A DNA stretch of 64,000 nt from Chlorokybus atmophyticus (taxonomy: Eukaryota > Plantae > Mesostigma and Chlorokybus algae): positions 310,001 through 374,000 of the forward strand of contig RHPI01002119.1 in assembly GCA_009103225.1 (NCBI GenBank), read 5' to 3'. Below are positions 1-64,000 of this stretch, in pieces (positions within the stretch are counted from its first letter, which is position 1; each line of letters begins with the position of its first letter). The notes beneath the pieces were generated by a model, which ran no database searches, was not told the origin of the DNA, and saw nothing but the letters and a program-made list of their open reading frames with translations. The position numbers and the translations under genes were made by a program.

Positions 1-2055
1 AGACAGTGTATTGAACCCAGCTTTCTTTCCTTGGGAGGTTAAAGAACAGGTACTGGCCTCTTTTGCGTTTGGTGCTGTCAGGTCACGTCTTCATGGGCAA
101 CATGGCTTGAAGTACATTTTGCACGCACGCAGTCCTATTACATGCTTGGTGTGCAGTTGAACAAAATGAAGTCGGAGATTGAGGACCTGAAAAATAACCT
201 GCAAAGCATGGTGCTTGAAGCCCTCAACTCTGTGGCCTTTACCGGCGGGCTTGGCCGCCCTTTGATTGCTCCAGAGCACGCTCTCGGCACACTGAACGCC
301 TCATTGTTAGAAGAATTCGTGCAGGTATGAACACAAGCACTCGACAGTAGGTGATTACGTTATGCATTCACTATTTGTCAGCAGTCTATGATCGCTTGTT
401 TTGGTTGAGCTCAAATCTGCAGCTAAAACGTTTGAGAGGTCATGTGTGAAAGAACGCTGTTAGTGCTGAGATAAATTTGCTGTTTTGTTGCTGCTGATGA
501 CAGGCAAACTATGCTGCGCCTCGCATTGTGGTTGCGGCATCTGGGGCTATCCATGAAGAGCTTGTGCACCTTGCAAAGCCCTACTTTGAGGGTTTGCCCA
601 AGGTTGCATCCACAACAACGCCAACCTCTCATTATGTTGGAGGAGACTGGCGCGCTGCAAAGGATAGCCCGGTATGTTTTGTCTGTTTGAATCTTCTCCA
701 CCTTGAAGTATTGTGGAGAATGTTGCGCAGTGTGCACTTGCTCGTGCTGTTGCACATGTCTGTTTTGGCATGTATCAAGCATGTGGGCTCTGGCTGACTG
801 TGCAAGTGATGTGCTCGTGTGATTTTGTGGTGACAGTTGACGCATGTTGCTGTGGGCTTCGAGTTTATTGGCGGCTGGAAAGATGTCAAGAACTCGGTGA
901 CGATGACGGTTCTTCAGGTACGTATGCTTTCTGCGAGTTGCATGTCATGGTAATGGTAATAAGACACTTGCATTGTGCACTGTGCAACCATTCCACAACG
1001 CGTTTTTTGCTGCAGATGCTGCTTGGTGGTGGTGGTGCATTCTCCTCTGGTGGTCCTGGCAAGGGCATGCACACCAGGCTATGTGAGTTTTTGATCATGA
1101 ACAAGCATGCATTTCACAGCAAGTGAATGAGCTCCTGTTGGCTAACGATGACAGCTATTGCCGGTGCAGACAAGCGCGTGTTGGTGAACTGCCCCTGGGT
1201 TGAGTCGTGCACAGCCTTCAATAGTGCGTACAACGAAACCGGCATTTTTGGCATTCACGGCACAACGGTAACTTGCTTATTTGCCCAATAACCTGTGCAC
1301 AAATGTCAGCTGTAGCTTACTCATGCAGAGGATGCTGGTTATCACAGGACGGTTCTAACATTGGAAGGCTTGTGGACATCATTGTAAAGGAGTTGCAGTC
1401 TGTTGCACAGTCTGGCTCTGGTATGTATGCTAGGACAAGTGTGAGTCGTGAGTTTGTGCGCTTTTTGCATTGTTGGCTTATCGTCATGTTCTGTTTGCAG
1501 TTACGGAAGAGGAGCTCTCCCGGGCAAAGAATGCAACCATATCATCAGTGTTAATGAACCTGGAGTCTCGGGTATGCTTCTTGGTCGTTGGTATGGTCCT
1601 TGTGATGGTTGGCTAACATTGCTTTTCTTGCCAGGTGGTCGTGTGCGAGGACATTGGCAGGCAAATTCTCACATCAGGGGACAGGTTCATGCAATTGATG
1701 TTGTAGTAGATGCTTGCATGTTCAGTGTTTTTGCGTGGTGCTGACTTGTGGATTGTGCGCAGGATTCCTCCGTCTCAATTTGTGAAGATGGTGCAGGAGC
1801 TGACATTGCAACAGGTGACAGAGGCAGCTCAAAGGTTGCTTCAGACGCCGCTCTCCCTTGCTTCAATTGGAGACAGTAAGTATTGCTCGCTTTCTTATTG
1901 GACTGTTCCACATGTGCTCAACAGCTGGAGAATTCATGCTCATGTGGCGCTTGCGGTCGTCACTGGTCACTGCCTTGCATGGTCACCAATAATTGGCTTG
2001 CTTGGCAGTTGCCAACGTCCCAAGATATGATGCTGTAGCCGCGAAGTTTAAATAG
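1..2055 (+). CDS. MPPA: Mitochondrial processing peptidase alpha subunit (5'-partial, multi-exon)
   Basis: GT-AG exons translate to DSVLNPAFFPWEVKEQ, MVLEALNSVAFTGGLGRPL, ANYAAPRIVVAASG, the glycine-rich loop QMLLGGGGAFSSGGPGKGMHTRL, AFNSAYNETGIFGI, RAKNATISSVLMNLESR, EDIGRQILT and VPRYDAVAAKFK*. Stop TAG at 2053-2055. Confidence 0.95.
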
Positions 2056-2810
2056 TCACTCCTTGTGGCGGGTGGACAACTTGCAGTCAGTGCAAGTCCA
2101 CTATGACAGCTTGCAACACTGAGGCATGGTGGACGCATTGACACTGTGTCTTGTGAGTAAGCGCACTGTTGCTTAAGAATTGTGTGGCAACGGTGTATGT
2201 TGAGCCCGCAAGCTTGCGGGCACACTGCAGAATATGTTTGAGAGTCAGCAGAGCTCTGGAGTAGGTGGCTGAGGTGTGAATCTGACCCTTTCTTAAGGAC
2301 ATCAAGTCTACAGTTTCGGAATCCGCTCCAATTTGGTTAGCTGTGGTATGTGAATTCAGCCAACAGAGTTCATGGCCTGCGCCAGCCTGGCTGCCGCATA
2401 GCATGCCGCATTGCAGTTGATGTACACTTACCTGACAGCCCTACAGTACGCTAGGCAGGATGCATGCAGCGATGGCACTATAGCTAAAGTGCAATGCCAG
2501 ACCTAATTATTCTCGCCATGAGCATCACACCTTACAACCATTGCAACAAGCATCTACACGCTTGTTGTTAAGTAGATATCCAAGCAGCAATGCTCGTATG
2601 TATAGGGTGATGAAGAGGCTCAGATTTCCAACCTCGACTTGGGGACAACAAGCAAACACATACACGACCACAGGACAGCATACACCTTTTGTGCACATGT
2701 ATGAGGTATACGCCGTAGGGCAAAGAAGCAATCCAACTCACAACAAGCAGCACCACAAGCAGCAAGCAAACTAGACACAAAGACAGGCACAAGAGAAACG
2801 CTTTATTTGT

Positions 2811-4085
2811 ACATATTCTGTGTGGTTTGCTATGCTGCCTGCTACTATGCTATGCTATTATGCTACTATGCTATGCTACTATGCCATGCTACTATGCCAT
2901 GCTGCCTACTACTACGCAGGGTTTTTGGTCAGTAGGGAGCAGAGCGGTTTTATGCCGGTACTGCCGGGTGAGACGAGGGGGAGGCGAGTGGGGTTGGTGG
3001 CCTCCGAACCCGGTCGAGATACGCGCATGCTCTTAGATGTCACGATCACCGCATGCGGCGAGCAACCGGGAGGCGCAGCGAAGGCGGCGGAGCAGGCGAA
3101 GTGGCGGAAATACCACGATCACCCCGCCACAGACACATTTCATCCCCTCGCCGCCAAGACGCACGGCACCCTGGGTCAGAGTTTTCACGACGTCATTGAC
3201 ACATGCGCTAGGAGGGCACTGGCTACACGTGACCTGCCGTTGAGCAGGCTGTCGGGCTACTTGGCTCTGTACCGGCAGCGCGTGTCATGCGCGTTGCAGC
3301 GTGCCCAGGGCATCACCATCCTGGAACGGGGGGCGGCAGTCGTAGCGTCGGTACCAGGCTGGGGCCCGGTCCAGACGGCGGCGCCAACGGCGGAAGCGGA
3401 CGCTGTGCTGGCGGCTGCGGCAGTGTAGTTGTGTAGGCGTGCTTGCATGCCGCTGGCATGCGTGTGAGTATGCTTGTGCAGTGATAGGCAGGGATGACAG
3501 TACGTAGCTTGGTGTGACGATGTTGCATACTAGTGTTATGTACATTGGTACTACTATGCTTGTTGAAGAATGCTATGCCGATTGACTGCTATGCCATGCT
3601 ACCTGTTGTTGCTGCTGCCTATGGTTGCTTGTGGAGTAGCTGAGTAGGGAGCCGTTGAGGTCTAACATTCAGACATAGTTCCGTTGCAGTTAGGCTGCCG
3701 GCAAAGTTGCTGCAAGTCATGACGACGTGGGTCTTACACAAGATGGCAGGGGCCAGCGCTTTCAGAGGCGCCGAACTGATGCAGTTGCAACAGCACAGCA
3801 CGGCAACACGCATCCCACCCGCCACCCCTTGCCTTGCTGACGCTGCTGCGTTGCTGATGTGGTTGAAGTCCTGGTCCTGCTGGCTCTAACCCCGGCACCT
3901 GTTGCTACACGGTTACTTTGCCATCCTGCCCAGCCCTGCCTCGCCCATCCCTCCGCCTCACTCACATGCACTTAGTTGGCACATAGTTAGCTTGTAAGCC
4001 GCTGGTGGAATACAAGTCCTACCCCCTGCATGTGCCTTGCTGCTGTGCCCTATGCTATGCATCCGCCACTGAGATAAGCCTATAT
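2811..4085. repeat. Direct repeat copy 1 (~620 bp, interrupted by a LINE fragment); possible Penelope pseudo-LTR
   Basis: Colinear with 10968-11595 from ACATATTCTGTGTGG to GATAAGCCTATAT once 2919-3548 and the ATGCT microsatellite expansion are removed. Confidence 0.85.
2919..3548 (+). mobile_element. 5'-truncated non-LTR retrotransposon 3' end, restriction-like endonuclease (CRE/NeSL/R2-type)
   Basis: ORF with LLDVTIT...AAKAAEQAKWRKY...FHPLAAKTHGTLG...RQRVSCALQRAQG, stop at 3428. Flanked by TACTACTACGC (2908-2918) and TACTACTATGC (3549-3559). Absent from the sister repeat copy near 11000. Confidence 0.8.
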
Positions 4086-4142
4086 GCTTTGCCGGTGGAT
4101 CCTGGTTGCAGTGTGGACTGCACCATCGTCCTACTCCCATCG

Positions 4143-4649
4143 TGTCATGGATTGGGATAAATTGTGACAGACCTCACTCATTGTAGCGTCTGTTGCTACC
4201 ATAGCCTTGTGATCGGAGCCCACTTGTTATAATGGTAACGGAGCTTGACGTCTCAGATTCAATTCCCGTAGAGGACATAGGCAGATGCAAGGGCAAAAAA
4301 CATTTGGTGCGGCTTGCCCTACGCTAGGCGCAGGTTCGCAACCTGCGCGCTGAGCCAGTTTTAACCTATGGCCGCGCGAGCGGTCGCGCCGCGATGGCAG
4401 GTCGCGCGGTGAGGATGGCCGCTGCAGTTCGGTCGGTTATAAATGTTCGTAGGCCAATAGGCCGCGGGTGCACCGGTCGTGATACGGCCGTGACCACGGC
4501 GACGTGGCTAATAAGTGTTTAATTGGATAATGAGAAACCCGTGGGTTAAATTGGGAAGAATGTCACGATTTGGGATAAATTGTGACAGACCTCACTGATG
4601 GTAGCGTCTTTTGCTACCATAGCCTAGTGATCGGAGCTCACTTGTTACA
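4143..4649 (+). mobile_element. TRIM (miniature non-autonomous LTR retrotransposon), family 1
   Basis: 89-bp LTRs at 4143-4231 and 4561-4649 (TGTCA...TGTTA(T/C)A). PBS TGGTAACGGAGC at 4233; PPT GGGAAGAA before the 3' LTR. Perfect 5-bp TSD CATCG (4138-4142 / 4650-4654). Confidence 0.9.
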
Positions 4650-4845
4650 CATCGCCATTGACCGCCCTTGGACTGCATGCATCCCTCGGTGCCCTTTTTG
4701 TGGTTTGTTCGTGAGTCGGTTGGTCATTGCTGCTTGTTTGTTGCTATCCGTTGTTGCTATTGCTTATCGCCTTCTTAAATAGTTGTACGGGGCCCAGCTA
4801 GATTGCACATCACTTAGTTACAGCACTTGCACGCACGGGGCCGCT

Positions 4846-5874
4846 ATGTCGCAGATAGATTGGGAGCCCGTCAAGCGGCAAATCCTTCGGGCACATTATC
4901 AGCTTTTGCTACTAGTGATCCAAAAGTGCCGCCAAAAGGTTCTAAAACTGTGGCCACATGCACCTGCTCTCCGTCCCATGCAAGAAACACACGTGAGTTA
5001 TGTTACGTACTCTTTGACTGGCTGTCCATGCTTGTCACAACCCACTCGACCATAAAAGACTTGGTGTTTTTATGGTCGATTTGTGGTAATTTAATATACC
5101 TTCTCGTTACATTCCCCCCCAATTAAGAACGCTGACGTCCTCGGCAGCTGGCTCCCATCAGCTGGGGAATCATCCCAGAGGTCTGATTAGGGTCGGTCAC
5201 CGGCCCCACCTCCCAAGGGCCGGCCAATTTAGGCCCATACCGGTCAACGCGCGCATAGCAAAACGCTGCCGGCCCCACAGGCTGCGCATTGCGACAGGCA
5301 GGTCGCGTCCTGCCGTGCCGACTGAACTGGTCAGTCCGACGCGACTGCCATTAGTCAAGTCGCGACCCATCAATAATGGCACTTATGAAGTGACTATTTA
5401 CGATGTTACTGTATCACAAAACAATGACCGCGGAATTCGTGCAAGGCAGGAATTGAACTCGGGTATTAAGCTCCAATGACCAATGTCACAGCCCACTCGA
5501 CCACAAAAGACTTGTGCTATTATGGTCGATTTGTGGTAATTCAATGTACCTTCGCGTTACAGTGCTTGTATGTAGGACTAACCAAAACTACAGCTTACAA
5601 GCATTTTCAGCAACACTATACAGCAGGTTCACCAGCGAATGCAACGCCACTGGAGGTGCGTATAGTCAACGAGGGTTTGGAGGCGTGGGGAGTGTCGCCG
5701 CTGGAGCACATCCGTTCACACCATACCTCACGGATGAAGCATGGCGCCGTGTTGCAAGACTCATGGAGCTCCCTGCGTCTTGCAACACAAGAAGGGTTGG
5801 ATTGGTCGTTGGTGATCATATGCACCACGTGGCATGAACCAAGAAGATCAAGTGACCACACGCACAGCATATAG
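4846..5874 (+). mobile_element. GIY-YIG endonuclease at the N-terminus of a Penelope-like element ORF (interrupted by TRIM 2)
   Basis: Removing 5033-5561 plus one TSD restores an in-frame MSQIDWEP...SYVTYSLTGCPCLYVGLTKTTAYKHFQQH...PLEH...DSWSSLRLATQEGLD. Confidence 0.8.
5033..5561 (-). mobile_element. TRIM, family 2
   Basis: LTRs at 5033-5111 and 5484-5561 (TGTAAC...GTGACA on minus). PBS-like TGGTCATTGGAGC next to the right LTR; PPT GGGGGGGAA at 5112-5120. TSD ATGCT/GTGCT (4 of 5 match). Confidence 0.88.
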
Positions 5875-6690
5875 CAAAGCAAGAGTGGCTATGGTTAAGT
5901 GTGCGATCCCATACCGTCGAAAAAGATCTGGGCTATGCTGCAGAAGGGCTTCAAGGAGTCCAGAAAGGCTCGATGAACTCAAGCGGGAAATTGTGCATAC
6001 ACTTGTAAAATAGCAGAGCGAGCTAACACACAGGTGGAGGCACAAGCTGATGCAACTTTGTTGATGGCGATCAACGCCCCTAATACTCACCATTCACACG
6101 ATAATCATCTCCATCAGTTGGAAGTGCCCTTCCACCCCGCACCTCCACCGCTGAAGACTTGGCTGCAAAGACAAGCTAAGCGTGACAATCTTCGATTTGC
6201 CGACAGTCCACTTCATGACAGTCCCCACGACACTGCACCTCCTGAAAGCTCCAAACACGGTGCTCCTGCCGAATCCTCCTCCCAAGCACAGTCCCTATAA
6301 CAGTCGTCATGACAGTCCCTCTGATAGTCCCCGTCCGTCTGCTCAGAGAAAGAGAGAGAGAAAAAGTCACACCATCTCTACACCCCCAGCTGGGAAGAAG
6401 CAGCGTCCCCTTTAGCGAGAAACTCCTGCACGAACAACTCCACCAGCTGTACGGCCGGCAGCTGTACGGCCACAAGTTGGCGAGGTTTTAGCAGCAGCGC
6501 GTACAATGCTTGACGCTGTTAAGAAGGGCCACTAGGAGCGCTATGAAGCAACCAATGCTGCATCAATTATAAGTGAGGATTTGGAAAAGGCTGTGCACAT
6601 TGCTGCAGAACAGCTTTTACGCGCCCACGAAATGGCAATGAAAGCATTGGTAAGAACAGCTTGCACAATGTACAGTCTATGTATGTGATA

Positions 6691-7058
6691 GGGGGGGGGG
6701 GGGGGGGGGGNNNNNNNNNNNNNNNNNNNNNNNNNNNNNNNNNNNNNNNNNNNNNNNNNNNNNNNNNNNNNNNNNNNNNNNNNNNNNNNNNNNNNNNNNN
6801 NNNNNNNNNNNNNNNNNNNNNNNNNNNNNNNNNNNNNNNNNNNNNNNNNNNNNNNNNNNNNNNNNNNNNNNNNNNNNNNNNNNNNNNNNNNNNNNNNNNN
6901 NNNNNNNNNNNNNNNNNNNNNNNNNNNNNNNNNNNNNNNNNNNNNNNNNNNNNNNNNNNNNNNNNNNNNNNNNNNNNNNNNNNNNNNNNNNNNNNNNNNN
7001 NNNNNNNNNNNNNNNNNNNNNNNNNNNNNNNNNNNNNNNNNNGGGGGGGGGGGGGGGG
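6691..7058. other. Assembly gap (N 6711-7041) flanked by poly-G runs
   Basis: G20, then 331 N, then G17. Confidence 0.98.
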
Positions 7059-7099
7059 CTGTCAGTTTATAGGACTGTTGCCACAGCTTGCGCTTTGAT

Positions 7100-8260
7100 G
7101 ATATTTATTGGGCTGTACTTACCCGATGTCGCTGTGCGACAGGAAAGACACGTGCGCGTTCTTTGAAGTTGCGACAACCTGCAGCAAAGCGCAATCAGTT
7201 TTGACGAAGCGCGCAAGGAGCAACTCCACCTTGCTCTTGACCAAGAAACGCAGTTACAGCGGTCCTCTGCACAATCTAAGGCTGAGGTTGCAACCTTCAC
7301 CAGCAGTTGCAAGAGACGCAACAGAGGGCTGCAGATGCCAATGCGGAGATTGGGCGGGTGCGCAATGAGTTGGAGGAGTCGATGAAGACGACATCAAAAA
7401 CAAATGATGAGTTCCACCGTGTTCTAGCTGAGCTGCGCAACAGGTTTCAGGAGGCGCAGCAGAGGGCTAGGGCATCAGATGCTGTTATTGCCAAGCTGCG
7501 CAAGGCTTTTGAGGAGACGGAGCAGAGGGCTGCAGCTTCCAACTCTCTAGTTGCCCCCCTGCGCAAGGAGACGGTGGAGTTGTCCAGGCATTAGAAATCA
7601 TATGAGGCCTAGATTCATGGATTTGATTTGCGAAACATGGATTTATTGTCGCGCATGCAGGCAACGGAATCCAGCTCAACTGCAGTCGCCAAGGTTGGCA
7701 AGAGCTGGAGAGTGCTCGGCAACGCATTCATCAGCTGGAGCGAGAAGCAGCAGAGTGAACGGAGAGGCAGTCATCAGAGGCTATTGGAGGGACTATCGCA
7801 GGGGCTGTCGATGCTGCGATAAGGCGAGGTGATGACGCAAAGCGGGAGCTGGCAGAGGCGCACACCCATTATGAAGAGTTGGAGTAGAGGCTGGCTGCTG
7901 TGCCTTCAACATTAGCGACTGTCGCAGGGGCTGTCGACACAGCGGCTGTTAATGCGCTAAAGAAAAGATGAATGAAGCGCTAGCAGCTGCAAAAGCTTTA
8001 GACAAGGAGGTGAGAGATCTCAAAGCAAAGCTGGACAAGCAAGTGGCAAATTACAGAGCACAGCTCTAGCAGGTAGCACAAGACCGAGTGCAGTACCTTA
8101 TTAGCAGAAGCAAAGAGTGGGCGCACGAGGTGTTCAACCAATTTTTTGCATTGCGAGGATTTGAACGTACAAGGGGGTCGGGCCATATGCAAAACACTCA
8201 GCTCTTTATCGATTGGCCATAAAGGTTTAAGGAGGACCAAGTCGAATGGCCGGGTATCTT
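7100..8260 (+). pseudogene. Degenerate coiled-coil-like coding fragments, origin unknown
   Basis: Short E/K/Q/R/A-rich ORFs (e.g. 7307-7594 RVRNELEESMK...AELRNRFQEAQQR) broken by stops and frameshifts. Confidence 0.35.
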
Positions 8261-8949
8261 CCTAGATCGTGCAGCACAATTCAGGCGGGCGTGGCAGCAA
8301 TCATAGCGGAGTGCTCAACCATTTACTGGCTTTTAACCAGGTGCTAGTGGTTTTGGGGACTCCTACAAGAACGCGGAGTCCCACTATACTGGCACTTTGC
8401 AGGAACACGAAATTACAAGCCGCGCTATCGTAATTTCCATGTTTGACGTGCTGGTTGTCATGCTACCCACCTTCGTGAACCACCTTCGTAACATTGACAA
8501 AGGGATGGCTGCGTTTCGAGGTCCAGCGTCCGCGCCACTGTATGAGCTACCGCCCTCAATGGACTATGCCGTTGCATGGGCGTGGTTACCCCCGCAGGAC
8601 GACTGGTTTGAAACTGCTACCGCGATCAATGCCACATACCAAAACCTCCTCGTGCTCCTCCTCCTCCTGCTGGTCCTCCTCCTCCTCCTACTGGTGATGC
8701 TGCTGCTGGTCCTCCTCCTCCACCTCCTCCTGGTGCAGGCTGATGTTCCCTTGGTTTATAGCTTTGATGTATGTTGCTTAGCGCAGTTGGCCTTTGTGCG
8801 CTGCAAGTAGATCTGCTGATACACTTGACCCTTTTGTGTGTGCGTAATCTGTGCCATAAACAAGTATGAATCACAGTATGCAATGTGTGCTTTGTAATGC
8901 CTTGTGTAAACACAGCCATAAGAGTCACAATGCCCAATAGTCCTGTTGC

Positions 8950-10852
8950 CAAAACAGTCCCATGGACAGCCGGCTGTTGATATGATGGTCCGTGAGATGA
9001 GGGAAGTGATGCGTATCTGCCTTGGGCTCTCCTACCTTGTAATACACGACATATCTGTCATGGAACATGCGCACCACCTCAGTTGTTGGCTGCTCTTGCC
9101 ATCTGCCTTGATTAGCTTGCTACCGGTTGAGCTTCCTCTTGACCGAAATGGGTGACACCTTCTAGTTGCAACAGTCCTTATTTACCACCCACCACGGTGG
9201 ACCTTGGTGAGCACTTGCAGATCTGGAAGCAGGCTTCAAGTAGTCAACCAACATGTTGCCTTCATTGCAATTAGGGGCTGTCGGACAACCACGACCCATG
9301 GTGGAGGATTATTAAATACTGGTTCTGATGGGTCAGTCGGCACACAAAAGTTAAAGACCAACTTTTTCTTATTCCGCATGTCTTAACTCTCTGCAGGACA
9401 CGCCACAACAATAAACTATGCCTGATGCAATGACAGAGAATGACAGAAATCATTTGAAAACTTGCAATGGTGCATGGTTATCGCACAAGTGGACAAGTGC
9501 GGTGGGACTCTGGCAGTGATGTGCAGACCATATTACTTTCAATGCTTGCGCTTAAAATTGGCAACACCAATATATGTGCTGTGCCAAGAAAGCCCGCAAG
9601 ATGATTATGGCGCTGCACCAAGCCTACAACACTACACACGGCGTTGCTTCAAGCAAGCAGGGAGTACACATGCGTCCACCATATCTGTACATGTTCGTCA
9701 AACCACATAAAACTCCACCCAACCACGCTTCATTGCCGCTCATGCCACCACATTAGCGATACATATATCTGGCTTACGCGTGCACACAAGGGAATAACAG
9801 ATGTTGTAGACACCTTGTGGAGTGAAGCATTGAGTGAGGACATCCAAAGCTAGCACCTGAAGGACTCCAAGGTATTTGCGCGACTACAACACCTCTACAA
9901 CAACACCCGTACTGCATTGAAAAAGCGTGAGCACCTATGGTTACAGAGTTTTGATTATACAACATTGTGTACAAACTTAGCACATGCTGACCTGTTACTA
10001 TGCATGAGGGGACTGATTGACAAGGTGTTTGCATGCGATACCCGTACCACGCGCAAAACACACTTGCACGTCAACATCCACTTAGGGGATGTGACATGCA
10101 CTTGGGTGTGTGGCACCACGGTGAGCAGGGAAGATATTACACGTGTGTTTACGGCTAACATGCTGCATGCCATGCTGGAATACATAATCAACAACTTGTT
10201 TGTGCAAACCGCACAGGATGAGCTGCACCAACAGGTTATTGGCATACCTATGGGTAACAACGCAGGGGTGTACATTACAATATATGGCTTGTTCGTATAT
10301 AGGTTGGATTTCGTGAACACGTCGGTCATGGTGGGGCAACGAGACATGGCTCTGAGCTTTGAAACAAATGTTGTGAGACATGTTGATGACTTGCTTGTGG
10401 TTGCACTGCCTCATTTTACTGCTTGCATGTATTTATATCCGGCAGTGTTAGGGGGAGGGATTTACCTCAGGATATGTTGACATTATCATAGTCCGCACAA
10501 GGTGTTAGCATACTATTCTTGGACTTACAAACATCTCCGACACCTGCAATAGGCCAGTGCACCAGGGTCTGCAAAAAGCTGAACACGGCGCCATTCAGAT
10601 TTCTCCCACGACGCAGAGCACCACACGCGGTTAGCAATATCTCCAAATAAGCCAAGTTTGAAGTGGTTGTATCCCAGATTGTACGCCTTGAGCGAATTTG
10701 CACTTTGCAGATACACTTCTTGCGAGATGGTGCAATTGATACGAGACATGCAGCCGTATGGTTATGCTATGCATGCATTGCTTTCAAAGTTGCGCGCTAA
10801 GATGTACAGGACTCCGAGCACAGCATATGGAGTGTCTTACAAACAATTGTAA
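8950..10852 (+). mobile_element. Penelope-like reverse transcriptase (degenerate)
   Basis: Motifs VIAQVDKCGGTLAVMCRPYY, LQSFDYTTLCTNL, QQVIGIPMGNNAG, RHVDDLLV and LFLDLQ across frameshifted ORFs. Ends YKQL* at 10852 with no downstream GIY-YIG. Confidence 0.85.
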
Positions 10853-10967
10853 CAGCTAGTGGCAAACAGGTGCTCATCTACACGTCACACGTAAGTGAGG
10901 TAAGTAGCGGTGAATATATTTGGAAAGAGTAGTTATCCGCGGTGGGGGAAGCAGTTCAACTGCCCCC

Positions 10968-11595
10968 ACATATTCTGTGTGGTGTGCCATGCTGCCTGCT
11001 ACTATGCTTGTTGAAGAATGCTATGCTAACCGACTGCTATGCCGACTGACTGCTATGCCATGCTACATGTTGTTGCTGCTGCCTATGGTTGCTTGTGGAG
11101 TAGTTGAGTAGGGAGCCGTTGAGGTCCAATATTCGGACACAGTCCCGTTGCACATAGGCTGCAGGCGAAGTTACTGTAAGTCATAATGACGTGGGTCTTA
11201 CACAAGATGGCGGGAGCAGGCGCTTTCAGAGGCGCCTCTAGAGGCGCCGAACTGATGCAGTTGCAACAGCACAGCATAGCAATACGCATCCCACTACCCA
11301 TCCCACCCGCCACGCCTTGCCTTGCTGGCGCTGTTGCGTTGCTGATGTGGTTGAAGTTCCGGTCCTGCTGGCTCTAACCCCGGCACCTGTTGCTACAGGT
11401 GCCGGGGTTGGTACACAGTTACTTTGCCATCCTGCCCTGCCCTGCCTCGCCCATCCCTTCGCCTCACTCACATGCACTTGGTTGGCACATAGTTAGCTTG
11501 TAAGCCCTTGGTGGAATACAAGTCCTACCCCCCCCCTGCATGTGCCTTGCTGCTGTGCCCTATGCTATGCATCTGCCACTTGGATAAGCCTATAT
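10968..11595. repeat. Direct repeat copy 2 (empty-site version); possible Penelope 3' end / pseudo-LTR
   Basis: High similarity to 2811-4085; starts ~115 bp after the RT stop. Contains a 15-bp perfect hairpin at 11376-11409. Confidence 0.85.
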
Positions 11596-12550
11596 ACAGG
11601 GGCTTTACAACTATGTGCACTACATGCACTATGTGCGCTAGGCGGGGTGCGCCCATAAGATGCAGTCGCAAGCAGCAATCGCGCGAGGCAATCAACCAGC
11701 CTAAGCACGCATGCACAGTTACACGGTAAGAACCTCGGCGAGCGGCGCCGTCGCTGAAGGAGCAACAGCAACAACAAGGCGTGAGGGTGTAGGTTGCGAA
11801 GGCGGGAGTGATGTGCGTTGTTGTGCAAATGGGTTGCAATCGCCGCCGCCGCCGCTGCTCATGCCGAGTCCTTGCTGGGGCAGCGGGGCTGATGTATGTA
11901 GTCAGCACGGCTGCAGGCATCTCCCGCGACTCATAATGGTCACAAATGCGATGTTTTGGTTAACAGCTGACAACTTAATGTGACAAACTTGACTGCATGA
12001 GGGCAGGCCAGCTGCTCCCCTCATAGGGTCACATGCAACTCACCTCCACCTCCACTTACGCAGTATATATCCCTCATTTCGTACCTCATCACACCACAGC
12101 CTTGCACAAGTTCACCACTTCCCAAGCGTCATGATTGTCCAACAGCAAAAGACATGTGCGTGCACTAAGCAGCTAAGTGCGAAACATGCGCAGCCCCTTG
12201 ATCTCTAATACAATGACAACGCAGCAACTCACAACGGCGATGGAACAGGCAAATAAAAGCAAACAATAGCACTCAGAAATCCTTGACATGCATGTTTATG
12301 TGGGCGTGATGTCTTGCACCCATATCAGCTTACCCTCTATGTACACACTCACATCAACCACTACTGTTCAAATTCAACTCAACATCTTAAACAAGCAACT
12401 TTCAACTAGGTCAGCTTAGGGGGGCTAGTTGCTTTATGTGCGTGCGGTATATATATTATTATTTGTGTACACTTAAAGAGGCACACACTGCGCAGCATAT
12501 GCTGAACAACAACAACAACAACAACAAAAACCAACATCGATAGGCATCGC

Positions 12551-13139
<589 letters not shown>

Positions 13140-13452
13140 GGTGTCATAGCTATAGCGCTTTCAAGCTTAACGCAATCCAATTAAAGTACCTACACGCATG
13201 ACATAAACTCAAGTAAGCGCTATCAAGCATCAGCTGCGCTTCACGTCGAGAGCCCTGCTGCGCTTGACATGGTCGCTAAAGGGCAGGAGGCCAAACTTAA
13301 GCTGCGCACACCACCGTGGTTGCTCTCGCTGGTAGGTCCACGCCTTGAGCCCGATGCAGTCCACAAGTATTACACCTGCCCATACATGAACACAAACCCT
13401 GACATATATACGAGTTGTAGAAAATCCCCTGTGATGTACCACACGCGCTGTC

Positions 13453-13537
13453 TGTCACGAATTGGGATAAATTGTGACAGACCTCATGGTAGTGCCTTTT
13501 ACTACCATAGCCTAGTGGTTGGGCCCCGATTATTACA
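13453..13537 (+). mobile_element. Solo LTR of TRIM family 1
   Basis: TGTCACGAATTGGGATAAATTGTGACAGACCTC...ATTACA, homologous to 4561-4649. Perfect TSD CTGTC (13448-13452 / 13538-13542). Confidence 0.88.
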
Positions 13538-14725
13538 CTGTCGGTGGTGAGCTCGTGGAAGGAGGCCCTCAACATGCCGAATGTCTTTACTGTTAGTGGG
13601 AAAAACTTGTCACCTAGCACATGGTCATTGTCTTTATGACACTTGGCCAACTCAACAAGTGAAACGCTGATGATCGCTGCACTATACACACTACGTAGGA
13701 GAGAAGAGCAGAGTAGAGACATTAACCAAGATGCGGCACAACTTAAAGTGTGCAGCAAAACTTTACCCACCTGCATGAGATTGGTACACACATCATAATA
13801 GTTAAGGTTTGTAGACGTTGCTAAAGGAAGATGTGTACTACTCATTTTTAGCATATGACTTTACAAGTCACGTATTGCGTTGCAGAGCTCATGTATTCTT
13901 TGAAAGCATATCAAAATTTCAGGTTTTTAAACTGCTACAAACCTCGCAGAATTGGGAGTATTGCAATTTACATTTAGCTGCACACCAATTGTATATAAGT
14001 GTTACACTATGTCGAGGCATAAGTGTCGATGTGATAGTTTTTAATGCAAAAAGACAAGTCCCGCATTATTAGGAGCATTGCAATTACATTTCAAGCTGAA
14101 CACCAATTATGCGTAGACATTAATCCATATCAAGTCATAAGCGTTGATGTAGTATTCCTCAATGCACAATCACAATACCTATCACATTGTGTCAAGTATA
14201 TGCTGCTACTTCACATACCCAAGTGTTACATAACATACCCCATACACATGTTGCGGTACACATTCTGACTTGAACACAATCACATAACCACCAACATTCA
14301 AGCTTCAACACGATTAAACATCCAACCCCCAACTGGTTTTGCTAATGTGTATAATTATGCAGGTAATACCTACCTCTTCTGTGAAGTGTTTGCTGACATT
14401 CCAATCCAATGTTGTGACCCCGTGTCAACTTGTGCCTGACCAACCACCAGCACTGGTAGTAACCAAGCAGACAGCAACTCAATGACAATCACATCAAAAA
14501 TGAATGCCTGCATCAACCTCCTAATACTCTTATTGGTACAAATAGCAATATGTCACTGAGCCTGGGCATCAACTGCCTACCCTTATAGGCTGCAGCAAAG
14601 AATGTTTATGTACAGCACAGAACAGCACACTTTCCCTGTACACGCTGTGGTTGTAAGGGCAACTGTTCCTGTACATATATACAACTCATTAGTTCGTGCC
14701 ACAAATGGCTGTGCCAGAGAGTGGC

Positions 14726-15678
14726 CTAGTCCATGTTGAACAGGCCATCGAACACTTGATCCAGGACAGTGTCCAGCAACTTCACGGCTCTCATGCCAGT
14801 CAGCTGAGCTGCCGAGCCCAAGTCTTCCCTCAGTTGCAGTGCAAAGTTGAGGAAACTTGCTGAGCCACCAACGACCACTGGACATGACACAATGCAAGTC
14901 AGCCACAGTATGCATGGACGTAATTGTTGGGTGCTCTTGTGTAGCTGTAAGGGAAGCACATGTATACCTGGCAGTAAGGCTATGAACGTCAGCAGCTGCC
15001 AATTCACTTCAGAAAACACGCCATCACCAGTCAGCATCTCCATGACAAGAGCTGCAGTAAACCCTAGCTGCAACGAGGAAGGGCCTGTCAGGAGAAATGA
15101 ACAGCACACAAAGCTACTGAAGCAGACGACCAACAATTACAAATATACACATGCAAAACTTACCATGGCTGCTCGTCCAGCGATGCTTTCAAAGGTCTTA
15201 ATGGCTAGCCGCGCCTGCGCATCGGCGGCAAGTAACAGCACAAGGTGGCGGCCATCGGGAGTCCGTGGAGCTGGGAGAGCCAAGAGGGAGTTGCTGTAGT
15301 CCTGAACTGTGGGCTGAACAGGAAGGGGTCCGTGTGCAAACAACTCCAATGAACACAATCTAACAGCAAAAGATAAATCTCAGGTTGTAGCTTGGTTTGA
15401 CTTTTAACCGCAACAATTCCGGATATACACTGTGGAGTTCTAAAATACAACAGAGTGCACAACGAGCGTGTCAACGACTTGAGATGCAATCAGTATGCAT
15501 ACCTTGGCACTGGGGAGCCAGAGCGATCGTAGCGTTCAATCTGAGGAACAAGTGTAGGCCTGAGGATTGCTGTAGGTGGACGCCTTGGTGAGGGAGCCGT
15601 GCGGTTAGCAACTCTTGCAGAGCGCTGGTTAAGCGGCAGGGAGACCCCTAGCCACGGGCTGGCCAACAGCTTCGCCAT
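14726..15678 (-). CDS. SEP2: Stress-enhanced protein 2 (two-helix LHC-like protein)
   Basis: Transit-peptide-like exon MAKLLASPW..., then DYSNSLLALP, the LHC motif KTFESIAGRAAM/LGFTAALVMEMLTGDGVF, and C-terminal LDTVLDQVFDGLF as in plant SEP2. The junction between exons 1 and 2 needs a small extra exon or an alternative site to keep frame (unresolved). Confidence 0.85.
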
Positions 15679-15704
15679 TACTAACTGTAGTAGAATCCTC
15701 TCTG

Positions 15705-16048
15705 TCACACACGCGTCTCACTCTTGCGCTTCCCTGAACCTATGATCAAGCCGGTGTCTTGCGGGTCTGGCCTGGGGGTAACCTTGTCCACGTACACGAC
15801 CTTAGACTTGGCCTTTTCCTGCAGGAAGACAACAGGGTCGGCACACAGTAACTCAGAACACGTAATTCACTGTGGGTTGCTTCAAACTCTAACCCTCCAC
15901 CCACCAGCAGCTCTTTGCGCCGCCTCTCCTCCGGCTTCACCCACAAATAATAGGCAGCAACGCCCGCAGCAACCCAAGCACCAACGCTCTTACGCCCGCG
16001 CACTCCAAACACGTCCTTCAGGCTGTCTATACGCGCTCCCCAGCTCAT
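15705..16048 (-). CDS. Small (85 aa) single-TM conserved green-lineage protein, 2 exons
   Basis: Exon 16048-15905 (MSWGARIDSLKDVFGVRGRKSVGAWVAAGVAAYYLWVKPEERRRKELL), phase-0 GT-AG intron 15904-15819, exon 15818-15705 (EKAKSKVVYVDKVTPRPDPQDTGLIIGSGKRKSETRV*). Resembles, from memory, a plant family with W..AG..AY.LW.KP and P.PDPQ.TGLI.G motifs. Confidence 0.82.
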
Positions 16049-17132
16049 ACGCTCCTCAACCAGTTTACCGTCTCCTAGCACCACGCCTTATGCCGCCGCC
16101 CACGCCTGCAACAATGCTGCTCGCCTTCCCAATTGAACCGTCACATGGTACAATGAACTGAAGAAGGCGCAGCTAATACTTAAAGCAACCAGCTTTTTAG
16201 CCGATATCGATGGCTTGTGCTGTGGTACCTGGGCAAAACAGAGGGATGTCGAGAAGACAGCTGATGTCAAGTTGTGACGGGGAGTGGCGGGAAGCGCGCA
16301 AAAGGTAATCTAACGAATATGATGCGAGCAGACTCATAAGCGTTGGGCGTATCGGACGGTGCAGAACTCTGTAGTTTGTGCAATCGCTTTGATACGGCTT
16401 TCGGGCACTCTGTGTCGTGGCTGCGGCTTGCCGCAAGCTGTCAGCCACCCATGCCGACGTGGAAGCCGCCGGCGTAACAGCCCCTAACCGCCCGACGCGG
16501 GATAACTTCAACCGTCAGATTTATTTTGATCTGAAGGGTGTGAAGCTCTTACAATGGAGGGTGTCAATGGTGTCCACGGCTGGGAGACGTAAGGGGGCAA
16601 CAGTTGGCGGGCCCAAAAAGAAGTGCAAGGAAAAACAAAGAGCAGGTGAAAGGCAGGACGCTTTCAGCGGTTCAGTGTGCTGACTGCTGACACATCGAAC
16701 CGTCGGATCGCACGGCCAATGGGCTGTGATAGTGCCACGCAGGTGCGGCACAGTCAGACCGACTCGCGCGTAATGTGCATGAATTTTTCCACACTGTCCA
16801 GGGGCAGCAGCACAACGGGCGGGTGTCGCAGCAGCCACGTAAGCCTACGTTGCGCTGTGTACAAGCGCTGCGCCGCTGGGAGCTCAGCGCAGGCTTGTCA
16901 CAAGCCGCTTGTGTGATGCAGCTATCAAGTGTACCTTGACCCCCCCCCCCTCCCCCTGGGGAATTGCCCCATGGGGCCGGTATTCTTAGGAAGGCTGGTA
17001 GGAGTTGCAAGCAGGGTTTGCTGCAACGCGGCGCGCCCACGTCGTTAGTCGCGGCGCCGCCAGATGACTGTGTGCATCGCGCGGCGGCATGTACCATCGC
17101 TGTTCGATCTAGGTGATCGAATGGCCTGATGA

Positions 17133-17206
17133 CAGTCGACCGCAATGATTCTGGCGGTCGACTGCAAGTCGACCGCCAGAATCATTGCGGTCGACTGCAA
17201 GTCGAC
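17133..17206. repeat. Perfect ~30-bp inverted repeat built from GTCGAC-bounded units
   Basis: Core GTCGACCGCAATGATTCTGGCGGTCGAC-TGCAA-GTCGACCGCCAGAATCATTGCGGTCGAC; five GTCGAC sites at 17135, 17157, 17168, 17190 and 17201. Confidence 0.9.
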
Positions 17207-17756
17207 CGGCTTCATGTCACAATGCGACCGCTATTACCTGCAAACTTGTAATAAACAAGCCGTTTTGCTCCGGTTAATCATGAAACCGAGGGACAAAAAC
17301 TCCCCTCTTTATACCAATGGCTCACGTGCACTGGATGCGCATGAGCCGTAAAAGGTTTGATTATAGTAATTTTAATCAACATTATTGTGATTTTATTACT
17401 TTATTCTTATTATTATTATAAACATAATGGGCTATGTGCGGCACATATGCGCCTCAACAAATAGCCCTGTATAGCGTAATTGTCACGACTAGAAATTGTA
17501 AAATCTTAGTTGTTTCATTAAACAAGAATAATATTCTTTTGGTAATTGAACGTAATCTTCAACACTTTCAGCTCTACTTAACCTTGCACACATGCTTTAG
17601 ATATTTTGAGCTTGCCATAAACGCAAGTTTGAACTTGATTGCATTATGAGGCCACGGCCGAGGGCATTTTCCAACATACGAGATTTCAACGTTATTACTA
17701 TTTTACGATGTTTGATGTTCCCGATCCTTAACTTGGAGGCCATCCGTATGCCCGCG

Positions 17757-17758
<2 letters not shown>

Positions 17759-17791
<33 letters not shown>
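17759..17791. repeat. (CA)n microsatellite
   Basis: Direct reading. Confidence 0.95.
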
Positions 17792-17795
<4 letters not shown>

Positions 17796-19149
17796 TTGTT
17801 GGAGATTAATACAACAACAGCAATGCAGTAATTGCTTTATGTGATATGTATACACAAATGTCATACATAATATGTGGGTGTGGGTGGGTGGGTGATACCA
17901 CCAACCTGTGTGTGCGTGCACACGTGCTTGTGCATATGTGTGGTTCTGTTTGCGTGCGCTTCTGTGCATTATAACGTGCCTCTATGTGCGTGCATTGTCG
18001 CTGTAACTATGTGTGTGCGTGCAGTGCCCTGTGTGTACGCAGAAACATGTGTGCACTTTTGTGCGTGCATGCATGTGTGCAAGCACGTGCGAGAGGGCGC
18101 AGGGGCGGGGAAGGGATGCTGCTTATGCGTTTTACAAGCAAACGCATGGCACCCACCTGCGGGCCTGGTCGCTTCCCTGGCTTGCGCTTGGTCGGCTAGT
18201 GCTTGGGCCGGGTTGCCGCCCTCGCCTATCCTCATTTTTGCGCCGAGTTGACCACGACTCCGCCTGGTTACCTGGACTACGCCGGAACGCGCCACCTTGG
18301 CCTCACCGCTGCCACCGCCGCCGCCGCCACCGCCATCGCTGCTGGTGACATTGGTGCTGCGGGCACGTGAACTGGCACGTGCTAAGCTAGGTGATTGATC
18401 GGTCAAAAGATCAACGTGCCGGCACCTTGCCGGCTACCGTCGCAAGCCTTCCTCACCTTGCTAATTTTGCCCCACATTGCCCCACAGGGCCGAAATGGAC
18501 CGCTTTTCATATCCCCATAAAGCCCAGTCCTGTAAGGGGTCGGGTGCCCCACATTAGGGGGTGGGCTAGTGTCGCACAGCAAGCATCCCCCGATATGGCC
18601 CGGCAGTACTGGGCGCCGCCTAATTTGACCCCCATACATGCCCCGCTTTGTTCTCAGGGTGGGTGGGGGATGTATTGGGGTACACCTGTTCGTCGCAAAT
18701 TTTACATGGTGACTGACTAAGGACTGAGGGACTGACTGGTGCCTGAGCCTGCCTAAGCCTGCCTGTTGCTGCCTAAAATGTTACTTTTGGACAGTTGGGT
18801 TTACCATTGGCTTGAGTGGACCGACGCAGACGGCCGCGGGCCGAAAGTGGTTGTCAGTGGCACTAACCGGCCGAGAGTTGTCAACCGATTACCCTTTAAT
18901 TAATGTGCACAGACGGCCGTTAGCCGGGAGTTACGGACAGCTGACAGCAATAGCCGGCAGTTTCTTTGCCGTTACACTGCTGTTAATATGTGACCCTTAC
19001 CTTTTGACAAAAGTTGGCAATTCTTGCCGTAAGCCAACACTACCACGCCATGCATCTTGTACAAACCTTGGGTTGATTGTTTGGTCTTGCACCTATAAGC
19101 CCACAATATATACAATGTACCGGCAGTGGTGAGAGTATGTCCACTTGCA

Positions 19150-20135
19150 ACTGAGCATCCGACTTGCGCATGAAACTACCCTATAACATTGAGTCTAGCT
19201 GTCGCACTCATGCGCAGCTTGTCAACCCGTAGTGCCTGCCTCAGAACTCCTCCTCAAACCCCCTCCTCCCGTTCCTCCTCCGACAAGTCCTTTGCTTCAA
19301 CGTTGGAGTCATTTTCATCCGCTGCCTCGCTCGCTTAAAGAACAGCGGCTACCTCGTCCTTCAGCTTGAATGTCAGCGCCTCGCCGTGCACGCGCATGCG
19401 CTTGATGGTCGTGTTGCTTTGAGAGTGACCACCTGCATTTGTAATGCCGTAACAGTGGCGTGCTGCTGGAGGACTAGCCCATCAGCATACACATGCTTAC
19501 CTCGTCTTTCGTTTTGTTGCACTCCGCCAGGCAGACAGTTAGCCTGCCGCGCAACTCTCGGTTCACTCTGACCAACATGGCAATCTGCAAGCATACTGCT
19601 TAATTGCCGCTGGAAACATTACTAGGTCATGGATTACCCGTTCGTGGTACTCCGCAGCTTCTCTTTTGCGACTTGTGAGCTGACGCAAGTAGAAACAGGC
19701 TGTGCATTTGCGAGATTGGTCATGCTGTTCATGTGCATGACACTGGAGGCTGTACATGAGGGTGTGCATGTAGTATTGACAGTGTATGTCATGTGCAAGA
19801 TACTTGAGGCTGTGCATGTGCAAGATAGAAGAACCTTGGCATGTGCCATTGACAGTGCATCGTAACCCACCTTGGTTATGCCAGTCTTGTTTGATCCCTT
19901 TAATCATGTTGCCGTGGTCGCAGCTGCTGGTGGGTCGGATGTTCTTGGAGGCAGTATTGTGGTGCCTTTGCCCACTCGGAGGGGGAGCTCTGTAAGATAT
20001 CGCCCGAGTCACTGTTGTTATTGGGTGTGCCCTTGGTAGGCATGGTGGGGTTTGACACCAAGGACACCCCTCCGACACCCTGCCCGCCCTGTGCGAACAT
20101 GGAACTTCCTCTCGGACCTCGACCACAATGCCCAC
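19150..20135 (-). pseudogene. Degenerate accessory gene remnant divergent from the transposase
   Basis: Fragments YLRQLTSRKREAAEYHERVIHDLVMFP, an intron GTAAGC...CAG near 19500-19430, and GGHSQSNTTIKRMRVHGEALTFKLKDEV, with several stops. Confidence 0.35.
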
Positions 20136-20563
20136 TACGCCCCTGGCAGCGCCGCCAACGATCCACTAAAAGCCACATATCCTCGGCATTACGCCCATGT
20201 AAGGGCATAGCTTGGCGGAGCTATCAATGGTGTTTTCATGCGCAGGCACAGCACTTGTCAATGGTACGAACTGCTATTGCCACTGCACAAAGGTACCATT
20301 TCGATGGTATCTTTTGGCAAAGGCATCTTCGTACCATTGAAACGGCTCAATCAGGATATTTATGCAGAGACTCACCTTGGGCGTGCAATGGCTCGATTGT
20401 ACCATAGTAATGGTACGACGAAGCCAGTGAATGGCGGCCAAGTTTCCCGCATGTGGCATGCAAGGGTAGCGGTGGCGGTGGCGGCGGCGGCGGCGGCTGT
20501 GCGTGTTGCTGGATATGATGCAGGCTACATTGGCGACGCCTGTGTCAACGTCAGTAGTGAGAT

Positions 20564-23500
20564 ATGGGAGTCCTTTGTCCGTATTGTCACATGCGCTTCG
20601 CCACACGCAGCTCGGTCTACATGCACATTGTTAGCAGCAGGGTGTGCAAGCAAATCAAGCTGTACGTCGGCCAGCGTCCATTACAACACGATGCAGGTCA
20701 TGTTGAACCGGGGAGTTCGATTCAGGATGCGCACATGCTCGATGCTGAAGGATTCCTCCAAGAGACATACGCACAGCAGCAATAGGAGGAGGAGGAAGTG
20801 AACGAGGGCTTTCGATGTGTGCGTGTGCATGAGAAACCTGTGGCACGCCAACATGGAAGTGAAGGCGTCCCTTCGCACGCGTCGGAATCCAGGTGGTATG
20901 GCTCGAAGCATGCTCTTGCAATGGCATTCGTGCAGTGCAACAACGGCCAAGGCCTGTCGACCTCCGACATGGGGCGGTCATCAAGTGCATCCGGAATGCA
21001 CACTTTCTGATGGAAGAGCTCCAGTAAAAGACCGGTGTGCATGTGGCCAGCTACCTCCGGACCACAATTGCTTTCTCTCAGTCTGAGGTGTGTTCACGGT
21101 GTGCGGTGCATGTGCTTCAACCATTAGAGCCATATCCCATATGCACATGCGATTGTGCTGCCGTATCAGAACTACGTGACGGCTGACCTGCGCAAGCCTG
21201 GAGATCCTAAGGATCAGGATATCAGCGTCACATATATGCCGGCCAAGGTCTGCGAAATGCAGTATTAAATGCAGTATCTATTCTGAGGCCAGCATGTTTG
21301 TTATTGCTCTTGGTCGGAGCAGGTATGGCTCGCGCGGTTGTATGGCAATCCATATGCCGCTAATGGCTTCAATCTCCAGTACAGTGGTGATGAGCACAGC
21401 TTTGGCCATCCTTCCACGGGGGATTGGTGGAAGGATGTGGAGGTGGATCCGAGGAGAGAGGTGGGGGAAGCGTCCTACTTGGCGCCTGCCAGTCTGTACA
21501 GTGACAAGCCCACGCTGGACAGCGCGGGCAAGCGCTCTAGCTACCCTGTAATAGCATCGCTTGCCAACTACAGATGGGACATGTATGCTAGCAACATGGA
21601 GGTTGTTATGATAGCGCTTCTGCCGGTGGTTTACGCAGTGGCCGGGCATCCCACCTGGGCGCAGGGCAAAAATTCGCTTCAATTTGAAAACGTGAGATTT
21701 TTCATGACGCTTTGAATAGTAGTGTTAGGGGATGTGAAGCGGCCGAGCTGGGAAGGTCTGCAGCTCATCGACCTGAATGGCGTCGAGCGTCGTGTGTTTC
21801 CTGCGCTTGCCAACTACATCAGCAACTTGCAGGTAGTGGGTATACATGGTTGTAACCGGATGCAGCCTGCTGGCAAACAGTGCATGGAGGATGTTGTCGT
21901 AGAGCATCCGAGTTTGTCGTGTTGTAGGAGACTGCCACACTTGCACGCAGTGTGTCGGGCAACCAAATACGACCTCCTTGCGATGTTTGTCTCGTCACCA
22001 AATCAGATCTGTTGGAGATGGATGAGGACCGGGAATTGAGAACCGAGGCCTTCTACACACCAGCAATACGTCAGCTGCGAGCGGACCTACATAGCGGTGT
22101 TAAGAATGCACGCGAAACAGCCAAGGCTTTGAAAGAGCAGCACTTCATGCATGTCGAGGAGGTAATGGTCAAATTATCGGCATTCATGCGGATGAATGGC
22201 TTTCCGTGAAACCAGGCAATGTGGTTTGGCAACAGAATGCATTGTGGGGTTGGCGACAGTCGCGGGTGCCGAAAGCTGACTGCTACTCTCGTCTTGCCCC
22301 TGACGCAATGCATGTGCTGGGAGGCATCATTGACCACCTGCTTGCTGCTGTGTACGACGCTGCGAAAGAACGTATGCGTCCATCCACAAGACAGATTCTG
22401 CAGGCCAGGCACGTTTTTGGTGTTGCTTTTGTGTTAAACACAAGAGCCAACGACACGTGCTCGCAAGCAGATGTGCACAGGCTGAATGCATGCAAGGCGA
22501 CTTTACGGGTTTCGCACTTCAAGGCACCCACAAACACAGTAGATTTCTTCCTGTCCGACCACTCCTTTCAGGTGGTGGAGAAAGTGGCGGTGCTGCAGCT
22601 GCTGCCGGTCCTTGCAGACGGTTTGTTTGCTCGACAGTGAGGGCAACGATTTCTTCACCATTGCTGCCGCATCGCTTGCCCAGTGGAACAAGAAGTTGCT
22701 CAAGGCGCATGAACACACAACAGAAACCCTGACCACAACCGACAACGAGCTGGCTGCCTTCAAAGCTGCAATGTTGCATCCGCTAATGTCGTCATATTCT
22801 GCACAGAAGTCAGGTTGGAAGATCGAGAAGATGCATCAGCTCACTCATTTTGAGCCGGCAATTGTCAGCAGTGGACACCTAAATTGGTTCAGCGCCAACC
22901 GCATGGAGCAAACGCACACCCTAAATATTAAACGGTGGGCGCGTGGTGGCAACAACTGGGACTACCAGGCGCGTATCCTGAAGGCATGGAGCTGTGCGGA
23001 ATATGTGAGAGAGGATGGCATGGTCGTGGATATCGAGATGCGCTCGGTCATGGGGCAGGCGCGGCAGCAGTGCTGTAATGTAATTGAGAAGACGGACAAG
23101 TTGCTACGGATGGATGTGCTGACAAGGAGGGAGTTCAGCCCGTACTGGAGCGGATCTGCGCGTAGCCGCTAAGTCGCCCTGAAGACTCCATTCGCCGACA
23201 AGCTGCCTGCCACCCTGAACAACTGGTTGAGGAGGGAACAACTGGAGTTGGCCGACGGGTGACGTGCTGTTCGCGTAGTAAACGGTGGCGCAGCGGTGTA
23301 CATGACATTATGAGCCAGCATGGCGCGCGCAGCTGGGATGTTCCATGGGCGGCCTTGGTTCTCTACACTTGAGTTGGAAGATGATGAGGACGGTGTGAAC
23401 GTGACGTGGTGGGCTTTGGCACTCCTTTTTCTGCGCGTGGTGGTGTGGGGTGTTAGCGGCGAGCGCGTGTGGAAGGAGGTCGTGTTTGTCCGCTGGTACA

Positions 23501-23694
23501 CGAAGCTGGATGTGACGAGCGACACAAAGTGCATCGCTCTGAAATGGGAAAAGCGTCGAGGGGGTGCACATCTCGATGTCGTGACTCTGGAGCAAGTAAA
23601 AGGCATTGTCCAGCTGCTCCCCATGTTTGACAAGGACAGCGCCCGTGTACAAGAGGGCAAGTATTGGGTGAATGTTCACTGCACTTCCACGTGA
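20564..23694 (+). mobile_element. Plavaka-type transposase with N-terminal C2H2 finger (degenerate)
   Basis: CPYCHMRF...MH zinc finger; AFVQCNNGQGLS; STGDWWK...APASLYSDKPTLDSAGKRSSYPVIASLAN; ERRVFPALANY; CDVCLVTK; LAPDAMHVLGGIIDHL; C-terminal FHGRPWF...VFVRWY. Several stops and frameshifts. Confidence 0.8.
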
Positions 23695-23890
23695 CACGTG
23701 TACTCGTCTCACTACTCTGAGTTTGGAGCATATCAGCCAGTTAGGCGTTGCTAATCGTATGCTAGGACTTTTGCATGTGGATGGGTACAATACCGGGCAG
23801 CTGTCATTGCACAACTGCCACCACAATCGAATGTGCCATGCAATAATCAGTCCGCCGTGTGGCATCCAGCATCAATATATTGCACATCAC

Positions 23891-24678
23891 TCAAGCCTCA
23901 TAATTCCATGACACAGGAGGGTAGTCACATCGCATATCTATTGTTTCAAGCATGAGACGCCCTATGCACTCCGCCATTGCGAGAGGAAATGCATTCGCTT
24001 TGGTAACGGCCGAGGTCATCGATGGCACTCCCAGCAATGCCGCCCCCTAGTGCTTGGAAGGCCATAAACCGAGTACATTTGCTGTGGCGCGTTTGATGTT
24101 ACGATTGTCTTCTTAGCGCTAGTGGACAGGTGCGGCGATAGCTATTCAACTGCCTTGCCCGCGTGCGAGCAGCGTGCAGGTGGGGTAGCTACCATTGGCT
24201 GTGTCTCAAACAGACGGTGTCGGAAAGTTGATAGGCCAAACATCGTGCCACAAAGGGGCAGATTGAGTCTGAATGAGGAAGCTGCTCCTGGCACATTCTC
24301 AATCACAAACTTGACCTGGCTTGCAAGCAGCAAACGTTGGACGAGCGGTATCATATCCTGGTGTCTCCAGAATGTGCCATGTGCCGCCCGTTGAGGTGCC
24401 GGGATAGCACCTGAATAGGCCTGGCACGGTGGAGTGGCCCAGATGAGCTCGTACTCGCTCAGCTCATACTCGCTCAGCTCTCTTGCACTCAGGGTGCATA
24501 CATCGCGGTGTATGAAGGGCAGCGGATACTCAGAGGAGGGACTTATGTCCATCCCGGTCACGTCAAAGCCTGCGTGGTATAGACTGACACTGGCACCGCC
24601 ACCGCCGCAGAATAGGTCGAGTGCCCTTGGTCTGCGTGTGCGTCCAAGCTTGTTGTCAGATGGCGTGTATGTGGTCAA
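23891..24678 (-). pseudogene. Phage/bacterial-type C5 cytosine DNA methyltransferase
   Basis: Motif I RALDLFCGGGG, catalytic motif IV ATPPCQAYS, motif VI VIENVPGA, then LCGTMFGL..RHRLFE. Premature stop at 24142; a frameshifted motif-X-like AMAECIGRL near 23950-23980. Confidence 0.9.
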
Positions 24679-24696
24679 GGCTGGCCGTGGTGCTGA

Positions 24697-25080
24697 CTAG
24701 GGATTAACAATAATACCGTCCGGGCTTACTTTGCGACTGACATTCTCCCCTCCGGCGCGCAGAACACGGCGTGCCCCGTCATCTGATGTGTACGCGAATA
24801 TGTTGTGCCCTTTCAAGTTGATGGTTTGTGGTCGATCACCGTCATCGAATACTATACGGTGCTGCCCTGCAAAGACATTTTCCATTGCACCATGCATATA
24901 TGATGCGTCCTCAATCTCGCACGCCATGAAGCGATGCTGACCTGACGCTTGCTTGAATGATTCCACAACGCCCGCATACCATTCCCCATCCAGCGGCCAA
25001 TGCACCATGACACTCACACCGATCAGCTGCTGGCATCCCAACTTAACTGCGTATCGCAGCCAATGCAGTGCGCTGTCCAA
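24697..25080 (-). CDS. Tudor domain, in frame with the methyltransferase
   Basis: LIGVSVMVHWPLDGEWYAGVVESF...GQHRIVFDDGD after splicing a 75-nt GT-AG intron (24941-24867). Separated from the MTase ORF only by an in-frame TAG at 24697-24699. Confidence 0.8.
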   Translation of the reverse strand: MDSALHWLRYAVKLGCQQLIGVSVMVHWPLDGEWYAGVVESFKQASGQHRFMACEIEDASYMHGAMENVFAGQHRIVFDDGDRPQTINLKGHNIFAYTSDDGARRVLRAGGENVSRKVSPDGIIVNP

Positions 25081-26207
25081 CGATCGATGGTCTGCCTCCT
25101 CTACAGCGGCCAGGGAATGGAACTGCCCACGCCCACACCGTGGAAGACTGCTCTGAATGCGACAACAGCTTCAACATGCATGAAATAAGCATACGCCGAA
25201 TATAACATGCAGTGATACATCGCGGTCCACTCTGCCGAATTACCTCCACAGCATCCACCACCTGTCCACTAACCGCATGTCCCGGTGTTGCCCATGTGAA
25301 GAAGCGCATGGGTTCCCCTCGCCACTTGAAGCATGAGCGCGAGAACGATTCGCACACGCACTGCACGCAATGGAAAACGGGTTCCTTGCACAGCACTTGG
25401 CCGAGGCGGCAGCCAAACACGTCGACATTGTGTGTGGTGTGATGCCAGCAAGCAGCACTAAAACCGTGGCACACTGTCTGCACTCACTAGCATTTGGTCA
25501 AGTGTGCTCGCATTTGCTGCCTACGACCATTGGCACATACGTACGCATTGCATTGTGGGCACACCAAGCATGGTCTCCTAGGTGAGGGGGATTCAACTGC
25601 TGCCGCCGACATCATGCAAAGTAGGAATCGGCACGGCTGCCCACAAACTGAGCGAGACTTTAGGGTATGGGCATCAATTTATGGTTGCCAGCTTATAAAC
25701 CCTAGAAGGGTCAAACTTCAAGTGAAGCACGATTGTACCATGGACGCTATTGCAAACCCATGCATGGTACTACATCAACATGAATGGTACTCCATCTGCT
25801 AATGGTACTACAGTACAAGGATACTCGCATACTACCACGATCGTAGAGTAATACTGTGCTGTCATTCCATGGAGCCCAGAGCGCTGTCCGAGTTTGTTGC
25901 TGTCAACCACGCTCTGTACAAGCGAGGTATGCAAGCCATGCACTGACTCATGCGCTGGGCAGTCATCATACACATGTACAGCCAATGCTTCTGACAATAG
26001 CAAATCTCGGGTGCACCATGCACCATGCTGCAACTATACATGTACCTACATGGTTCACAAGAAGCCAACACAGAACTACAATACATGCACAATTGTCATC
26101 AAGGCGGGGGCCAAATTACCGCCGACACGTTGGCGTCTTGCATCAGGCGTGGCGACCAAAACGGGTGAGGTTGGTTGCAGAAGGGACACGTTTGTAGATT
26201 CTTCGAT

Positions 26208-27083
26208 TTATTTGCCACGGTCTTTTGATGTGCTATGATGCAGACATGGCACATCGCTTTCTTGCAACAGGGCGACTCCCCATCCGCTGACGGGGGGTGG
26301 CTCTTCAATGCGACAAATCAGCACACATGGTGCGCGCGGGTGTGCAAGCTGCCTCTGCCACCAAACTCTGTTATCGCGTTGCAGGCGTAGCGACTCCCAT
26401 CTGAATGGCGCAGCATAACGCTCCACTACCTGCTCGATCACCTGTTGCCCATCTGCCGCCATACACCACTTGCTGGTTGTGGTGGTTTCGTTCAGCATGC
26501 GTTCATCCAGGCCCTCGACATGGCTGTCGTCACTGGTGTACTCCCCCGCATCGCCATTTTCTCCGAGCTTCCACACAATCAGCTCGACATGCCGTTTGAC
26601 ATACAGCCACTGCCAGCCAAAGCATGCCAAGTACAGCTCGAATGGTTTTACTTGCCACCCAGTATGTTTGCTCAGGTAGATCTGCTTGCACACATCTCGA
26701 CCCGCATCAGTCGACATCGACAGGTAGATCTGCTGCAGCAGGTCGAAGTTCCGCTCCGCGGATAGCTCTTGCACATTGCCGGGTTGCTGCGGCAGCAACA
26801 ACACCATGATATCGAGGACGGCGAGGGGCAACAACGTACTACGAATGGCCATATCGTGTATGGGTTCCAACCACGGCCAATCCCCAAAGGTCGGTTTAGA
26901 CCACACTTTCCGCGTTTGCTCCCACTCATTGCATACTTTCGTCACCCACCTCAAGGCATGCCGCATGCGGTGATGCAGCGCGTCTTGGGCGTATTGTAGG
27001 GCGATCAACTCCTTTGCACTACGAGTCAGCCCCTCAAAGCGTCTGCGCGTCGGTGCTTTGAGCTTGAGCAGCTCGTGCCGCAC
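26208..27083 (-). CDS. Hypothetical element-borne protein (291-aa ORF), family not recognised
   Basis: Long open frame with globular composition (WQVKPFELYLACFGWQWLY, APFRWESLRL), on the same strand as the OTU and MTase ORFs. Confidence 0.5.
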   Translation of the reverse strand: MRHELLKLKAPTRRRFEGLTRSAKELIALQYAQDALHHRMRHALRWVTKVCNEWEQTRKVWSKPTFGDWPWLEPIHDMAIRSTLLPLAVLDIMVLLLPQQPGNVQELSAERNFDLLQQIYLSMSTDAGRDVCKQIYLSKHTGWQVKPFELYLACFGWQWLYVKRHVELIVWKLGENGDAGEYTSDDSHVEGLDERMLNETTTTSKWCMAADGQQVIEQVVERYAAPFRWESLRLQRDNRVWWQRQLAHPRAPCVLICRIEEPPPVSGWGVALLQESDVPCLHHSTSKDRGK

Positions 27084-27535
27084 CAGCTGTCTCTGGACGA
27101 TGCTGAGCAGCCACTTGACGCTGTAAACCCGCCTGTGCCTACTCCGGACACACAGTCAGCCTCAGTGAGGCTTCAAGGCGCTGTGCTTCTTCTAATGTTG
27201 TAACGGTGCCTCACTTTTACTTTTTTGGTCATGTCAGCGTCCTTTGTTCCAACAACCTTCTTCTTCTTCTTTTTTTTCAACCTGCACATCCTGGCAGACG
27301 CTTTCCGTGGCACTGTCACTGAGAGGAGGTAAGGCGTTATCTTCTTGCTCCACAGCCTTGCGCTTGTTGGTTGCCTCCCGTTCCTCCACGACCTCATGAT
27401 GCTTCATGAGGTCGAGCATGAAGCCTTTGTCGCTCAGCGCAGCTTTCAGGACACCTCAATTAATCTCTTTACCAACAAGACAGGCTGGGATCAATGTGGC
27501 AAGCTTAGAGGGAGAGGGCGAGCTACCGCTGCTTC

Positions 27536-27537
<2 letters not shown>

Positions 27538-27567
<30 letters not shown>
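27538..27567. repeat. (GAT)n trinucleotide repeat
   Basis: Direct reading. Confidence 0.9.
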
Positions 27568-27569
<2 letters not shown>

Positions 27570-27979
27570 GATGCCTCCGGATGGTCAGAGTGCGGTGGCA
27601 AGTGAGTCTCCGCGGCAGAAAGGGAGGGTGCTGAATTGTTATTGCGAGCATGTGGCTGTGGTTGAGGGGAGGCAGGATGTGCCTCCCCTCAATGTGCGGA
27701 TGTGCATTGAGCTGTGCAATGTGCACAGCTCAATGCACATGTGCATTGATGTGCACATGCACATCAATGCACATGTGCGCACATCAGTGCACATCATGCG
27801 CACTCGGCTACTTCTTGCCTAGCACACGAAGGCGAGGCCTGAGGAGTTGGCGCAGCACCCTGGGTCACAACCGGTGGTAGTGGGGAATTGGCAACGCCAT
27901 TCCGCCACTCTCCGATTAGGTGTGTTACCTCCGATGGCACTTCATGCATAGGCCACGACCACTGTTCGGTGCTTGCAGG

Positions 27980-28835
27980 CTTGAGGAGCCAAAAGTGTGC
28001 TTTTAGCTCATCAGGAGCAGTTGCCCACCAACAGAACTGAGTTGGGGGCTTCTTTATTTCCAACCCAAACTGCGCTGCCGGGTCGTAGCACCCACTCCCC
28101 ATGCTCGCGCTGAACGGTCACGCAGCCAATCAACAAGCCCAGCTTGTTAGCAAACATGGTCATCTGCAGGTGCTCGACGTACATATCTTTTCTCCGCACG
28201 AGCTGTCGCACCTTGGCCATGGCTATGTCAATGTTGCAATTGACATCAGCCAACATAGTCACAGGCAGTTTGTCGTAATACTGCGCCACCTCTCCCGCGG
28301 CACCAGTGCCTCTGCAGAAGTCTAGGATTCTGCTCGCCACGCCTGCATCGACAGCCTTGGCGGTGATTTTGCGGAGAGTGCCCCCCCTGCCGTCGTCGTC
28401 CATGGTGTCCAGCATGGCCCAAAATCTGCTCGAGCTGGGGCACTTGTGATTATCCAGGACACTTTGCGCTATGGATGGCCTGGGGCAAAATACACAATGG
28501 TAAAAGCAATTACCATCCGTTGGCGCATTGAAATGGTCCCATGAGGCGAGCTGGCCACCTAGCATGACTAATGGCCGTATGCGGGTTGCGGCCAGCTCCT
28601 CTGATGACTCGCTGGCAGGTGGTGACCCCTGCTGCATGCGCATACAGCACTCTAATGGTGTGTCCAACTGCGGATGGCAAGAGTCACAGTGACTGATAAA
28701 GTACCTGAGTTTGGGGCAGACTGCCGGCGTCAACTTGCAGCGGGTGGGGTAAGGTAGGTGCAGAAGCCACATCGGTTGTTGCATTGTGCTGTGGTCTCGC
28801 CGGTTGCGCAGGAAGAATTGTTGCCCCGCATTCAC
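27980..28835 (-). CDS. OTU-like cysteine protease / deubiquitinase domain (frameshifted near the catalytic His)
   Basis: Cys box APTDGNCFYHCV; MYVEHLQMTMFANKLG (equivalent to W...E...A); His box KAHFWLLKP in an adjacent frame near 27985-28010. Confidence 0.7.
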
Positions 28836-29814
28836 CGGTGCTGCTTGTAGAGGAAATGGCAGTGCATGAAGGACTGGTGCCGAGGAAGGTGGTTGCGCTC
28901 AGGCTGCGAGGGGAGCAGGAGCGGCAGGTGAGACCACTTGTGCATGCAGCCAGGGGGGCTGTATACAAGACGCAGGATAAGATGGCTCACAATGTTGCAA
29001 AGGACGAATAATAACTTATGCAGTGCCTGAAGCATTGTTACCAAGGCACGAGCATAAAAGACAGCAACTTACCTCAATGGCCCGTGAGCTGCATGGAGCA
29101 GGGGAAGCCATGGGGGCTGACAAGGTGGTAGTGGGTGCACTCTCCCCGCCACCCTTGCAGACTCGTCACGGAGCTCGTGAGTTATGGGCACATCATGCGC
29201 CACTGCCCCAATGGACATGTCGGGATTCAACAGGCCAACATGCATGTTAAGCTGCTGCCGCATTGCCGCCGCGCCCATCAGCAAGTGGGATTGAAGGACC
29301 AGTTGATGGGATTGAATCTAGGCTTGCATAGGAGCTCCAACAGGACCTAGTGCACTGTGCTGCTGTCAACCAATCACATGTGGGTTAGTTGCATGCTTGC
29401 GACACTGCAATTGCAATAGTCAACTGCATCACACCGTCATCAGTTGGTTGCTTCAAACAGTCACCTGCGGCATTGCTGGTTGATGCACGAATGATTGCAT
29501 GGACTGCGTCATTGCTGGTTGATGCACTATTAGTTGAATGTCGGACAATTGGCCACGCTCTCCTGTGCTCAAACCCAGCCTACTTCGCTCGGCACGCGCG
29601 CGCGACTTCGCGCGCTCACGCACATCTTAGCATGCAAAGGTAGGCATGCATTGGAGGTGCATGCAGTCAACATGCACAGCGAGATTGGCAACAACATAGC
29701 GCCGCCCAGCTCTGTCTATCCGCTCTGGCTTCCGCAATGTCGGCTTGACTGTAGGGTGGGTATGGGTGGATAGTGGAGGCCTGCAGACACGCTACATGTA
29801 TCACATGGACTGCG

Positions 29815-30150
29815 CTAAAAAGTAAATTGCTCTTGCAAGGAAATGCATGTGACTGTTGAGCGTACCTTTGCATTCCTTTGTGCTTGTTCCCACAGCCGCA
29901 ATTGGTCCCGCATGGTTTTGACAAGAGGCTCCAAGGACTGCAGCTCCTGATCCACTCCTTGTTGCAATAAGCGAGCCACCAAGCAGCTCTCTGTGTGAAG
30001 ATGGTCCTTAATGGCTTGCCTGCTGGTTTGTCCAATGTTGGTGATGCATGTTGAACATCCCCATTGCTGACGCCTGCCATGATCTATGACGTGGCGCCCG
30101 GTAGTAGCTGGCTTCGCTGCTTGAACTCTTACGACCACAACTTCTCGCAA
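29815..30150 (-). CDS. Zinc-finger-like fragment upstream of the OTU ORF
   Basis: WGCSTCITNIGQTSRQAIKDHLHTESC (CxxC...HxxxxxC spacing). Confidence 0.4.
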   Translation of the reverse strand: MREVVVVRVQAAKPATTGRHVIDHGRRQQWGCSTCITNIGQTSRQAIKDHLHTESCLVARLLQQGVDQELQSLEPLVKTMRDQLRLWEQAQRNAKVRSTVTCISLQEQFTF

Positions 30151-31392
30151 GATGTGCCACGCCGCCGCCGCCTCCGACTCCAGGTCCTCCGCCCCCTAGT
30201 CGAACCCAGGCCCACTATGCCTGACATTCGACCCGTCATCAACCTGGTGCCCCTGCGTGCCATCATCCGGCCATCAATGAAGCGTGTTTGGGTGAGTGCA
30301 CGCTAACTCCCATTTGGGCTGATCGAGCAATGCCTCTGTCGTACCATGAATGGTACGACAGAGCCATTGTACGGCAATGGCTGGGGTTGGACGAGAGATG
30401 CCTCTGTTGTACCATAAATGTTACGACACAACCATTGTTACCAATGGTTGTACGAAGCATAAATGGCACGAATGCATAAGTCGTACCATCAACCACAGGA
30501 GCAAGGACGCACTACAAGTGCGACTCTAGTGCGGGACACTAGACGTTCAAAATCGCCTCATTTTCGTTTTCGCGCCTCGTACATTCGGGCGGGCCAACCG
30601 GCGGCGGCAGCGTTGAAGGCGGCAGCGCCACTATCAGCTAAATAGGCGGCACCCGACTATCAGTTAGAGAGATGCCTCGTGGTCCATCCGTAGGTGCACC
30701 TCGTCGTGGAGGTCGGCGGCAGCTGTCCACATTGCCCCCAGTGTTCAACCAGGCAACCGTCGCCAACCAATCGCAGCAAGACCCCGCGCTAACGCCCAGC
30801 ACATCACAACAACTCCACCTGACACCGCAGTCGCAAGGGCAAGCTAGATTGCATGCGTTCTTGATGCACTGTGCACGTTGCTTTTTGCTCAACTCCTAAT
30901 TTGGATGCTTGCTTCTTTCATGACTGGCACAATGTCTCACTGCATGCGTTCTGGATACACTGTGCACGTTGTTCTTCTTTCGCAACTGTGAGGGTTGCAT
31001 CTTTCATGGCTGGCAGCATGACTCATGTGGTTGTGCTTGCAGAGGGTCGATTGGAACCCCCAACCCAAACGCATTTGGCCGTGACGTGGCAACCTCGGCC
31101 GTCAGCAACCCTTCCCCAAGCAAGTGGAAGATAGGCAACGAGGTAAGCATTGTGTGACACTGTGACACTGTGTGTATGTGTGTAACTGTCACGCCCACAG
31201 GGCAGGCAAAAGTCATTCTCTGTCCCTTACTTATGTGGTAAGTAAGATGAGACCAAGTGGGGACCCACACTACGTAAGTGTGTGTAGTGCTTGTGGGTGT
31301 GCTCTCATGTAGGTCTGCTCTAGAGCCTGTGCGGCCTTGAGCATGATGAACTACACAAGGCATGATGGCAAGCACAGGGCTGATCATAGCCG

Positions 31393-31790
31393 ATGAGACA
31401 TCATATGATGTACAGAGACATATGCGTGCATATGTCCGCATGTGTATGCATGTGTTTGCATATGTGTGCACATGTACGCATATGTGTGCATATGCATGCA
31501 CGAGAGGTATGTACTAGATGTATGCATGTATATGCATGCATGTGCATATGTGTGCATATGCGCGCATATGTATGCATAAGGATGCATATGTATGCATGAG
31601 TATGATGTCCTAGGCTGATGTGACCAGCCAAGGACGTTCACAACGTCCAAGGATGATGTGTGTGATGTCCTAGGCTGATGTGACCAGTCTAGGGACGTTT
31701 ACAATGTCCGAGGCTGATGTGTGATCAGTCTTGGGCGTTGAAAGAGGTCCAAGGGCTGATGTGGCAGCCCTAGACATGAGTTGTGGTAAA
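31393..31790. repeat. ATGC/ATAT low-complexity tract followed by ~60-bp tandem repeats
   Basis: GATGTCCTAGGCTGATGTGACCAG recurs at ~31604 and ~31664, with a degenerate third copy. Confidence 0.7.
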
Positions 31791-32199
31791 CGCAGCCATG
31801 ACAAGGCATGTAGCCTTGGACTTGGATGTTCTAGGTTGGAGAGCAGCAAAGAGAGGGTATATGAACGGCCTCAACATGTGTTGAGGCAGCTCAGCATGTG
31901 CATACTCGACTCTTGTGTGTGGGGTGCCTAGTTTAGTTGTTCAAGGGGCTCTCCCTCTCATCCCATGTGGGGTGTGATGTCCGTGGCAGCTTTGCACATG
32001 TGTGTGAGGTGTGCTTGAGTGTGTGAGTGTGTGGGAGCTGAGTAGAGAGGTTGGTGTCATCCTCTCCTTCCTTGATGCGGTGCTGTGACTTCCTCTGCAA
32101 GGTACTGCACCAGTGACGCTGGTAGGGCCTCTGGTAGTAAGTCCTTGTGCTTGTGCATAAGTTTGCCAAGCCGCCCAGCAAGTAAGTGAGTGGTATCGT

Positions 32200-33458
32200 T
32201 GCAGTAACGGATTGTTCTTGTGTGGACAGCATTTGCGAGATGCCATCGTTGAAATCATAAACGGCCACTGGGTAGAGAGCCACGTTTATCCCAAGGAGGA
32301 CACTATTCGTAACGTCATGTGTCAGGTGCTGTGAATGCTTCATGACCGCACTGCACCGTGACACTGACCAACCTGCCCGTGACAGGTAGTTGGCTTCGAC
32401 TATGACGACGAGGCCGATGCGGCCAAGTTCTATGAAGTGTACTGGACTCCCAAAGAGTGCCCCTTCCACTGGAGTGTCGCCTTGAAGAAAGCTACGCAGG
32501 TCCGGTCTGAGAACGTCACCAAGATCAAGCATGTCCTTGAGAAGGAGTACAAGTGGACACTGTTTAACAGCAACAAGCGCAAGTGAGTTGGGTCCCTCAC
32601 CACCATGTTTGCTATGCAACACTGCCTTCTTACTCAGCCTCCATACACACGTACGCATCTCGCCTATTGTAACCGATTCGATCAGGCACATCGACGCCCT
32701 AATGGACCCCGAGACTCAAAAAGCCCAGATGCGCAACGCGCTGCAAAGTAAGTCACAAGCACTATTCTAGCCTGGTGCAGGCTCAACTTGAACTATCTAT
32801 ATCGTGACTAATGCCTTGTTGGTATGACTGTCGCAGACAAGTCATGGCGGAGATCTGAGGTGACCGACAATGCAGACCCGGAGCGGAGGAGATACATCCA
32901 TGTATGGGGCAATCCCATAACCTGTCAAATGATCATGCAATGCTGGTCTTACGCCGTCACTACACCTGGTCGCCGGCAGCTGACAGTCAACCACCTCGCA
33001 TACCTGTTGCTTACGGTGAGCACTCTGAACTCCATCATTAGCAATTTAAGAATGCTGTAGCCCCCAACTACAGGCTTGCAAACGCGTTGCAGTGAATGGT
33101 GGCTTTCGATGCCACTAAGACATGCCTGTAAACTACGCAGGTGGAGCGCATTCTAAAGGGCAAGGATGGAGACCCTCTCCTAGCTGCCAGCTTCGACACA
33201 CATGAAGAGTACCTCAGCGAAATCAACACCACGATCATGTTAATGAAGCGGGAGATGAGGCAACGGTACGCAGCCCTCCAGCCATTCACCCTTGTGAAAA
33301 GCCGCACTGCATCTTGTGTCGAATACCTGAAAGATCCCAATTGGCGCCGGCCGCAAGAGACAGCATCTCGTGACCCGCTCGCTGATGCAGAAGCGGCATT
33401 TGATTGGCTGGCACAACCGTTTGAGGAGGAAGAGCAAGCTCCGGCGTCTGCTCCATAG
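32200..33458 (+). CDS. Intron-containing hypothetical element-borne gene
   Basis: Exons LRDAIVEIINGHWVESHVYPKEDTIRNVMCQ | VVGFDYDDEADAAKFYEVYW...TLFNSNKR | ...NHLAYLLLT | VERILKGKDGDP...APASAP*, bounded by GTG/GTGAG...CAG introns. Confidence 0.55.
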
Positions 33459-33904
33459 GCCCCAGCGCGTGGTGCTTTGTTCCATGATGACGAGCAAAGC
33501 GATGATGGAGAGGAGCTGTAGCGGAGTTGGTAGTCCGTTTAGCTGGTAGTGTACATAGCTACAAGGCTCTTGTGACTGAGTGTTGTGCATCTTAGTCAAT
33601 CGTCATTATGCTCATGCATGTCAATACTCATCCCTATGATATACAACAGAACTGCATTCGAGTCACATTATCGAACTACAAGCCTAGGCGAGTGACTGAG
33701 AGACACTGTACACATTTCAGGTACATGTACACAGCAAAGGCACATAACAATGCTGGCAGTCAGTGACAGTCGCGTGTAGTCAAGCTATGCAAATACATAT
33801 GACGACAGTTAGGCATTAATCACCTTCAGTTGTTAAAGAATGCCTTATTTTATCGATAATTACCTAGTTGGTGCTTGTGAATTAGGCTTAGTCGCCTGCG
33901 CTGG

Positions 33905-34280
33905 ACTGGTGTGTAACCTCAGGTGCAGGTGCCTGTCACATAGGCCGAGTCACCTAAGTAAGACTGATGTGTAAGTTGCATGTGCGTGCTAATTAGGTGT
34001 AGTCACCTGTTAAGGCCTGATGTGTAACTTACAGGTGCCCGTTAAATAGTTGTAGTCACCTAGTAAGGCCTGATGTGTAACTAACAGGTGCCTGTTAATT
34101 ACATAAAGTCACCTGTTAAGGCCTAATGTGTAACTAACAGGTGCCTGTTAATTATATAACGTCACCTGTTAAGGCCTGATAGGTAACTGACAGGCGCCTG
34201 TTTATTAGGCATAGTCATTTGTTAAAGACTAAATTGTAACAAAAAGGGCCTGATAGTAACGGAAGTTACTATCAGGTCCC
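33905..34280. repeat. 53-bp tandem array with internal inverted motifs and a terminal hairpin
   Basis: GTCA(C/T) phase at 33949, 34002, 34055, 34108, 34161 and 34214. Units contain CACCTGTTA...TAACAGGTG. Hairpin CCTGATAGTAAC-GGAA-GTTACTATCAGG at 34249-34276. Confidence 0.9.
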
Positions 34281-34691
34281 TGTATTAAGATTACAGGTGG
34301 ACTGAGCCACGACAGTCTAAATCAGTGTCCTCAGGTGGCACGGCTGTTGCCAATATTTAGTCGGCCGGCAGGGAAAACATATTTCGACGAATGCACATAC
34401 ATCACAACACAAATACTTGTGTCATGCGAGTCGTTATGATGGTGTGCATATGTAAGTATAAATACACATATATACGTGTATGTATTCGTAAACACATACA
34501 TGTACATATATGTATTTTTGTAAACTACATGTAATGTACATGTTGGCATGTACGATACTATTATGGTATACTTATGTAAATACATATATACACACGCACA
34601 CACATATACACACACACATATATATATATATATATATNNNNATGTATGTGATTTATTTGTACAGGCTACGGGGTATACATACATATACACC

Positions 34692-34969
34692 CCGTAGCGC
34701 CCAGAACTTTACGTGGTTTTGGGATTTTTTTCTATTGTTTTTCAGTTCATCAAGTTAAATCCTAGGGGTATTTTTCATTTTGTTGTTTGCGCGCAACTTT
34801 GGCCATATTCTACCGCTATTTTAATGCATATAACAATTGAGACCGGCGCCGCGAGACCTCCGTAAAAGCATAGCTTGTCATTACGTATGTACACTAGACG
34901 CCCTAGTTGATTTCACGTAAGCGACCATTGTCGATATATTTTTAACACGTAAAGTTCTGGTCTCTACGG
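34692..34969. mobile_element. Putative MITE (~280 bp, AT-rich)
   Basis: Inverted termini CCGTAGCGCCCAGAACTTTACGTG / CACGTAAAGTTCTGGTCTCTACGG (22 of 24 match); TA follows the right end only. Confidence 0.55.
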
Positions 34970-35746
34970 TATATGTGTGTTGTTTCTTTCTATATATAGC
35001 TATGTATACACATATATACATAATGTAAAACATAAAATTTGACTGTATATTTACTGTATGTAGCACGCGCGCGCGCGCACACACACACACACACGCGCGC
35101 GCGCACACACACACACAGTAGTTTGGTATAGCAATGTATACTTTTGAACATTCGTTATATACATATGCATTTATTTGTACACTTGTATAGTTTACACATA
35201 TAACGACACCTTCTGGTATATGTATGTGATTTATCATGTTAAAATGTGTATTACAGAATTAGACCATTTTTACAAAGATAGCTACCGTACTATTTTCAGT
35301 ACACGTACATTTTAAATACTTGTAGTTGTATTGATGATGGTATTGAAAATCGGATTTTTTTAACCATCAAGCTCCAAACCGTGAAGTACTCATATATAGC
35401 CGTGCGATGTATGGCCACATGCAGAATTTGAAGGCATTACGAGAACAGTAGCATTGAGGTTTGTTGGTCTGTAGTGTGGCACCCTCATTTTCAACATTAT
35501 ACCAGAACTGCAGCACAGCACATAAAGGGTAATTATAAATTAACTCATGGTATAACAAGCTATATCATGGCTAGCAATTTTAAGGTGCATCATGCATGCT
35601 TGCAAACGCATGTCACATACACTCGCACGCACATAATTAAGTTTAAGAGGTTGTTTATGTGATAACACCATAGCACATTGCGTAGCCGTCATGGTAGGCT
35701 GCATATCCATAAGCATGTTTGGAAGATTCACGCGACACTTTCATGT

Positions 35747-36141
35747 TGTAACGGGAGCAATAATAATAGGGGTATTATTGCTACCTAAATAACACATTTT
35801 ATATGAATAAGTATTTAAATATGCTTATTTATACCTCTTTTATACGGTTCCTCGCTTATTAAAGGCTATGATGCTTTATCATAGCTTAAATAAGTCCCAA
35901 TGGGTGTAAAACCGCTTATTCAAGCATATTTAGTGTCACATTTGATATAATGTGATCACTATCTCGTTAGGTACCTTACGATAAGTATCTTTGGATAGGT
36001 ACCTTATCGATATGTACCTTATCTGAGCTGTGATTGGCTCACGCTAGATTTCCTAACTACCCTATCTGTAGGGTCGATGTCTAGTTGTGAGTTGATTATC
36101 GAGAGGTATATAGTTGATATACTCTTGATATAAAAGGTCAC
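35747..36141 (+). repeat. LTR of chromovirus A (left copy)
   Basis: TGTAACGGGAGC...AAAGGTCAC, nearly identical to 37073-37468. Confidence 0.92.
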
Positions 36142-36925
36142 TTTCCACCCGCAAACGGACGGTCAAACTGAGAGAGCAAATCAAATACTGGAAGAAATGC
36201 TTCGCCACTATGTGGCTCCCAATCATGCTGATTGGGACAGGTACTTGCTAATGGCAGAGTTCGCTGTGAACAACGCGTGGCAAGAAAGTGTAAAGGAAAC
36301 CCCATTTTTCTTGAATTATGGGATTCGCCCAAACACACCAGCGTCATTGCGTGTACCTCGCCATGCCGTGACTGTGCCAGCGGCAAAGGAATTTGCCACT
36401 AACATGCAAGAAAATTTGGCTCGAGCCAAGCTGTGTCTGTCAGAAGCACAGGACAGGCAAAAAGCTTATGCTGATACACATCGAAAAATGGCCACTTTCG
36501 ATGTCGGCGATAAAGTTTTGCTTAATGCAAAAAACATAACCATCAAAGGTACGGGTGCTCGCAAGTTGCTGCCCCGATGGTTAGGTCCTTTCTCTATCAC
36601 TGATAGAGTTGGTACGCACGCTTATCGACTGCAATTGCCCCCAAGTGTGCGTATACACAACGTGTTTCATGTAAACTTGTTGAAACCTTACCGCTCAGAC
36701 GGTAGAACACAGCCTCCACCACCGCCAGTTGAGGTGGACAGCGAGCTCGAATACGAGGTGGAAGCTATATTGAACCATAAGCTAAATGGTCGAGGACGCG
36801 CAACTCGCTATTTGGTGAAATGGAAAGGGTATGGCCCGGAACATAACAGTTGGGAGCCCGACAGGCATCTTACGCACTGCCGCGAGTTGCTTCGAGCTTA
36901 TAGGGATTCATGTCCTGTCCCATAA
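36142..36925 (+). mobile_element. Chromovirus A integrase C-terminal part plus chromodomain
   Basis: FHPQTDGQTERANQILEEMLRHY, WLGPF...HNVFHVNLLKP, EYEVEAIL...YLVKWKGY...[21 protein letters not shown] precedes the next LTR. Confidence 0.93.
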
Positions 36926-37072
36926 ACTGTGGGCTTGGTTTTATGACAGACTGGCAGTGCAGTTTCATTACCACCCTGTCATTTCCTGCTATCTCACTGG
37001 TTACAATTACTCGAAATCAAGCCTGATCAACTTGAGTTCAACGAGGACGTTGAAAACCTAAGTGGGGGGGGA

Positions 37073-37468
37073 TGTAACGGGAGCAATAATAATAGGGGTA
37101 TTATTGCTACCTAAATAACACATTTTGTATGAATAAGTATTTAAATATGCTTATTTATACCTCTTTTCTACGGTTCCTCGCTTATTAAAGGCTATGATGC
37201 TTTATCATATCTTAAATAAGTCCCAATGGGTGTAGAACCGCTTATTCAAGCCTATTTAGTGTCACATTTAATATAATGTGATCACTATCTCGTTAGGTAC
37301 CTTACGATAGGTATCTTTGGATAGGTACCTTATCGATATGTACCTTATCTGAGCTGTGATTGGCTCACGCTAAATTTCCTAACTACCCTATCTGTAGGGT
37401 CGATGTCTAGTTGTGAGTTAATTATCGAGAGGTATATAGTTGATATACTCTTGATATAAAAGGTCACA
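37073..37468 (+). repeat. LTR of chromovirus A (shared 3'/5' LTR)
   Basis: 396 bp, TGTAAC...GGTCACA; preceded by a PPT and followed by gag. Confidence 0.92.
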
Positions 37469-37611
37469 TCAATCTGATGGGGGTGGGGGGGACTTTCAGT
37501 TCTCTGCTCAGTGGCGGCCACCCCGTTGAAAGGCTTGTCATAGGCGGTGTGGGTGTTGGGGTAGAGGATTGAAGGGGCATCACCGGCGACGGTGGTGCTG
37601 TTACAACCTTT

Positions 37612-38472
37612 ATGGGGCGAGATTGGGAGGGGCAGATGGGTGAAGGCAAACGTGTTCTAAACATGATCGAGCGTCTGCAACATGCTGACGGTGGTCCACC
37701 TGTTCAAGCTCTTGCTCGTCCTGCCGAGTTTGTTCCCAACAAGCAAGCGGCCATCTTCGACTGGCTTGTAAAGTTGCGACACTATGTCAACTCCCTTCAC
37801 ATTTCCGAGGAGGGGAAATTGCGTGTAGCTGAGTTGCTGATCCCAAACGATGCTCTGGCAGAGTGGTACCGCCGTAAGCAACGGGATACAAACCTCGGGC
37901 GAGAAGTAAATCAGTTGTGCTCTTTCATGGAGCAGCGCTATGGTGGCGCAGATCCTGCCCAGGTTGCTCGCAACCAGCTGCACAACCTGCGTCAGAACGG
38001 GCGTCCGGTTCAGCAGTATATCCGGATATCCGGATTGTCAGTCGTTTGTCAGCAAGATCAATGCTGGCAAACTACCTATCAGTGATGCTGATCAGCTGGA
38101 TATGTTCAGGCGTGGCTTGGACACAGATCTCGTGCAGCATGTGGCCGTTAACCCCGCGAGTTTGCAAGAATGGGCTTCGACGGATTTACCAATGCTGATG
38201 CAGATGGTTGCTGCTGTGGACAGTGTGAAGCGCTCTCACGCCAACATGCAAACCACGGCAAAGGAGGCAGCCCCGGTTTGAGCTGCAAAGCGCCCGGCCA
38301 CTGACAACAAACCTTTTGTGAAAAAGGAGAAACCATTTCATCCTGCTGGCCCCTACAATGCGGCCAAATCCATCATCACTTGCAGTTTCTGCAAGAAGAC
38401 AGGTCATGGGGAGGCTAAGTGCTATGTAAAACAGAATGCACAGAAGGCCAAGCAGCAGAGAGACAAGAAATA
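37612..38472 (+). mobile_element. Chromovirus A gag (frameshifted)
   Basis: IFDWLVKLRHY...WY...DPAQVARNQLHNLRQ, then DQLDMFRRGL, and a zinc knuckle CSFCKKTGHGEAKC before TAG at ~38472. Confidence 0.8.
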
Positions 38473-39455
38473 GGAATTATCCGTGGTTGGTAGCTTAGTC
38501 GAGCAGAACGACTTTAAAAACTCTGTACTTCTTGATAAAGTTTCCTCTCTTTGTGATGTATCAGATGTATGGACTGATATGAGCACACCACCTGTGTTGA
38601 GAAATGCAAATGGTTGTGTTTTAATCAATGTTCCATTCTCTGAATCAGTAACTGCTGTTAAGCACTTACACGAGTTGCAATTACAACATGCTGTCACTGC
38701 ATGTGTAGTTATCCCTCGATATCATGTGTAACAGCCTGGGGCATTTTTTGTATTTTATTGTACATAAAGTACTTATTTTGCCTTTTTTGCTGGCTTGATG
38801 AGGGCTTTTATGAGCTTTATTAAGCCCATGTGGCGCCTGCCCCTGCTGCCGCGCGCGACTCGCCTGCGACCTGCTCGACAGCAGCTAATACGGCGACGTG
38901 ACCCACCTGCCACGCGGTTGTGACACAGCCGCTGACTGGACACGCGCTGTGCAGTGCCAGGTGACGCGGACTGCACAGTCACACAGCCGCCGAAGGCCCA
39001 ACGCGCGTGGCGGGGAGCCTGCACTTGGACCTGCCTTTAGATTTGGTAGTGAAAAATGAAATGCCTGTTAATTAGGCTATTTCTTCCTAGTGCTTGTATA
39101 AATAGAAAAACCCTGTGTAATGCAACCAACTTTGTTTTCTGCTCTCTGCTGTGAGTATGCTGGTGCATGCTTGAGGGAGTTGTGGTCCAAGGCACACTGC
39201 TGCGTTCTTGCTTGGCGTGAGAAGTAGTAGTGTTCGTGTGCGTGGGCGCGCTCGACGCGTGCGTGCGTGCGCGAGTGAAGGCAAGGTTCCGGTGTGAAGA
39301 TTGTGCTCAGCTGCACACATGTGTTGTATGACTTGTGTGCTGTGTATGTGAGCACGAGCATCGTTACAGTGGTATCGGAGCCCTTGGAGGGGTTGGGTTT
39401 CTTGTTTTAAGGGGATATTAACTATCTCTTTGGTGTGTGAGGTATTTTTCTGTTT

Positions 39456-40502
39456 ATGGACGCTACCATGGATGATGCACGTGTTGTGGAGCTTCAGCAA
39501 GTGCTGGTAGCTGCTCATGAGGAGCTGCAACGTGTCCAAGCATCTGCCCAAGCTCAAGTGGCACAATTTCAACAAGCCATGGCGCAAGCGCGCGCGTCCA
39601 CGCCCGTTACAGCTCCTGTGGTTGCCCCATCAGCCTCTCGTCATGTGAAGCTACCAAAACCAAAGCCATTCAAGGGTCAGAGGGACGGTGACTGTGTGGA
39701 GGAATGGGTGTTTGCCGTTTCGACATGGTTAAAGCTCACCGAGGTACCTATACATCTCCGTGTCGATGTGGCTGCTACTTTCTTTGAGGGAGCTGCACTT
39801 GTGTGGTGGCGTCATCGTTGTGCTCGTGTGGAAGCTGGTCTTGAGGTTCCTTTCACTACCGTGGCTGAGCTGGCTGCTGAGGTGAAGAAACAGTTCGTAC
39901 CGGTGGAGAGTGTGAAGACGGCACGCGACCAGCTCTCTACGCTTGTGCAAACGCAGTCCGTGATGGCCTATACCTCTGCGTTTCAGCGTCTTGTGCTCTC
40001 TGTACCGAACATGACTGAGGAGGAGCAGCTGGACCGCTACACGCGCGGGTTGAAGACTCTTTGTCGCAAGGAAGTTGAGCTTCGTGACGCCAAGACTCTC
40101 GCGGAGGCCATTCGCATTGCTGAGCGCACGGACGTGTTGTACTTCAAGGGGGCTGCCAAAAACACTGATCGTGGACATTACAATCACTTCCGTGGAGGTT
40201 CGTATCGCTCATACGCATCTGTTGGGGCTGGTTCGGGAGCTGCAGCAGCTCAGGGGGCTGGCTTGGGACCAACTCCAATGGAATTGGGTGCGCTCCATGT
40301 TGCTATGAAGGCCCCAAAGGGTCGGGAGGCTGCCAAGGCTGTTCGGAAGTGCTGGGAGTGCTCTTCTGCTGATCACGTGCGCTCCAACTGCCCTATCTAT
40401 AAGGCAAAGTCTGCTGCACATGCCCGCAACGCTCGCAGCGGTGGACGCGTGAACATGGTGGAGGAGGAGATGTTGCAGCCGGGAAACGGCTCACCTCAGT
40501 AG
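39456..40502 (+). CDS. gag: Chromovirus B Gag
   Basis: KLPKPKPFKG, WW..R, ARDQLSTLVQT.SV..Y..AF, PTPMELG, CCHC knuckle KCWECSSADHVRSNC. Confidence 0.93.
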   Translation: MDATMDDARVVELQQVLVAAHEELQRVQASAQAQVAQFQQAMAQARASTPVTAPVVAPSASRHVKLPKPKPFKGQRDGDCVEEWVFAVSTWLKLTEVPIHLRVDVAATFFEGAALVWWRHRCARVEAGLEVPFTTVAELAAEVKKQFVPVESVKTARDQLSTLVQTQSVMAYTSAFQRLVLSVPNMTEEEQLDRYTRGLKTLCRKEVELRDAKTLAEAIRIAERTDVLYFKGAAKNTDRGHYNHFRGGSYRSYASVGAGSGAAAAQGAGLGPTPMELGALHVAMKAPKGREAAKAVRKCWECSSADHVRSNCPIYKAKSAAHARNARSGGRVNMVEEEMLQPGNGSPQ

Positions 40503-43500
40503 CTGGAGAGGCTCCTGCTGAGGTGGTGATGCAGCCTCACTATGATGTTGAATGTCCAGCGGCTGGCGTGGAAGCGTTGTTGACGGTTGGCGGCATGTGC
40601 GCAACGGCAACGCAAAGCGGTATGGTTCGAGTGCCCGACAAGGCGAGGCAGCTGTTGGGAGTCATGGCTCTGATCCGTGAGGGCAATGGGCCATGGATGG
40701 AGTGCAAGATGCTGGTGGATTGCGGCGCGAACAGCAATTTCATGAGTCGTGAGGTTGCGCGTCGGCACAAGTGGTTGTCATGGGCAAATGCCGGCTCGGT
40801 GGCTCTAGCGGACGGCTATGCGCCAGCAGGAGGAGCTTCCAAGCAAAGCAAAGAACTTGAAATGCACGTGGGGATGATGAAGGATCGCCTATGGTTTTGC
40901 TGCATCGAGCTGAACAACGGCTTTAATGGCATTTTGGGGCTGCCTTGGCTTTGGTCACATAACCCCGCCATTAATTGGAGGAAGCGGGTGCTCACTACCC
41001 CGGAAGCTGGTGGTGAGGTTTTTATGTGCTTCAATGCTTCAATGCAAGGCGCGTGTGTGGTTCAAGAGCGTGTGAGCTGCATCGAGGCTGCTAGCAATGT
41101 GCTGCATGCGCGTGACGCGCACGACACGACGGCGCGCCAGCAAGCTGCACCACAACATGCTTCTAGCTCAAGGGGAGGGGTTCCAGAGCTGGTGTCACAA
41201 GTTTCTAAGACCAAGATGGAGCAGATCTGGTCCGGGAACAATGTGAAGGATGCATGGCTGTGCATGGTGCGTGAGACACCTCCCAAGTCGGACTTGGAGC
41301 TGGTCGGCACTGGTTCGGAGAGTTCGAAGGACCCCGAGGTGCAGAGGTTGCTTGAAGAGTTCAAAGACGTCATGGTGGATGGGCTACCAGCTGGTCTGCC
41401 ACCCACGCGAAGTGTTGATCACCGTGTGGAACTGATAGAGGGCGTGCACAAGCCGCCGTACCGACCGGTGTACAAGTTGTCTCCGGCTGAACTCGAAGAG
41501 GCGAGGAGCCAAGTCGAGGACCTTCTACAACGTGGGTACATCAGGCACAGCAAGTCTCCTTACGGTGCACCTATCCTATTTGTACGTAAGAAGAGCGGAG
41601 CCTTGCGCATGTGCATCGACTATCGGCCACTCAACAACATCACCAAGAAGAATGTGTTCCCTTTGCCACGCATTGATGAGTTGTTGGAGCAGCTCGAGGG
41701 TGCTGAGTTCTTCTCAAGCTTGGACCTAGCTGGTGGCTACCATCAGATCCGTGTTGCGCCCGAAGACGTTGAGAAGACGGCTTTCAACACTCGCTATGGC
41801 CACTATGAGTGGTTGGTGATGTCCTTTGGCATGACAAATGCTCCGGCAACCTTTCAAACCTTGATGAATGAGGTCTTTGCTGATCTGATTGGCAAGGGCG
41901 TGCTAGTGTACCTCGACGACATCCTTGTGTACACAAAGAGCAAGAGAGAGCACGTGGCATTGCTACACGAGGTGATGCAGCGTTTACGTACACACAAGTT
42001 GTTTGCTCAGCTCAACAAGTGCCGCTTCTTGCTTGAAGAGGTAGAATACCTTGGCCACATTGTATCCAAGCAAGGAATCAAGGCAGATCCAAGCAAGCTT
42101 GCCGCGGTGCGCGATTGGGCTGCCCCGAAGGACGTGAAGGGTGTCATGTCGTTCCTAGGGCTTGCCGGCTACTATTGTAAGTTTGTAAAGGGCTTTTCGC
42201 ACTTGGCGGCACCATTGACGGCATTGTTGAGGAAGGGGGTGGCTTGGAGCTGGTCGGAGGCTGCAACAAAGGCATTTTCCGACTTGAAAGAGGCCCTGAC
42301 ATCGGCTCCCGTGCTGCTGCATCCCAACATGCAATTGCCCTTTGTGGTGGCGTGTGATGCGTCCGACAAGGCTATTGGGGCTGTCTTGCAGCAGGATCAC
42401 GGCAACGGCTTGCAACCGGTGGCCTATTTCAGCAAAAAGATGAGCGGGGCTGAGCTCAACTACCCCGTTCATGAGAAGGAATTGCTGGCGCAGGTGCTAG
42501 CGCTACGGCAATGGCGTTGTTTCCTTGAAGGCAAGCGGTTCACACTTGAGACGGACCACTCGCCATTAAGGTACCTCAAACGCAGCCTCACCTCTCACGG
42601 CGGCAAGCTCGTTGGCTCGAGTTCTTCCAACTCTTCGACTTTAAAGTGAAGTACAAGCCGGGCTCTTCAAATAAGGTTGCGGACGCATTAAGCCGTCAAC
42701 TCAACGCGCTTGAAACGGTGGTGCAAGTGCAGCCCAAGTGGCTTGACCAGATCCGTGCCTTATTGCATGAGGACGCGGTGGGGGAGAAGACCATTGAGGC
42801 GTTGGAGAATGGGACTGAACATAGCGGCCTTTGGGCATTGAAGGACGGGCTGCTATGGCATGGCGATCGCATGTACATACCCAACATTGCGCACATGCGC
42901 GTGGCATTGATGAAGGAAGCGCATGATGTGCCAATGGCTGGTCATCAAGGGCTGGAACAGACGCTAGCCTTGTTGAAACAGAAATTTTTCTGGTCGGAGA
43001 TGCATCGTGACGTTAAGGACTATGTGGCATTGTGCGACACTTGTCAAAGGGTGAAGGCGAGCAATCAACGCGCCAGTGGGCTGCTCCAACCATTGCCGAT
43101 ACCTTTGACGAAGTGGGAGCAAGTTACTCTTGACTTCATCACGGGGCTGCCACGGACACGTGAAGGGCATGATGCTATCTTGGTGTTTGTGGACAAGACT
43201 AGCAAAATGGTGCGATTGGCGCCATGTACGGAGACTTGCACAGCTCCCGAGGCTGCCAAGTTGTTCATCAAGCATGTGGTGCGCTCTCATGGCCTTCCAA
43301 GAAGCATTATCAGTGATAGAGACCCGCGGTTTACTGGCAACTTTTGGAGAGCTCTCCACGCAACTCTAGGCACGAGCTTGAAGTTCAGCACCGCGTACCA
43401 CCCTGAAACGGACGGCCAAACGGAGCGCGCCAACCGCGTCATCGAAGACATGCTACGGTGCTATGTGAACAGCCGCCAAGACAATTGGGGAGACATGCTG

Positions 43501-44208
43501 GAGCTGATTGAGTTCACCATTAACAACCACAAGAGTGCAAGCACGGGCGTGACACCTTTCCTTATGAACTATGGGCAACATCCATTGACGCCATTGACGG
43601 CGTGGGTGCCTAGCATGCAAAGTTCAGATGTGGAGGCCGTGGACGGCTTTCTTGAAAGGTGTGCCGACATTACCAAGGCAGCTCGAGAGGCTCTGCTTGT
43701 GGCGCAAAACCGGCAAAAGCAATACGCCGATGCGCGTCGCAAGGATGTTGTGTTCGAGGAGGGTGACCTTGTAATGCTTTCAACCAAGCATGTGCAGCTG
43801 GTCACGGGGGTGCGCAAACTGAGTGAGCGATGGTTTGGGCCCTTTAAAGTGATCAAGGTCATCTCGAAGGTGGCCTACAAGTTGGAGCTGCCCAATACCA
43901 TGCATGTGCACCCTGTTTTTCATGTCTCGCTTCTTAAAGGTTATCGAGGGGAGCCACCAGCTCGTCCGCCTCCAGATGTGGTTCGTGAAGGTGAGGCTGA
44001 GTGGGAAGTGGAAGCAATTGTCACGGACAAGCTGATCCGAGGCGTGCGCAAGTATTTGGTGAAGTGGCGTGGCTATCCAATGCACGAGGCGACATACGAG
44101 CCCGAGGAGAGCTTTACCAATGCCAAACAGGTCTTGCAAGACTACAAGGCCAGAGGAGGCAGTCGTCAGCTTCGAGGACGAAGCTCCCCCGGGGGGGAAG
44201 GGGTGTAA
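40481..44208 (+). CDS. pol: Chromovirus B Pol (protease-RT-RNaseH-integrase-chromodomain), entered by -1 frameshift; one internal 1-nt deletion
   Basis: LVDCGANSNF; RMCIDYRPLN; YLDDIL; CDASDKAIGAVL; H...H...C..C; HPETDGQTER; EWEVEAIV...YLVKWRGY. Frame break near 42578 (KTQPHLSRRQARW continues in the next frame). Confidence 0.93.
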
Positions 44209-44850
44209 CAGCCTGGGGCATTTTTTGTATTTTATTGTACATAAAGTACTTATTTTGCCTTTTTTGCTGGCTTGATGAGGGCTTTTATGAGCTTTATTAA
44301 GCCCATGTGGCGCCTGCCCCTGCTGCCGCGCGCGACTCGCCTGCGACCTGCTCGACAGCAGCTAATTCGGCGACGTGACCCACCTGCCACGCGGTTGTGA
44401 CACAGCCGCTGACTGGACACGCGCTGTGCAGTGCCAGGTGACGCGGACTGCACAGTCACACAGCCGCCGAAGGCCCAACGCGCGTGGCGGGGAGCCTGCA
44501 CTTGGACCTGCCTTTAGATTTGGTAGTGAAAAATGAAATGCCTGTTAATTAGGCTATTTCTTCCTAGTGCTTGTATAAATAGAAAAACCCTGTGTAATGC
44601 AACCAACTTTGTTTTCTGCTCTCTGCTGTGAGTATGCTGGTGCATGCTTGAGGGAGTTGTGGTCCAAGGCACACGACTGCGTTCTTGCTTGGCGTGAGAA
44701 GTAGTAGTGTTCGTGTGCGTGGGCGCGCTCGACGCGTGTGTGCGTGCGCGAGTGAAGGCAAGGTTCCGGTGTGAAGATTGTGCTCAGCTGCACACATGTG
44801 TTGTATGACTTGTGTGCTGTGTATGTGAGCACGAGCATCGTTACATCATG

Positions 44851-47228
44851 GCCCGTGGTCGCGATTGTTGAAAGGGGGAGAAGTAATCATGCAACTCTCA
44901 CGCAAAGATACAGGAGCTTCACCGTTGCAAGTGATCTTCATCAAGTCTGCTACCAATCACGGCACTCCAACATTAGCTACATTTGATGGTCACTCAGTGC
45001 CACTCAAATGGAGATTTGAGAGTCAACTTATGGGTACACCATGTACAGCATTGATACTGGTGCAAACCATAACTTTGTTGAACATGCTTGGGTGAAACGT
45101 AATAACATTCCTTTCACACCAGTCACGTCATATGTACGTGCTGCTGGTTCCACTCTCAATGCAATGGGAGAGGTAAAAGGGCGTTTTGTTATTAATGGCC
45201 ATAAAACCCGACCAGCCTTCATCGTGGTGGATATTGGTATCCCCGGGGTGGATGTTGTTTTAGGGGAACAACGGCACACTGAAGCAGGTTTACAATCAGA
45301 CTCTCGAGCCAATACGTGCACCCTTCGTAAAGGGAAACGTAGGATGACTTTAACAGCATCTGTACTCGCACGTATACCTCGCGATAATGTTCCGCTCCTC
45401 TCTGCTATGCAATTGAAACGTTGCATGCGTAAACGTGAGGAAGTATACTTACTGCACTTGCAACAGGTGGAACCACCTGCTGAACAGGCTATCAGTGACC
45501 CTGTGGTGCAGTCACTTACGGAATAATACGCAGATGTATTTCAGGATGAACTCCCAGAGTTGCCTCCCGATCGAAACGTACATCATACCATTCCGTTAGA
45601 GGAGGGGGCAAAGCCACCTTGGCGGCCTATATACAGGCTAAGTCCCTTAGAACACGCGAAGATGGAAAAACAGCTCAAAGAGTTATTGGACAAAGGTTAA
45701 ATAACAAAGAGCATATCTCCTTTTGGTGCACCAATTTTGTTTGTGCCCAAAAAGAATGGCAAGCTACGCATGTGTATTAATTACCGTGCGTTGAACACGG
45801 TCACTGTGAAAAACAGATACCCTTTGCCTCGGATTGATGATTTGTTTGATAAGCTGTCAGGTGCAACAGTGTTCAGCACGCTGGATTTGACCAGTGGTTA
45901 TCATTAAATCAAAATCCACCCGTCGGATATACAAAAAACTGCATTTCGCACCCCACTAGGACACTTTGAGTATAAAGTGTTACCATTTGGGTTAACAAAT
46001 GCACCAGCTACATTTCAAACAGCAATGAACGCGGTATTTGCTGATGAATTGTACAAGTTTGTACTGGTATATCTAGTTGACATTATTGTGTTCAGCAAAA
46101 CCTGGGAGGACCACCACAAACATGTGGAATTGGTTCTAGCTAAGTTACGCGAACACAAATTCTATGCCAACCTGTCCAAATGCAACTTTGCAAAGGATGA
46201 ACTACCCTTTTTAGGGCATGTGATTGGCAAAGAAGGATTGAAACCAGATCCTCAAAAGGTGTGTGCGGTAAAGGATTGGCCGCCACCCAAGGATGTACAT
46301 CAGTTACGTGCTTTCTTGGGGCTAGCCAATTATTTCCGCAAGTTCATGCGAGCATATTCTAGCATGGCAAATTCTTTAACATCTTTACTAAGAAAAGATG
46401 TTAAATTTGTGTGGACGAAGGCACACGAGGTTGCTTTTACACGCATTAAAGATGCATTAACACAAGCCCCTGTGTTAGCCTCCCCGACCACACCAAGCCT
46501 TTTGTGGTGATCAGCGATGCTTCCACCATTGGGTGTGGGGCAGTCCTTCTACAAGATGACAGACCATGTGCATATGAAAGCAGAAAGTTCATTCCTGCTG
46601 AACGTAATTACACAACCACTGAGCAGGAATTGCTCGGGGTGGTGCACGCGCTGCGCACATGGCGTTGCTACTTGGAAGGGGTGGAGTTTTCAGTGATTAC
46701 TGATCACAACCCGCTCACATTCTTTCATACGCAACAAAATCTGTCGAGGCGGCAAGCTAGGTGGAATGAATTCATTTCTCGTTTCACTTTCACTTGGCAA
46801 TACCGTCCGGGTCGCACCAATGTGGCGGATCCACTAAGTCGCAGCCCTGCTCTTTTGGCACTTACGCGCTCTCGAAGAACGCGTAATGTACAACAGCCTG
46901 AAAATCCTTTCTTCAAGGAAGTGTCCGCAGGTTATAACTCAGATGATTGGTTTAGCAGTCAAACCAACTTGCAACAGCTTACTGCTGTTAGCAATCTGTG
47001 GTATAAAGGGGAGCAGTTGGCAATTCCCAACTCGGGCGACTTACGTAAGCAATGCTTACATTCAGTGCATGACCCGCCGTATGCTGGGCATTTGGGGAAA
47101 CACAAAACACTCAAATCTGCGCAACAGTTATACTGGTGGCCGTCAATGTCAGCTGACGTGGATCAATATGTTCGCACATGTGACGTGTGTCAACGTAATA
47201 AGCCACTACGACAAAAACAAGCGGGATT
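44851..47228 (+). mobile_element. Chromovirus A pol remainder (protease, RT, RNase H, integrase zinc finger), degenerate, ending at an N
   Basis: IDTGANHNFV, PFGLTNAPATFQ, mutated YLVDII, SDASTIGCGAVL, HDPPYAGH...CDVCQRNK. In-frame stops near 45525, 45698 and 45905. Confidence 0.92.
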
Positions 47229-48189
47229 NGTGGGTGGGTTCTATTCAGAAGGGCGGACTCTTACTTTCTTATACCATTCGAATAATGACCATTATACATC
47301 ACTACTGCTGATTCTTTGGAGTTCGAGCATAGTGGCTAACAACATCTAAGTTAAACCTAATGTCAATATTTCACAAATTACATTGCTGGACCCCCCCCAC
47401 TCAAAAAGGATTTCGTAAATGACACCATCAGTTGTAAATGCACAAACCACGCATGGCACGTAGTCAAGACCACTTATAGCCCTATCTAACAGTCATCATG
47501 CTACGATCACATGTGGCGTCATGACCATACACCTCGTACATGCATGTGGTTTTGATGCGCAATTTATATGACATAAATGTGTGCAAGACATATAAAGTTT
47601 TTGTCATGAATGGCAGCCAACGTGTGCGTGTGCTGTGCCGTGGCCTTGCATATAGTCAACCCGCAGTACAGCGTGTGTGCATTAACGCAGGTAGTGTTTG
47701 ATGGCGTTTGATGCTGTGTGTGTGACTGGTGTGTGTGTTGCCGCATGTGTTCCATACTAGGGTGGTTACTGTGCATCGCTGCATGAATTTGTTATCTTCA
47801 CGTTAGCATGCGTGCGTGCGAGGGTGCTTGCTTGCCTGCCGGCGTGCCTACATGTTATGCACAAACAGTGCGGTGTAGGGTTACTCATGCATTGTGCATA
47901 TGCATTCCTCAGGCTTATGCACGCGCACATGTAACATGCACATGCACATAACTATGGTGTCATTATGTTTACCACCGTGCTAGCCCACTACCGCATCGTT
48001 GCCTACCTACACTAGTACTCACACCACTTACACATGCAAGCACGCAGCAAAACGTCATCATCACCTGCCTACATGGCCATGATGAGTGCGCGCGCACGGC
48101 TGTGTAACCTATTCTGTGCGTTGCATGCGTGTGCGTGTGTTTGTGCGCGCGCATGCGTCTATCATGAACTGCAGTATTTGGAAACACAT

Positions 48190-48405
48190 ATGGCATGCCC
48201 TACTATGCAAGGCGTATGGCTTGGTAACAAGTCACGGTTCTACGGCATTGCGTTGGATGAAGATGTGGTACATTCGCGCACAAAAGAGTTGGTAAGGTTG
48301 ACTTTTTCTCCTGATGGTTTCAAGGTATACAACTTGTGTTCTGAGCGCGCTGATGGCACGGACAGCTTTGAGGGACTGGTAACTACCGGAATATGTGTCA
48401 CGCAT
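48190..48405 (+). pseudogene. PTEN/tensin-like phosphatase fragment
   Basis: LGNKSRFYGIALD resembles PTEN VS.NKRRY...GFDLD, and FKVYNLCSERADGTDSFEGLV resembles YKVYNLCSER.Y....F.G.V. No catalytic HCxxGxxR nearby. Confidence 0.55.
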
Positions 48406-48643
48406 AGGTCGAGCATCTGTGTTTGCTTTGTGTGACGATGTTGCTGTACTAGTAATGAGAGAGTGAGCATCTGTGCAGGCTGATGATAGCTGGCCATACT
48501 GCTTTCCTGCTGACTTTGCTCTGTTTGAGTCTGGTAGTACTTCGTAACTAGCCGCAGTTATGGTCCCATGATTTACCATACACGGACATGGACACACAGG
48601 CTGGCGCAGGTCAACACCAATCATCAGTACAGCACATACCACA

Positions 48644-51600
48644 TCACGTCTTTTTCTGAGACCAGCGAGCTGCCTTTCTGTGCACAACTCTGCCATTGCC
48701 TGTGTCTTCTGCCTTGCGCTTATGGCTCTCTTTGCCCCCAGCACCCTTTGCAGGTTGCACATACTTGATGGGTTGTACTATGACGCCTGCACTTTTTATG
48801 ACGGCGGGCTGAGTCATCTTCTCATGCGTGGCGTGTGTGTTGAAGTCCCGACCAACAGGCATGCGCAAGCTGCGCTCAAAAGCCTCTTTGGAGGTGAAAG
48901 GAAAGGGCACTTGTTGCGTCCTCCTTGCGGCAAGTTTCTTGTCAAACTTCTCACTCAGGACAACATGCTGCAGCTTGGCATCCTGCCGCTTTGCCAGCGC
49001 CTCCTCCCTCCGCTTCTTGGCTTCCTCTTCTGCTTTCACAGCAAACTTCGGCTTCCTGTGCTTCTGCGTAGCCCACTGCCCCCAGCCTGGGAGGGCCATA
49101 GGACCCTCAATCTTGGGCAGTTCCTCCTCTACCTGAAGACCATGCGCAAGTCAATGGGCGCAAGAGTCAGCGGAAGGCACCAAATCGTGCTGCACATGAC
49201 CATGCATTGAGCATATGTGCTCAATGTTGTAACCTAAAGTGCAGGCGCCAGAAACTGCAATTTACCGCTGCCTGCTTCTCTGCATCAAAGTCTGCTTGCA
49301 CGTCGTCCCCTGCAAACGCTCTGCGTATGATCTCCTGCTGCGTGAGGGTATCTCCGGTATCCAGCAGTGGTTCAGCATCGCCCACGCTTAGTCTTTCCAC
49401 AGCTTCATCGTCATGATTCAATTGTTGCCCTGTGGGAATGGGTTCTTCTGCTTCATGCTCTGCTGCGGGGGTGGCTTCCTCGGGGTTTTGCCTGCCGTTT
49501 GGCATGGCAGCTCCGCCATCAACAGTTCCTGCGGCATCATTGGCAGCACTCCTGGCTGGCGTGGCAGTGGCCATGCCGTTGCTGTTGCCAGCGATAACAG
49601 CGGGTCTTGCAGCGTCTCGAGCTTGTCTGCCTCTTGACACGCCAGCGCTGTTGCCAGCAGCTTCTCCATCAACTGGTCGGCCAGCGACATAAGCTCTTCC
49701 ACTATTCGACATGCCAGCATTACCAGCAACAGCGCTGAAAGTGTCTCTAGCAGCAGTTCTATCGGCTTCTTCCTCAGCGGCGTCCAGCTGTTCTTCATCA
49801 TCACTGCGCATTCCCGCAAGGCCCTCATCATCCTCGAGAACAATGCGTGCAGGAGCAGCAGTTGCCTCTCCAAAAACTCGTCTCCCTGCAAACATGCCAG
49901 CATCATCTTGTTCGGCATCACTGCCTGCGGCACCATCGTCCAGCCTTTCCAAGAGTCTCTGAGCGTCCTCCTGTGCTTCTTTGCGTTTTTTCTCTATCGC
50001 CCGTGCCTGCGCGCAACAGGGCTCGATACTCACAGGCCGCAAGTGCGCAACTTGGACTTGCCCCATGCATCCGAACCAGCAGCACAGCTCACCATGAAAG
50101 GCAAGGCAAACAGTCCAGTGTTGGGGAGCTGCTGGTCAGCATCCTGTTCAAGCACCGCCAAAGTAGCGGCCTTCGCTTTTGCTGTAGCACGGGTAGTGTG
50201 CATTTCTTCACCCTCGTCTTCTGAGCTAGTCACAGTATCATCATCTTCATCATCACTACCAGCGGCATTGGCAGCATTGACCTTGCGGGTCAACGCTTGA
50301 TTGACCCGCAACTGCTCCTCAATGGCCTCTCTGGTGCCTTCCTTGAGCTGGAACGCAATCAGTCACGCAAGTAAATCACTTGGAAAAAACACTCATGCAC
50401 AAAATGCACACATCCGGACGCACACGCACACACATGCACGCTTGACACAGCAACTAAACAGCTTCATGCATGGTGTGCCAACTGACCTGCAGTCCCTTCT
50501 TCAAGGCGCGCCGAGCCCATCGTGAAGTGTTTTTATGCTTCAGTGACATGCGCTCCTGTGCTCGAGCAAACTCGGCCTTCAAAGCCAAGTCTTTGGCAGC
50601 CTCGGGGTCTGCCTCCGCAAGCTTTGTAGCATTACGCTGGTTGGTCTTATTGGTGATCTTGTGGTAGCTGTCAATCATGAAGACCACACGTCAGAAGCCC
50701 ACGACTCATTGCCTTGACTGCAACAACTGCACCTGCATGAGGAAACATGAACAGTACTGCGTGCTTACACTTTGCTTTTTATTTGCTTGATACGTTTTTG
50801 TTTCAACTCATGGTAAAATAAGAGACTCCGCATCTTTGCCAGCCTTTGGCGTCTCTCCTGGACCTGTAATGGCGCAATGTCATACTTATGAACAGGTTTC
50901 GTTGAGACAACAGACTAATGCGGAAACAAGTGCGAGCCTCATGCACTCACCTCTTCAGCAGATAGTGCATTCAATGCAAGTGCTTCCTGCTCCTCAATTG
51001 CCTTGGTATCCGCAACCCCTGCTTTCTGCAGGAGCTCTGCCATTTCCTTTTCAAAGGGTGTGGTTGGCTGCCAAGCATGACGGAATCAGTATCTTTCGTA
51101 CAACCGTGTGGTAGGTCAACTCATCAGAGGTAGACAGCAGTGCAGGATTACCTGAAACTTAGCAGAAAGACCTGCTGTTGTCAGTTTGGCAACTTCAGGT
51201 TTTTGATTAATGACAATTGTGGCAGCCTGCTCAACCCAGAGCATGCATTAGTTGATGTTGTGACCAGAGTGCAAGGCTACAATGAAGGTACTGAACGTGC
51301 ACGTGCAAGCGCACCTCACGATTGCGCTTGACGATTGGAAGCCATTTGGAGACGTCTTTGGAGGTAGTCTCATACCCGGCCATGCGCTCCAGGCGGCCTT
51401 TGACAGATGGTGCAAGAGGCGGAGCCACAGGGCCCCGGCCAGGCCGCTCCAGTCTTTGCAGCTTCTTCTTCAACGCTGTCAACCCAGGAACATCGCCAAG
51501 AGCGCCCACCAAATCTCCAACAGTAAGCTGATTGACACCTGAGCAGTACACAAAAGCAAGTCAGCAGGTATGTTACAACTCGCATGGCAGCAATGCCAAG

Positions 51601-52673
51601 CCAAGCATGCAACACACTGTGCGCCTTGTCGTTACATTTACCAAAAGTACCACACAAAGCATGCAACCTGCAGCTGGAGCCACATTGTACTCAGATTCAG
51701 GGTAAACTTCGGAAGTCACCTCAACTCGCTTCTTGCGCTGGTCATCTGCGAGGCAACACTGACTCAGCACTGAGCAGCTTGCACCAACTTGCCACCTACG
51801 ATACTGCACTGTCCAGAGCTGGTGTTCTCTGAGTTACGAGCAGTGATACATAAGTACACAGTGTGAATTCATGGCGTATGAGCTGCGACGACTGATCTAC
51901 CTTTGGCCCTCGCTTGCTGGCCTTTGCCGACAACGGCAGCCAACATCTTGTCATGGCGCTCATCCGCATCTGAATCTGCTTCTACATCCTCGTCAATGCT
52001 GCCTATGTCGTCTTCATCCTCGTCCTCATCAATCGCAATGTCCGCAGTCAACCTCCTCTTGTTGTCTGTTTTTCCAAACAAGTGCCCAAATTGCAATTTG
52101 TCTTCTTCGGTGAAAGCCATGTCTTCATCAATCTCTTCTTTACCCTGCAAAACAAGTGAGACTCGATGATTTGTACTGTGCACACGACATCCACAAACTC
52201 AATAGAATAGGGTTTGTGGACCACTCATCATACACTTATAATGATAACTTTGGCATGCACAACCCAACACGCTTAGCAGATCACGTTGCATGCAGGTTGA
52301 AACAATTGTTGCAACACTGTGTTTGGCCATAGCCATACTGCCTCACTTCGATTGTCATAAAGACACAACTTGCCCAAACAAGTGAACAAACATAGCTGAA
52401 AGAAGCAAAGCAGCAATTGCGAATTCTTACATCAAACTCGCTGCCCAGATCATCTGAGTTATCTGCGTCCGCAGCATCGTCATATCGCTTGTTTCTGGCA
52501 GACTCCTCCTCCGCACGCTTCTCCGGAGCTTCATACACATCCCCTGGCACCACAACATCGTCACCAGACTCTCCAGGCTGCTCTGCTACTGCAGCTGAGC
52601 GCCTAGCAGCCGCCTGCTTGCCACGGCGCCCGCCAGCACCCCTGCCTCTGCCTCTACCTCTGCCATCTGCCAT
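48644..52673 (-). CDS. UTP14: U3 snoRNP-associated protein 14 (multi-exon)
   Basis: EVYPESEYNV, LERMAGYETTSKDVSKWLPIVKRNRE, RAQERMSLKHKNTSRW, GLFALPFM, RRAFAGDDVQADF, LPGWGQW, VPFPFTSKEAFERSLRMPVGRDFN. ATG at 52673. Confidence 0.95.
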
Positions 52674-53068
52674 GACCTTTCCACCCATCGCATGCACACT
52701 AGCAACAGTCTTGTAACATCTTGACCCGGCTCATGCTGGCAACACCTGCACCGCCGCCGCCGCCACCACCGCCGCCGCCGCTGTTAACACCATTAAGGTT
52801 TGCATCAATGCGACTAAACACCGCTTCTGAACGATGCCCTGCCGCACAACACTCTACAGTTTCGCAGTGTGCATGCCTGTACTGATCGCAAAGCGGAGCG
52901 TCTGCTAACACCACCAGGCGGTCGGTAGTAAAGGCGGGAGACACTGCTGGTAGCGGCGTTGGGCGGCGCCGGCATCTGCCGGGACAGCGCTTATCGTTCG
53001 GGGGAGGAGGCGGTGTTCCTGATTTGTGTATTGTAGAGCAGCCGATTGGTCCTGTAACAGCTGGCATC

Positions 53069-56000
53069 ATGGTGAAAGGTGAGGGGCAAGCCGGCCCAGG
53101 GAGCTTCACCGGCTTACAGTTGGACAGCAGGCAGCTCATGCGCTGCATGCAAGTCCGTGTTTTGCTAGTCTCTGCGTCTGACGGAATTGAACCAGCTTTT
53201 GTTTTGTTTTTGCTTGCTGCGACTCGACGTCTCAGCTGACCAGGTCAGTATGCTTTGGTGCTTTGCACCTGAGCATGTGACACCAGTCCTTGTGCGGATC
53301 CTTGGTCGGGCAACACGTTCCGATCAGTATGCGCTGAGCGTACTGCAGGTTCATGTGTGTTACATGGGTGGATAATAGTTTGTGGGTGGTTTGCCCATTC
53401 ATCTCGTGGCAGTCATGAGTGAGTTATGCTGAACTACGACCATGGTACACCTTGAACATAGAGCTTCCAGTTACAGCTCCCAAGAGCTGCATGAGTGGGT
53501 TTGCATGCTGGTAGTCAAACGTTGTTGTTGTGTGACATACCTCGGTATGCAGTACAAGTGAAATGGCAAAAAGAGTTATTCAAGGATCTAGAAGTGGAGC
53601 TGGACCAACCACCCATCCTGTTCAAGACCCAGCTGTACACTCTGACGGGCGTCCCTCCAGAACGCCAGAAGATTATGGTTAAGGGTGGCCTGCTCAAGGT
53701 TGGATACTGCAACATTATCAGTTTTCTGGAGCACTAGTTATCAACACCATTCCACCGTTGCAGTTGATGCAGTTGTAATTGGTTAAGGGCCTCAGCAATT
53801 GCTGTGTATATTTGCATCTGACATGTTGTTTTGCAGGATGACGGTGATTGGTCTGCAACCGGAGTCAAGGAGGTATGCTTATCGCTAGTGTCCTGCATGC
53901 ATAGTGAAGTGTAGGCATGGTGCGGGACAAACAGTTGGTGCACATGCGATGGTGAGTTGCAGGTAATTGTGAACGCCTGTCTCGTGTTTTGGCAGGGTCA
54001 AAAGCTCATGATGATGGGCACAGCAGATGAGATTCCACAGGCGCCAGAAAAGCCGCAGGTTTTTGTTGAAGACTTGCCCGCTGGGCAGGACTTACATGCC
54101 GTAATGGTGAGTGTGCTACACGCATTGTGGCTTGCCGCGTACCAGTTGACATATATGCATACTGTTTACATGCCGAGTGTGTTCGCAGCAAGGGTACACA
54201 GCGGGCCTGGTCAATCTTGGCAATACCTGCTACATGAACTCCACCCTGCAGTGTCTCCACGTTGTGCCTGAGTTGAAGGAGGTTCTCGGCAGGCAAGTAG
54301 TTACAATCTAACAAGTTGTCCGCACGACTGCTTTGCCTCCTCATCAGTTATGCAGCTGCTGTGCTTCCTCATGTCGTGTCTCCGGCTGCTGAGCAGCACT
54401 CGTGGGGATATATACATTGTAACAGTGGATCTTTGTCTTCATGTGCACAGGTATACAAGTAACTCAGGGCTTGACAACAATCCAGGACACCGATTGACAC
54501 TCGCTACAAGGGACTTGTTTAAGGAGTTGGACTCATCGCATCAGCCCGTTGCTCCATTTCGTTTCCTTATGCTGTTGCGCGACAGATTCCCTCAGTTCGC
54601 ACAACAAGGCCAGGGCGGCGCTTACATGCAGCAAGTAAGTCTGAAACTGTATTGGTCGCCCCAGGGAAAAAACCAAACAGTAAGAGCCATGTCAAATAAC
54701 AGCGTGCACAGTTGTCCAGTGTTGGTTGCTGTGCCATCTTTCTTCAAATTCCTCACTTATAATTGTAGCTCAAGCAGTACAAGCAGGAGCGCTATTTGGC
54801 AATTTGCCTATTCTAACTAGTCGCTTGGCAGGATGCTGAAGAATGTTGGAGTCAGCTTATGTACACATTGTCTCAGCAGCTGAGTAGTGCCTCACCTTCC
54901 GCTGATAATGCAGCAGCAAGGTAGTGGTTGCCGCACTGTCACCTGTGTATTTTTCAACCATCGACACTGTTGTTGACAACAGTGTTTGTTTGCCCTCTGC
55001 TGACCCACATTTTATGATACAGCAGCGCAGGCGCCGTAGTGAAGGACATATTTGGTATTGATACCAAAAGCATGTAAGCTCTTGGTGATGCAGTTGCACC
55101 ATCCCATGTTAAGGGTGCTGCAGGGTGTTCATGGGGGCCTATGTACAGGCTGAAGTGCAAGGAGAGTGATGAAGAACAGCAGGAGTCGGAAACCGTGTAC
55201 ACATTCAAGTGCCACATCTCACAGGATGTCAACTTCCTGCACGAGGGTATTAAGCAGGTTCGCAGTCAGAACTGACTGGTGGGTTTTGGGTTCCTTTGTG
55301 GCACTTGCATGCATTGTGTGTGACAACGGCTTTTTGTTCCTAGGGGCTGGTGGAAGAGATCGAAAAGAACTCTCAACAGTTGGAACGACTGGCATTCTGG
55401 ACAAAGACATCAAAAGTCACCAGATTACCACAGTATGTTTGCTGTGCAAAAGCATGATATCAATTGTTGTCACAGCGAATAGTGTGCTTATCTTCAAATA
55501 TGCATCATTTGCAGGTATCTCACAGTGCAGTTTGTGCGATTCTTCTGGAAGCGAGACACTCGGCAAAAAGCAAAGATATTGCGGGTAACTTTTATTCATA
55601 TGATAGCATGTTGAGCGCGTACCCTGCAGTGCAAAACTGACCCAGTGCCTGTGCAGCCTGTGACGTATCCCTTGCAGCTGGATGTGTATGACTTCTGCTC
55701 AGATGATTTTAAGCAAAGTCTAGATGTTGCTCGCAAGGTATGACGCTGTGGCTGTGCATATGCGTGTCATGGTTGCTTCCCACATTGGGTTGCGCTTTGT
55801 GTCAATCGTATATGGCTCTCGTAGGTGCGCAGGGAGCGAGAGGATGCCAAGGCAGGGTTGGTCAAGAGTAAGAAGCAGGAAGATGAGGCTTCCGCGGAAG
55901 GAAGTAATAAACAGGCGGATGCCGATGTGCCGATGGCTGATGCAGCTGCGGGCGACAAGAACGGCGCCACAGAGCAGCAGCCGCAGCAAGCAGAGACGCC

Positions 56001-56223
56001 TGTTGGTCAGACTGCTCTCTACAATCTCATCGCAGTGCTCACGCACAAAGGCCGCAGCGCGGACTCTGGCCACTATGTGGCTTGGGTGCGGCAAAAGCCT
56101 GGCCAGTGGGTGTGTTTTGATGACGATGTTGCACGCGAGGTGCGTGAAGAGGACGTGCTTAAGCTGTCGGGCGGTGGCGACTGGCACATGGCGTACATGT
56201 GTTTGTACAAGGCTTGCACTTAA
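53069..56223 (+). CDS. UBP6: Ubiquitin C-terminal hydrolase 6 (USP14 ortholog; Ubl plus USP domain, multi-exon)
   Basis: MVK|VQVKWQKE...TGVPPERQKIMVKGG, KLMMMGTADE, GLVNLGNTCYMNSTLQCL, QQDAEECW, HKGRSADSGHYVAW, LSGGGDWHMAY. Confidence 0.96.
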
Positions 56224-56859
56224 AAACTAGTTTGCCCCTAGATGGCTGTACTGCACCAGAATGAGACAGGACGAAGCAGCACTCGGTTGCATTATTTGAG
56301 TTGATTTGCAGCAGAAGCTTGAAGGGTCGTCCATGTTCTTCGAGGCAGTCTGTAGCATGAGCATGTCATGGGTGCAGCGCGTTTGCACCTTACATACAGC
56401 CTTTGCATGAAGCGTGCACCAGAACTACAACACACTAGGTGTAGCACCTTAGCACCACATATAGTTGGTTTTGTGAATGCGGTGTAGTGGTTGTAAGGGT
56501 AGTTGCTATTATGACAGATACGCATGCAGTCCATGCTTGTGGTTGCTAGTGTCAGAGGTACACAAGCTAACAGAGACATACGCAAGACTTATGGAATGAC
56601 TCACAGCACAACTCAACAAGCAAGCAAGCAATGATGGTAGGCTGAACAGGTAAATTTGGTAAAGACTGGGATGAGGGTATGGCAGTGCACAGATAGCAGC
56701 AGTGTTAAGCAACAATGGCAACATAAGCGTGCGTACATAAGCATAGTATGCAGCCGGCAGAGACACACCATGCGTGAAAGCAGAATGGCGGTTGTCTGCA
56801 TGTTGACGGTTGCCTCGTCCCATGTACGCCCCCACGGCAGCTTGTGGTGGTTGTTTGTA

Positions 56860-57430
56860 GGTGAGGACGCTCCCCGCTACCTCAACAAGCAGGAGAAGAT
56901 CATGCAGGGATTCATTGACAGCTGGCTGGCGAGTGCAAGGAGCAAGGACCCGTTGAGTTCCAGAACCGCTGCCGCACCTTGAACATGGCCACATCTGTAG
57001 GCGTGTTTGTCGGCCCTTACCTGAAAGTAAGCAAGCTCGAGCGAGTGGTTACACTCACCAAGACCCTTGACTGCAGCGTGTAGGACACTGTAGAGAAGTG
57101 GCAGGCATTTGCATCTCATATATAACGTAAGTGATCTGTCTTCAGCCAGGTTAGTTGGAGCAGATTTCATAAGCGTACTACAACATGACAGATGCTCTGC
57201 AGCTGGTAAATGTTCCTTTGGCGTTGCCCGGGACCAAGTTGTGGAAGGACATTCAGGACCGTAACCTCGTCATGTGCGTGTTCACGCGGTGCATCGGTCC
57301 AGCGGGGCCACTGTACGACCCCGAGTAAAGATTAGAACAGGCAGGAGGAAGTCAAGGAGGACAAGAAGGACAAGGAGGAGGTCAGGTTCACTAATGAAGA
57401 GATGGGCAACTTCTTGATGGTGTTGTTGGG
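56860..57430 (+). pseudogene. Sterol C-22 desaturase (CYP710/ERG5-like) fragments
   Basis: YLNKQEKIMQGFIDSW / (frameshift) PVEFQNRCRTLNMATSVGVFVGPYL; VPLALPGTKLWKDIQDR; RFTNEEMGNFLM. Splice-like GTAAGC and TGCAG boundaries retained; no heme motif. Confidence 0.65.
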
Positions 57431-57713
57431 TATGTTAACTTCCAAGCACATTGTGACTGTACCGCTGTTGGGTGGTTTGCTTATGACAAATGTGATCACA
57501 AGCCACGTAACCTGCAGATTGCACTGCTTCACATGTGTTTGCAAGTCATTTCAGGCTTATTGTGGCTGTGCTTGCATTGTCGGCGACTGTTGCTTGCACA
57601 CACAAGCACATGTGTGCACGCTTCTCAATGGTTGATTCATGATTCAACTGCCAGAGGCTCCCTGTGTGTTTCTACAACAAGCCCGGCCATCAATTCATCC
57701 CGCCTTCTTCTTT

Positions 57714-58333
57714 CTAAGTCACAAACCCCGAAGGCGTGGACGGTGCATCACTACTGGCAACCAACAATGGGCTCTGACCCGTTGCCGTTGGTTGCGTCAA
57801 GTGAGAGCTGCTGTCGATCGTCGTCGTGCTGGGCGAGCTGGGCACGGCAGGCGACAGCGCCGCGCGCAGCAACGCCGACCGAGGACCCAAACCTCCCGCC
57901 GGATGCTTGTACTGAATAGACCCGTTCTGGAACTGGAAACACAACAACATGGCACATGAGACGTGTGTGGCTGCATACAATAGGTGGATGATGCGAACAA
58001 CACAAGCAAGTTGGCCTCTCTGTCTCTCTCTCTCTCTCACCTTCAGTGGTGGAAGTCCCAGCAGCCCCCTCACCCTAAACTTCTGCGGCGTGCCTAATTC
58101 CTCCTCGTCACTATTATCATTACCACCCGCCATGCTCGCATGCAACGACGACGACGCCAACACTTGCCCTCCTCCCCCACCTTGACTCATCATCATCGCG
58201 GCCGTGTCCGTCGCAGCGCGCAACTTGCCGCCGCCACCCGGACTGTCCACCGCGTTACCGTTGGCATGCTGTATGGAAGAGAGTCAGGCTGGGGGACCAG
58301 TTGGTTTGTGTGTGTGCATGTGTGTATGTGTAT

Positions 58334-58386
<53 letters not shown>

Positions 58387-60310
58387 ATTCACTTACCGGC
58401 CGATGCTCCTCGCTGATCGAGCGTCGGTGTCCCGGTGAGCGCGAGCTCTGCGAGTCGTCGTTGCTGGTGGCATCGGACACGGGGCTGCGACAACAACACC
58501 ATGTATCACGTGTGTAAGCCCCCTCCCCGAGTTGCAGCACTAGCGAAGTGAAACCAAGTTTTTTTCAAGGGTGAAAGAGCATGATAGAGCACCTCTTGTT
58601 GTTATTGTTGTTGTTGGCTTCTGCCTGATCTATAGTGCGTCGCCGTATCAACGGCTGCTGCTGCTGTTGTTGGGTCTGTATCTTGCCTTGTGACGGCGCG
58701 CGTGGCGGCTCAAACTTCACCATTCCAGGCAGGGATATGCTGTCCGTCATGCTGCGTTGACATTGGAAGTTGAGATGGGGTTAGTTGTTGTTCACAAGTG
58801 TTGTTGGTAATTTTCGTGTACTTGCTTTGATTCGACCCTTCGCCCACCTGGCCACAGCCTGTCGGATGGCCGACACGTCCACGGGCGCATTCGCAACAAA
58901 AGGATGCTGCAGGAGCTTCTCCGAACTCGGCCGCGCCAACGGATTCCTCTGCAACATGTGTATGTGTGCGCGCATGTACTCAGATGTGCGTGCGTCTACC
59001 CCCCCCTCTCACCTGCAGGCACAGCAGTATGAACTCCGACGCCTCTGGACTGAGGTGTTCCGGTATCTTTGGCAGCTCGGCGCTGGACGCGATCTTGAAG
59101 ATGGCCTGCACCTGCGTGGAGCACTGGGACCACGGGGGGCGACCGGTCGCCATCTCGAGAACGGTGCAGCCGACAGACCACACGTCGGCGGCAACGCCGT
59201 GACCGCGCTGACGAATCACCTGGGGTGGGTGGGGGTGGGGGGTGGGTGGGGAGGGACACACATGCTGTTGTGGCAAACAAGCATGTTACATGTTCTTGCA
59301 GACACGCTCTGTGTTGACGCCGACGTTGTGCATGTGCATGCATCATGAGAGACATCCGCACGCACACACGCACACGCGCACACACACGCACACGCGCACG
59401 CGCACCCACCCACCCACCTCCGGCGCCATCCAGTACGCGCTCCCCTTGAACGACCTCGCCATGCTCTGTTCGACGAACTGCTTGGCCATCCCGAAGTCGG
59501 CGAGTTTGATGCGTCCGCTCTTCTCGACGAGGATGTTGGCGCCCTTGATGTCGCGGTGCACCGTGCGGGAGGCGTGGAGGTACGAGAGACCCTCGAGGAG
59601 CTGACGGGTGTACACGCGCACGAGGGCCTCGTCAAAGGGACCGAAACGCTGAGAGAGAGGGGGAGGGAGGGGTTGGTTTGTATGTATATGCACACATGCA
59701 CATGTTTGAGTGGGTATGTGTGTCGATGCGTGTGTCGATGTGTGTCTGTGTGCCGGGCATACGCAGACCTCGACACGCGGGACCCGCGCATGTGCGTGTG
59801 TGTATGTGCATGCTTGGCTGTACTTGCCATGACAATGATGGTGTCGTTGTCTGGCGTGGCATGCGTGTTGCTATGGTAAGGAGATGCACGCACTTCACCG
59901 AGTGCGCGCGCGCGCGTGTGTGTGTGTGTGTGTGTGTGTGTGAGACTGACCTGCAGGAGGCTTTGTATGGAGCCGCCCGGCACATACTCGAGGAAGATGT
60001 AGAGGAAGTCCCCTTCGTGCGCGGTCCCGAGGTAGCGCACGATGTTGGGGTGCTGCAGAGATGAGAGCAGCTGCACCTCCTGCAACACGAACAGAACAAC
60101 ACACAATGTCAGTCAACTCACACCATCATCACTTGCGTCTATTCCCGCCATGTGAACTCATGCCATACTGGTATAGAAACATCCAATCGACATCAACATC
60201 CCAACATCGTTGCCCACCTGCTCAAGCTGTGCCTCGGACTCCTTGATCGGCAAGCCCTCTGGCCCCATGTTCACCTCCTTCACCGCAACCAAACCCCCAG
60301 TATCACTACG

Positions 60311-60342
<32 letters not shown>

Positions 60343-62255
60343 CCTCAGTCCCATTTCACTCCTCCCACCCACCACCAGCACAACAACAACAACAAACCCA
60401 CATGTTGAGTCCCAGGTACACGTTTCCGAACGACCCGCTCCCTAACAAGTCCCCTTTCTTCCAACGTCTTGGCATGAGGGGGAACGAGGCCGGGTTGGCG
60501 TGCGCCACGGTGTTTGTGTTGGTCTGGGCGTTGTTCGTGTTGGTGTTGTTGCCGCCGCGCATGGCGTTGGCGTTGGTTGTTGTTGCGGCTGTTGTTGTTG
60601 TGGGGGATTTGGGGGACTTGGGAGATGCAGGTGGGGAGCCACCCAACTGTGGACAGGACACAAACACACACAACAGTACAGGGTGACCAAATTGTGAGAG
60701 AGTGATCATGCTATGTGTGTCCACCACCAAGTGATCATCATCAACACTCACTGCAGAGTGCGGGCTTCGTGATCGGCTAGGTGGACTTGTGTGTCGTGAC
60801 TGCGGGGAGTGTGGACTCCTCGACTGTAGTTGTTGTTGCTGCTGCTGCTGCTGTTGTGGTTGTTGTGCCTGCTGCTGATTGTGGTTCCCACCCTCATTGT
60901 TCCCCACTCCCCCATTCACCCCCATTCCCAACGGACTCGGCGACGCCCTCGCCAGCCTCAACCCACTACTATTGTTATTATTATTACCATTACTACTATT
61001 ATTAATATTATTGTTACTGTTACCATAACTCGTCTCAAGCGGGGCTGGCCTCGATATCGCCCTCGCCCTCGGGGACGATGTGGACACCTTTGAGAGTGGT
61101 ATTGTTGGCGGGAGGTCCGACAAAGTGTCATTGAAAGAGGAGGAGGAGGGTGGGGGTGGAGGAGGGAGAGGAGGTGGAGGGAGAGGGGGAGGAGGGGGAG
61201 GAGGTAAGAAGAGAGCGTGCGGGTGGGGGGGAAGGTTGTGAGAGGGAGGGTAGAGGGAGGGGGGTGGGGGTGGGCCGGTGCGGGGGTCGCCGTTCTGGGC
61301 CCAAGTCTGGTGGTTGAAGAGTAGAGAGAACAACACAACACAACAAGTTAGTTGAGTAGGAGCAGGGAATTGGTGCGTGAGCAGCTCCACACGAGCGTAG
61401 TATAATGGCAGGGACAAGTGTGCGCTCGCGCACGTGTGTGCATGCGCGCCTGCCCGTGTGCATGCACGTCTCTATTTTCATGTGTTTGATTTGTACTTGT
61501 AGAATGTCATCAAGATACCATGTGTGTCAACTCACCCCGCTTGTTCCTGGAGTGTCATCCGTCCCGTACGCACCAACACCCGCAGCGCCGTCCCGCACGC
61601 CTCCAGGTAGGGCAGATCCCGGCGATAAGAGCGAACCTCCCTGCTGCTGTTGGTACTGCTGCTCGATGGTCTGACGCTTCTGGTGGGACACGTGCGTGTG
61701 GAGTAAGGAGATGTGTGAGGAAGTAGATTACAGATGGGGGGGCGATGACAGTTAGATTGTGTGCCATGTAGGTGCGTGCCTGGGTGCGTGTGCAGTACAG
61801 CGTGCGCCCGTGCTCGCATACACACCTGGTGCATGTGCGTTCATGCGTGTAACCTGTGCCTCTATGTCTACGTGTAACCAATGTCATCATCCATGCACTG
61901 CGATCATATCATAGCCACCCCACCCCCTTGACCTCACCTGCGCATCCGCGAAGCTCGTCCTGGACATCCTCGTGAACGACCCATTGGTCGGATCCCACGC
62001 AATCAGATCATGTCCCAACCCCAACCCCAACCCCACTCCCCCAACCCCACTGCCAGACCCCCCAAGCCCCTCCCATGACAGAACGGCTGATGATGATGCA
62101 GGTGGGGGGACAGGCGGAGGAGTCCATGGGATGGAACCCTCGGCGATGGCATGGTCAGGGAGGGGCTTGGAGGTGGAGGTGGAGGTGGAGGTGGCGGCGA
62201 CGCGGCGGGAGCCCTTGCGAAGCTTTTTGCGGAATTTGGCCAGGGAGTTGCCCAT
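57714..62255 (-). CDS. MAP kinase kinase kinase (MEKK/STE11-like; multi-exon)
   Basis: [92 protein letters not shown]. Low-complexity N- and C-termini, so the terminal exons are less certain. Confidence 0.92.
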
Positions 62256-62449
62256 CTCTCACTCAAAGGGGAGCGCAGTGGGCAATCCCCGGATACACTG
62301 TTGTAATGGGGTAATGCCGTGATAGCAGGGGGGCTGCGGCCTGCAGCCCAACCGGTTTGACAGCCCCTAGCGGCGCGGCCATATGTATGCCTGGCCTCGC
62401 TGCCCCAACAAACCCTAGCCTTATGCTCCAGCGCTGGAAGGTATGGGCA

Positions 62450-64000
62450 GCGAGCTCGTCACCCTCCAAGGTCCTCCTATAAGCTTAGCGCTGTGGTGCC
62501 CCCCAAGGCCCAGAAAGCCGAGAGATTGTCCACGTGGCGGTGGTGCCGGCAGAGCTGTGCTGCTAACGGACGGCAGCTGCTCTGCTCTAGGCCTCGACCG
62601 GGATCACAACTTCCCATCCGGATCGAGGTCACGTGCGCCTCTGGCAGGCTGCGGGTGTCGCTGTCGCTGGCGGCGGTGGCCACGATGGCGGCGGCGATGG
62701 CGTCATCCGCAGCATGGTGGACGCCGCCGCCGCTGCTACACCCTCCAGCTCTTCGATGTCACGTAGAATCAGCTGGCTGCGGCGCTGCAGCACGGTCAGA
62801 CGACGACGCCGACCTCGTCAGGGGTGACATCGCCACCACCAACGATGCTGACGGGCCTTGCAGCCAGCAGCCACCTTACCCAAGTGAGCAAAAACAAGCA
62901 GCAACTCCTCCTGGATCAGGTCTGTCTCAGCCAGTCCATGCGCCTGTTGTGTATGTTCACCTAGTGGTTGATCCTGCAGCACTGTCAGCACTGTGTAGAT
63001 CCACACCAGCACGTGATCAGCAGTGCGATCTGTGTGGCGGGATAATTTACTGCTCGTGGCATTGGTACACACTGTCGTGCGTGCGTGCATGTGTAGCGAT
63101 GGTTGTCGTCACCTGCTTAGCACACAGTCGCCTTCTCAGCCTGCACCATCAGCATCGTCCGTACCAGCAGCGTCATGGACTGGACGGCTATGCCAATGGT
63201 GTGTAAGTACTTTACTCGTCTGCTTTCTGGTTAGCTGAGCCTGTATTGAGGGTAAGTGGCGCGCAAGCATTGAACGCACGCTGCTAGCAGTCAGATACAG
63301 AAAAAGCCATAGCGTTGGGACACTGCAGGCGACGGGTTTCAGAGTATTCAGCTGTCACGTCCATGCGGCCGCTCTGCCCACGTCGCCCCTGATTGTTTGT
63401 AATTGATATATAGAGTCCACATTCATGTTTATTGGTGCTGTGTTGGCATGTAAAGGAGCCAATAGCAGGTTGTTGGATAGGAGTCGACATCCTTGCAGAG
63501 GATTGGCTTACAAAGGTAGTGCTGGCTGCCTGTTAGGCTATCAACCATAGCCTCTTGCTGCATCCTCAACTACACTCTCTTAGCTACTACCTTGCTCTTC
63601 TCTATCTTACTACTAGTGCTGCTGAGGGCCCCACGCACTACTATTGCTTGTGAATTGCGGTGCTTGCGATTGCTGTACGCTTATCTGGCTTCCCTCAGGT
63701 TCAATCCTCACTGTATATTGATCGTGTTGCATGTGACCAACCAATATATGTCCACATGATGTTTGCATGCCCGATGCATGCGCAGTTGCACCTTGCACTG
63801 TACAGGATATGCTGCCAGTAGTGTATGTACACTTAGGGTGTAGTATTGAGGTGATCACGCGTCCATCAACGTACCACAGGCGCTGTCAGCACATCAGTCT
63901 GTTGCCAAGCGCTATCTAAACTTGTGCCAGCCGCTGCTGCTGCTAGTGTGCCTCGATGCATCAGCACCCCCCACTGTGGCGGGGCTTACCGCACTGCTGT
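62450..64000. other. Possible low-complexity coding exons of an unidentified gene; strand unresolved
   Basis: GC-rich open frames on both strands (e.g. 62493-63206 plus; 63613-63858 minus) with no recognisable domain. Confidence 0.2.

Follow-up and report, generated by a model that had tools for sequence, protein, structure and literature searches.

Can a nuclear locus of Chlorokybus atmophyticus deliver two separate proteins from one messenger RNA? On the minus strand of the window (the whole 64,000-nt stretch of genomic DNA that was analysed), a small open reading frame, ORF1, lies immediately upstream of ORF2, a gene for a probable stress enhanced protein 2 (SEP2). We propose, with a probability of roughly 0.7, that in the Chlorokybus lineage one capped and spliced nuclear mRNA of ~1.15 kb gives rise to both proteins by leaky scanning. 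What we infer in this proposal is the presence of both ORFs on single molecules, the translation of both, and leaky scanning as the route.

A frame and splice check resolved ORF1 into 2 exons with 258 nt of spliced sequence, which encode 85 amino acids from an ATG at 16048-16046 to a TGA at 15707-15705, and ORF2 into 4 exons encoding 207 amino acids from an ATG at 15678 (Table 1). The two reading frames are offset by 2. Re-derivation of the coordinates returned exactly the 26-nt gap between the ORF1 stop and the SEP2 start that the earlier note had given (15704-15679). In the 3' UTR, the hexamer AATAAG at 14534-14529, 21 nt before the end of the X1 contig, is a putative poly(A) signal. Elsewhere in the window, a (TC)n repeat occupies 12554-13137.

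Table 1. Features of the ORF1-SEP2 locus, in transcript order; positions are those of the window.
Feature	Positions	Strand	Description
Minimal 5' UTR	16049..16091	-	43 nt, ATG-free; 16091 is the most upstream base in any RNA contig (X1)
ORF1 exon 1	15905..16048	-	48 codons; hydrophobic segment and conserved YYLWVKPE block
ORF1 intron	15819..15904	-	86 nt, GT..AG, donor GTGGGT; joint in X1 and X2 contigs
ORF1 exon 2	15705..15818	-	37 codons and TGA; DPQD(T/N)GL block in common with L009
Inter-ORF spacer	15679..15704	-	26 nt, no ATG
ORF2 exon 1	15503..15678	-	Strong-context start; transit-peptide-like N-terminus
ORF2 exon 2	15164..15359	-	Conserved PR-x-C-(S/T)-L motif and first half of LHC-motif helix (motifs from alignment A1)
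ORF2 exon 3	14968..15067	-	Second half of LHC-motif helix and start of second helix; joints in 4 of 4 runs
ORF2 exon 4	14726..14877	-	Second helix and conserved C-terminal D-x-x-x-D-x-x-x-x-G-x-F helix; stop TAG at 14728-14726
3' UTR, contig-covered extent	14508..14725	-	Covered by RNA contigs

RNA contigs run from ORF1 through the spacer into the 3' UTR of SEP2. Three runs from two studies yielded spliced contigs (1101, 1100 and 1047 nt) that are unbroken over 15503-15817, a stretch within one exon that comprises the end of ORF1, the spacer and the start of SEP2. In the X1 (1101 nt) and X2 (1100 nt) contigs, which come from different studies, all 4 introns are removed at the modelled sites, including the joint between 15359 and 15503. 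The four runs examined were presumed to be RNA, a presumption backed by this removal of introns, and their contigs cover neither the ORF1 intron nor any sequence above 16091. The earlier claim that both proteins come from one mRNA is supported in part, as contigs from three runs carry both ORFs; these are De Bruijn contigs, in which overlapping transcripts would assemble identically, and thus do not prove single molecules.

The same coverage bears on the upstream end of the transcript. The earlier note had placed a GT-AG intron at ~16237-16109 in the 5' UTR. A GT (16228-16227) and an AG (16107-16106) exist a few bases away from these positions; no contig in the four runs contains the joint or any sequence above 16091, and we rejected this intron for want of RNA support. 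The upstream ATG near 16338, which had been named as a possible complication, is real, in that ATGs occur at 16337 and 16146, but both lie outside all RNA contigs.

The layout is conserved in a diverged Chlorokybus lineage. A third contig, X4, is ~10% diverged and has the same architecture as X1 and X2. Its indels are confined to the spacer (5 inserted bases) and the 3' UTR, and neither ORF carries one. Two Leu codons next to each other's exon ends at the ORF1 junction differ synonymously, and among 40 listed differences of 99 none falls inside ORF1. The X4 contig stops 33 nt before it reaches the ORF1 ATG; the layout compared is that downstream of this start codon and its context. Both ORFs have been kept as coding sequence free of frame-breaking indels in X4, and ORF1 has a homologue on contig L009, described below.

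The path that a ribosome would have to scan was then read for start codons. ORF1 begins in the context GAGCGTatgA (C at -3, A at +4) and ORF2 in TTAGTAatgG (G at -3, G at +4); both sequences read as the earlier note had them, and they are weak and strong, respectively, by the general eukaryotic Kozak rule, from which the consensus of Chlorokybus itself may differ. No frame has an ATG between the two start codons, even in unspliced DNA, and a recount over spliced ORF1 and the spacer likewise gave zero, as claimed. This ATG-free path measures ~281-284 nt after splicing. ORF2, by comparison, holds 9 further ATGs in 621 nt. The chance of such a path was 0.5% in composition shuffles and 0.2% under a Poisson model with the ATG frequency of the window, and 1.1% of random 281-nt genomic segments lack an ATG. 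Protein-aware null models gave about 1-3%, with components of 12-18% for a protein free of internal Met and 8-18% for the absence of out-of-frame ATGs under synonymous resampling. The AUG depletion is real but, with P values of ~0.002-0.03 across the null models, only moderately significant for one locus; these P values are also subject to a selection effect, as the locus was chosen by a reader seeking a leaky-scanning signature.

On these features, translation could proceed as follows. A scanning 43S complex would first meet the ORF1 AUG, which has a pyrimidine at -3 and A at +4. Some complexes would initiate there and produce an 85-residue protein with a single hydrophobic helix, while the remaining complexes would scan past the AUG-free stretch and use the strong-context AUG of SEP2, yielding a two-helix LHC-like chloroplast protein with a predicted N-terminal transit peptide. 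The relative amounts of the small protein and SEP2 would be governed by how strong a start context ORF1 has.

Several lines of comparison support the assignment of ORF2 to SEP2, as the earlier note had it. The spliced product is identical to the Chlorokybus model jgi/Chlat1 Chrsp56S06666. Full-length hits (over residues 55-204) from Sphagnum and Riccia bear the name "Stress enhanced protein 2", and in Klebsormidium the name is "stress enhanced protein"; identities to relatives are 27-32% (alignment A1). The Atlas cluster ranked first (0.93) is likewise labelled "stress enhanced protein 2". A PDB search aligned residues 112-148 with each of the two LHC-motif helices of PsbS (E 1.2e-7) and also with Lhca4 and HliD. 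E116, G120, R121 and M124 are invariant in A1, in a motif of the LHC type E-x-x-x-G-R-x-A-M-x-G-F. AlphaFold predicts helices at 96-137, 147-175 and 182-204, with pLDDT 78-85 over 101-170; the single LHC motif lies in the first helix, the second helix has no motif, and there is no third LHC helix. Pfam Chloroa_b-bind (PF00504) reached 20.9 bits (E 5.6e-4), just below its gathering score of 22.3; since the Atlas SEP2 cluster has no common Pfam family either, this shortfall reflects how far the Pfam model extends to SEP2-type proteins and is not a mark that defines the family. Word searches with ORF2 matched the ORF2 protein alone, and an exact look-up of the protein on contigs found nothing on record. 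Because its relatives are named stress enhanced protein 2, the comparisons support ORF2 as a SEP2-type two-helix LHC-like protein, whose closest named relatives in these searches are SEP2 and not ELIP, OHP, LIL3 or PsbS. Arabidopsis SEP2 (LIL5) is described as a two-helix LHC-like protein induced by high light (PMC9916820, citing Heddad and Adamska 2000). ORF2 resembles it in having an LHC-motif helix followed by a motif-free helix and a transit-peptide-like N-terminus, and differs in its upstream cistron, which the other SEP2 genes examined lack. The function of SEP2 is poorly studied even in Arabidopsis.

ORF1 appears to be an unannotated but real gene. A metagenome scan found a homologue on contig L009, where a four-exon gene of 276 nt encodes 91 amino acids. 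The two proteins are 50% identical over a conserved block and share a second collinear block, and the intron position and the GTGGGT donor are the same in both genes. The L009 homologue has a purine at -3 and 4 further ATGs in its 276 nt; an ATG-free ORF1 in Chlorokybus beside an ATG-bearing copy on L009 is what selection for leaky scanning predicts. The neighbour of the homologue is a convergent amine oxidase gene, and when all SEP2-family proteins were compared with L009 by tblastn, no SEP2 turned up in its vicinity.

A word search with ORF1 exon 1 matched no protein, an exon-by-exon Pfam scan of both ORFs gave nothing above threshold, and PDB queries, one using ORF1 exon 1 and one the two-sequence profile A2, returned chance-level matches alone. 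The language-model recognition score of ORF1, 2743, is protein-like. The earlier description of ORF1 as a membrane protein stands in so far as a hydrophobic segment exists, but this is a single stretch of 16 residues and only moderately hydrophobic. In the exon-wise scan, NCE101 (PF11654), a small single-pass fungal protein, gave 13.4 bits for ORF1 exon 1 and 12.9 bits for the L009 homologue against a cut-off of 24 (E-values 0.067 and 0.092). Both copies match profile positions 13-31, which span the hydrophobic segment and the YY-aromatic block. We regard this resemblance as a possible lead and not as membership of the family.

The pairing of the two genes was not found in other species. No ORF1 lies upstream of the SEP2 orthologues of Klebsormidium and Edaphochlamys or of those on four transcript contigs, and tblastn with the ORF1 exons as queries had no match in eight SEP2-orthologue loci. 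Elsewhere, the orthologues of SEP2 have the form of ordinary monocistronic genes, and their leaders, of 61-191 nt, lack ATGs. The proposed functional link between the small protein and SEP2 is therefore not supported: these orthologues lack ORF1, and the one homologue of ORF1 that turned up stands by itself. It looks as though two genes that are otherwise unlinked came to lie side by side in this lineage, and ORF1 appears to have been cleared of AUGs afterwards.

The route by which such an RNA would be made and read has competing explanations. It is conceivable that two overlapping monocistronic transcripts are produced, with a SEP2 start inside or near ORF1 exon 2 and ORF1 transcripts that run on to the poly(A) site of SEP2 or to a cryptic one, the contig being an assembly merger. 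Contigs cannot separate this arrangement from one mRNA, and the monocistronic SEP2 orthologues, with ATG-free leaders of their own, are in keeping with it. However, in three runs the contigs pass from one ORF to the other without break or branch, and ORF1 exon 1, which would lie outside such a SEP2 mRNA, is ATG-free as well, whereas its L009 homologue is not. An mRNA for ORF1 only would need a poly(A) site within SEP2, where no contig ends. We consider overlapping transcripts unlikely. Still less credence goes to ORF1 as mainly a long regulatory upstream ORF, with a functionless peptide, that throttles SEP2 or triggers nonsense-mediated decay (NMD). ORF1 is short and apparently unannotated, its exon 1 word search was empty and it has no family match above threshold; its stop also lies upstream of three exon junctions, the NMD-triggering layout described for CDC26-TTM3 in PMC11892635. 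Against this stand the four-exon homologue, which is a gene in its own right with the intron at the same position, the protein-like recognition score, and X4, which has no indels in ORF1 despite those in the spacer and the 3' UTR.

A bicistronic mRNA might also be read otherwise than by scanning past the first start, with ORF2 reached by termination and reinitiation or another non-scanning route. By sequence alone, reinitiation looks the same as leaky scanning, and the spacer is short and unstructured-looking. The efficiency of reinitiation drops steeply with upstream ORFs of more than ~30 codons and with short intercistronic distances; the 85 codons of ORF1 and the 26-nt gap are thus unfavourable. 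Reinitiation would select neither against AUGs in ORF1 nor for a weak ORF1 context, both of which are seen, and mutational tests in A. protothecoides favour leaky scanning for this class (PMC11892635). We hold this route to be very improbable. Two other candidates were rejected: an IRES, for which a 26-nt spacer is too short, and readthrough to a fusion protein, given the frame offset and the lack of an alternative joint in the contigs.

Leaky scanning from one bicistronic mRNA, the reading that we prefer, has precedents. Nuclear bicistronic mRNAs translated by leaky scanning have been reported in green algae (Gallaher et al. 2021, PMC7896298; Duenas et al. 2025, PMC11892635), with ORF1 medians of 291-357 nt and, in A. 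protothecoides, an inter-ORF median of 40 nt (PMC11892635). The Chlorokybus locus resembles this class in its small ORF1 (258 nt) before a larger ORF2 on the same strand, its 26-nt gap and short 5' UTR, its weak followed by strong Kozak context, its depletion of AUGs before ORF2, its different frames, and its ORF1 as a "pioneer" small protein of no known family. It differs in its host and in the type of evidence. The curated sets are from chlorophytes (C. reinhardtii, C. zofingiensis, A. protothecoides and relatives), whereas Chlorokybus is a streptophyte alga and lies outside the chlorophytes, where leaky-scanning bicistrons were described and where the earlier note had placed the locus. Those papers define bicistrons by full-length Iso-Seq reads of one mature transcript with both ORFs; here, spliced contigs from three runs in two studies span both ORFs. 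The supplement text of Duenas 2025 makes no mention of a SEP2, LIL, LHC, chlorophyll or ELIP locus, and our literature search found no report of nuclear bicistrons for Chlorokybus or streptophyte algae. PMC11892635 cites the CDC26-TTM3 bicistron as conserved across land plants and green algae. Like the bicistronic mRNA proposed for ORF1-SEP2, it occurs within Streptophyta and has a short ORF1 with its stop upstream of exon junctions, a position that makes an interplay with NMD plausible here too. It consists of other genes, however, and ORF1-SEP2 is seen solely in Chlorokybus lineages. ORF1-SEP2 is a well-supported new example of a layout already known from green algae.

What might the locus say about how bicistrons arise? 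We tentatively suggest that leaky-scanning bicistrons reach beyond the chlorophytes, and that evolution makes active use of them in the earliest-branching streptophytes. A conserved but undescribed gene for a small single-helix protein, which stands alone in another alga, may have been captured upstream of SEP2 in the Chlorokybus lineage, and the captured copy may subsequently have lost all of its AUGs and acquired a weak start. If true, the locus records the birth of a bicistron. In a stronger version of this capture, the small protein would work with SEP2, and the shared mRNA would fix their ratio.

Leaky scanning at this locus would bring into the class a streptophyte alga whose sister group is the remainder of the land-plant lineage, and would bear on the question of whether the layout is ancestral to green plants. 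The Chlorokybus gene set would gain an apparently unannotated 85-residue gene. Moreover, the two copies would offer a natural contrast for the origin of bicistrons, with an ORF1 that is ATG-free and weakly started before a second cistron, and ATG-containing and strongly started when alone.

We re-derived the coordinates of the locus from the sequence and recovered the arrangement that the earlier note had described: a small spliced ORF (ORF1; 258 nt, 85 codons, two exons), followed after a spacer of 26 nt by the ATG of ORF2, a 207-codon gene of four exons. The start contexts were likewise as claimed, weak and then strong, with GAGCGTatgA at ORF1 (C at -3, A at +4) and TTAGTAatgG at ORF2 (G at -3, G at +4).

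Exons and intron of the two-ORF locus, in window positions
Feature	Position	Strand	Remarks
ORF1 exon 1	16048-15905	-	ATG at 16048
ORF1 intron	between 15905 and 15818, 86 nt	-	GT..AG
ORF1 exon 2	15818-15705	-	TGA stop 15707-15705
ORF2 (SEP2) exon 1	15678-15503	-	ATG at 15678
ORF2 exon 2	15359-15164	-	
ORF2 exon 3	15067-14968	-	
ORF2 exon 4	14877-14726	-	

A perfect dinucleotide microsatellite, (TC)292 (584 bp, 12554-13137), lies ~1.4 kb past the 3' end of the locus, and 2.3 tandem copies of a 33-nt unit (17134-17208) lie ~1 kb upstream.

Four sequencing runs were aligned over 13200-17700; the records are Logan contigs whose RNA label is a guess. Contigs lacking all four introns, exactly at the modelled sites, indicate that they derive from spliced RNA, and the ORF1 intron was covered by no contig of the four runs. 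The contigs of run X1 (1101 nt; study P1, 2013) and run X2 (1100 nt; study P2, 2021) extend from 14508 and 14535 to 16023 and 16048, respectively, and both are unbroken over 15503-15817, a single exon in which ORF1 ends and, past the spacer, ORF2 begins. A further run, X4, although labelled as the same organism, is ~10% diverged; its 1047-nt contig has an identical architecture and ends before reaching the ORF1 ATG. Among its 99 differences from the window (40 of them listed individually), the indels all fall in the 26-nt spacer (five inserted bases) or the 3' UTR, with none in either ORF, and two Leu codons at the ORF1 exon junction are synonymously altered. This divergence would fit the cryptic species known within Chlorokybus, whose splits date back as far as about 76 Ma (PMC8611356). 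The proposal of one mRNA for both proteins thus stands in part: spliced X1, X2 and X4 contigs span both ORFs, but a contig spanning two genes is no proof of a single transcript molecule. At position 15680, which is -2 of the SEP2 start, X2 has T where the window has A (+ strand), and the G at -3 is retained. SEP2 intron 3 (14878-14967) is 90 nt long, keeps the reading frame and contains no stop codon, and a mechanical ORF (14726..15136) spans it; its retention would therefore add 30 residues between the two helices rather than truncate the protein. No contig retaining it was present among the RNA-derived contigs of the four runs.

The most upstream base in the RNA contigs is 16091 (X1 record 2), and no contig of the four runs contains sequence above it, so the 5' UTR is at least 43 nt long. 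This stretch has no ATG and resembles in length the short leaders of published green-algal bicistrons (medians 54-83 nt; PMC11892635). The 5' UTR intron suggested previously was not recovered: a GT (16228-16227) and an AG (16107-16106) are present, but no run shows a joint or an upstream exon despite high contig depth. Upstream ATGs at 16337 and 16146 lie beyond all RNA seen. The 128-nt contig of X1 record 2 runs through 15994-16091 and then repeats 15994-16023, as a circular unitig of 98 nt would; this requires reads that link 16091 back to 15994, perhaps a template-switching artefact at the RNA's true 5' end.

ORF2 is supported as SEP2 (LIL5), as had been assigned. Its spliced product is identical to a Chlorokybus protein (P0001; eukprot jgi/Chlat1/7038/Chrsp56S06666). 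Pfam Chloroa_b-bind scored 20.9 bits, just below the 22.3-bit cut-off, and in the PDB residues 112-148 matched both LHC-motif helices of PsbS (E 1.2e-7), Lhca4 and HliD. An exhaustive phmmer search returned 27 matches, including, over residues 55-204, "Stress enhanced protein 2" (Sphagnum, Riccia) and "stress enhanced protein" (Klebsormidium); the closest Atlas cluster was "stress enhanced protein 2" (0.93). An alignment of SEP2 relatives conserves a PR-x-C-(T/S)-L motif that spans the modelled exon 1/2 junction, the LHC motif and a C-terminal D-x-x-x-D...G-x-F helix, and the AlphaFold model built on it shows three helices (96-137, 147-175 and 182-204) after a disordered N-terminus. A review describes SEP2 as induced by high light and little studied (PMC9916820).

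ORF1 appears to be an unannotated gene, since exon 1 matched no protein in a word search of a database that includes the Chlorokybus proteome. Searches against Pfam (exon by exon) and the PDB (exon 1) gave nothing above threshold. Its hydrophobic segment is moderate (best 19-residue Kyte-Doolittle mean 0.95; ~1.5 over a 16-residue core by hand tally), and its language-model neighbours, which are leads only, are small single-pass proteins, mostly mitochondrial (DUF4500, DAPIT, COX6C). A scan of metagenome contigs identified one homologue, on L009 (JAABUO010041784.1, 63% G+C), for which we built a four-exon model with GT..AG introns and a 91-residue product (1722-2310, +). The two proteins share 50% identity over a block ending YYLWVKPE, and a further shared block, DPQD(T/N)GL, is collinear; the intron after the first block has the same aligned position and GTGGGT donor in both, and both gave the same sub-threshold match to NCE101. 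Judged by this homology and intron position, ORF1 is a real, conserved small-protein gene. On L009, a 96-codon ORF lacking any Pfam match starts at an ATG 8 nt past the homologue's stop.

Whether spliced or unspliced, the sequence between the two start codons is free of ATGs in every frame; the earlier claim of an ATG-free path thus extends to the unspliced DNA. The chance of such a path is 0.2-0.5% from composition, 1.1% of random 281-nt window segments are ATG-free, and protein-aware nulls give roughly 1-3%, with 12-18% for a Met-free 84-residue protein and 8-18% for no out-of-frame ATG under synonymous resampling. By comparison, the 621 nt of ORF2 include nine ATGs beyond its start. For a single locus picked by eye, the depletion is real but of moderate significance only.

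In green algae, the sequence features that define the bicistronic class are a small first ORF, minimal spacing between the ORFs, a short leader, weak-then-strong starts, a depletion of AUGs ahead of ORF2 and reading frames that differ (PMC7896298; PMC11892635), and leaky scanning is supported for this class by mutational tests (PMC11892635). The ORF1-SEP2 locus has every one of these features, and the short spacer, the paired contexts and the ATG-free path proposed as a leaky-scanning signature are all present. Reinitiation at ORF2 after translation of ORF1 is unlikely, given 85 codons before a gap of just 26 nt, and it would leave the AUG purge unexplained. The spacer has no space for an IRES, and readthrough is ruled out because the differing frames prevent fusion. 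With three exon junctions downstream of the ORF1 stop, interplay with NMD is possible, as reported for CDC26-TTM3.

Among the loci examined, the pairing seems not to be conserved outside Chlorokybus. No ORF1-like sequence was found upstream of SEP2 in the Klebsormidium nitens and Edaphochlamys debaryana genomes or in Logan transcript contigs L001, L002/L003 and L008, whose SEP2 leaders are ATG-free (191, 94/61 and 104 nt, respectively). Nor was SEP2 found downstream of the L009 homologue, whose neighbour, 748 nt away, is a convergent flavin amine oxidase gene (3058-3642, -). The proposed functional link between the two proteins accordingly lacks comparative support. Moreover, ORF1 has no obvious transit peptide and SEP2 has a long disordered N-terminus, which hints at different destinations. 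Two Logan contigs (L006, 2-2390; L007, 2-1451) carry an LRR-repeat protein ORF and then, 262 nt away on the same strand, a SEP2-like ORF (P0026, 208 aa); this spacer contains ATGs and is thus not a leaky-scanning layout, and the ORFs are probably neighbours in a compact genome. The K. nitens SEP model GAQ87685.1 (163 aa) looks truncated at its N-terminus; in this region (L004 3797-4959), an in-frame upstream ATG at 3797 gives an N-terminus that agrees with that of P0031, the 229-aa product of a K. subtile transcript.

The accessible part of the supplements of PMC11892635 lists no SEP2 or LHC locus, and no account of nuclear bicistrons from Chlorokybus or any other streptophyte alga turned up in text searches of the literature. 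Taken together, the bicistronic phenomenon is already known, and by these searches ORF1-SEP2 is probably a further case, from a lineage without a published example. The L009 homologue and the Chlorokybus copy are opposites here: the 276 nt of the former include four ATGs beyond its start, which has a purine at -3. A stand-alone, ATG-containing homologue set against a captured, ATG-free copy provides a useful natural contrast.

Follow-up and report, generated by a model that had tools for sequence, protein, structure and literature searches.

The 64,000-nucleotide window of the Chlorokybus atmophyticus genome analyzed here contains a block, at positions 18689 to 34391, that is most likely one DNA transposon. 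It is 15.7 kb long, including a nested solo LTR of 1.0 kb, and its ends replace the limits of 18400 and 34300 given in the initial annotation. A spliced and broken Plavaka transposase gene on the plus strand (20564–23694) converges on minus-strand genes that include a cytosine methyltransferase, a Tudor domain and an OTU-like domain. At the left, a small spliced gene (19254–20043, minus strand; translation only), which has a stop codon and an uncertain start, is divergent from the transposase. At the right lies a spliced gene of about seven exons, also with a stop codon (30672–33521, plus strand; exon model). The pieces of the left gene that were scanned had no Pfam match, and the right-hand gene had no Pfam or viral relative. 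Related contigs from public runs (see below) cover the left gene, and in them the 5' part and exon 3 of the right-hand gene are contiguous.

The Pfam Plavaka profile (PF18759) matches the transposase exon at 21287–21712 as it stands with E = 7.4e-8, and with E = 1.3e-11 if translation is continued past one stop (44.7 bits against a cut-off of 26.3; profile positions 82–225 of 325), which places the gene above the Pfam cut-off for the class. The proposed transposase was thus correct in its family, start (20564) and stop (23694), but its frame is interrupted by at least five in-frame stops. Its translation contains an N-terminal C2H2-like motif as well as the motifs YSD, CDVC, DAMH and MEQTH, to which we presumptively assign catalytic roles. 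The candidate motifs CDVC (at 21979) and DAMH (at 22302) follow each other in the expected order. In the present copy the second His after DAMH is absent, and what is likely the second D reads N (YISNLQ). A search limited to longer proteins returned no relative of the C-terminal half or of the Plavaka exon, and the last ORF of the transposase had no match in PDB, Pfam or PHROG.

The left end of the block is formed by a terminal inverted repeat, TTCGTCGCAAAT (18689–18700, plus strand), and a contig of public run X3 starts at about 18690. The repeat is preceded by the letters TG (18687–18688), a candidate target-site duplication identical to the two letters after the right end (34392–34393). The right terminal inverted repeat (34381–34391, minus strand) was found by pattern search, and the GC content drops from 0.42 to 0.30 immediately past it. 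The terminal-repeat pattern, which was built from both sites, occurs at two sites in the window, a number reached in none of 100 shuffles. An open scan for inverted ends gave one pair that scored above the 18689/34391 pair and three that equaled it, none of them with a duplication. Since the comparison with related contigs stops short of the right 3 kb, the right end rests on the repeat, of 11–12 nt with one indel, and on the two-letter duplication, which has a 1 in 16 probability by chance. Inverted repeats with a duplication in the 2–3-bp range, as in Plavaka elements, are therefore present at moderate strength in this single copy. The ends of the element read TTCG..CGAA; the termini that define PlavakaA (5'-TGT..ACA-3') and PlavakaB (5'-CATCA..TGATG-3') in the accessible text of Kojima 2025 (PMC12730594) are absent from both. 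A 9-mer seed search did not pick up the ends, and CACCTG/CAGGTG was considered as the termini and dropped, having no matching duplication and being common in the right-hand array. That subterminal-like array, noted initially, was confirmed as a tandem series of palindromic 53-bp units (33873–34252) within a feature that extends to 34276 and finishes in a perfect 12-bp hairpin. Short repeats inside the left end (GGTGACT, GCCTG and GACTGA; 18708–18765) are common to it. Rfam gave no matches within 16000–36000.

The C5 cytosine methyltransferase (23891–24696, minus strand) belongs to a small phage/bacterial family, and its identification was borne out by Pfam DNA_methylase (E = 6e-6), by PHROG 363 (E = 5e-21) and by the conserved motifs FCGGG, PPCQ, ENV and RHRLF. 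Motifs I to VIII are intact, including I (FxGxG), IV (PCQ), VI (ENV) and VIII (RxR). Motifs IX/X are out of frame in the present copy, beyond one stop and one frameshift, and are restored to frame by indels of related copies; with a C-terminal profile the shifted frame ranks first of 3192 chunks at E = 1.3, motif X having diverged. Identity to phage and bacterial relatives is about 38–49%, in a search spanning 101–322 aa, where fused eukaryotic forms could not turn up. Each of the 162 complete relatives from prokaryotes and phages is a stand-alone protein (median 251 aa stop to stop, maximum 453), and none of 165 methyltransferase loci carries another gene of the element.

Upstream of the methyltransferase lies a Tudor domain of the PDS5/RDM15 type (24835–25026, minus strand). 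This earlier assignment held up through a sequence match to PDB 7DE9 (E = 5.7e-5), though Pfam gave no match to the unspliced pieces scanned. A 75-nt in-frame GT-AG intron (24867–24941) splits the domain, whose frame is that of the methyltransferase. Once it is spliced out, the residues W, Y, F, D and D are spaced as are RDM15 W616, Y623, Y641, D643 and D645, with no gap needed, the last three being assigned by spacing, so that both a sequence match and a methyl-lysine cage are present; the equivalent of RDM15 E647 is not conserved. Predicted 5' exons of the joint Tudor-methyltransferase gene, with Cys/His-rich motifs (25046–25615, minus strand; translation), had no significant Pfam match. Because the stretch from the Tudor exon to motif I contains no ATG, leaving the methyltransferase without a start codon of its own, and because its prokaryotic and phage relatives are stand-alone and the upstream Tudor exon is in frame, the two ORFs previously listed separately are most likely one gene, and judging from this sequence arrangement they very probably encode a single protein.

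The OTU deubiquitinase-like domain (27983–28898, minus strand) carries the Cys box DGNC (28503–28517) and, in the expected place, a His box-like AHFWLL (27983–28000) that lies in a neighboring frame and is unscored by the profile; the 12 indels (of 50) listed for related copies do not include one that would restore the His frame. In the Atlas the domain scored 0.93 to a cluster of which 34% of members carry OTU, and the best 10 rows of both fold searches were all OTUs, with weak scores (E of at least 0.24; Z of at most 4.1; model pLDDT 44) and with a folding alignment built from relatives chosen by the DGNC motif. The Cys box and these OTU-like features sustain the original claim despite the absence of a Pfam match. 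Of the four profiles suggested for checking, Plavaka and DNA_methylase thus matched in Pfam, whereas OTU and Tudor did not. The predicted 5' exons of the OTU gene (28899–30266, minus strand; translation only), with a C-x2-C-x12-H-x4-C pattern at about 30050, had no Pfam support. The 291-aa ORF was confirmed to be open; it probably continues, after a frameshift, into a RING-like motif at 26177–26327 (26099–27131 as a whole, minus strand; translation and RING profile). No relatives of this ORF were found in the 50% protein library, the Atlas or viral contigs, and its AF2 model has a pLDDT of 38. We predict that the OTU protease is part of a longer protein that ends in a RING finger. Of the zinc fingers proposed initially, the transposase C2H2 (E = 0.008–0.013) and the RING-like tail (E = 0.06–0.09) have matches under the Pfam cut-off, and the other Cys/His motifs were recognized by eye only.

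The genes are further connected by a shared upstream motif, as had been proposed. ATGGTAC occurs 13 times in 18400–34400, compared to 1.9 ± 1.4 times in 200 shuffles (maximum 8), and all 13 copies fall in three clusters, an arrangement reproduced by none of 200,000 random placements. Five copies lie between the left gene and the transposase (20261–20416), four lie 120 nt upstream of the predicted start of the Tudor-methyltransferase gene (25735–25808), and four separate the divergent OTU and right-hand genes (30341–30489). The clusters adjoin the starts of five predicted genes. We take the GTAC core to be reminiscent of host SBP-box factors.

The block has counterparts in public runs from two studies, whose contigs are about 95% identical to it where they cover it; four of six runs were compared, namely X1, X2 and X3, and X5, which gave next to no cover. 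Whether transposase and methyltransferase are linked in other copies had been posed as a check, and it is answered by a 2.5-kb contig (X3 record 19, 2521 nt) that spans 22735–25233 and joins the 3' half of the transposase to the methyltransferase and the Tudor domain. Other contigs bridge the remaining gene pairs: X2 record 14 (25267–26583) contains the start of the methyltransferase gene and the RING/291-aa ORF, and X3 record 23 spans 30172–31186 and continues at 32209. These joins, and the inverted ends with a 2-bp duplication that flank the whole block, support the original view of one DNA transposon. Among the listed contigs, none spans the full element and none links the OTU exon directly to the transposase. 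Their depths were 87–109 for eight of eight in X2, 5.7–8.6 for seven within the element in X3 and 118–142 for six of eight in X1, values that do not equal copy number. The runs also hold many variant contigs and one contig start at the left end of the element. X2 has a hole at about 26720–27760, and the left flank is patchy with low cover; such holes prove nothing.

Two insertions interrupt the block. A solo LTR of 1017 bp (31187–32203), with ends TGT...GCA and a 5-bp duplication GTAAC, is nested in an intron of the right-hand gene, and loose contig ends at 31186 in X1, X2 and X3 resume at 32209, across it. A palindromic insertion of 118 nt (27683–27800) is skipped in the main contigs of related copies, the joint 27682–27801 without it having a depth of 149 in X1 and 111 in X2 (side of 24 letters). 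The present copy is dead: it has stops, frameshifts and insertions, and its transposase, methyltransferase and OTU genes are broken. Where visible, the breaks are specific to this copy: the stop at 20783 is CAG in X1, X2 and X3, the methyltransferase frameshift is absent from all three, and the loose ends of X1 have no stop at 24142. A code in which TAA/TAG means Gln was also considered and rejected, since the long gypsy and host frames, read with the standard code, contain no stops and use CAA/CAG, and the stops of the element include TGA. Overall, we are confident that the block is a single mobile unit, and estimate a probability of roughly 0.7 that it is a decayed copy of a repeated Plavaka-type element of about 14.7 kb, likely cut-and-paste, with methyltransferase(-Tudor) and OTU cargo.

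The combination of genes had been considered undescribed, which is true of the exact cargo only, since giant Plavaka elements with epigenetic cargo and LTR elements with C5 methylases are published; in our non-exhaustive literature search, no DNA transposon was reported to combine OTU with a C5 methylase of phage type fused to Tudor. According to the accessible part of the preprint (bioRxiv 10.1101/2025.02.11.637652), the red alga Bostrychia moritziana has giant Plavaka elements of 17.4–19.1 kb, mostly degenerate, with three accessory genes, among them PAG2 (N6-adenine methylase and SET) and PAG3 (ParB and 2OG oxygenase). As far as that text describes them, they share with our element the transposase family, a chromatin domain attached to a DNA methylase, an array of inverted repeats in tandem and degeneracy, and differ in cargo, which here is a C5 cytosine methylase with Tudor and an OTU (plus RING-like) protein. 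The ORFs scanned had no PAG2/PAG3-type Pfam matches, PAG3 itself being invisible to Pfam and three ORFs being unmatched. Fungal PlavakaA elements have TGTCG(G/C)AAA ends and 2-bp duplications in the accessible text of Kojima 2025 (PMC12730594). Compared with PlavakaA and PlavakaB as presented there, the element has the same transposase family and 2-bp duplication, and its inner end motif CGTCG(C)AAAT resembles the PlavakaA end; in contrast, its termini are TTCG, its predicted cargo would write 5mC rather than oxidize it, and it is about twice as long.

Cytosine methylases are also carried by the retrotransposons SymbioLINE-Dnmt and SymbioDIRS-Dnmt3 (PMC5890265) and by the EpiLTRs, LTR elements with DNMT, DAM and chromodomain (bioRxiv 10.64898/2026.05.21.726589) that likewise include a histone reader. 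These are retroelements, with DNMT3-type enzymes in DIRS and enzymes sister to DNMT4 in EpiLTRs, whereas here a small phage-family enzyme is combined with a Tudor reader in a DDE DNA transposon. With the stand-alone C5 methylases of mycobacteriophages, Streptomyces phages and bacteria (PHROG 363), the enzyme shares, besides the above level of identity, the motifs and a short C-terminal region, and differs from them in being spliced, with a eukaryotic Tudor exon in frame ahead. The spliced Tudor model keeps the H3K4me1 cage (W/Y/aromatic) and both Asp residues of Arabidopsis RDM15 (PDB 7DE9); in the accessible part of its description (PMC8184781), RDM15 is a host RdDM protein with a Glu647 contact and no methylase domain noted. 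Judging from the accessible parts of the respective sources, each domain is known singly, in Mariner-1_OLpv (C5 methylase, in a virus; PMC3627910), Gypsy-10_Ec32 (Tudor) and Sola1-1_Ec32 (ParB and N4C/N6A methylase; both PMC12477816) and Helentrons (OTU; PMC6431247), but not together, nor in Plavaka.

The earlier proposal that the element writes and reads epigenetic marks fails for the present copy, which is broken, and may apply to intact copies, as their conserved motifs suggest. In such copies, a DDE transposase would excise the element and insert it with a 2-bp duplication, and a factor binding the ATGGTAC clusters could turn on the five genes together. The Tudor domain would dock the enzyme on H3K4-monomethylated nucleosomes, the methylase would deposit 5mC on DNA in the vicinity, most likely on copies of the element itself, and the OTU/RING protein might edit the ubiquitin of histones or silencing factors, either taking it off or attaching it; in combination, these activities would give the element control over its chromatin state. 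That the accessory enzymes work, and do so on the chromatin of the element itself, is a tentative proposition, somewhat short of even odds. The full reading is more doubtful still: a new reader-writer DNMT, assembled within the transposon out of a C5 methylase from phage and a Tudor that reads H3K4me1, would be expressed through the shared promoter motif along with the transposase and an OTU/RING protein that edits ubiquitin, so that the element itself deposits 5mC on chosen chromatin and edits ubiquitin marks.

A less likely alternative to the main reading is a single transposon whose cargo is passive captured baggage, in the manner of Pack-CACTA. The divergence of motif X would fit this, as would the many accessory genes with little-known function and the fixed nested insertions of published giant algal elements, according to the accessible part of PMC12477816. 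Against it, the catalytic motifs and the Tudor cage are retained, the prokaryote-type gene has a spliced model and a motif cluster to itself, and the checkable breaks are missing from the main related contigs.

Two further explanations would deny the block its unity or its nature. A chance mosaic, namely a small Plavaka beside independent insertions or a segmental duplication, is suggested by the abundance of nested elements in the window, by the two true nested insertions within the block and by the lack of any single contig containing all of it; the bridging contigs with even depth of the main contigs, the single pair of inverted ends with duplication and the same motif cluster by every predicted gene start make it improbable. 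Endogenous giant-virus DNA carrying a transposase is very improbable. The nearest Atlas cluster of the OTU does consist of Nucleocytoviricota proteins (with few taxon records, and without transfer being thereby shown), and its weak relatives sit on low-GC viral or metagenome contigs, but identity to these is only 23–25%, the ORFs scanned contain no viral hallmark, the genes of the element are spliced, and searches with the transposase, the 291-aa ORF and the right-hand gene turned up no viral locus. The OTU gene by itself may still have come from a virus.

As a Plavaka-type transposon with such cargo, the element adds a cytosine writer that has its own histone reader, and a deubiquitinase, to the epigenetic toolset of giant Plavaka/EnSpm elements, which already includes adenine methylases, SET and TET-type oxygenases. 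The Tudor-methylase, if active, would be a compact, naturally assembled, chromatin-targeted 5mC writer, and if the reader-writer interpretation is true, it would show in a living case how phage enzymes give rise to chromatin-targeted DNMTs. With the element one could test directly why a transposon would carry a mark that usually silences it, and the shared promoter motif offers a handle on the timing of its switch-on.

No clear footprint of a methylation target was seen, word depletion in the element being similar to that in the rest of the window. Four of the 11 visible C losses are at CG. Compared with its relatives, the window has A/T where they have G/C 2.2–2.4 times more often than the reverse (287 v 130, 266 v 110 and 239 v 100).

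The initial annotation had placed a transposase, a C5 cytosine methyltransferase, a Tudor domain, an OTU protease and zinc fingers in a single giant Plavaka transposon, and the linkage of these genes in related copies supports this proposal. Six public sequencing runs were considered, three of them containing about a fifth of the words, and the contigs of four were compared against window positions 15801-31400, the element's right 3 kb lying outside that range. Contigs of three runs (X1 from study P1; X2 and X3 from one sample of study P2) cover the block at ~95% identity to the window. One X3 contig (record 19; 22735-25233) joins the 3' half of the transposase, the methyltransferase and the Tudor exon; record 14 of X2 connects the start of the methyltransferase gene to the RING/291-aa ORF, and record 23 of X3 the start of the OTU gene to the right-hand gene. 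None of the contigs listed spans the whole block. The depth of the main contigs, which does not equal copy number, is similar along the block (87-109 in X2, 5.7-8.6 in X3, and 118-142 in six of the eight listed X1 contigs). Overall, we estimate the probability that the block is one unit at about 85%. The many variant contigs that matched in X1 (776, with similarity from <90% to >99%) suggest that the element is one member of a repeat family.

The candidate ends delimit an element of 15,703 bp. On the left, TTCGTCGCAAAT begins at 18689, and an X3 contig starts at ~18690; on the right, its inverse, one base shorter, finishes at 34391, immediately after which the GC content drops from 0.42 to 0.30. 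This end pattern, derived from these same sites, occurs twice in the window, with two occurrences in none of 100 shuffles. TG flanks the element at both ends; an open scan for end pairs retrieved four others with equal or better scores, all lacking a duplication. In fungi, PlavakaA elements have TGTCG(G/C)AAA ends and 2-bp duplications (PMC12730594); the inner end motif of our element is similar, but the defining TGT is absent. We therefore class the element as Plavaka-type, neither PlavakaA nor PlavakaB. Inside the element lie a solo LTR of 1017 bp, flanked by a GTAAC duplication, and a 118-nt palindrome, both missing in related copies; without them it measures ~14.6-14.7 kb.

As previously annotated, the Plavaka transposase lies at 20564-23694 (plus; Pfam E 7.4e-8 on one ORF, E 1.3e-11 when read through one stop), and a profile match confirmed the gene converging on it as a C5 cytosine methyltransferase. 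This copy is dead, with at least five in-frame stops in the transposase, and the visible breaks are specific to it: the stop at 20783 is CAG in X1, X2 and X3, the methyltransferase frameshift is not present in related contigs, and the stop at 24142 is not seen in X1 loose ends. A/T in the window against G/C in relatives is over twice as frequent as the reverse. Judged on the breaks visible among the listed 40 (of 652) substitutions and 12 (of 50) indels, the family is likely to be intact, if not necessarily in every gene.

The methyltransferase falls within a family of small, free-standing C5 enzymes (7604 of 8000 scored candidates at E <1e-3; median ORF 251 aa in 162 whole relatives), and the 120 relatives listed share 41-49% identity with it. 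Matching phage records numbered 309, including 186 from mycobacteriophages, and the best 80 genome loci were all bacterial, from many phyla; at none of 165 loci did other genes of the element lie beside the methyltransferase. This copy retains motifs I, IV, VI and VIII in intact form, and the motif IX/X region lies past a stop and a frameshift, where the C-terminal family profile ranked the shifted frame first of 3192 chunks, at just E 1.3. Immediately upstream, a Tudor exon lies in frame, with one TAG in between, possibly a splice acceptor. There is no ATG between this TAG and motif I, so the methyltransferase most likely depends on the Tudor exon, and the two are most likely made as a fusion protein. 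The annotated Tudor is borne out by a match to PDB 7DE9 (E 5.7e-5), the Tudor of Arabidopsis RDM15, which binds H3K4me1 (PMC8184781). In a spliced model, removal of a 75-nt GT-AG intron yields a Tudor without gaps, whose W, Y, F, D and D are spaced like the cage residues W616, Y623, Y641, D643 and D645 of RDM15 (the last three assigned by spacing); E647 is not conserved.

The proposed OTU protease (28011-28898, in the minus-strand block) is OTU-like. It had no Pfam match; Atlas assigned it (score 0.93, 181 shared features) to a cluster in which 34% of members carry OTU, and its top ten rows in both Foldseek and VIA-align were all OTUs, none significant (poor model, pLDDT 44). Weak relatives retrieved through the motif gave OTU scores in Pfam, one of four above cut-off, and a His-box-like AHFWLL sits where expected but in the next frame. 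The 291-aa ORF, with no detectable relatives in the protein library, Atlas or viral contigs, appears to be extended by a RING-like motif (E 0.06-0.09) beyond a frameshift. Because no promoter cluster separates them, OTU, linker, 291-aa ORF and RING are probably a single long gene. The zinc fingers proposed in the initial annotation either score under Pfam cut-offs or are recognised by eye alone. Two spliced genes have no assigned function (~19254-20043, minus, from translation; ~30672-33521, plus, the right-hand gene, from an exon model).

The shared upstream motif noted earlier proved to be ATGGTAC, with 13 copies inside the element and 3 in the other 48 kb (shuffles 1.9 +/- 1.4). All 13 fall in three clusters, as in 0 of 200,000 random placements, 75-218 nt from five predicted gene starts, and two of the three clusters sit between divergent genes. 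The GTAC core resembles an SBP-box factor site, which would suit a host factor; alternatively, the binder may be encoded by the element. A single ATGGTAC occurs at 16145, ~100 nt upstream of a small minus-strand ORF (15746-16087), and host promoters may use the motif as well.

Beyond the content, linkage, candidate ends, motif clusters and decay that we observe, the element would move by DDE cut-and-paste and all its genes would be co-expressed; the Tudor would guide 5mC deposition, most likely onto the element's own chromatin, and OTU/RING would edit ubiquitin. Such an active chromatin function directed at the element itself is a tentative reading, somewhat short of even odds, and its main rival is that the cargo is passive.

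Epigenetic cargo is a published theme. Plavaka has been reported from chlorophytes; TET/JBP is carried by fungal Plavaka (PMC12730594), DNMTs by retrotransposons (PMC5890265), some also with DAM and a chromodomain (bioRxiv 10.64898/2026.05.21.726589), C5 methylase by a viral Mariner (PMC3627910), Tudor by a brown-algal Gypsy (PMC12477816) and OTU by Helentrons (PMC6431247). Plavaka elements of Bostrychia (17-19 kb, containing tandem inverted arrays) carry N6A methylase-SET and ParB-2OG genes (bioRxiv 10.1101/2025.02.11.637652), in contrast to the C5 methylase, Tudor and OTU of the C. atmophyticus element. The literature searches turned up no DNA transposon that combines an OTU with a phage-type C5 methylase fused to a Tudor; the initial annotation's claim of an undescribed combination thus appears to hold for the exact cargo set, not for the theme.

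The window is eukaryotic DNA, with spliced Utp14 (minus), ubiquitin C-terminal hydrolase (plus) and protein kinase (minus) genes (48600-60100) and chromodomain Gypsy elements; its base composition and the style of its introns would fit a green alga. A full-length one at 38726-44845 (643-bp LTRs, 99.4% identical; gag and pol in shifted frames) is a young insertion. The short LTR element at 35747-37467 (two 395-bp LTRs, 97.7% identical) contains nothing but the tail of an integrase, including SH3 and chromodomain. The left flank (18118-18690), with CCCCACA repeats, is matched by X1 and X2 contigs at depth 12-21, which show a joint at 18184-18393; it could be either a different repeat or an extension seen in a subfamily. 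A near-perfect 65-bp palindrome of 33-bp units lies at 17133-17208, one arm being skipped in an X2 contig, and the two ends of a 1343-nt contig from a further run (X5) match 21-nt spots at 16936-16956 and 31245-31265. Direct repeats at 3551-4085 and 10999-11595 (83% identical, 7.5 kb apart), with more short repeats at 4143, 4561 and 13453, are possibly an old element.
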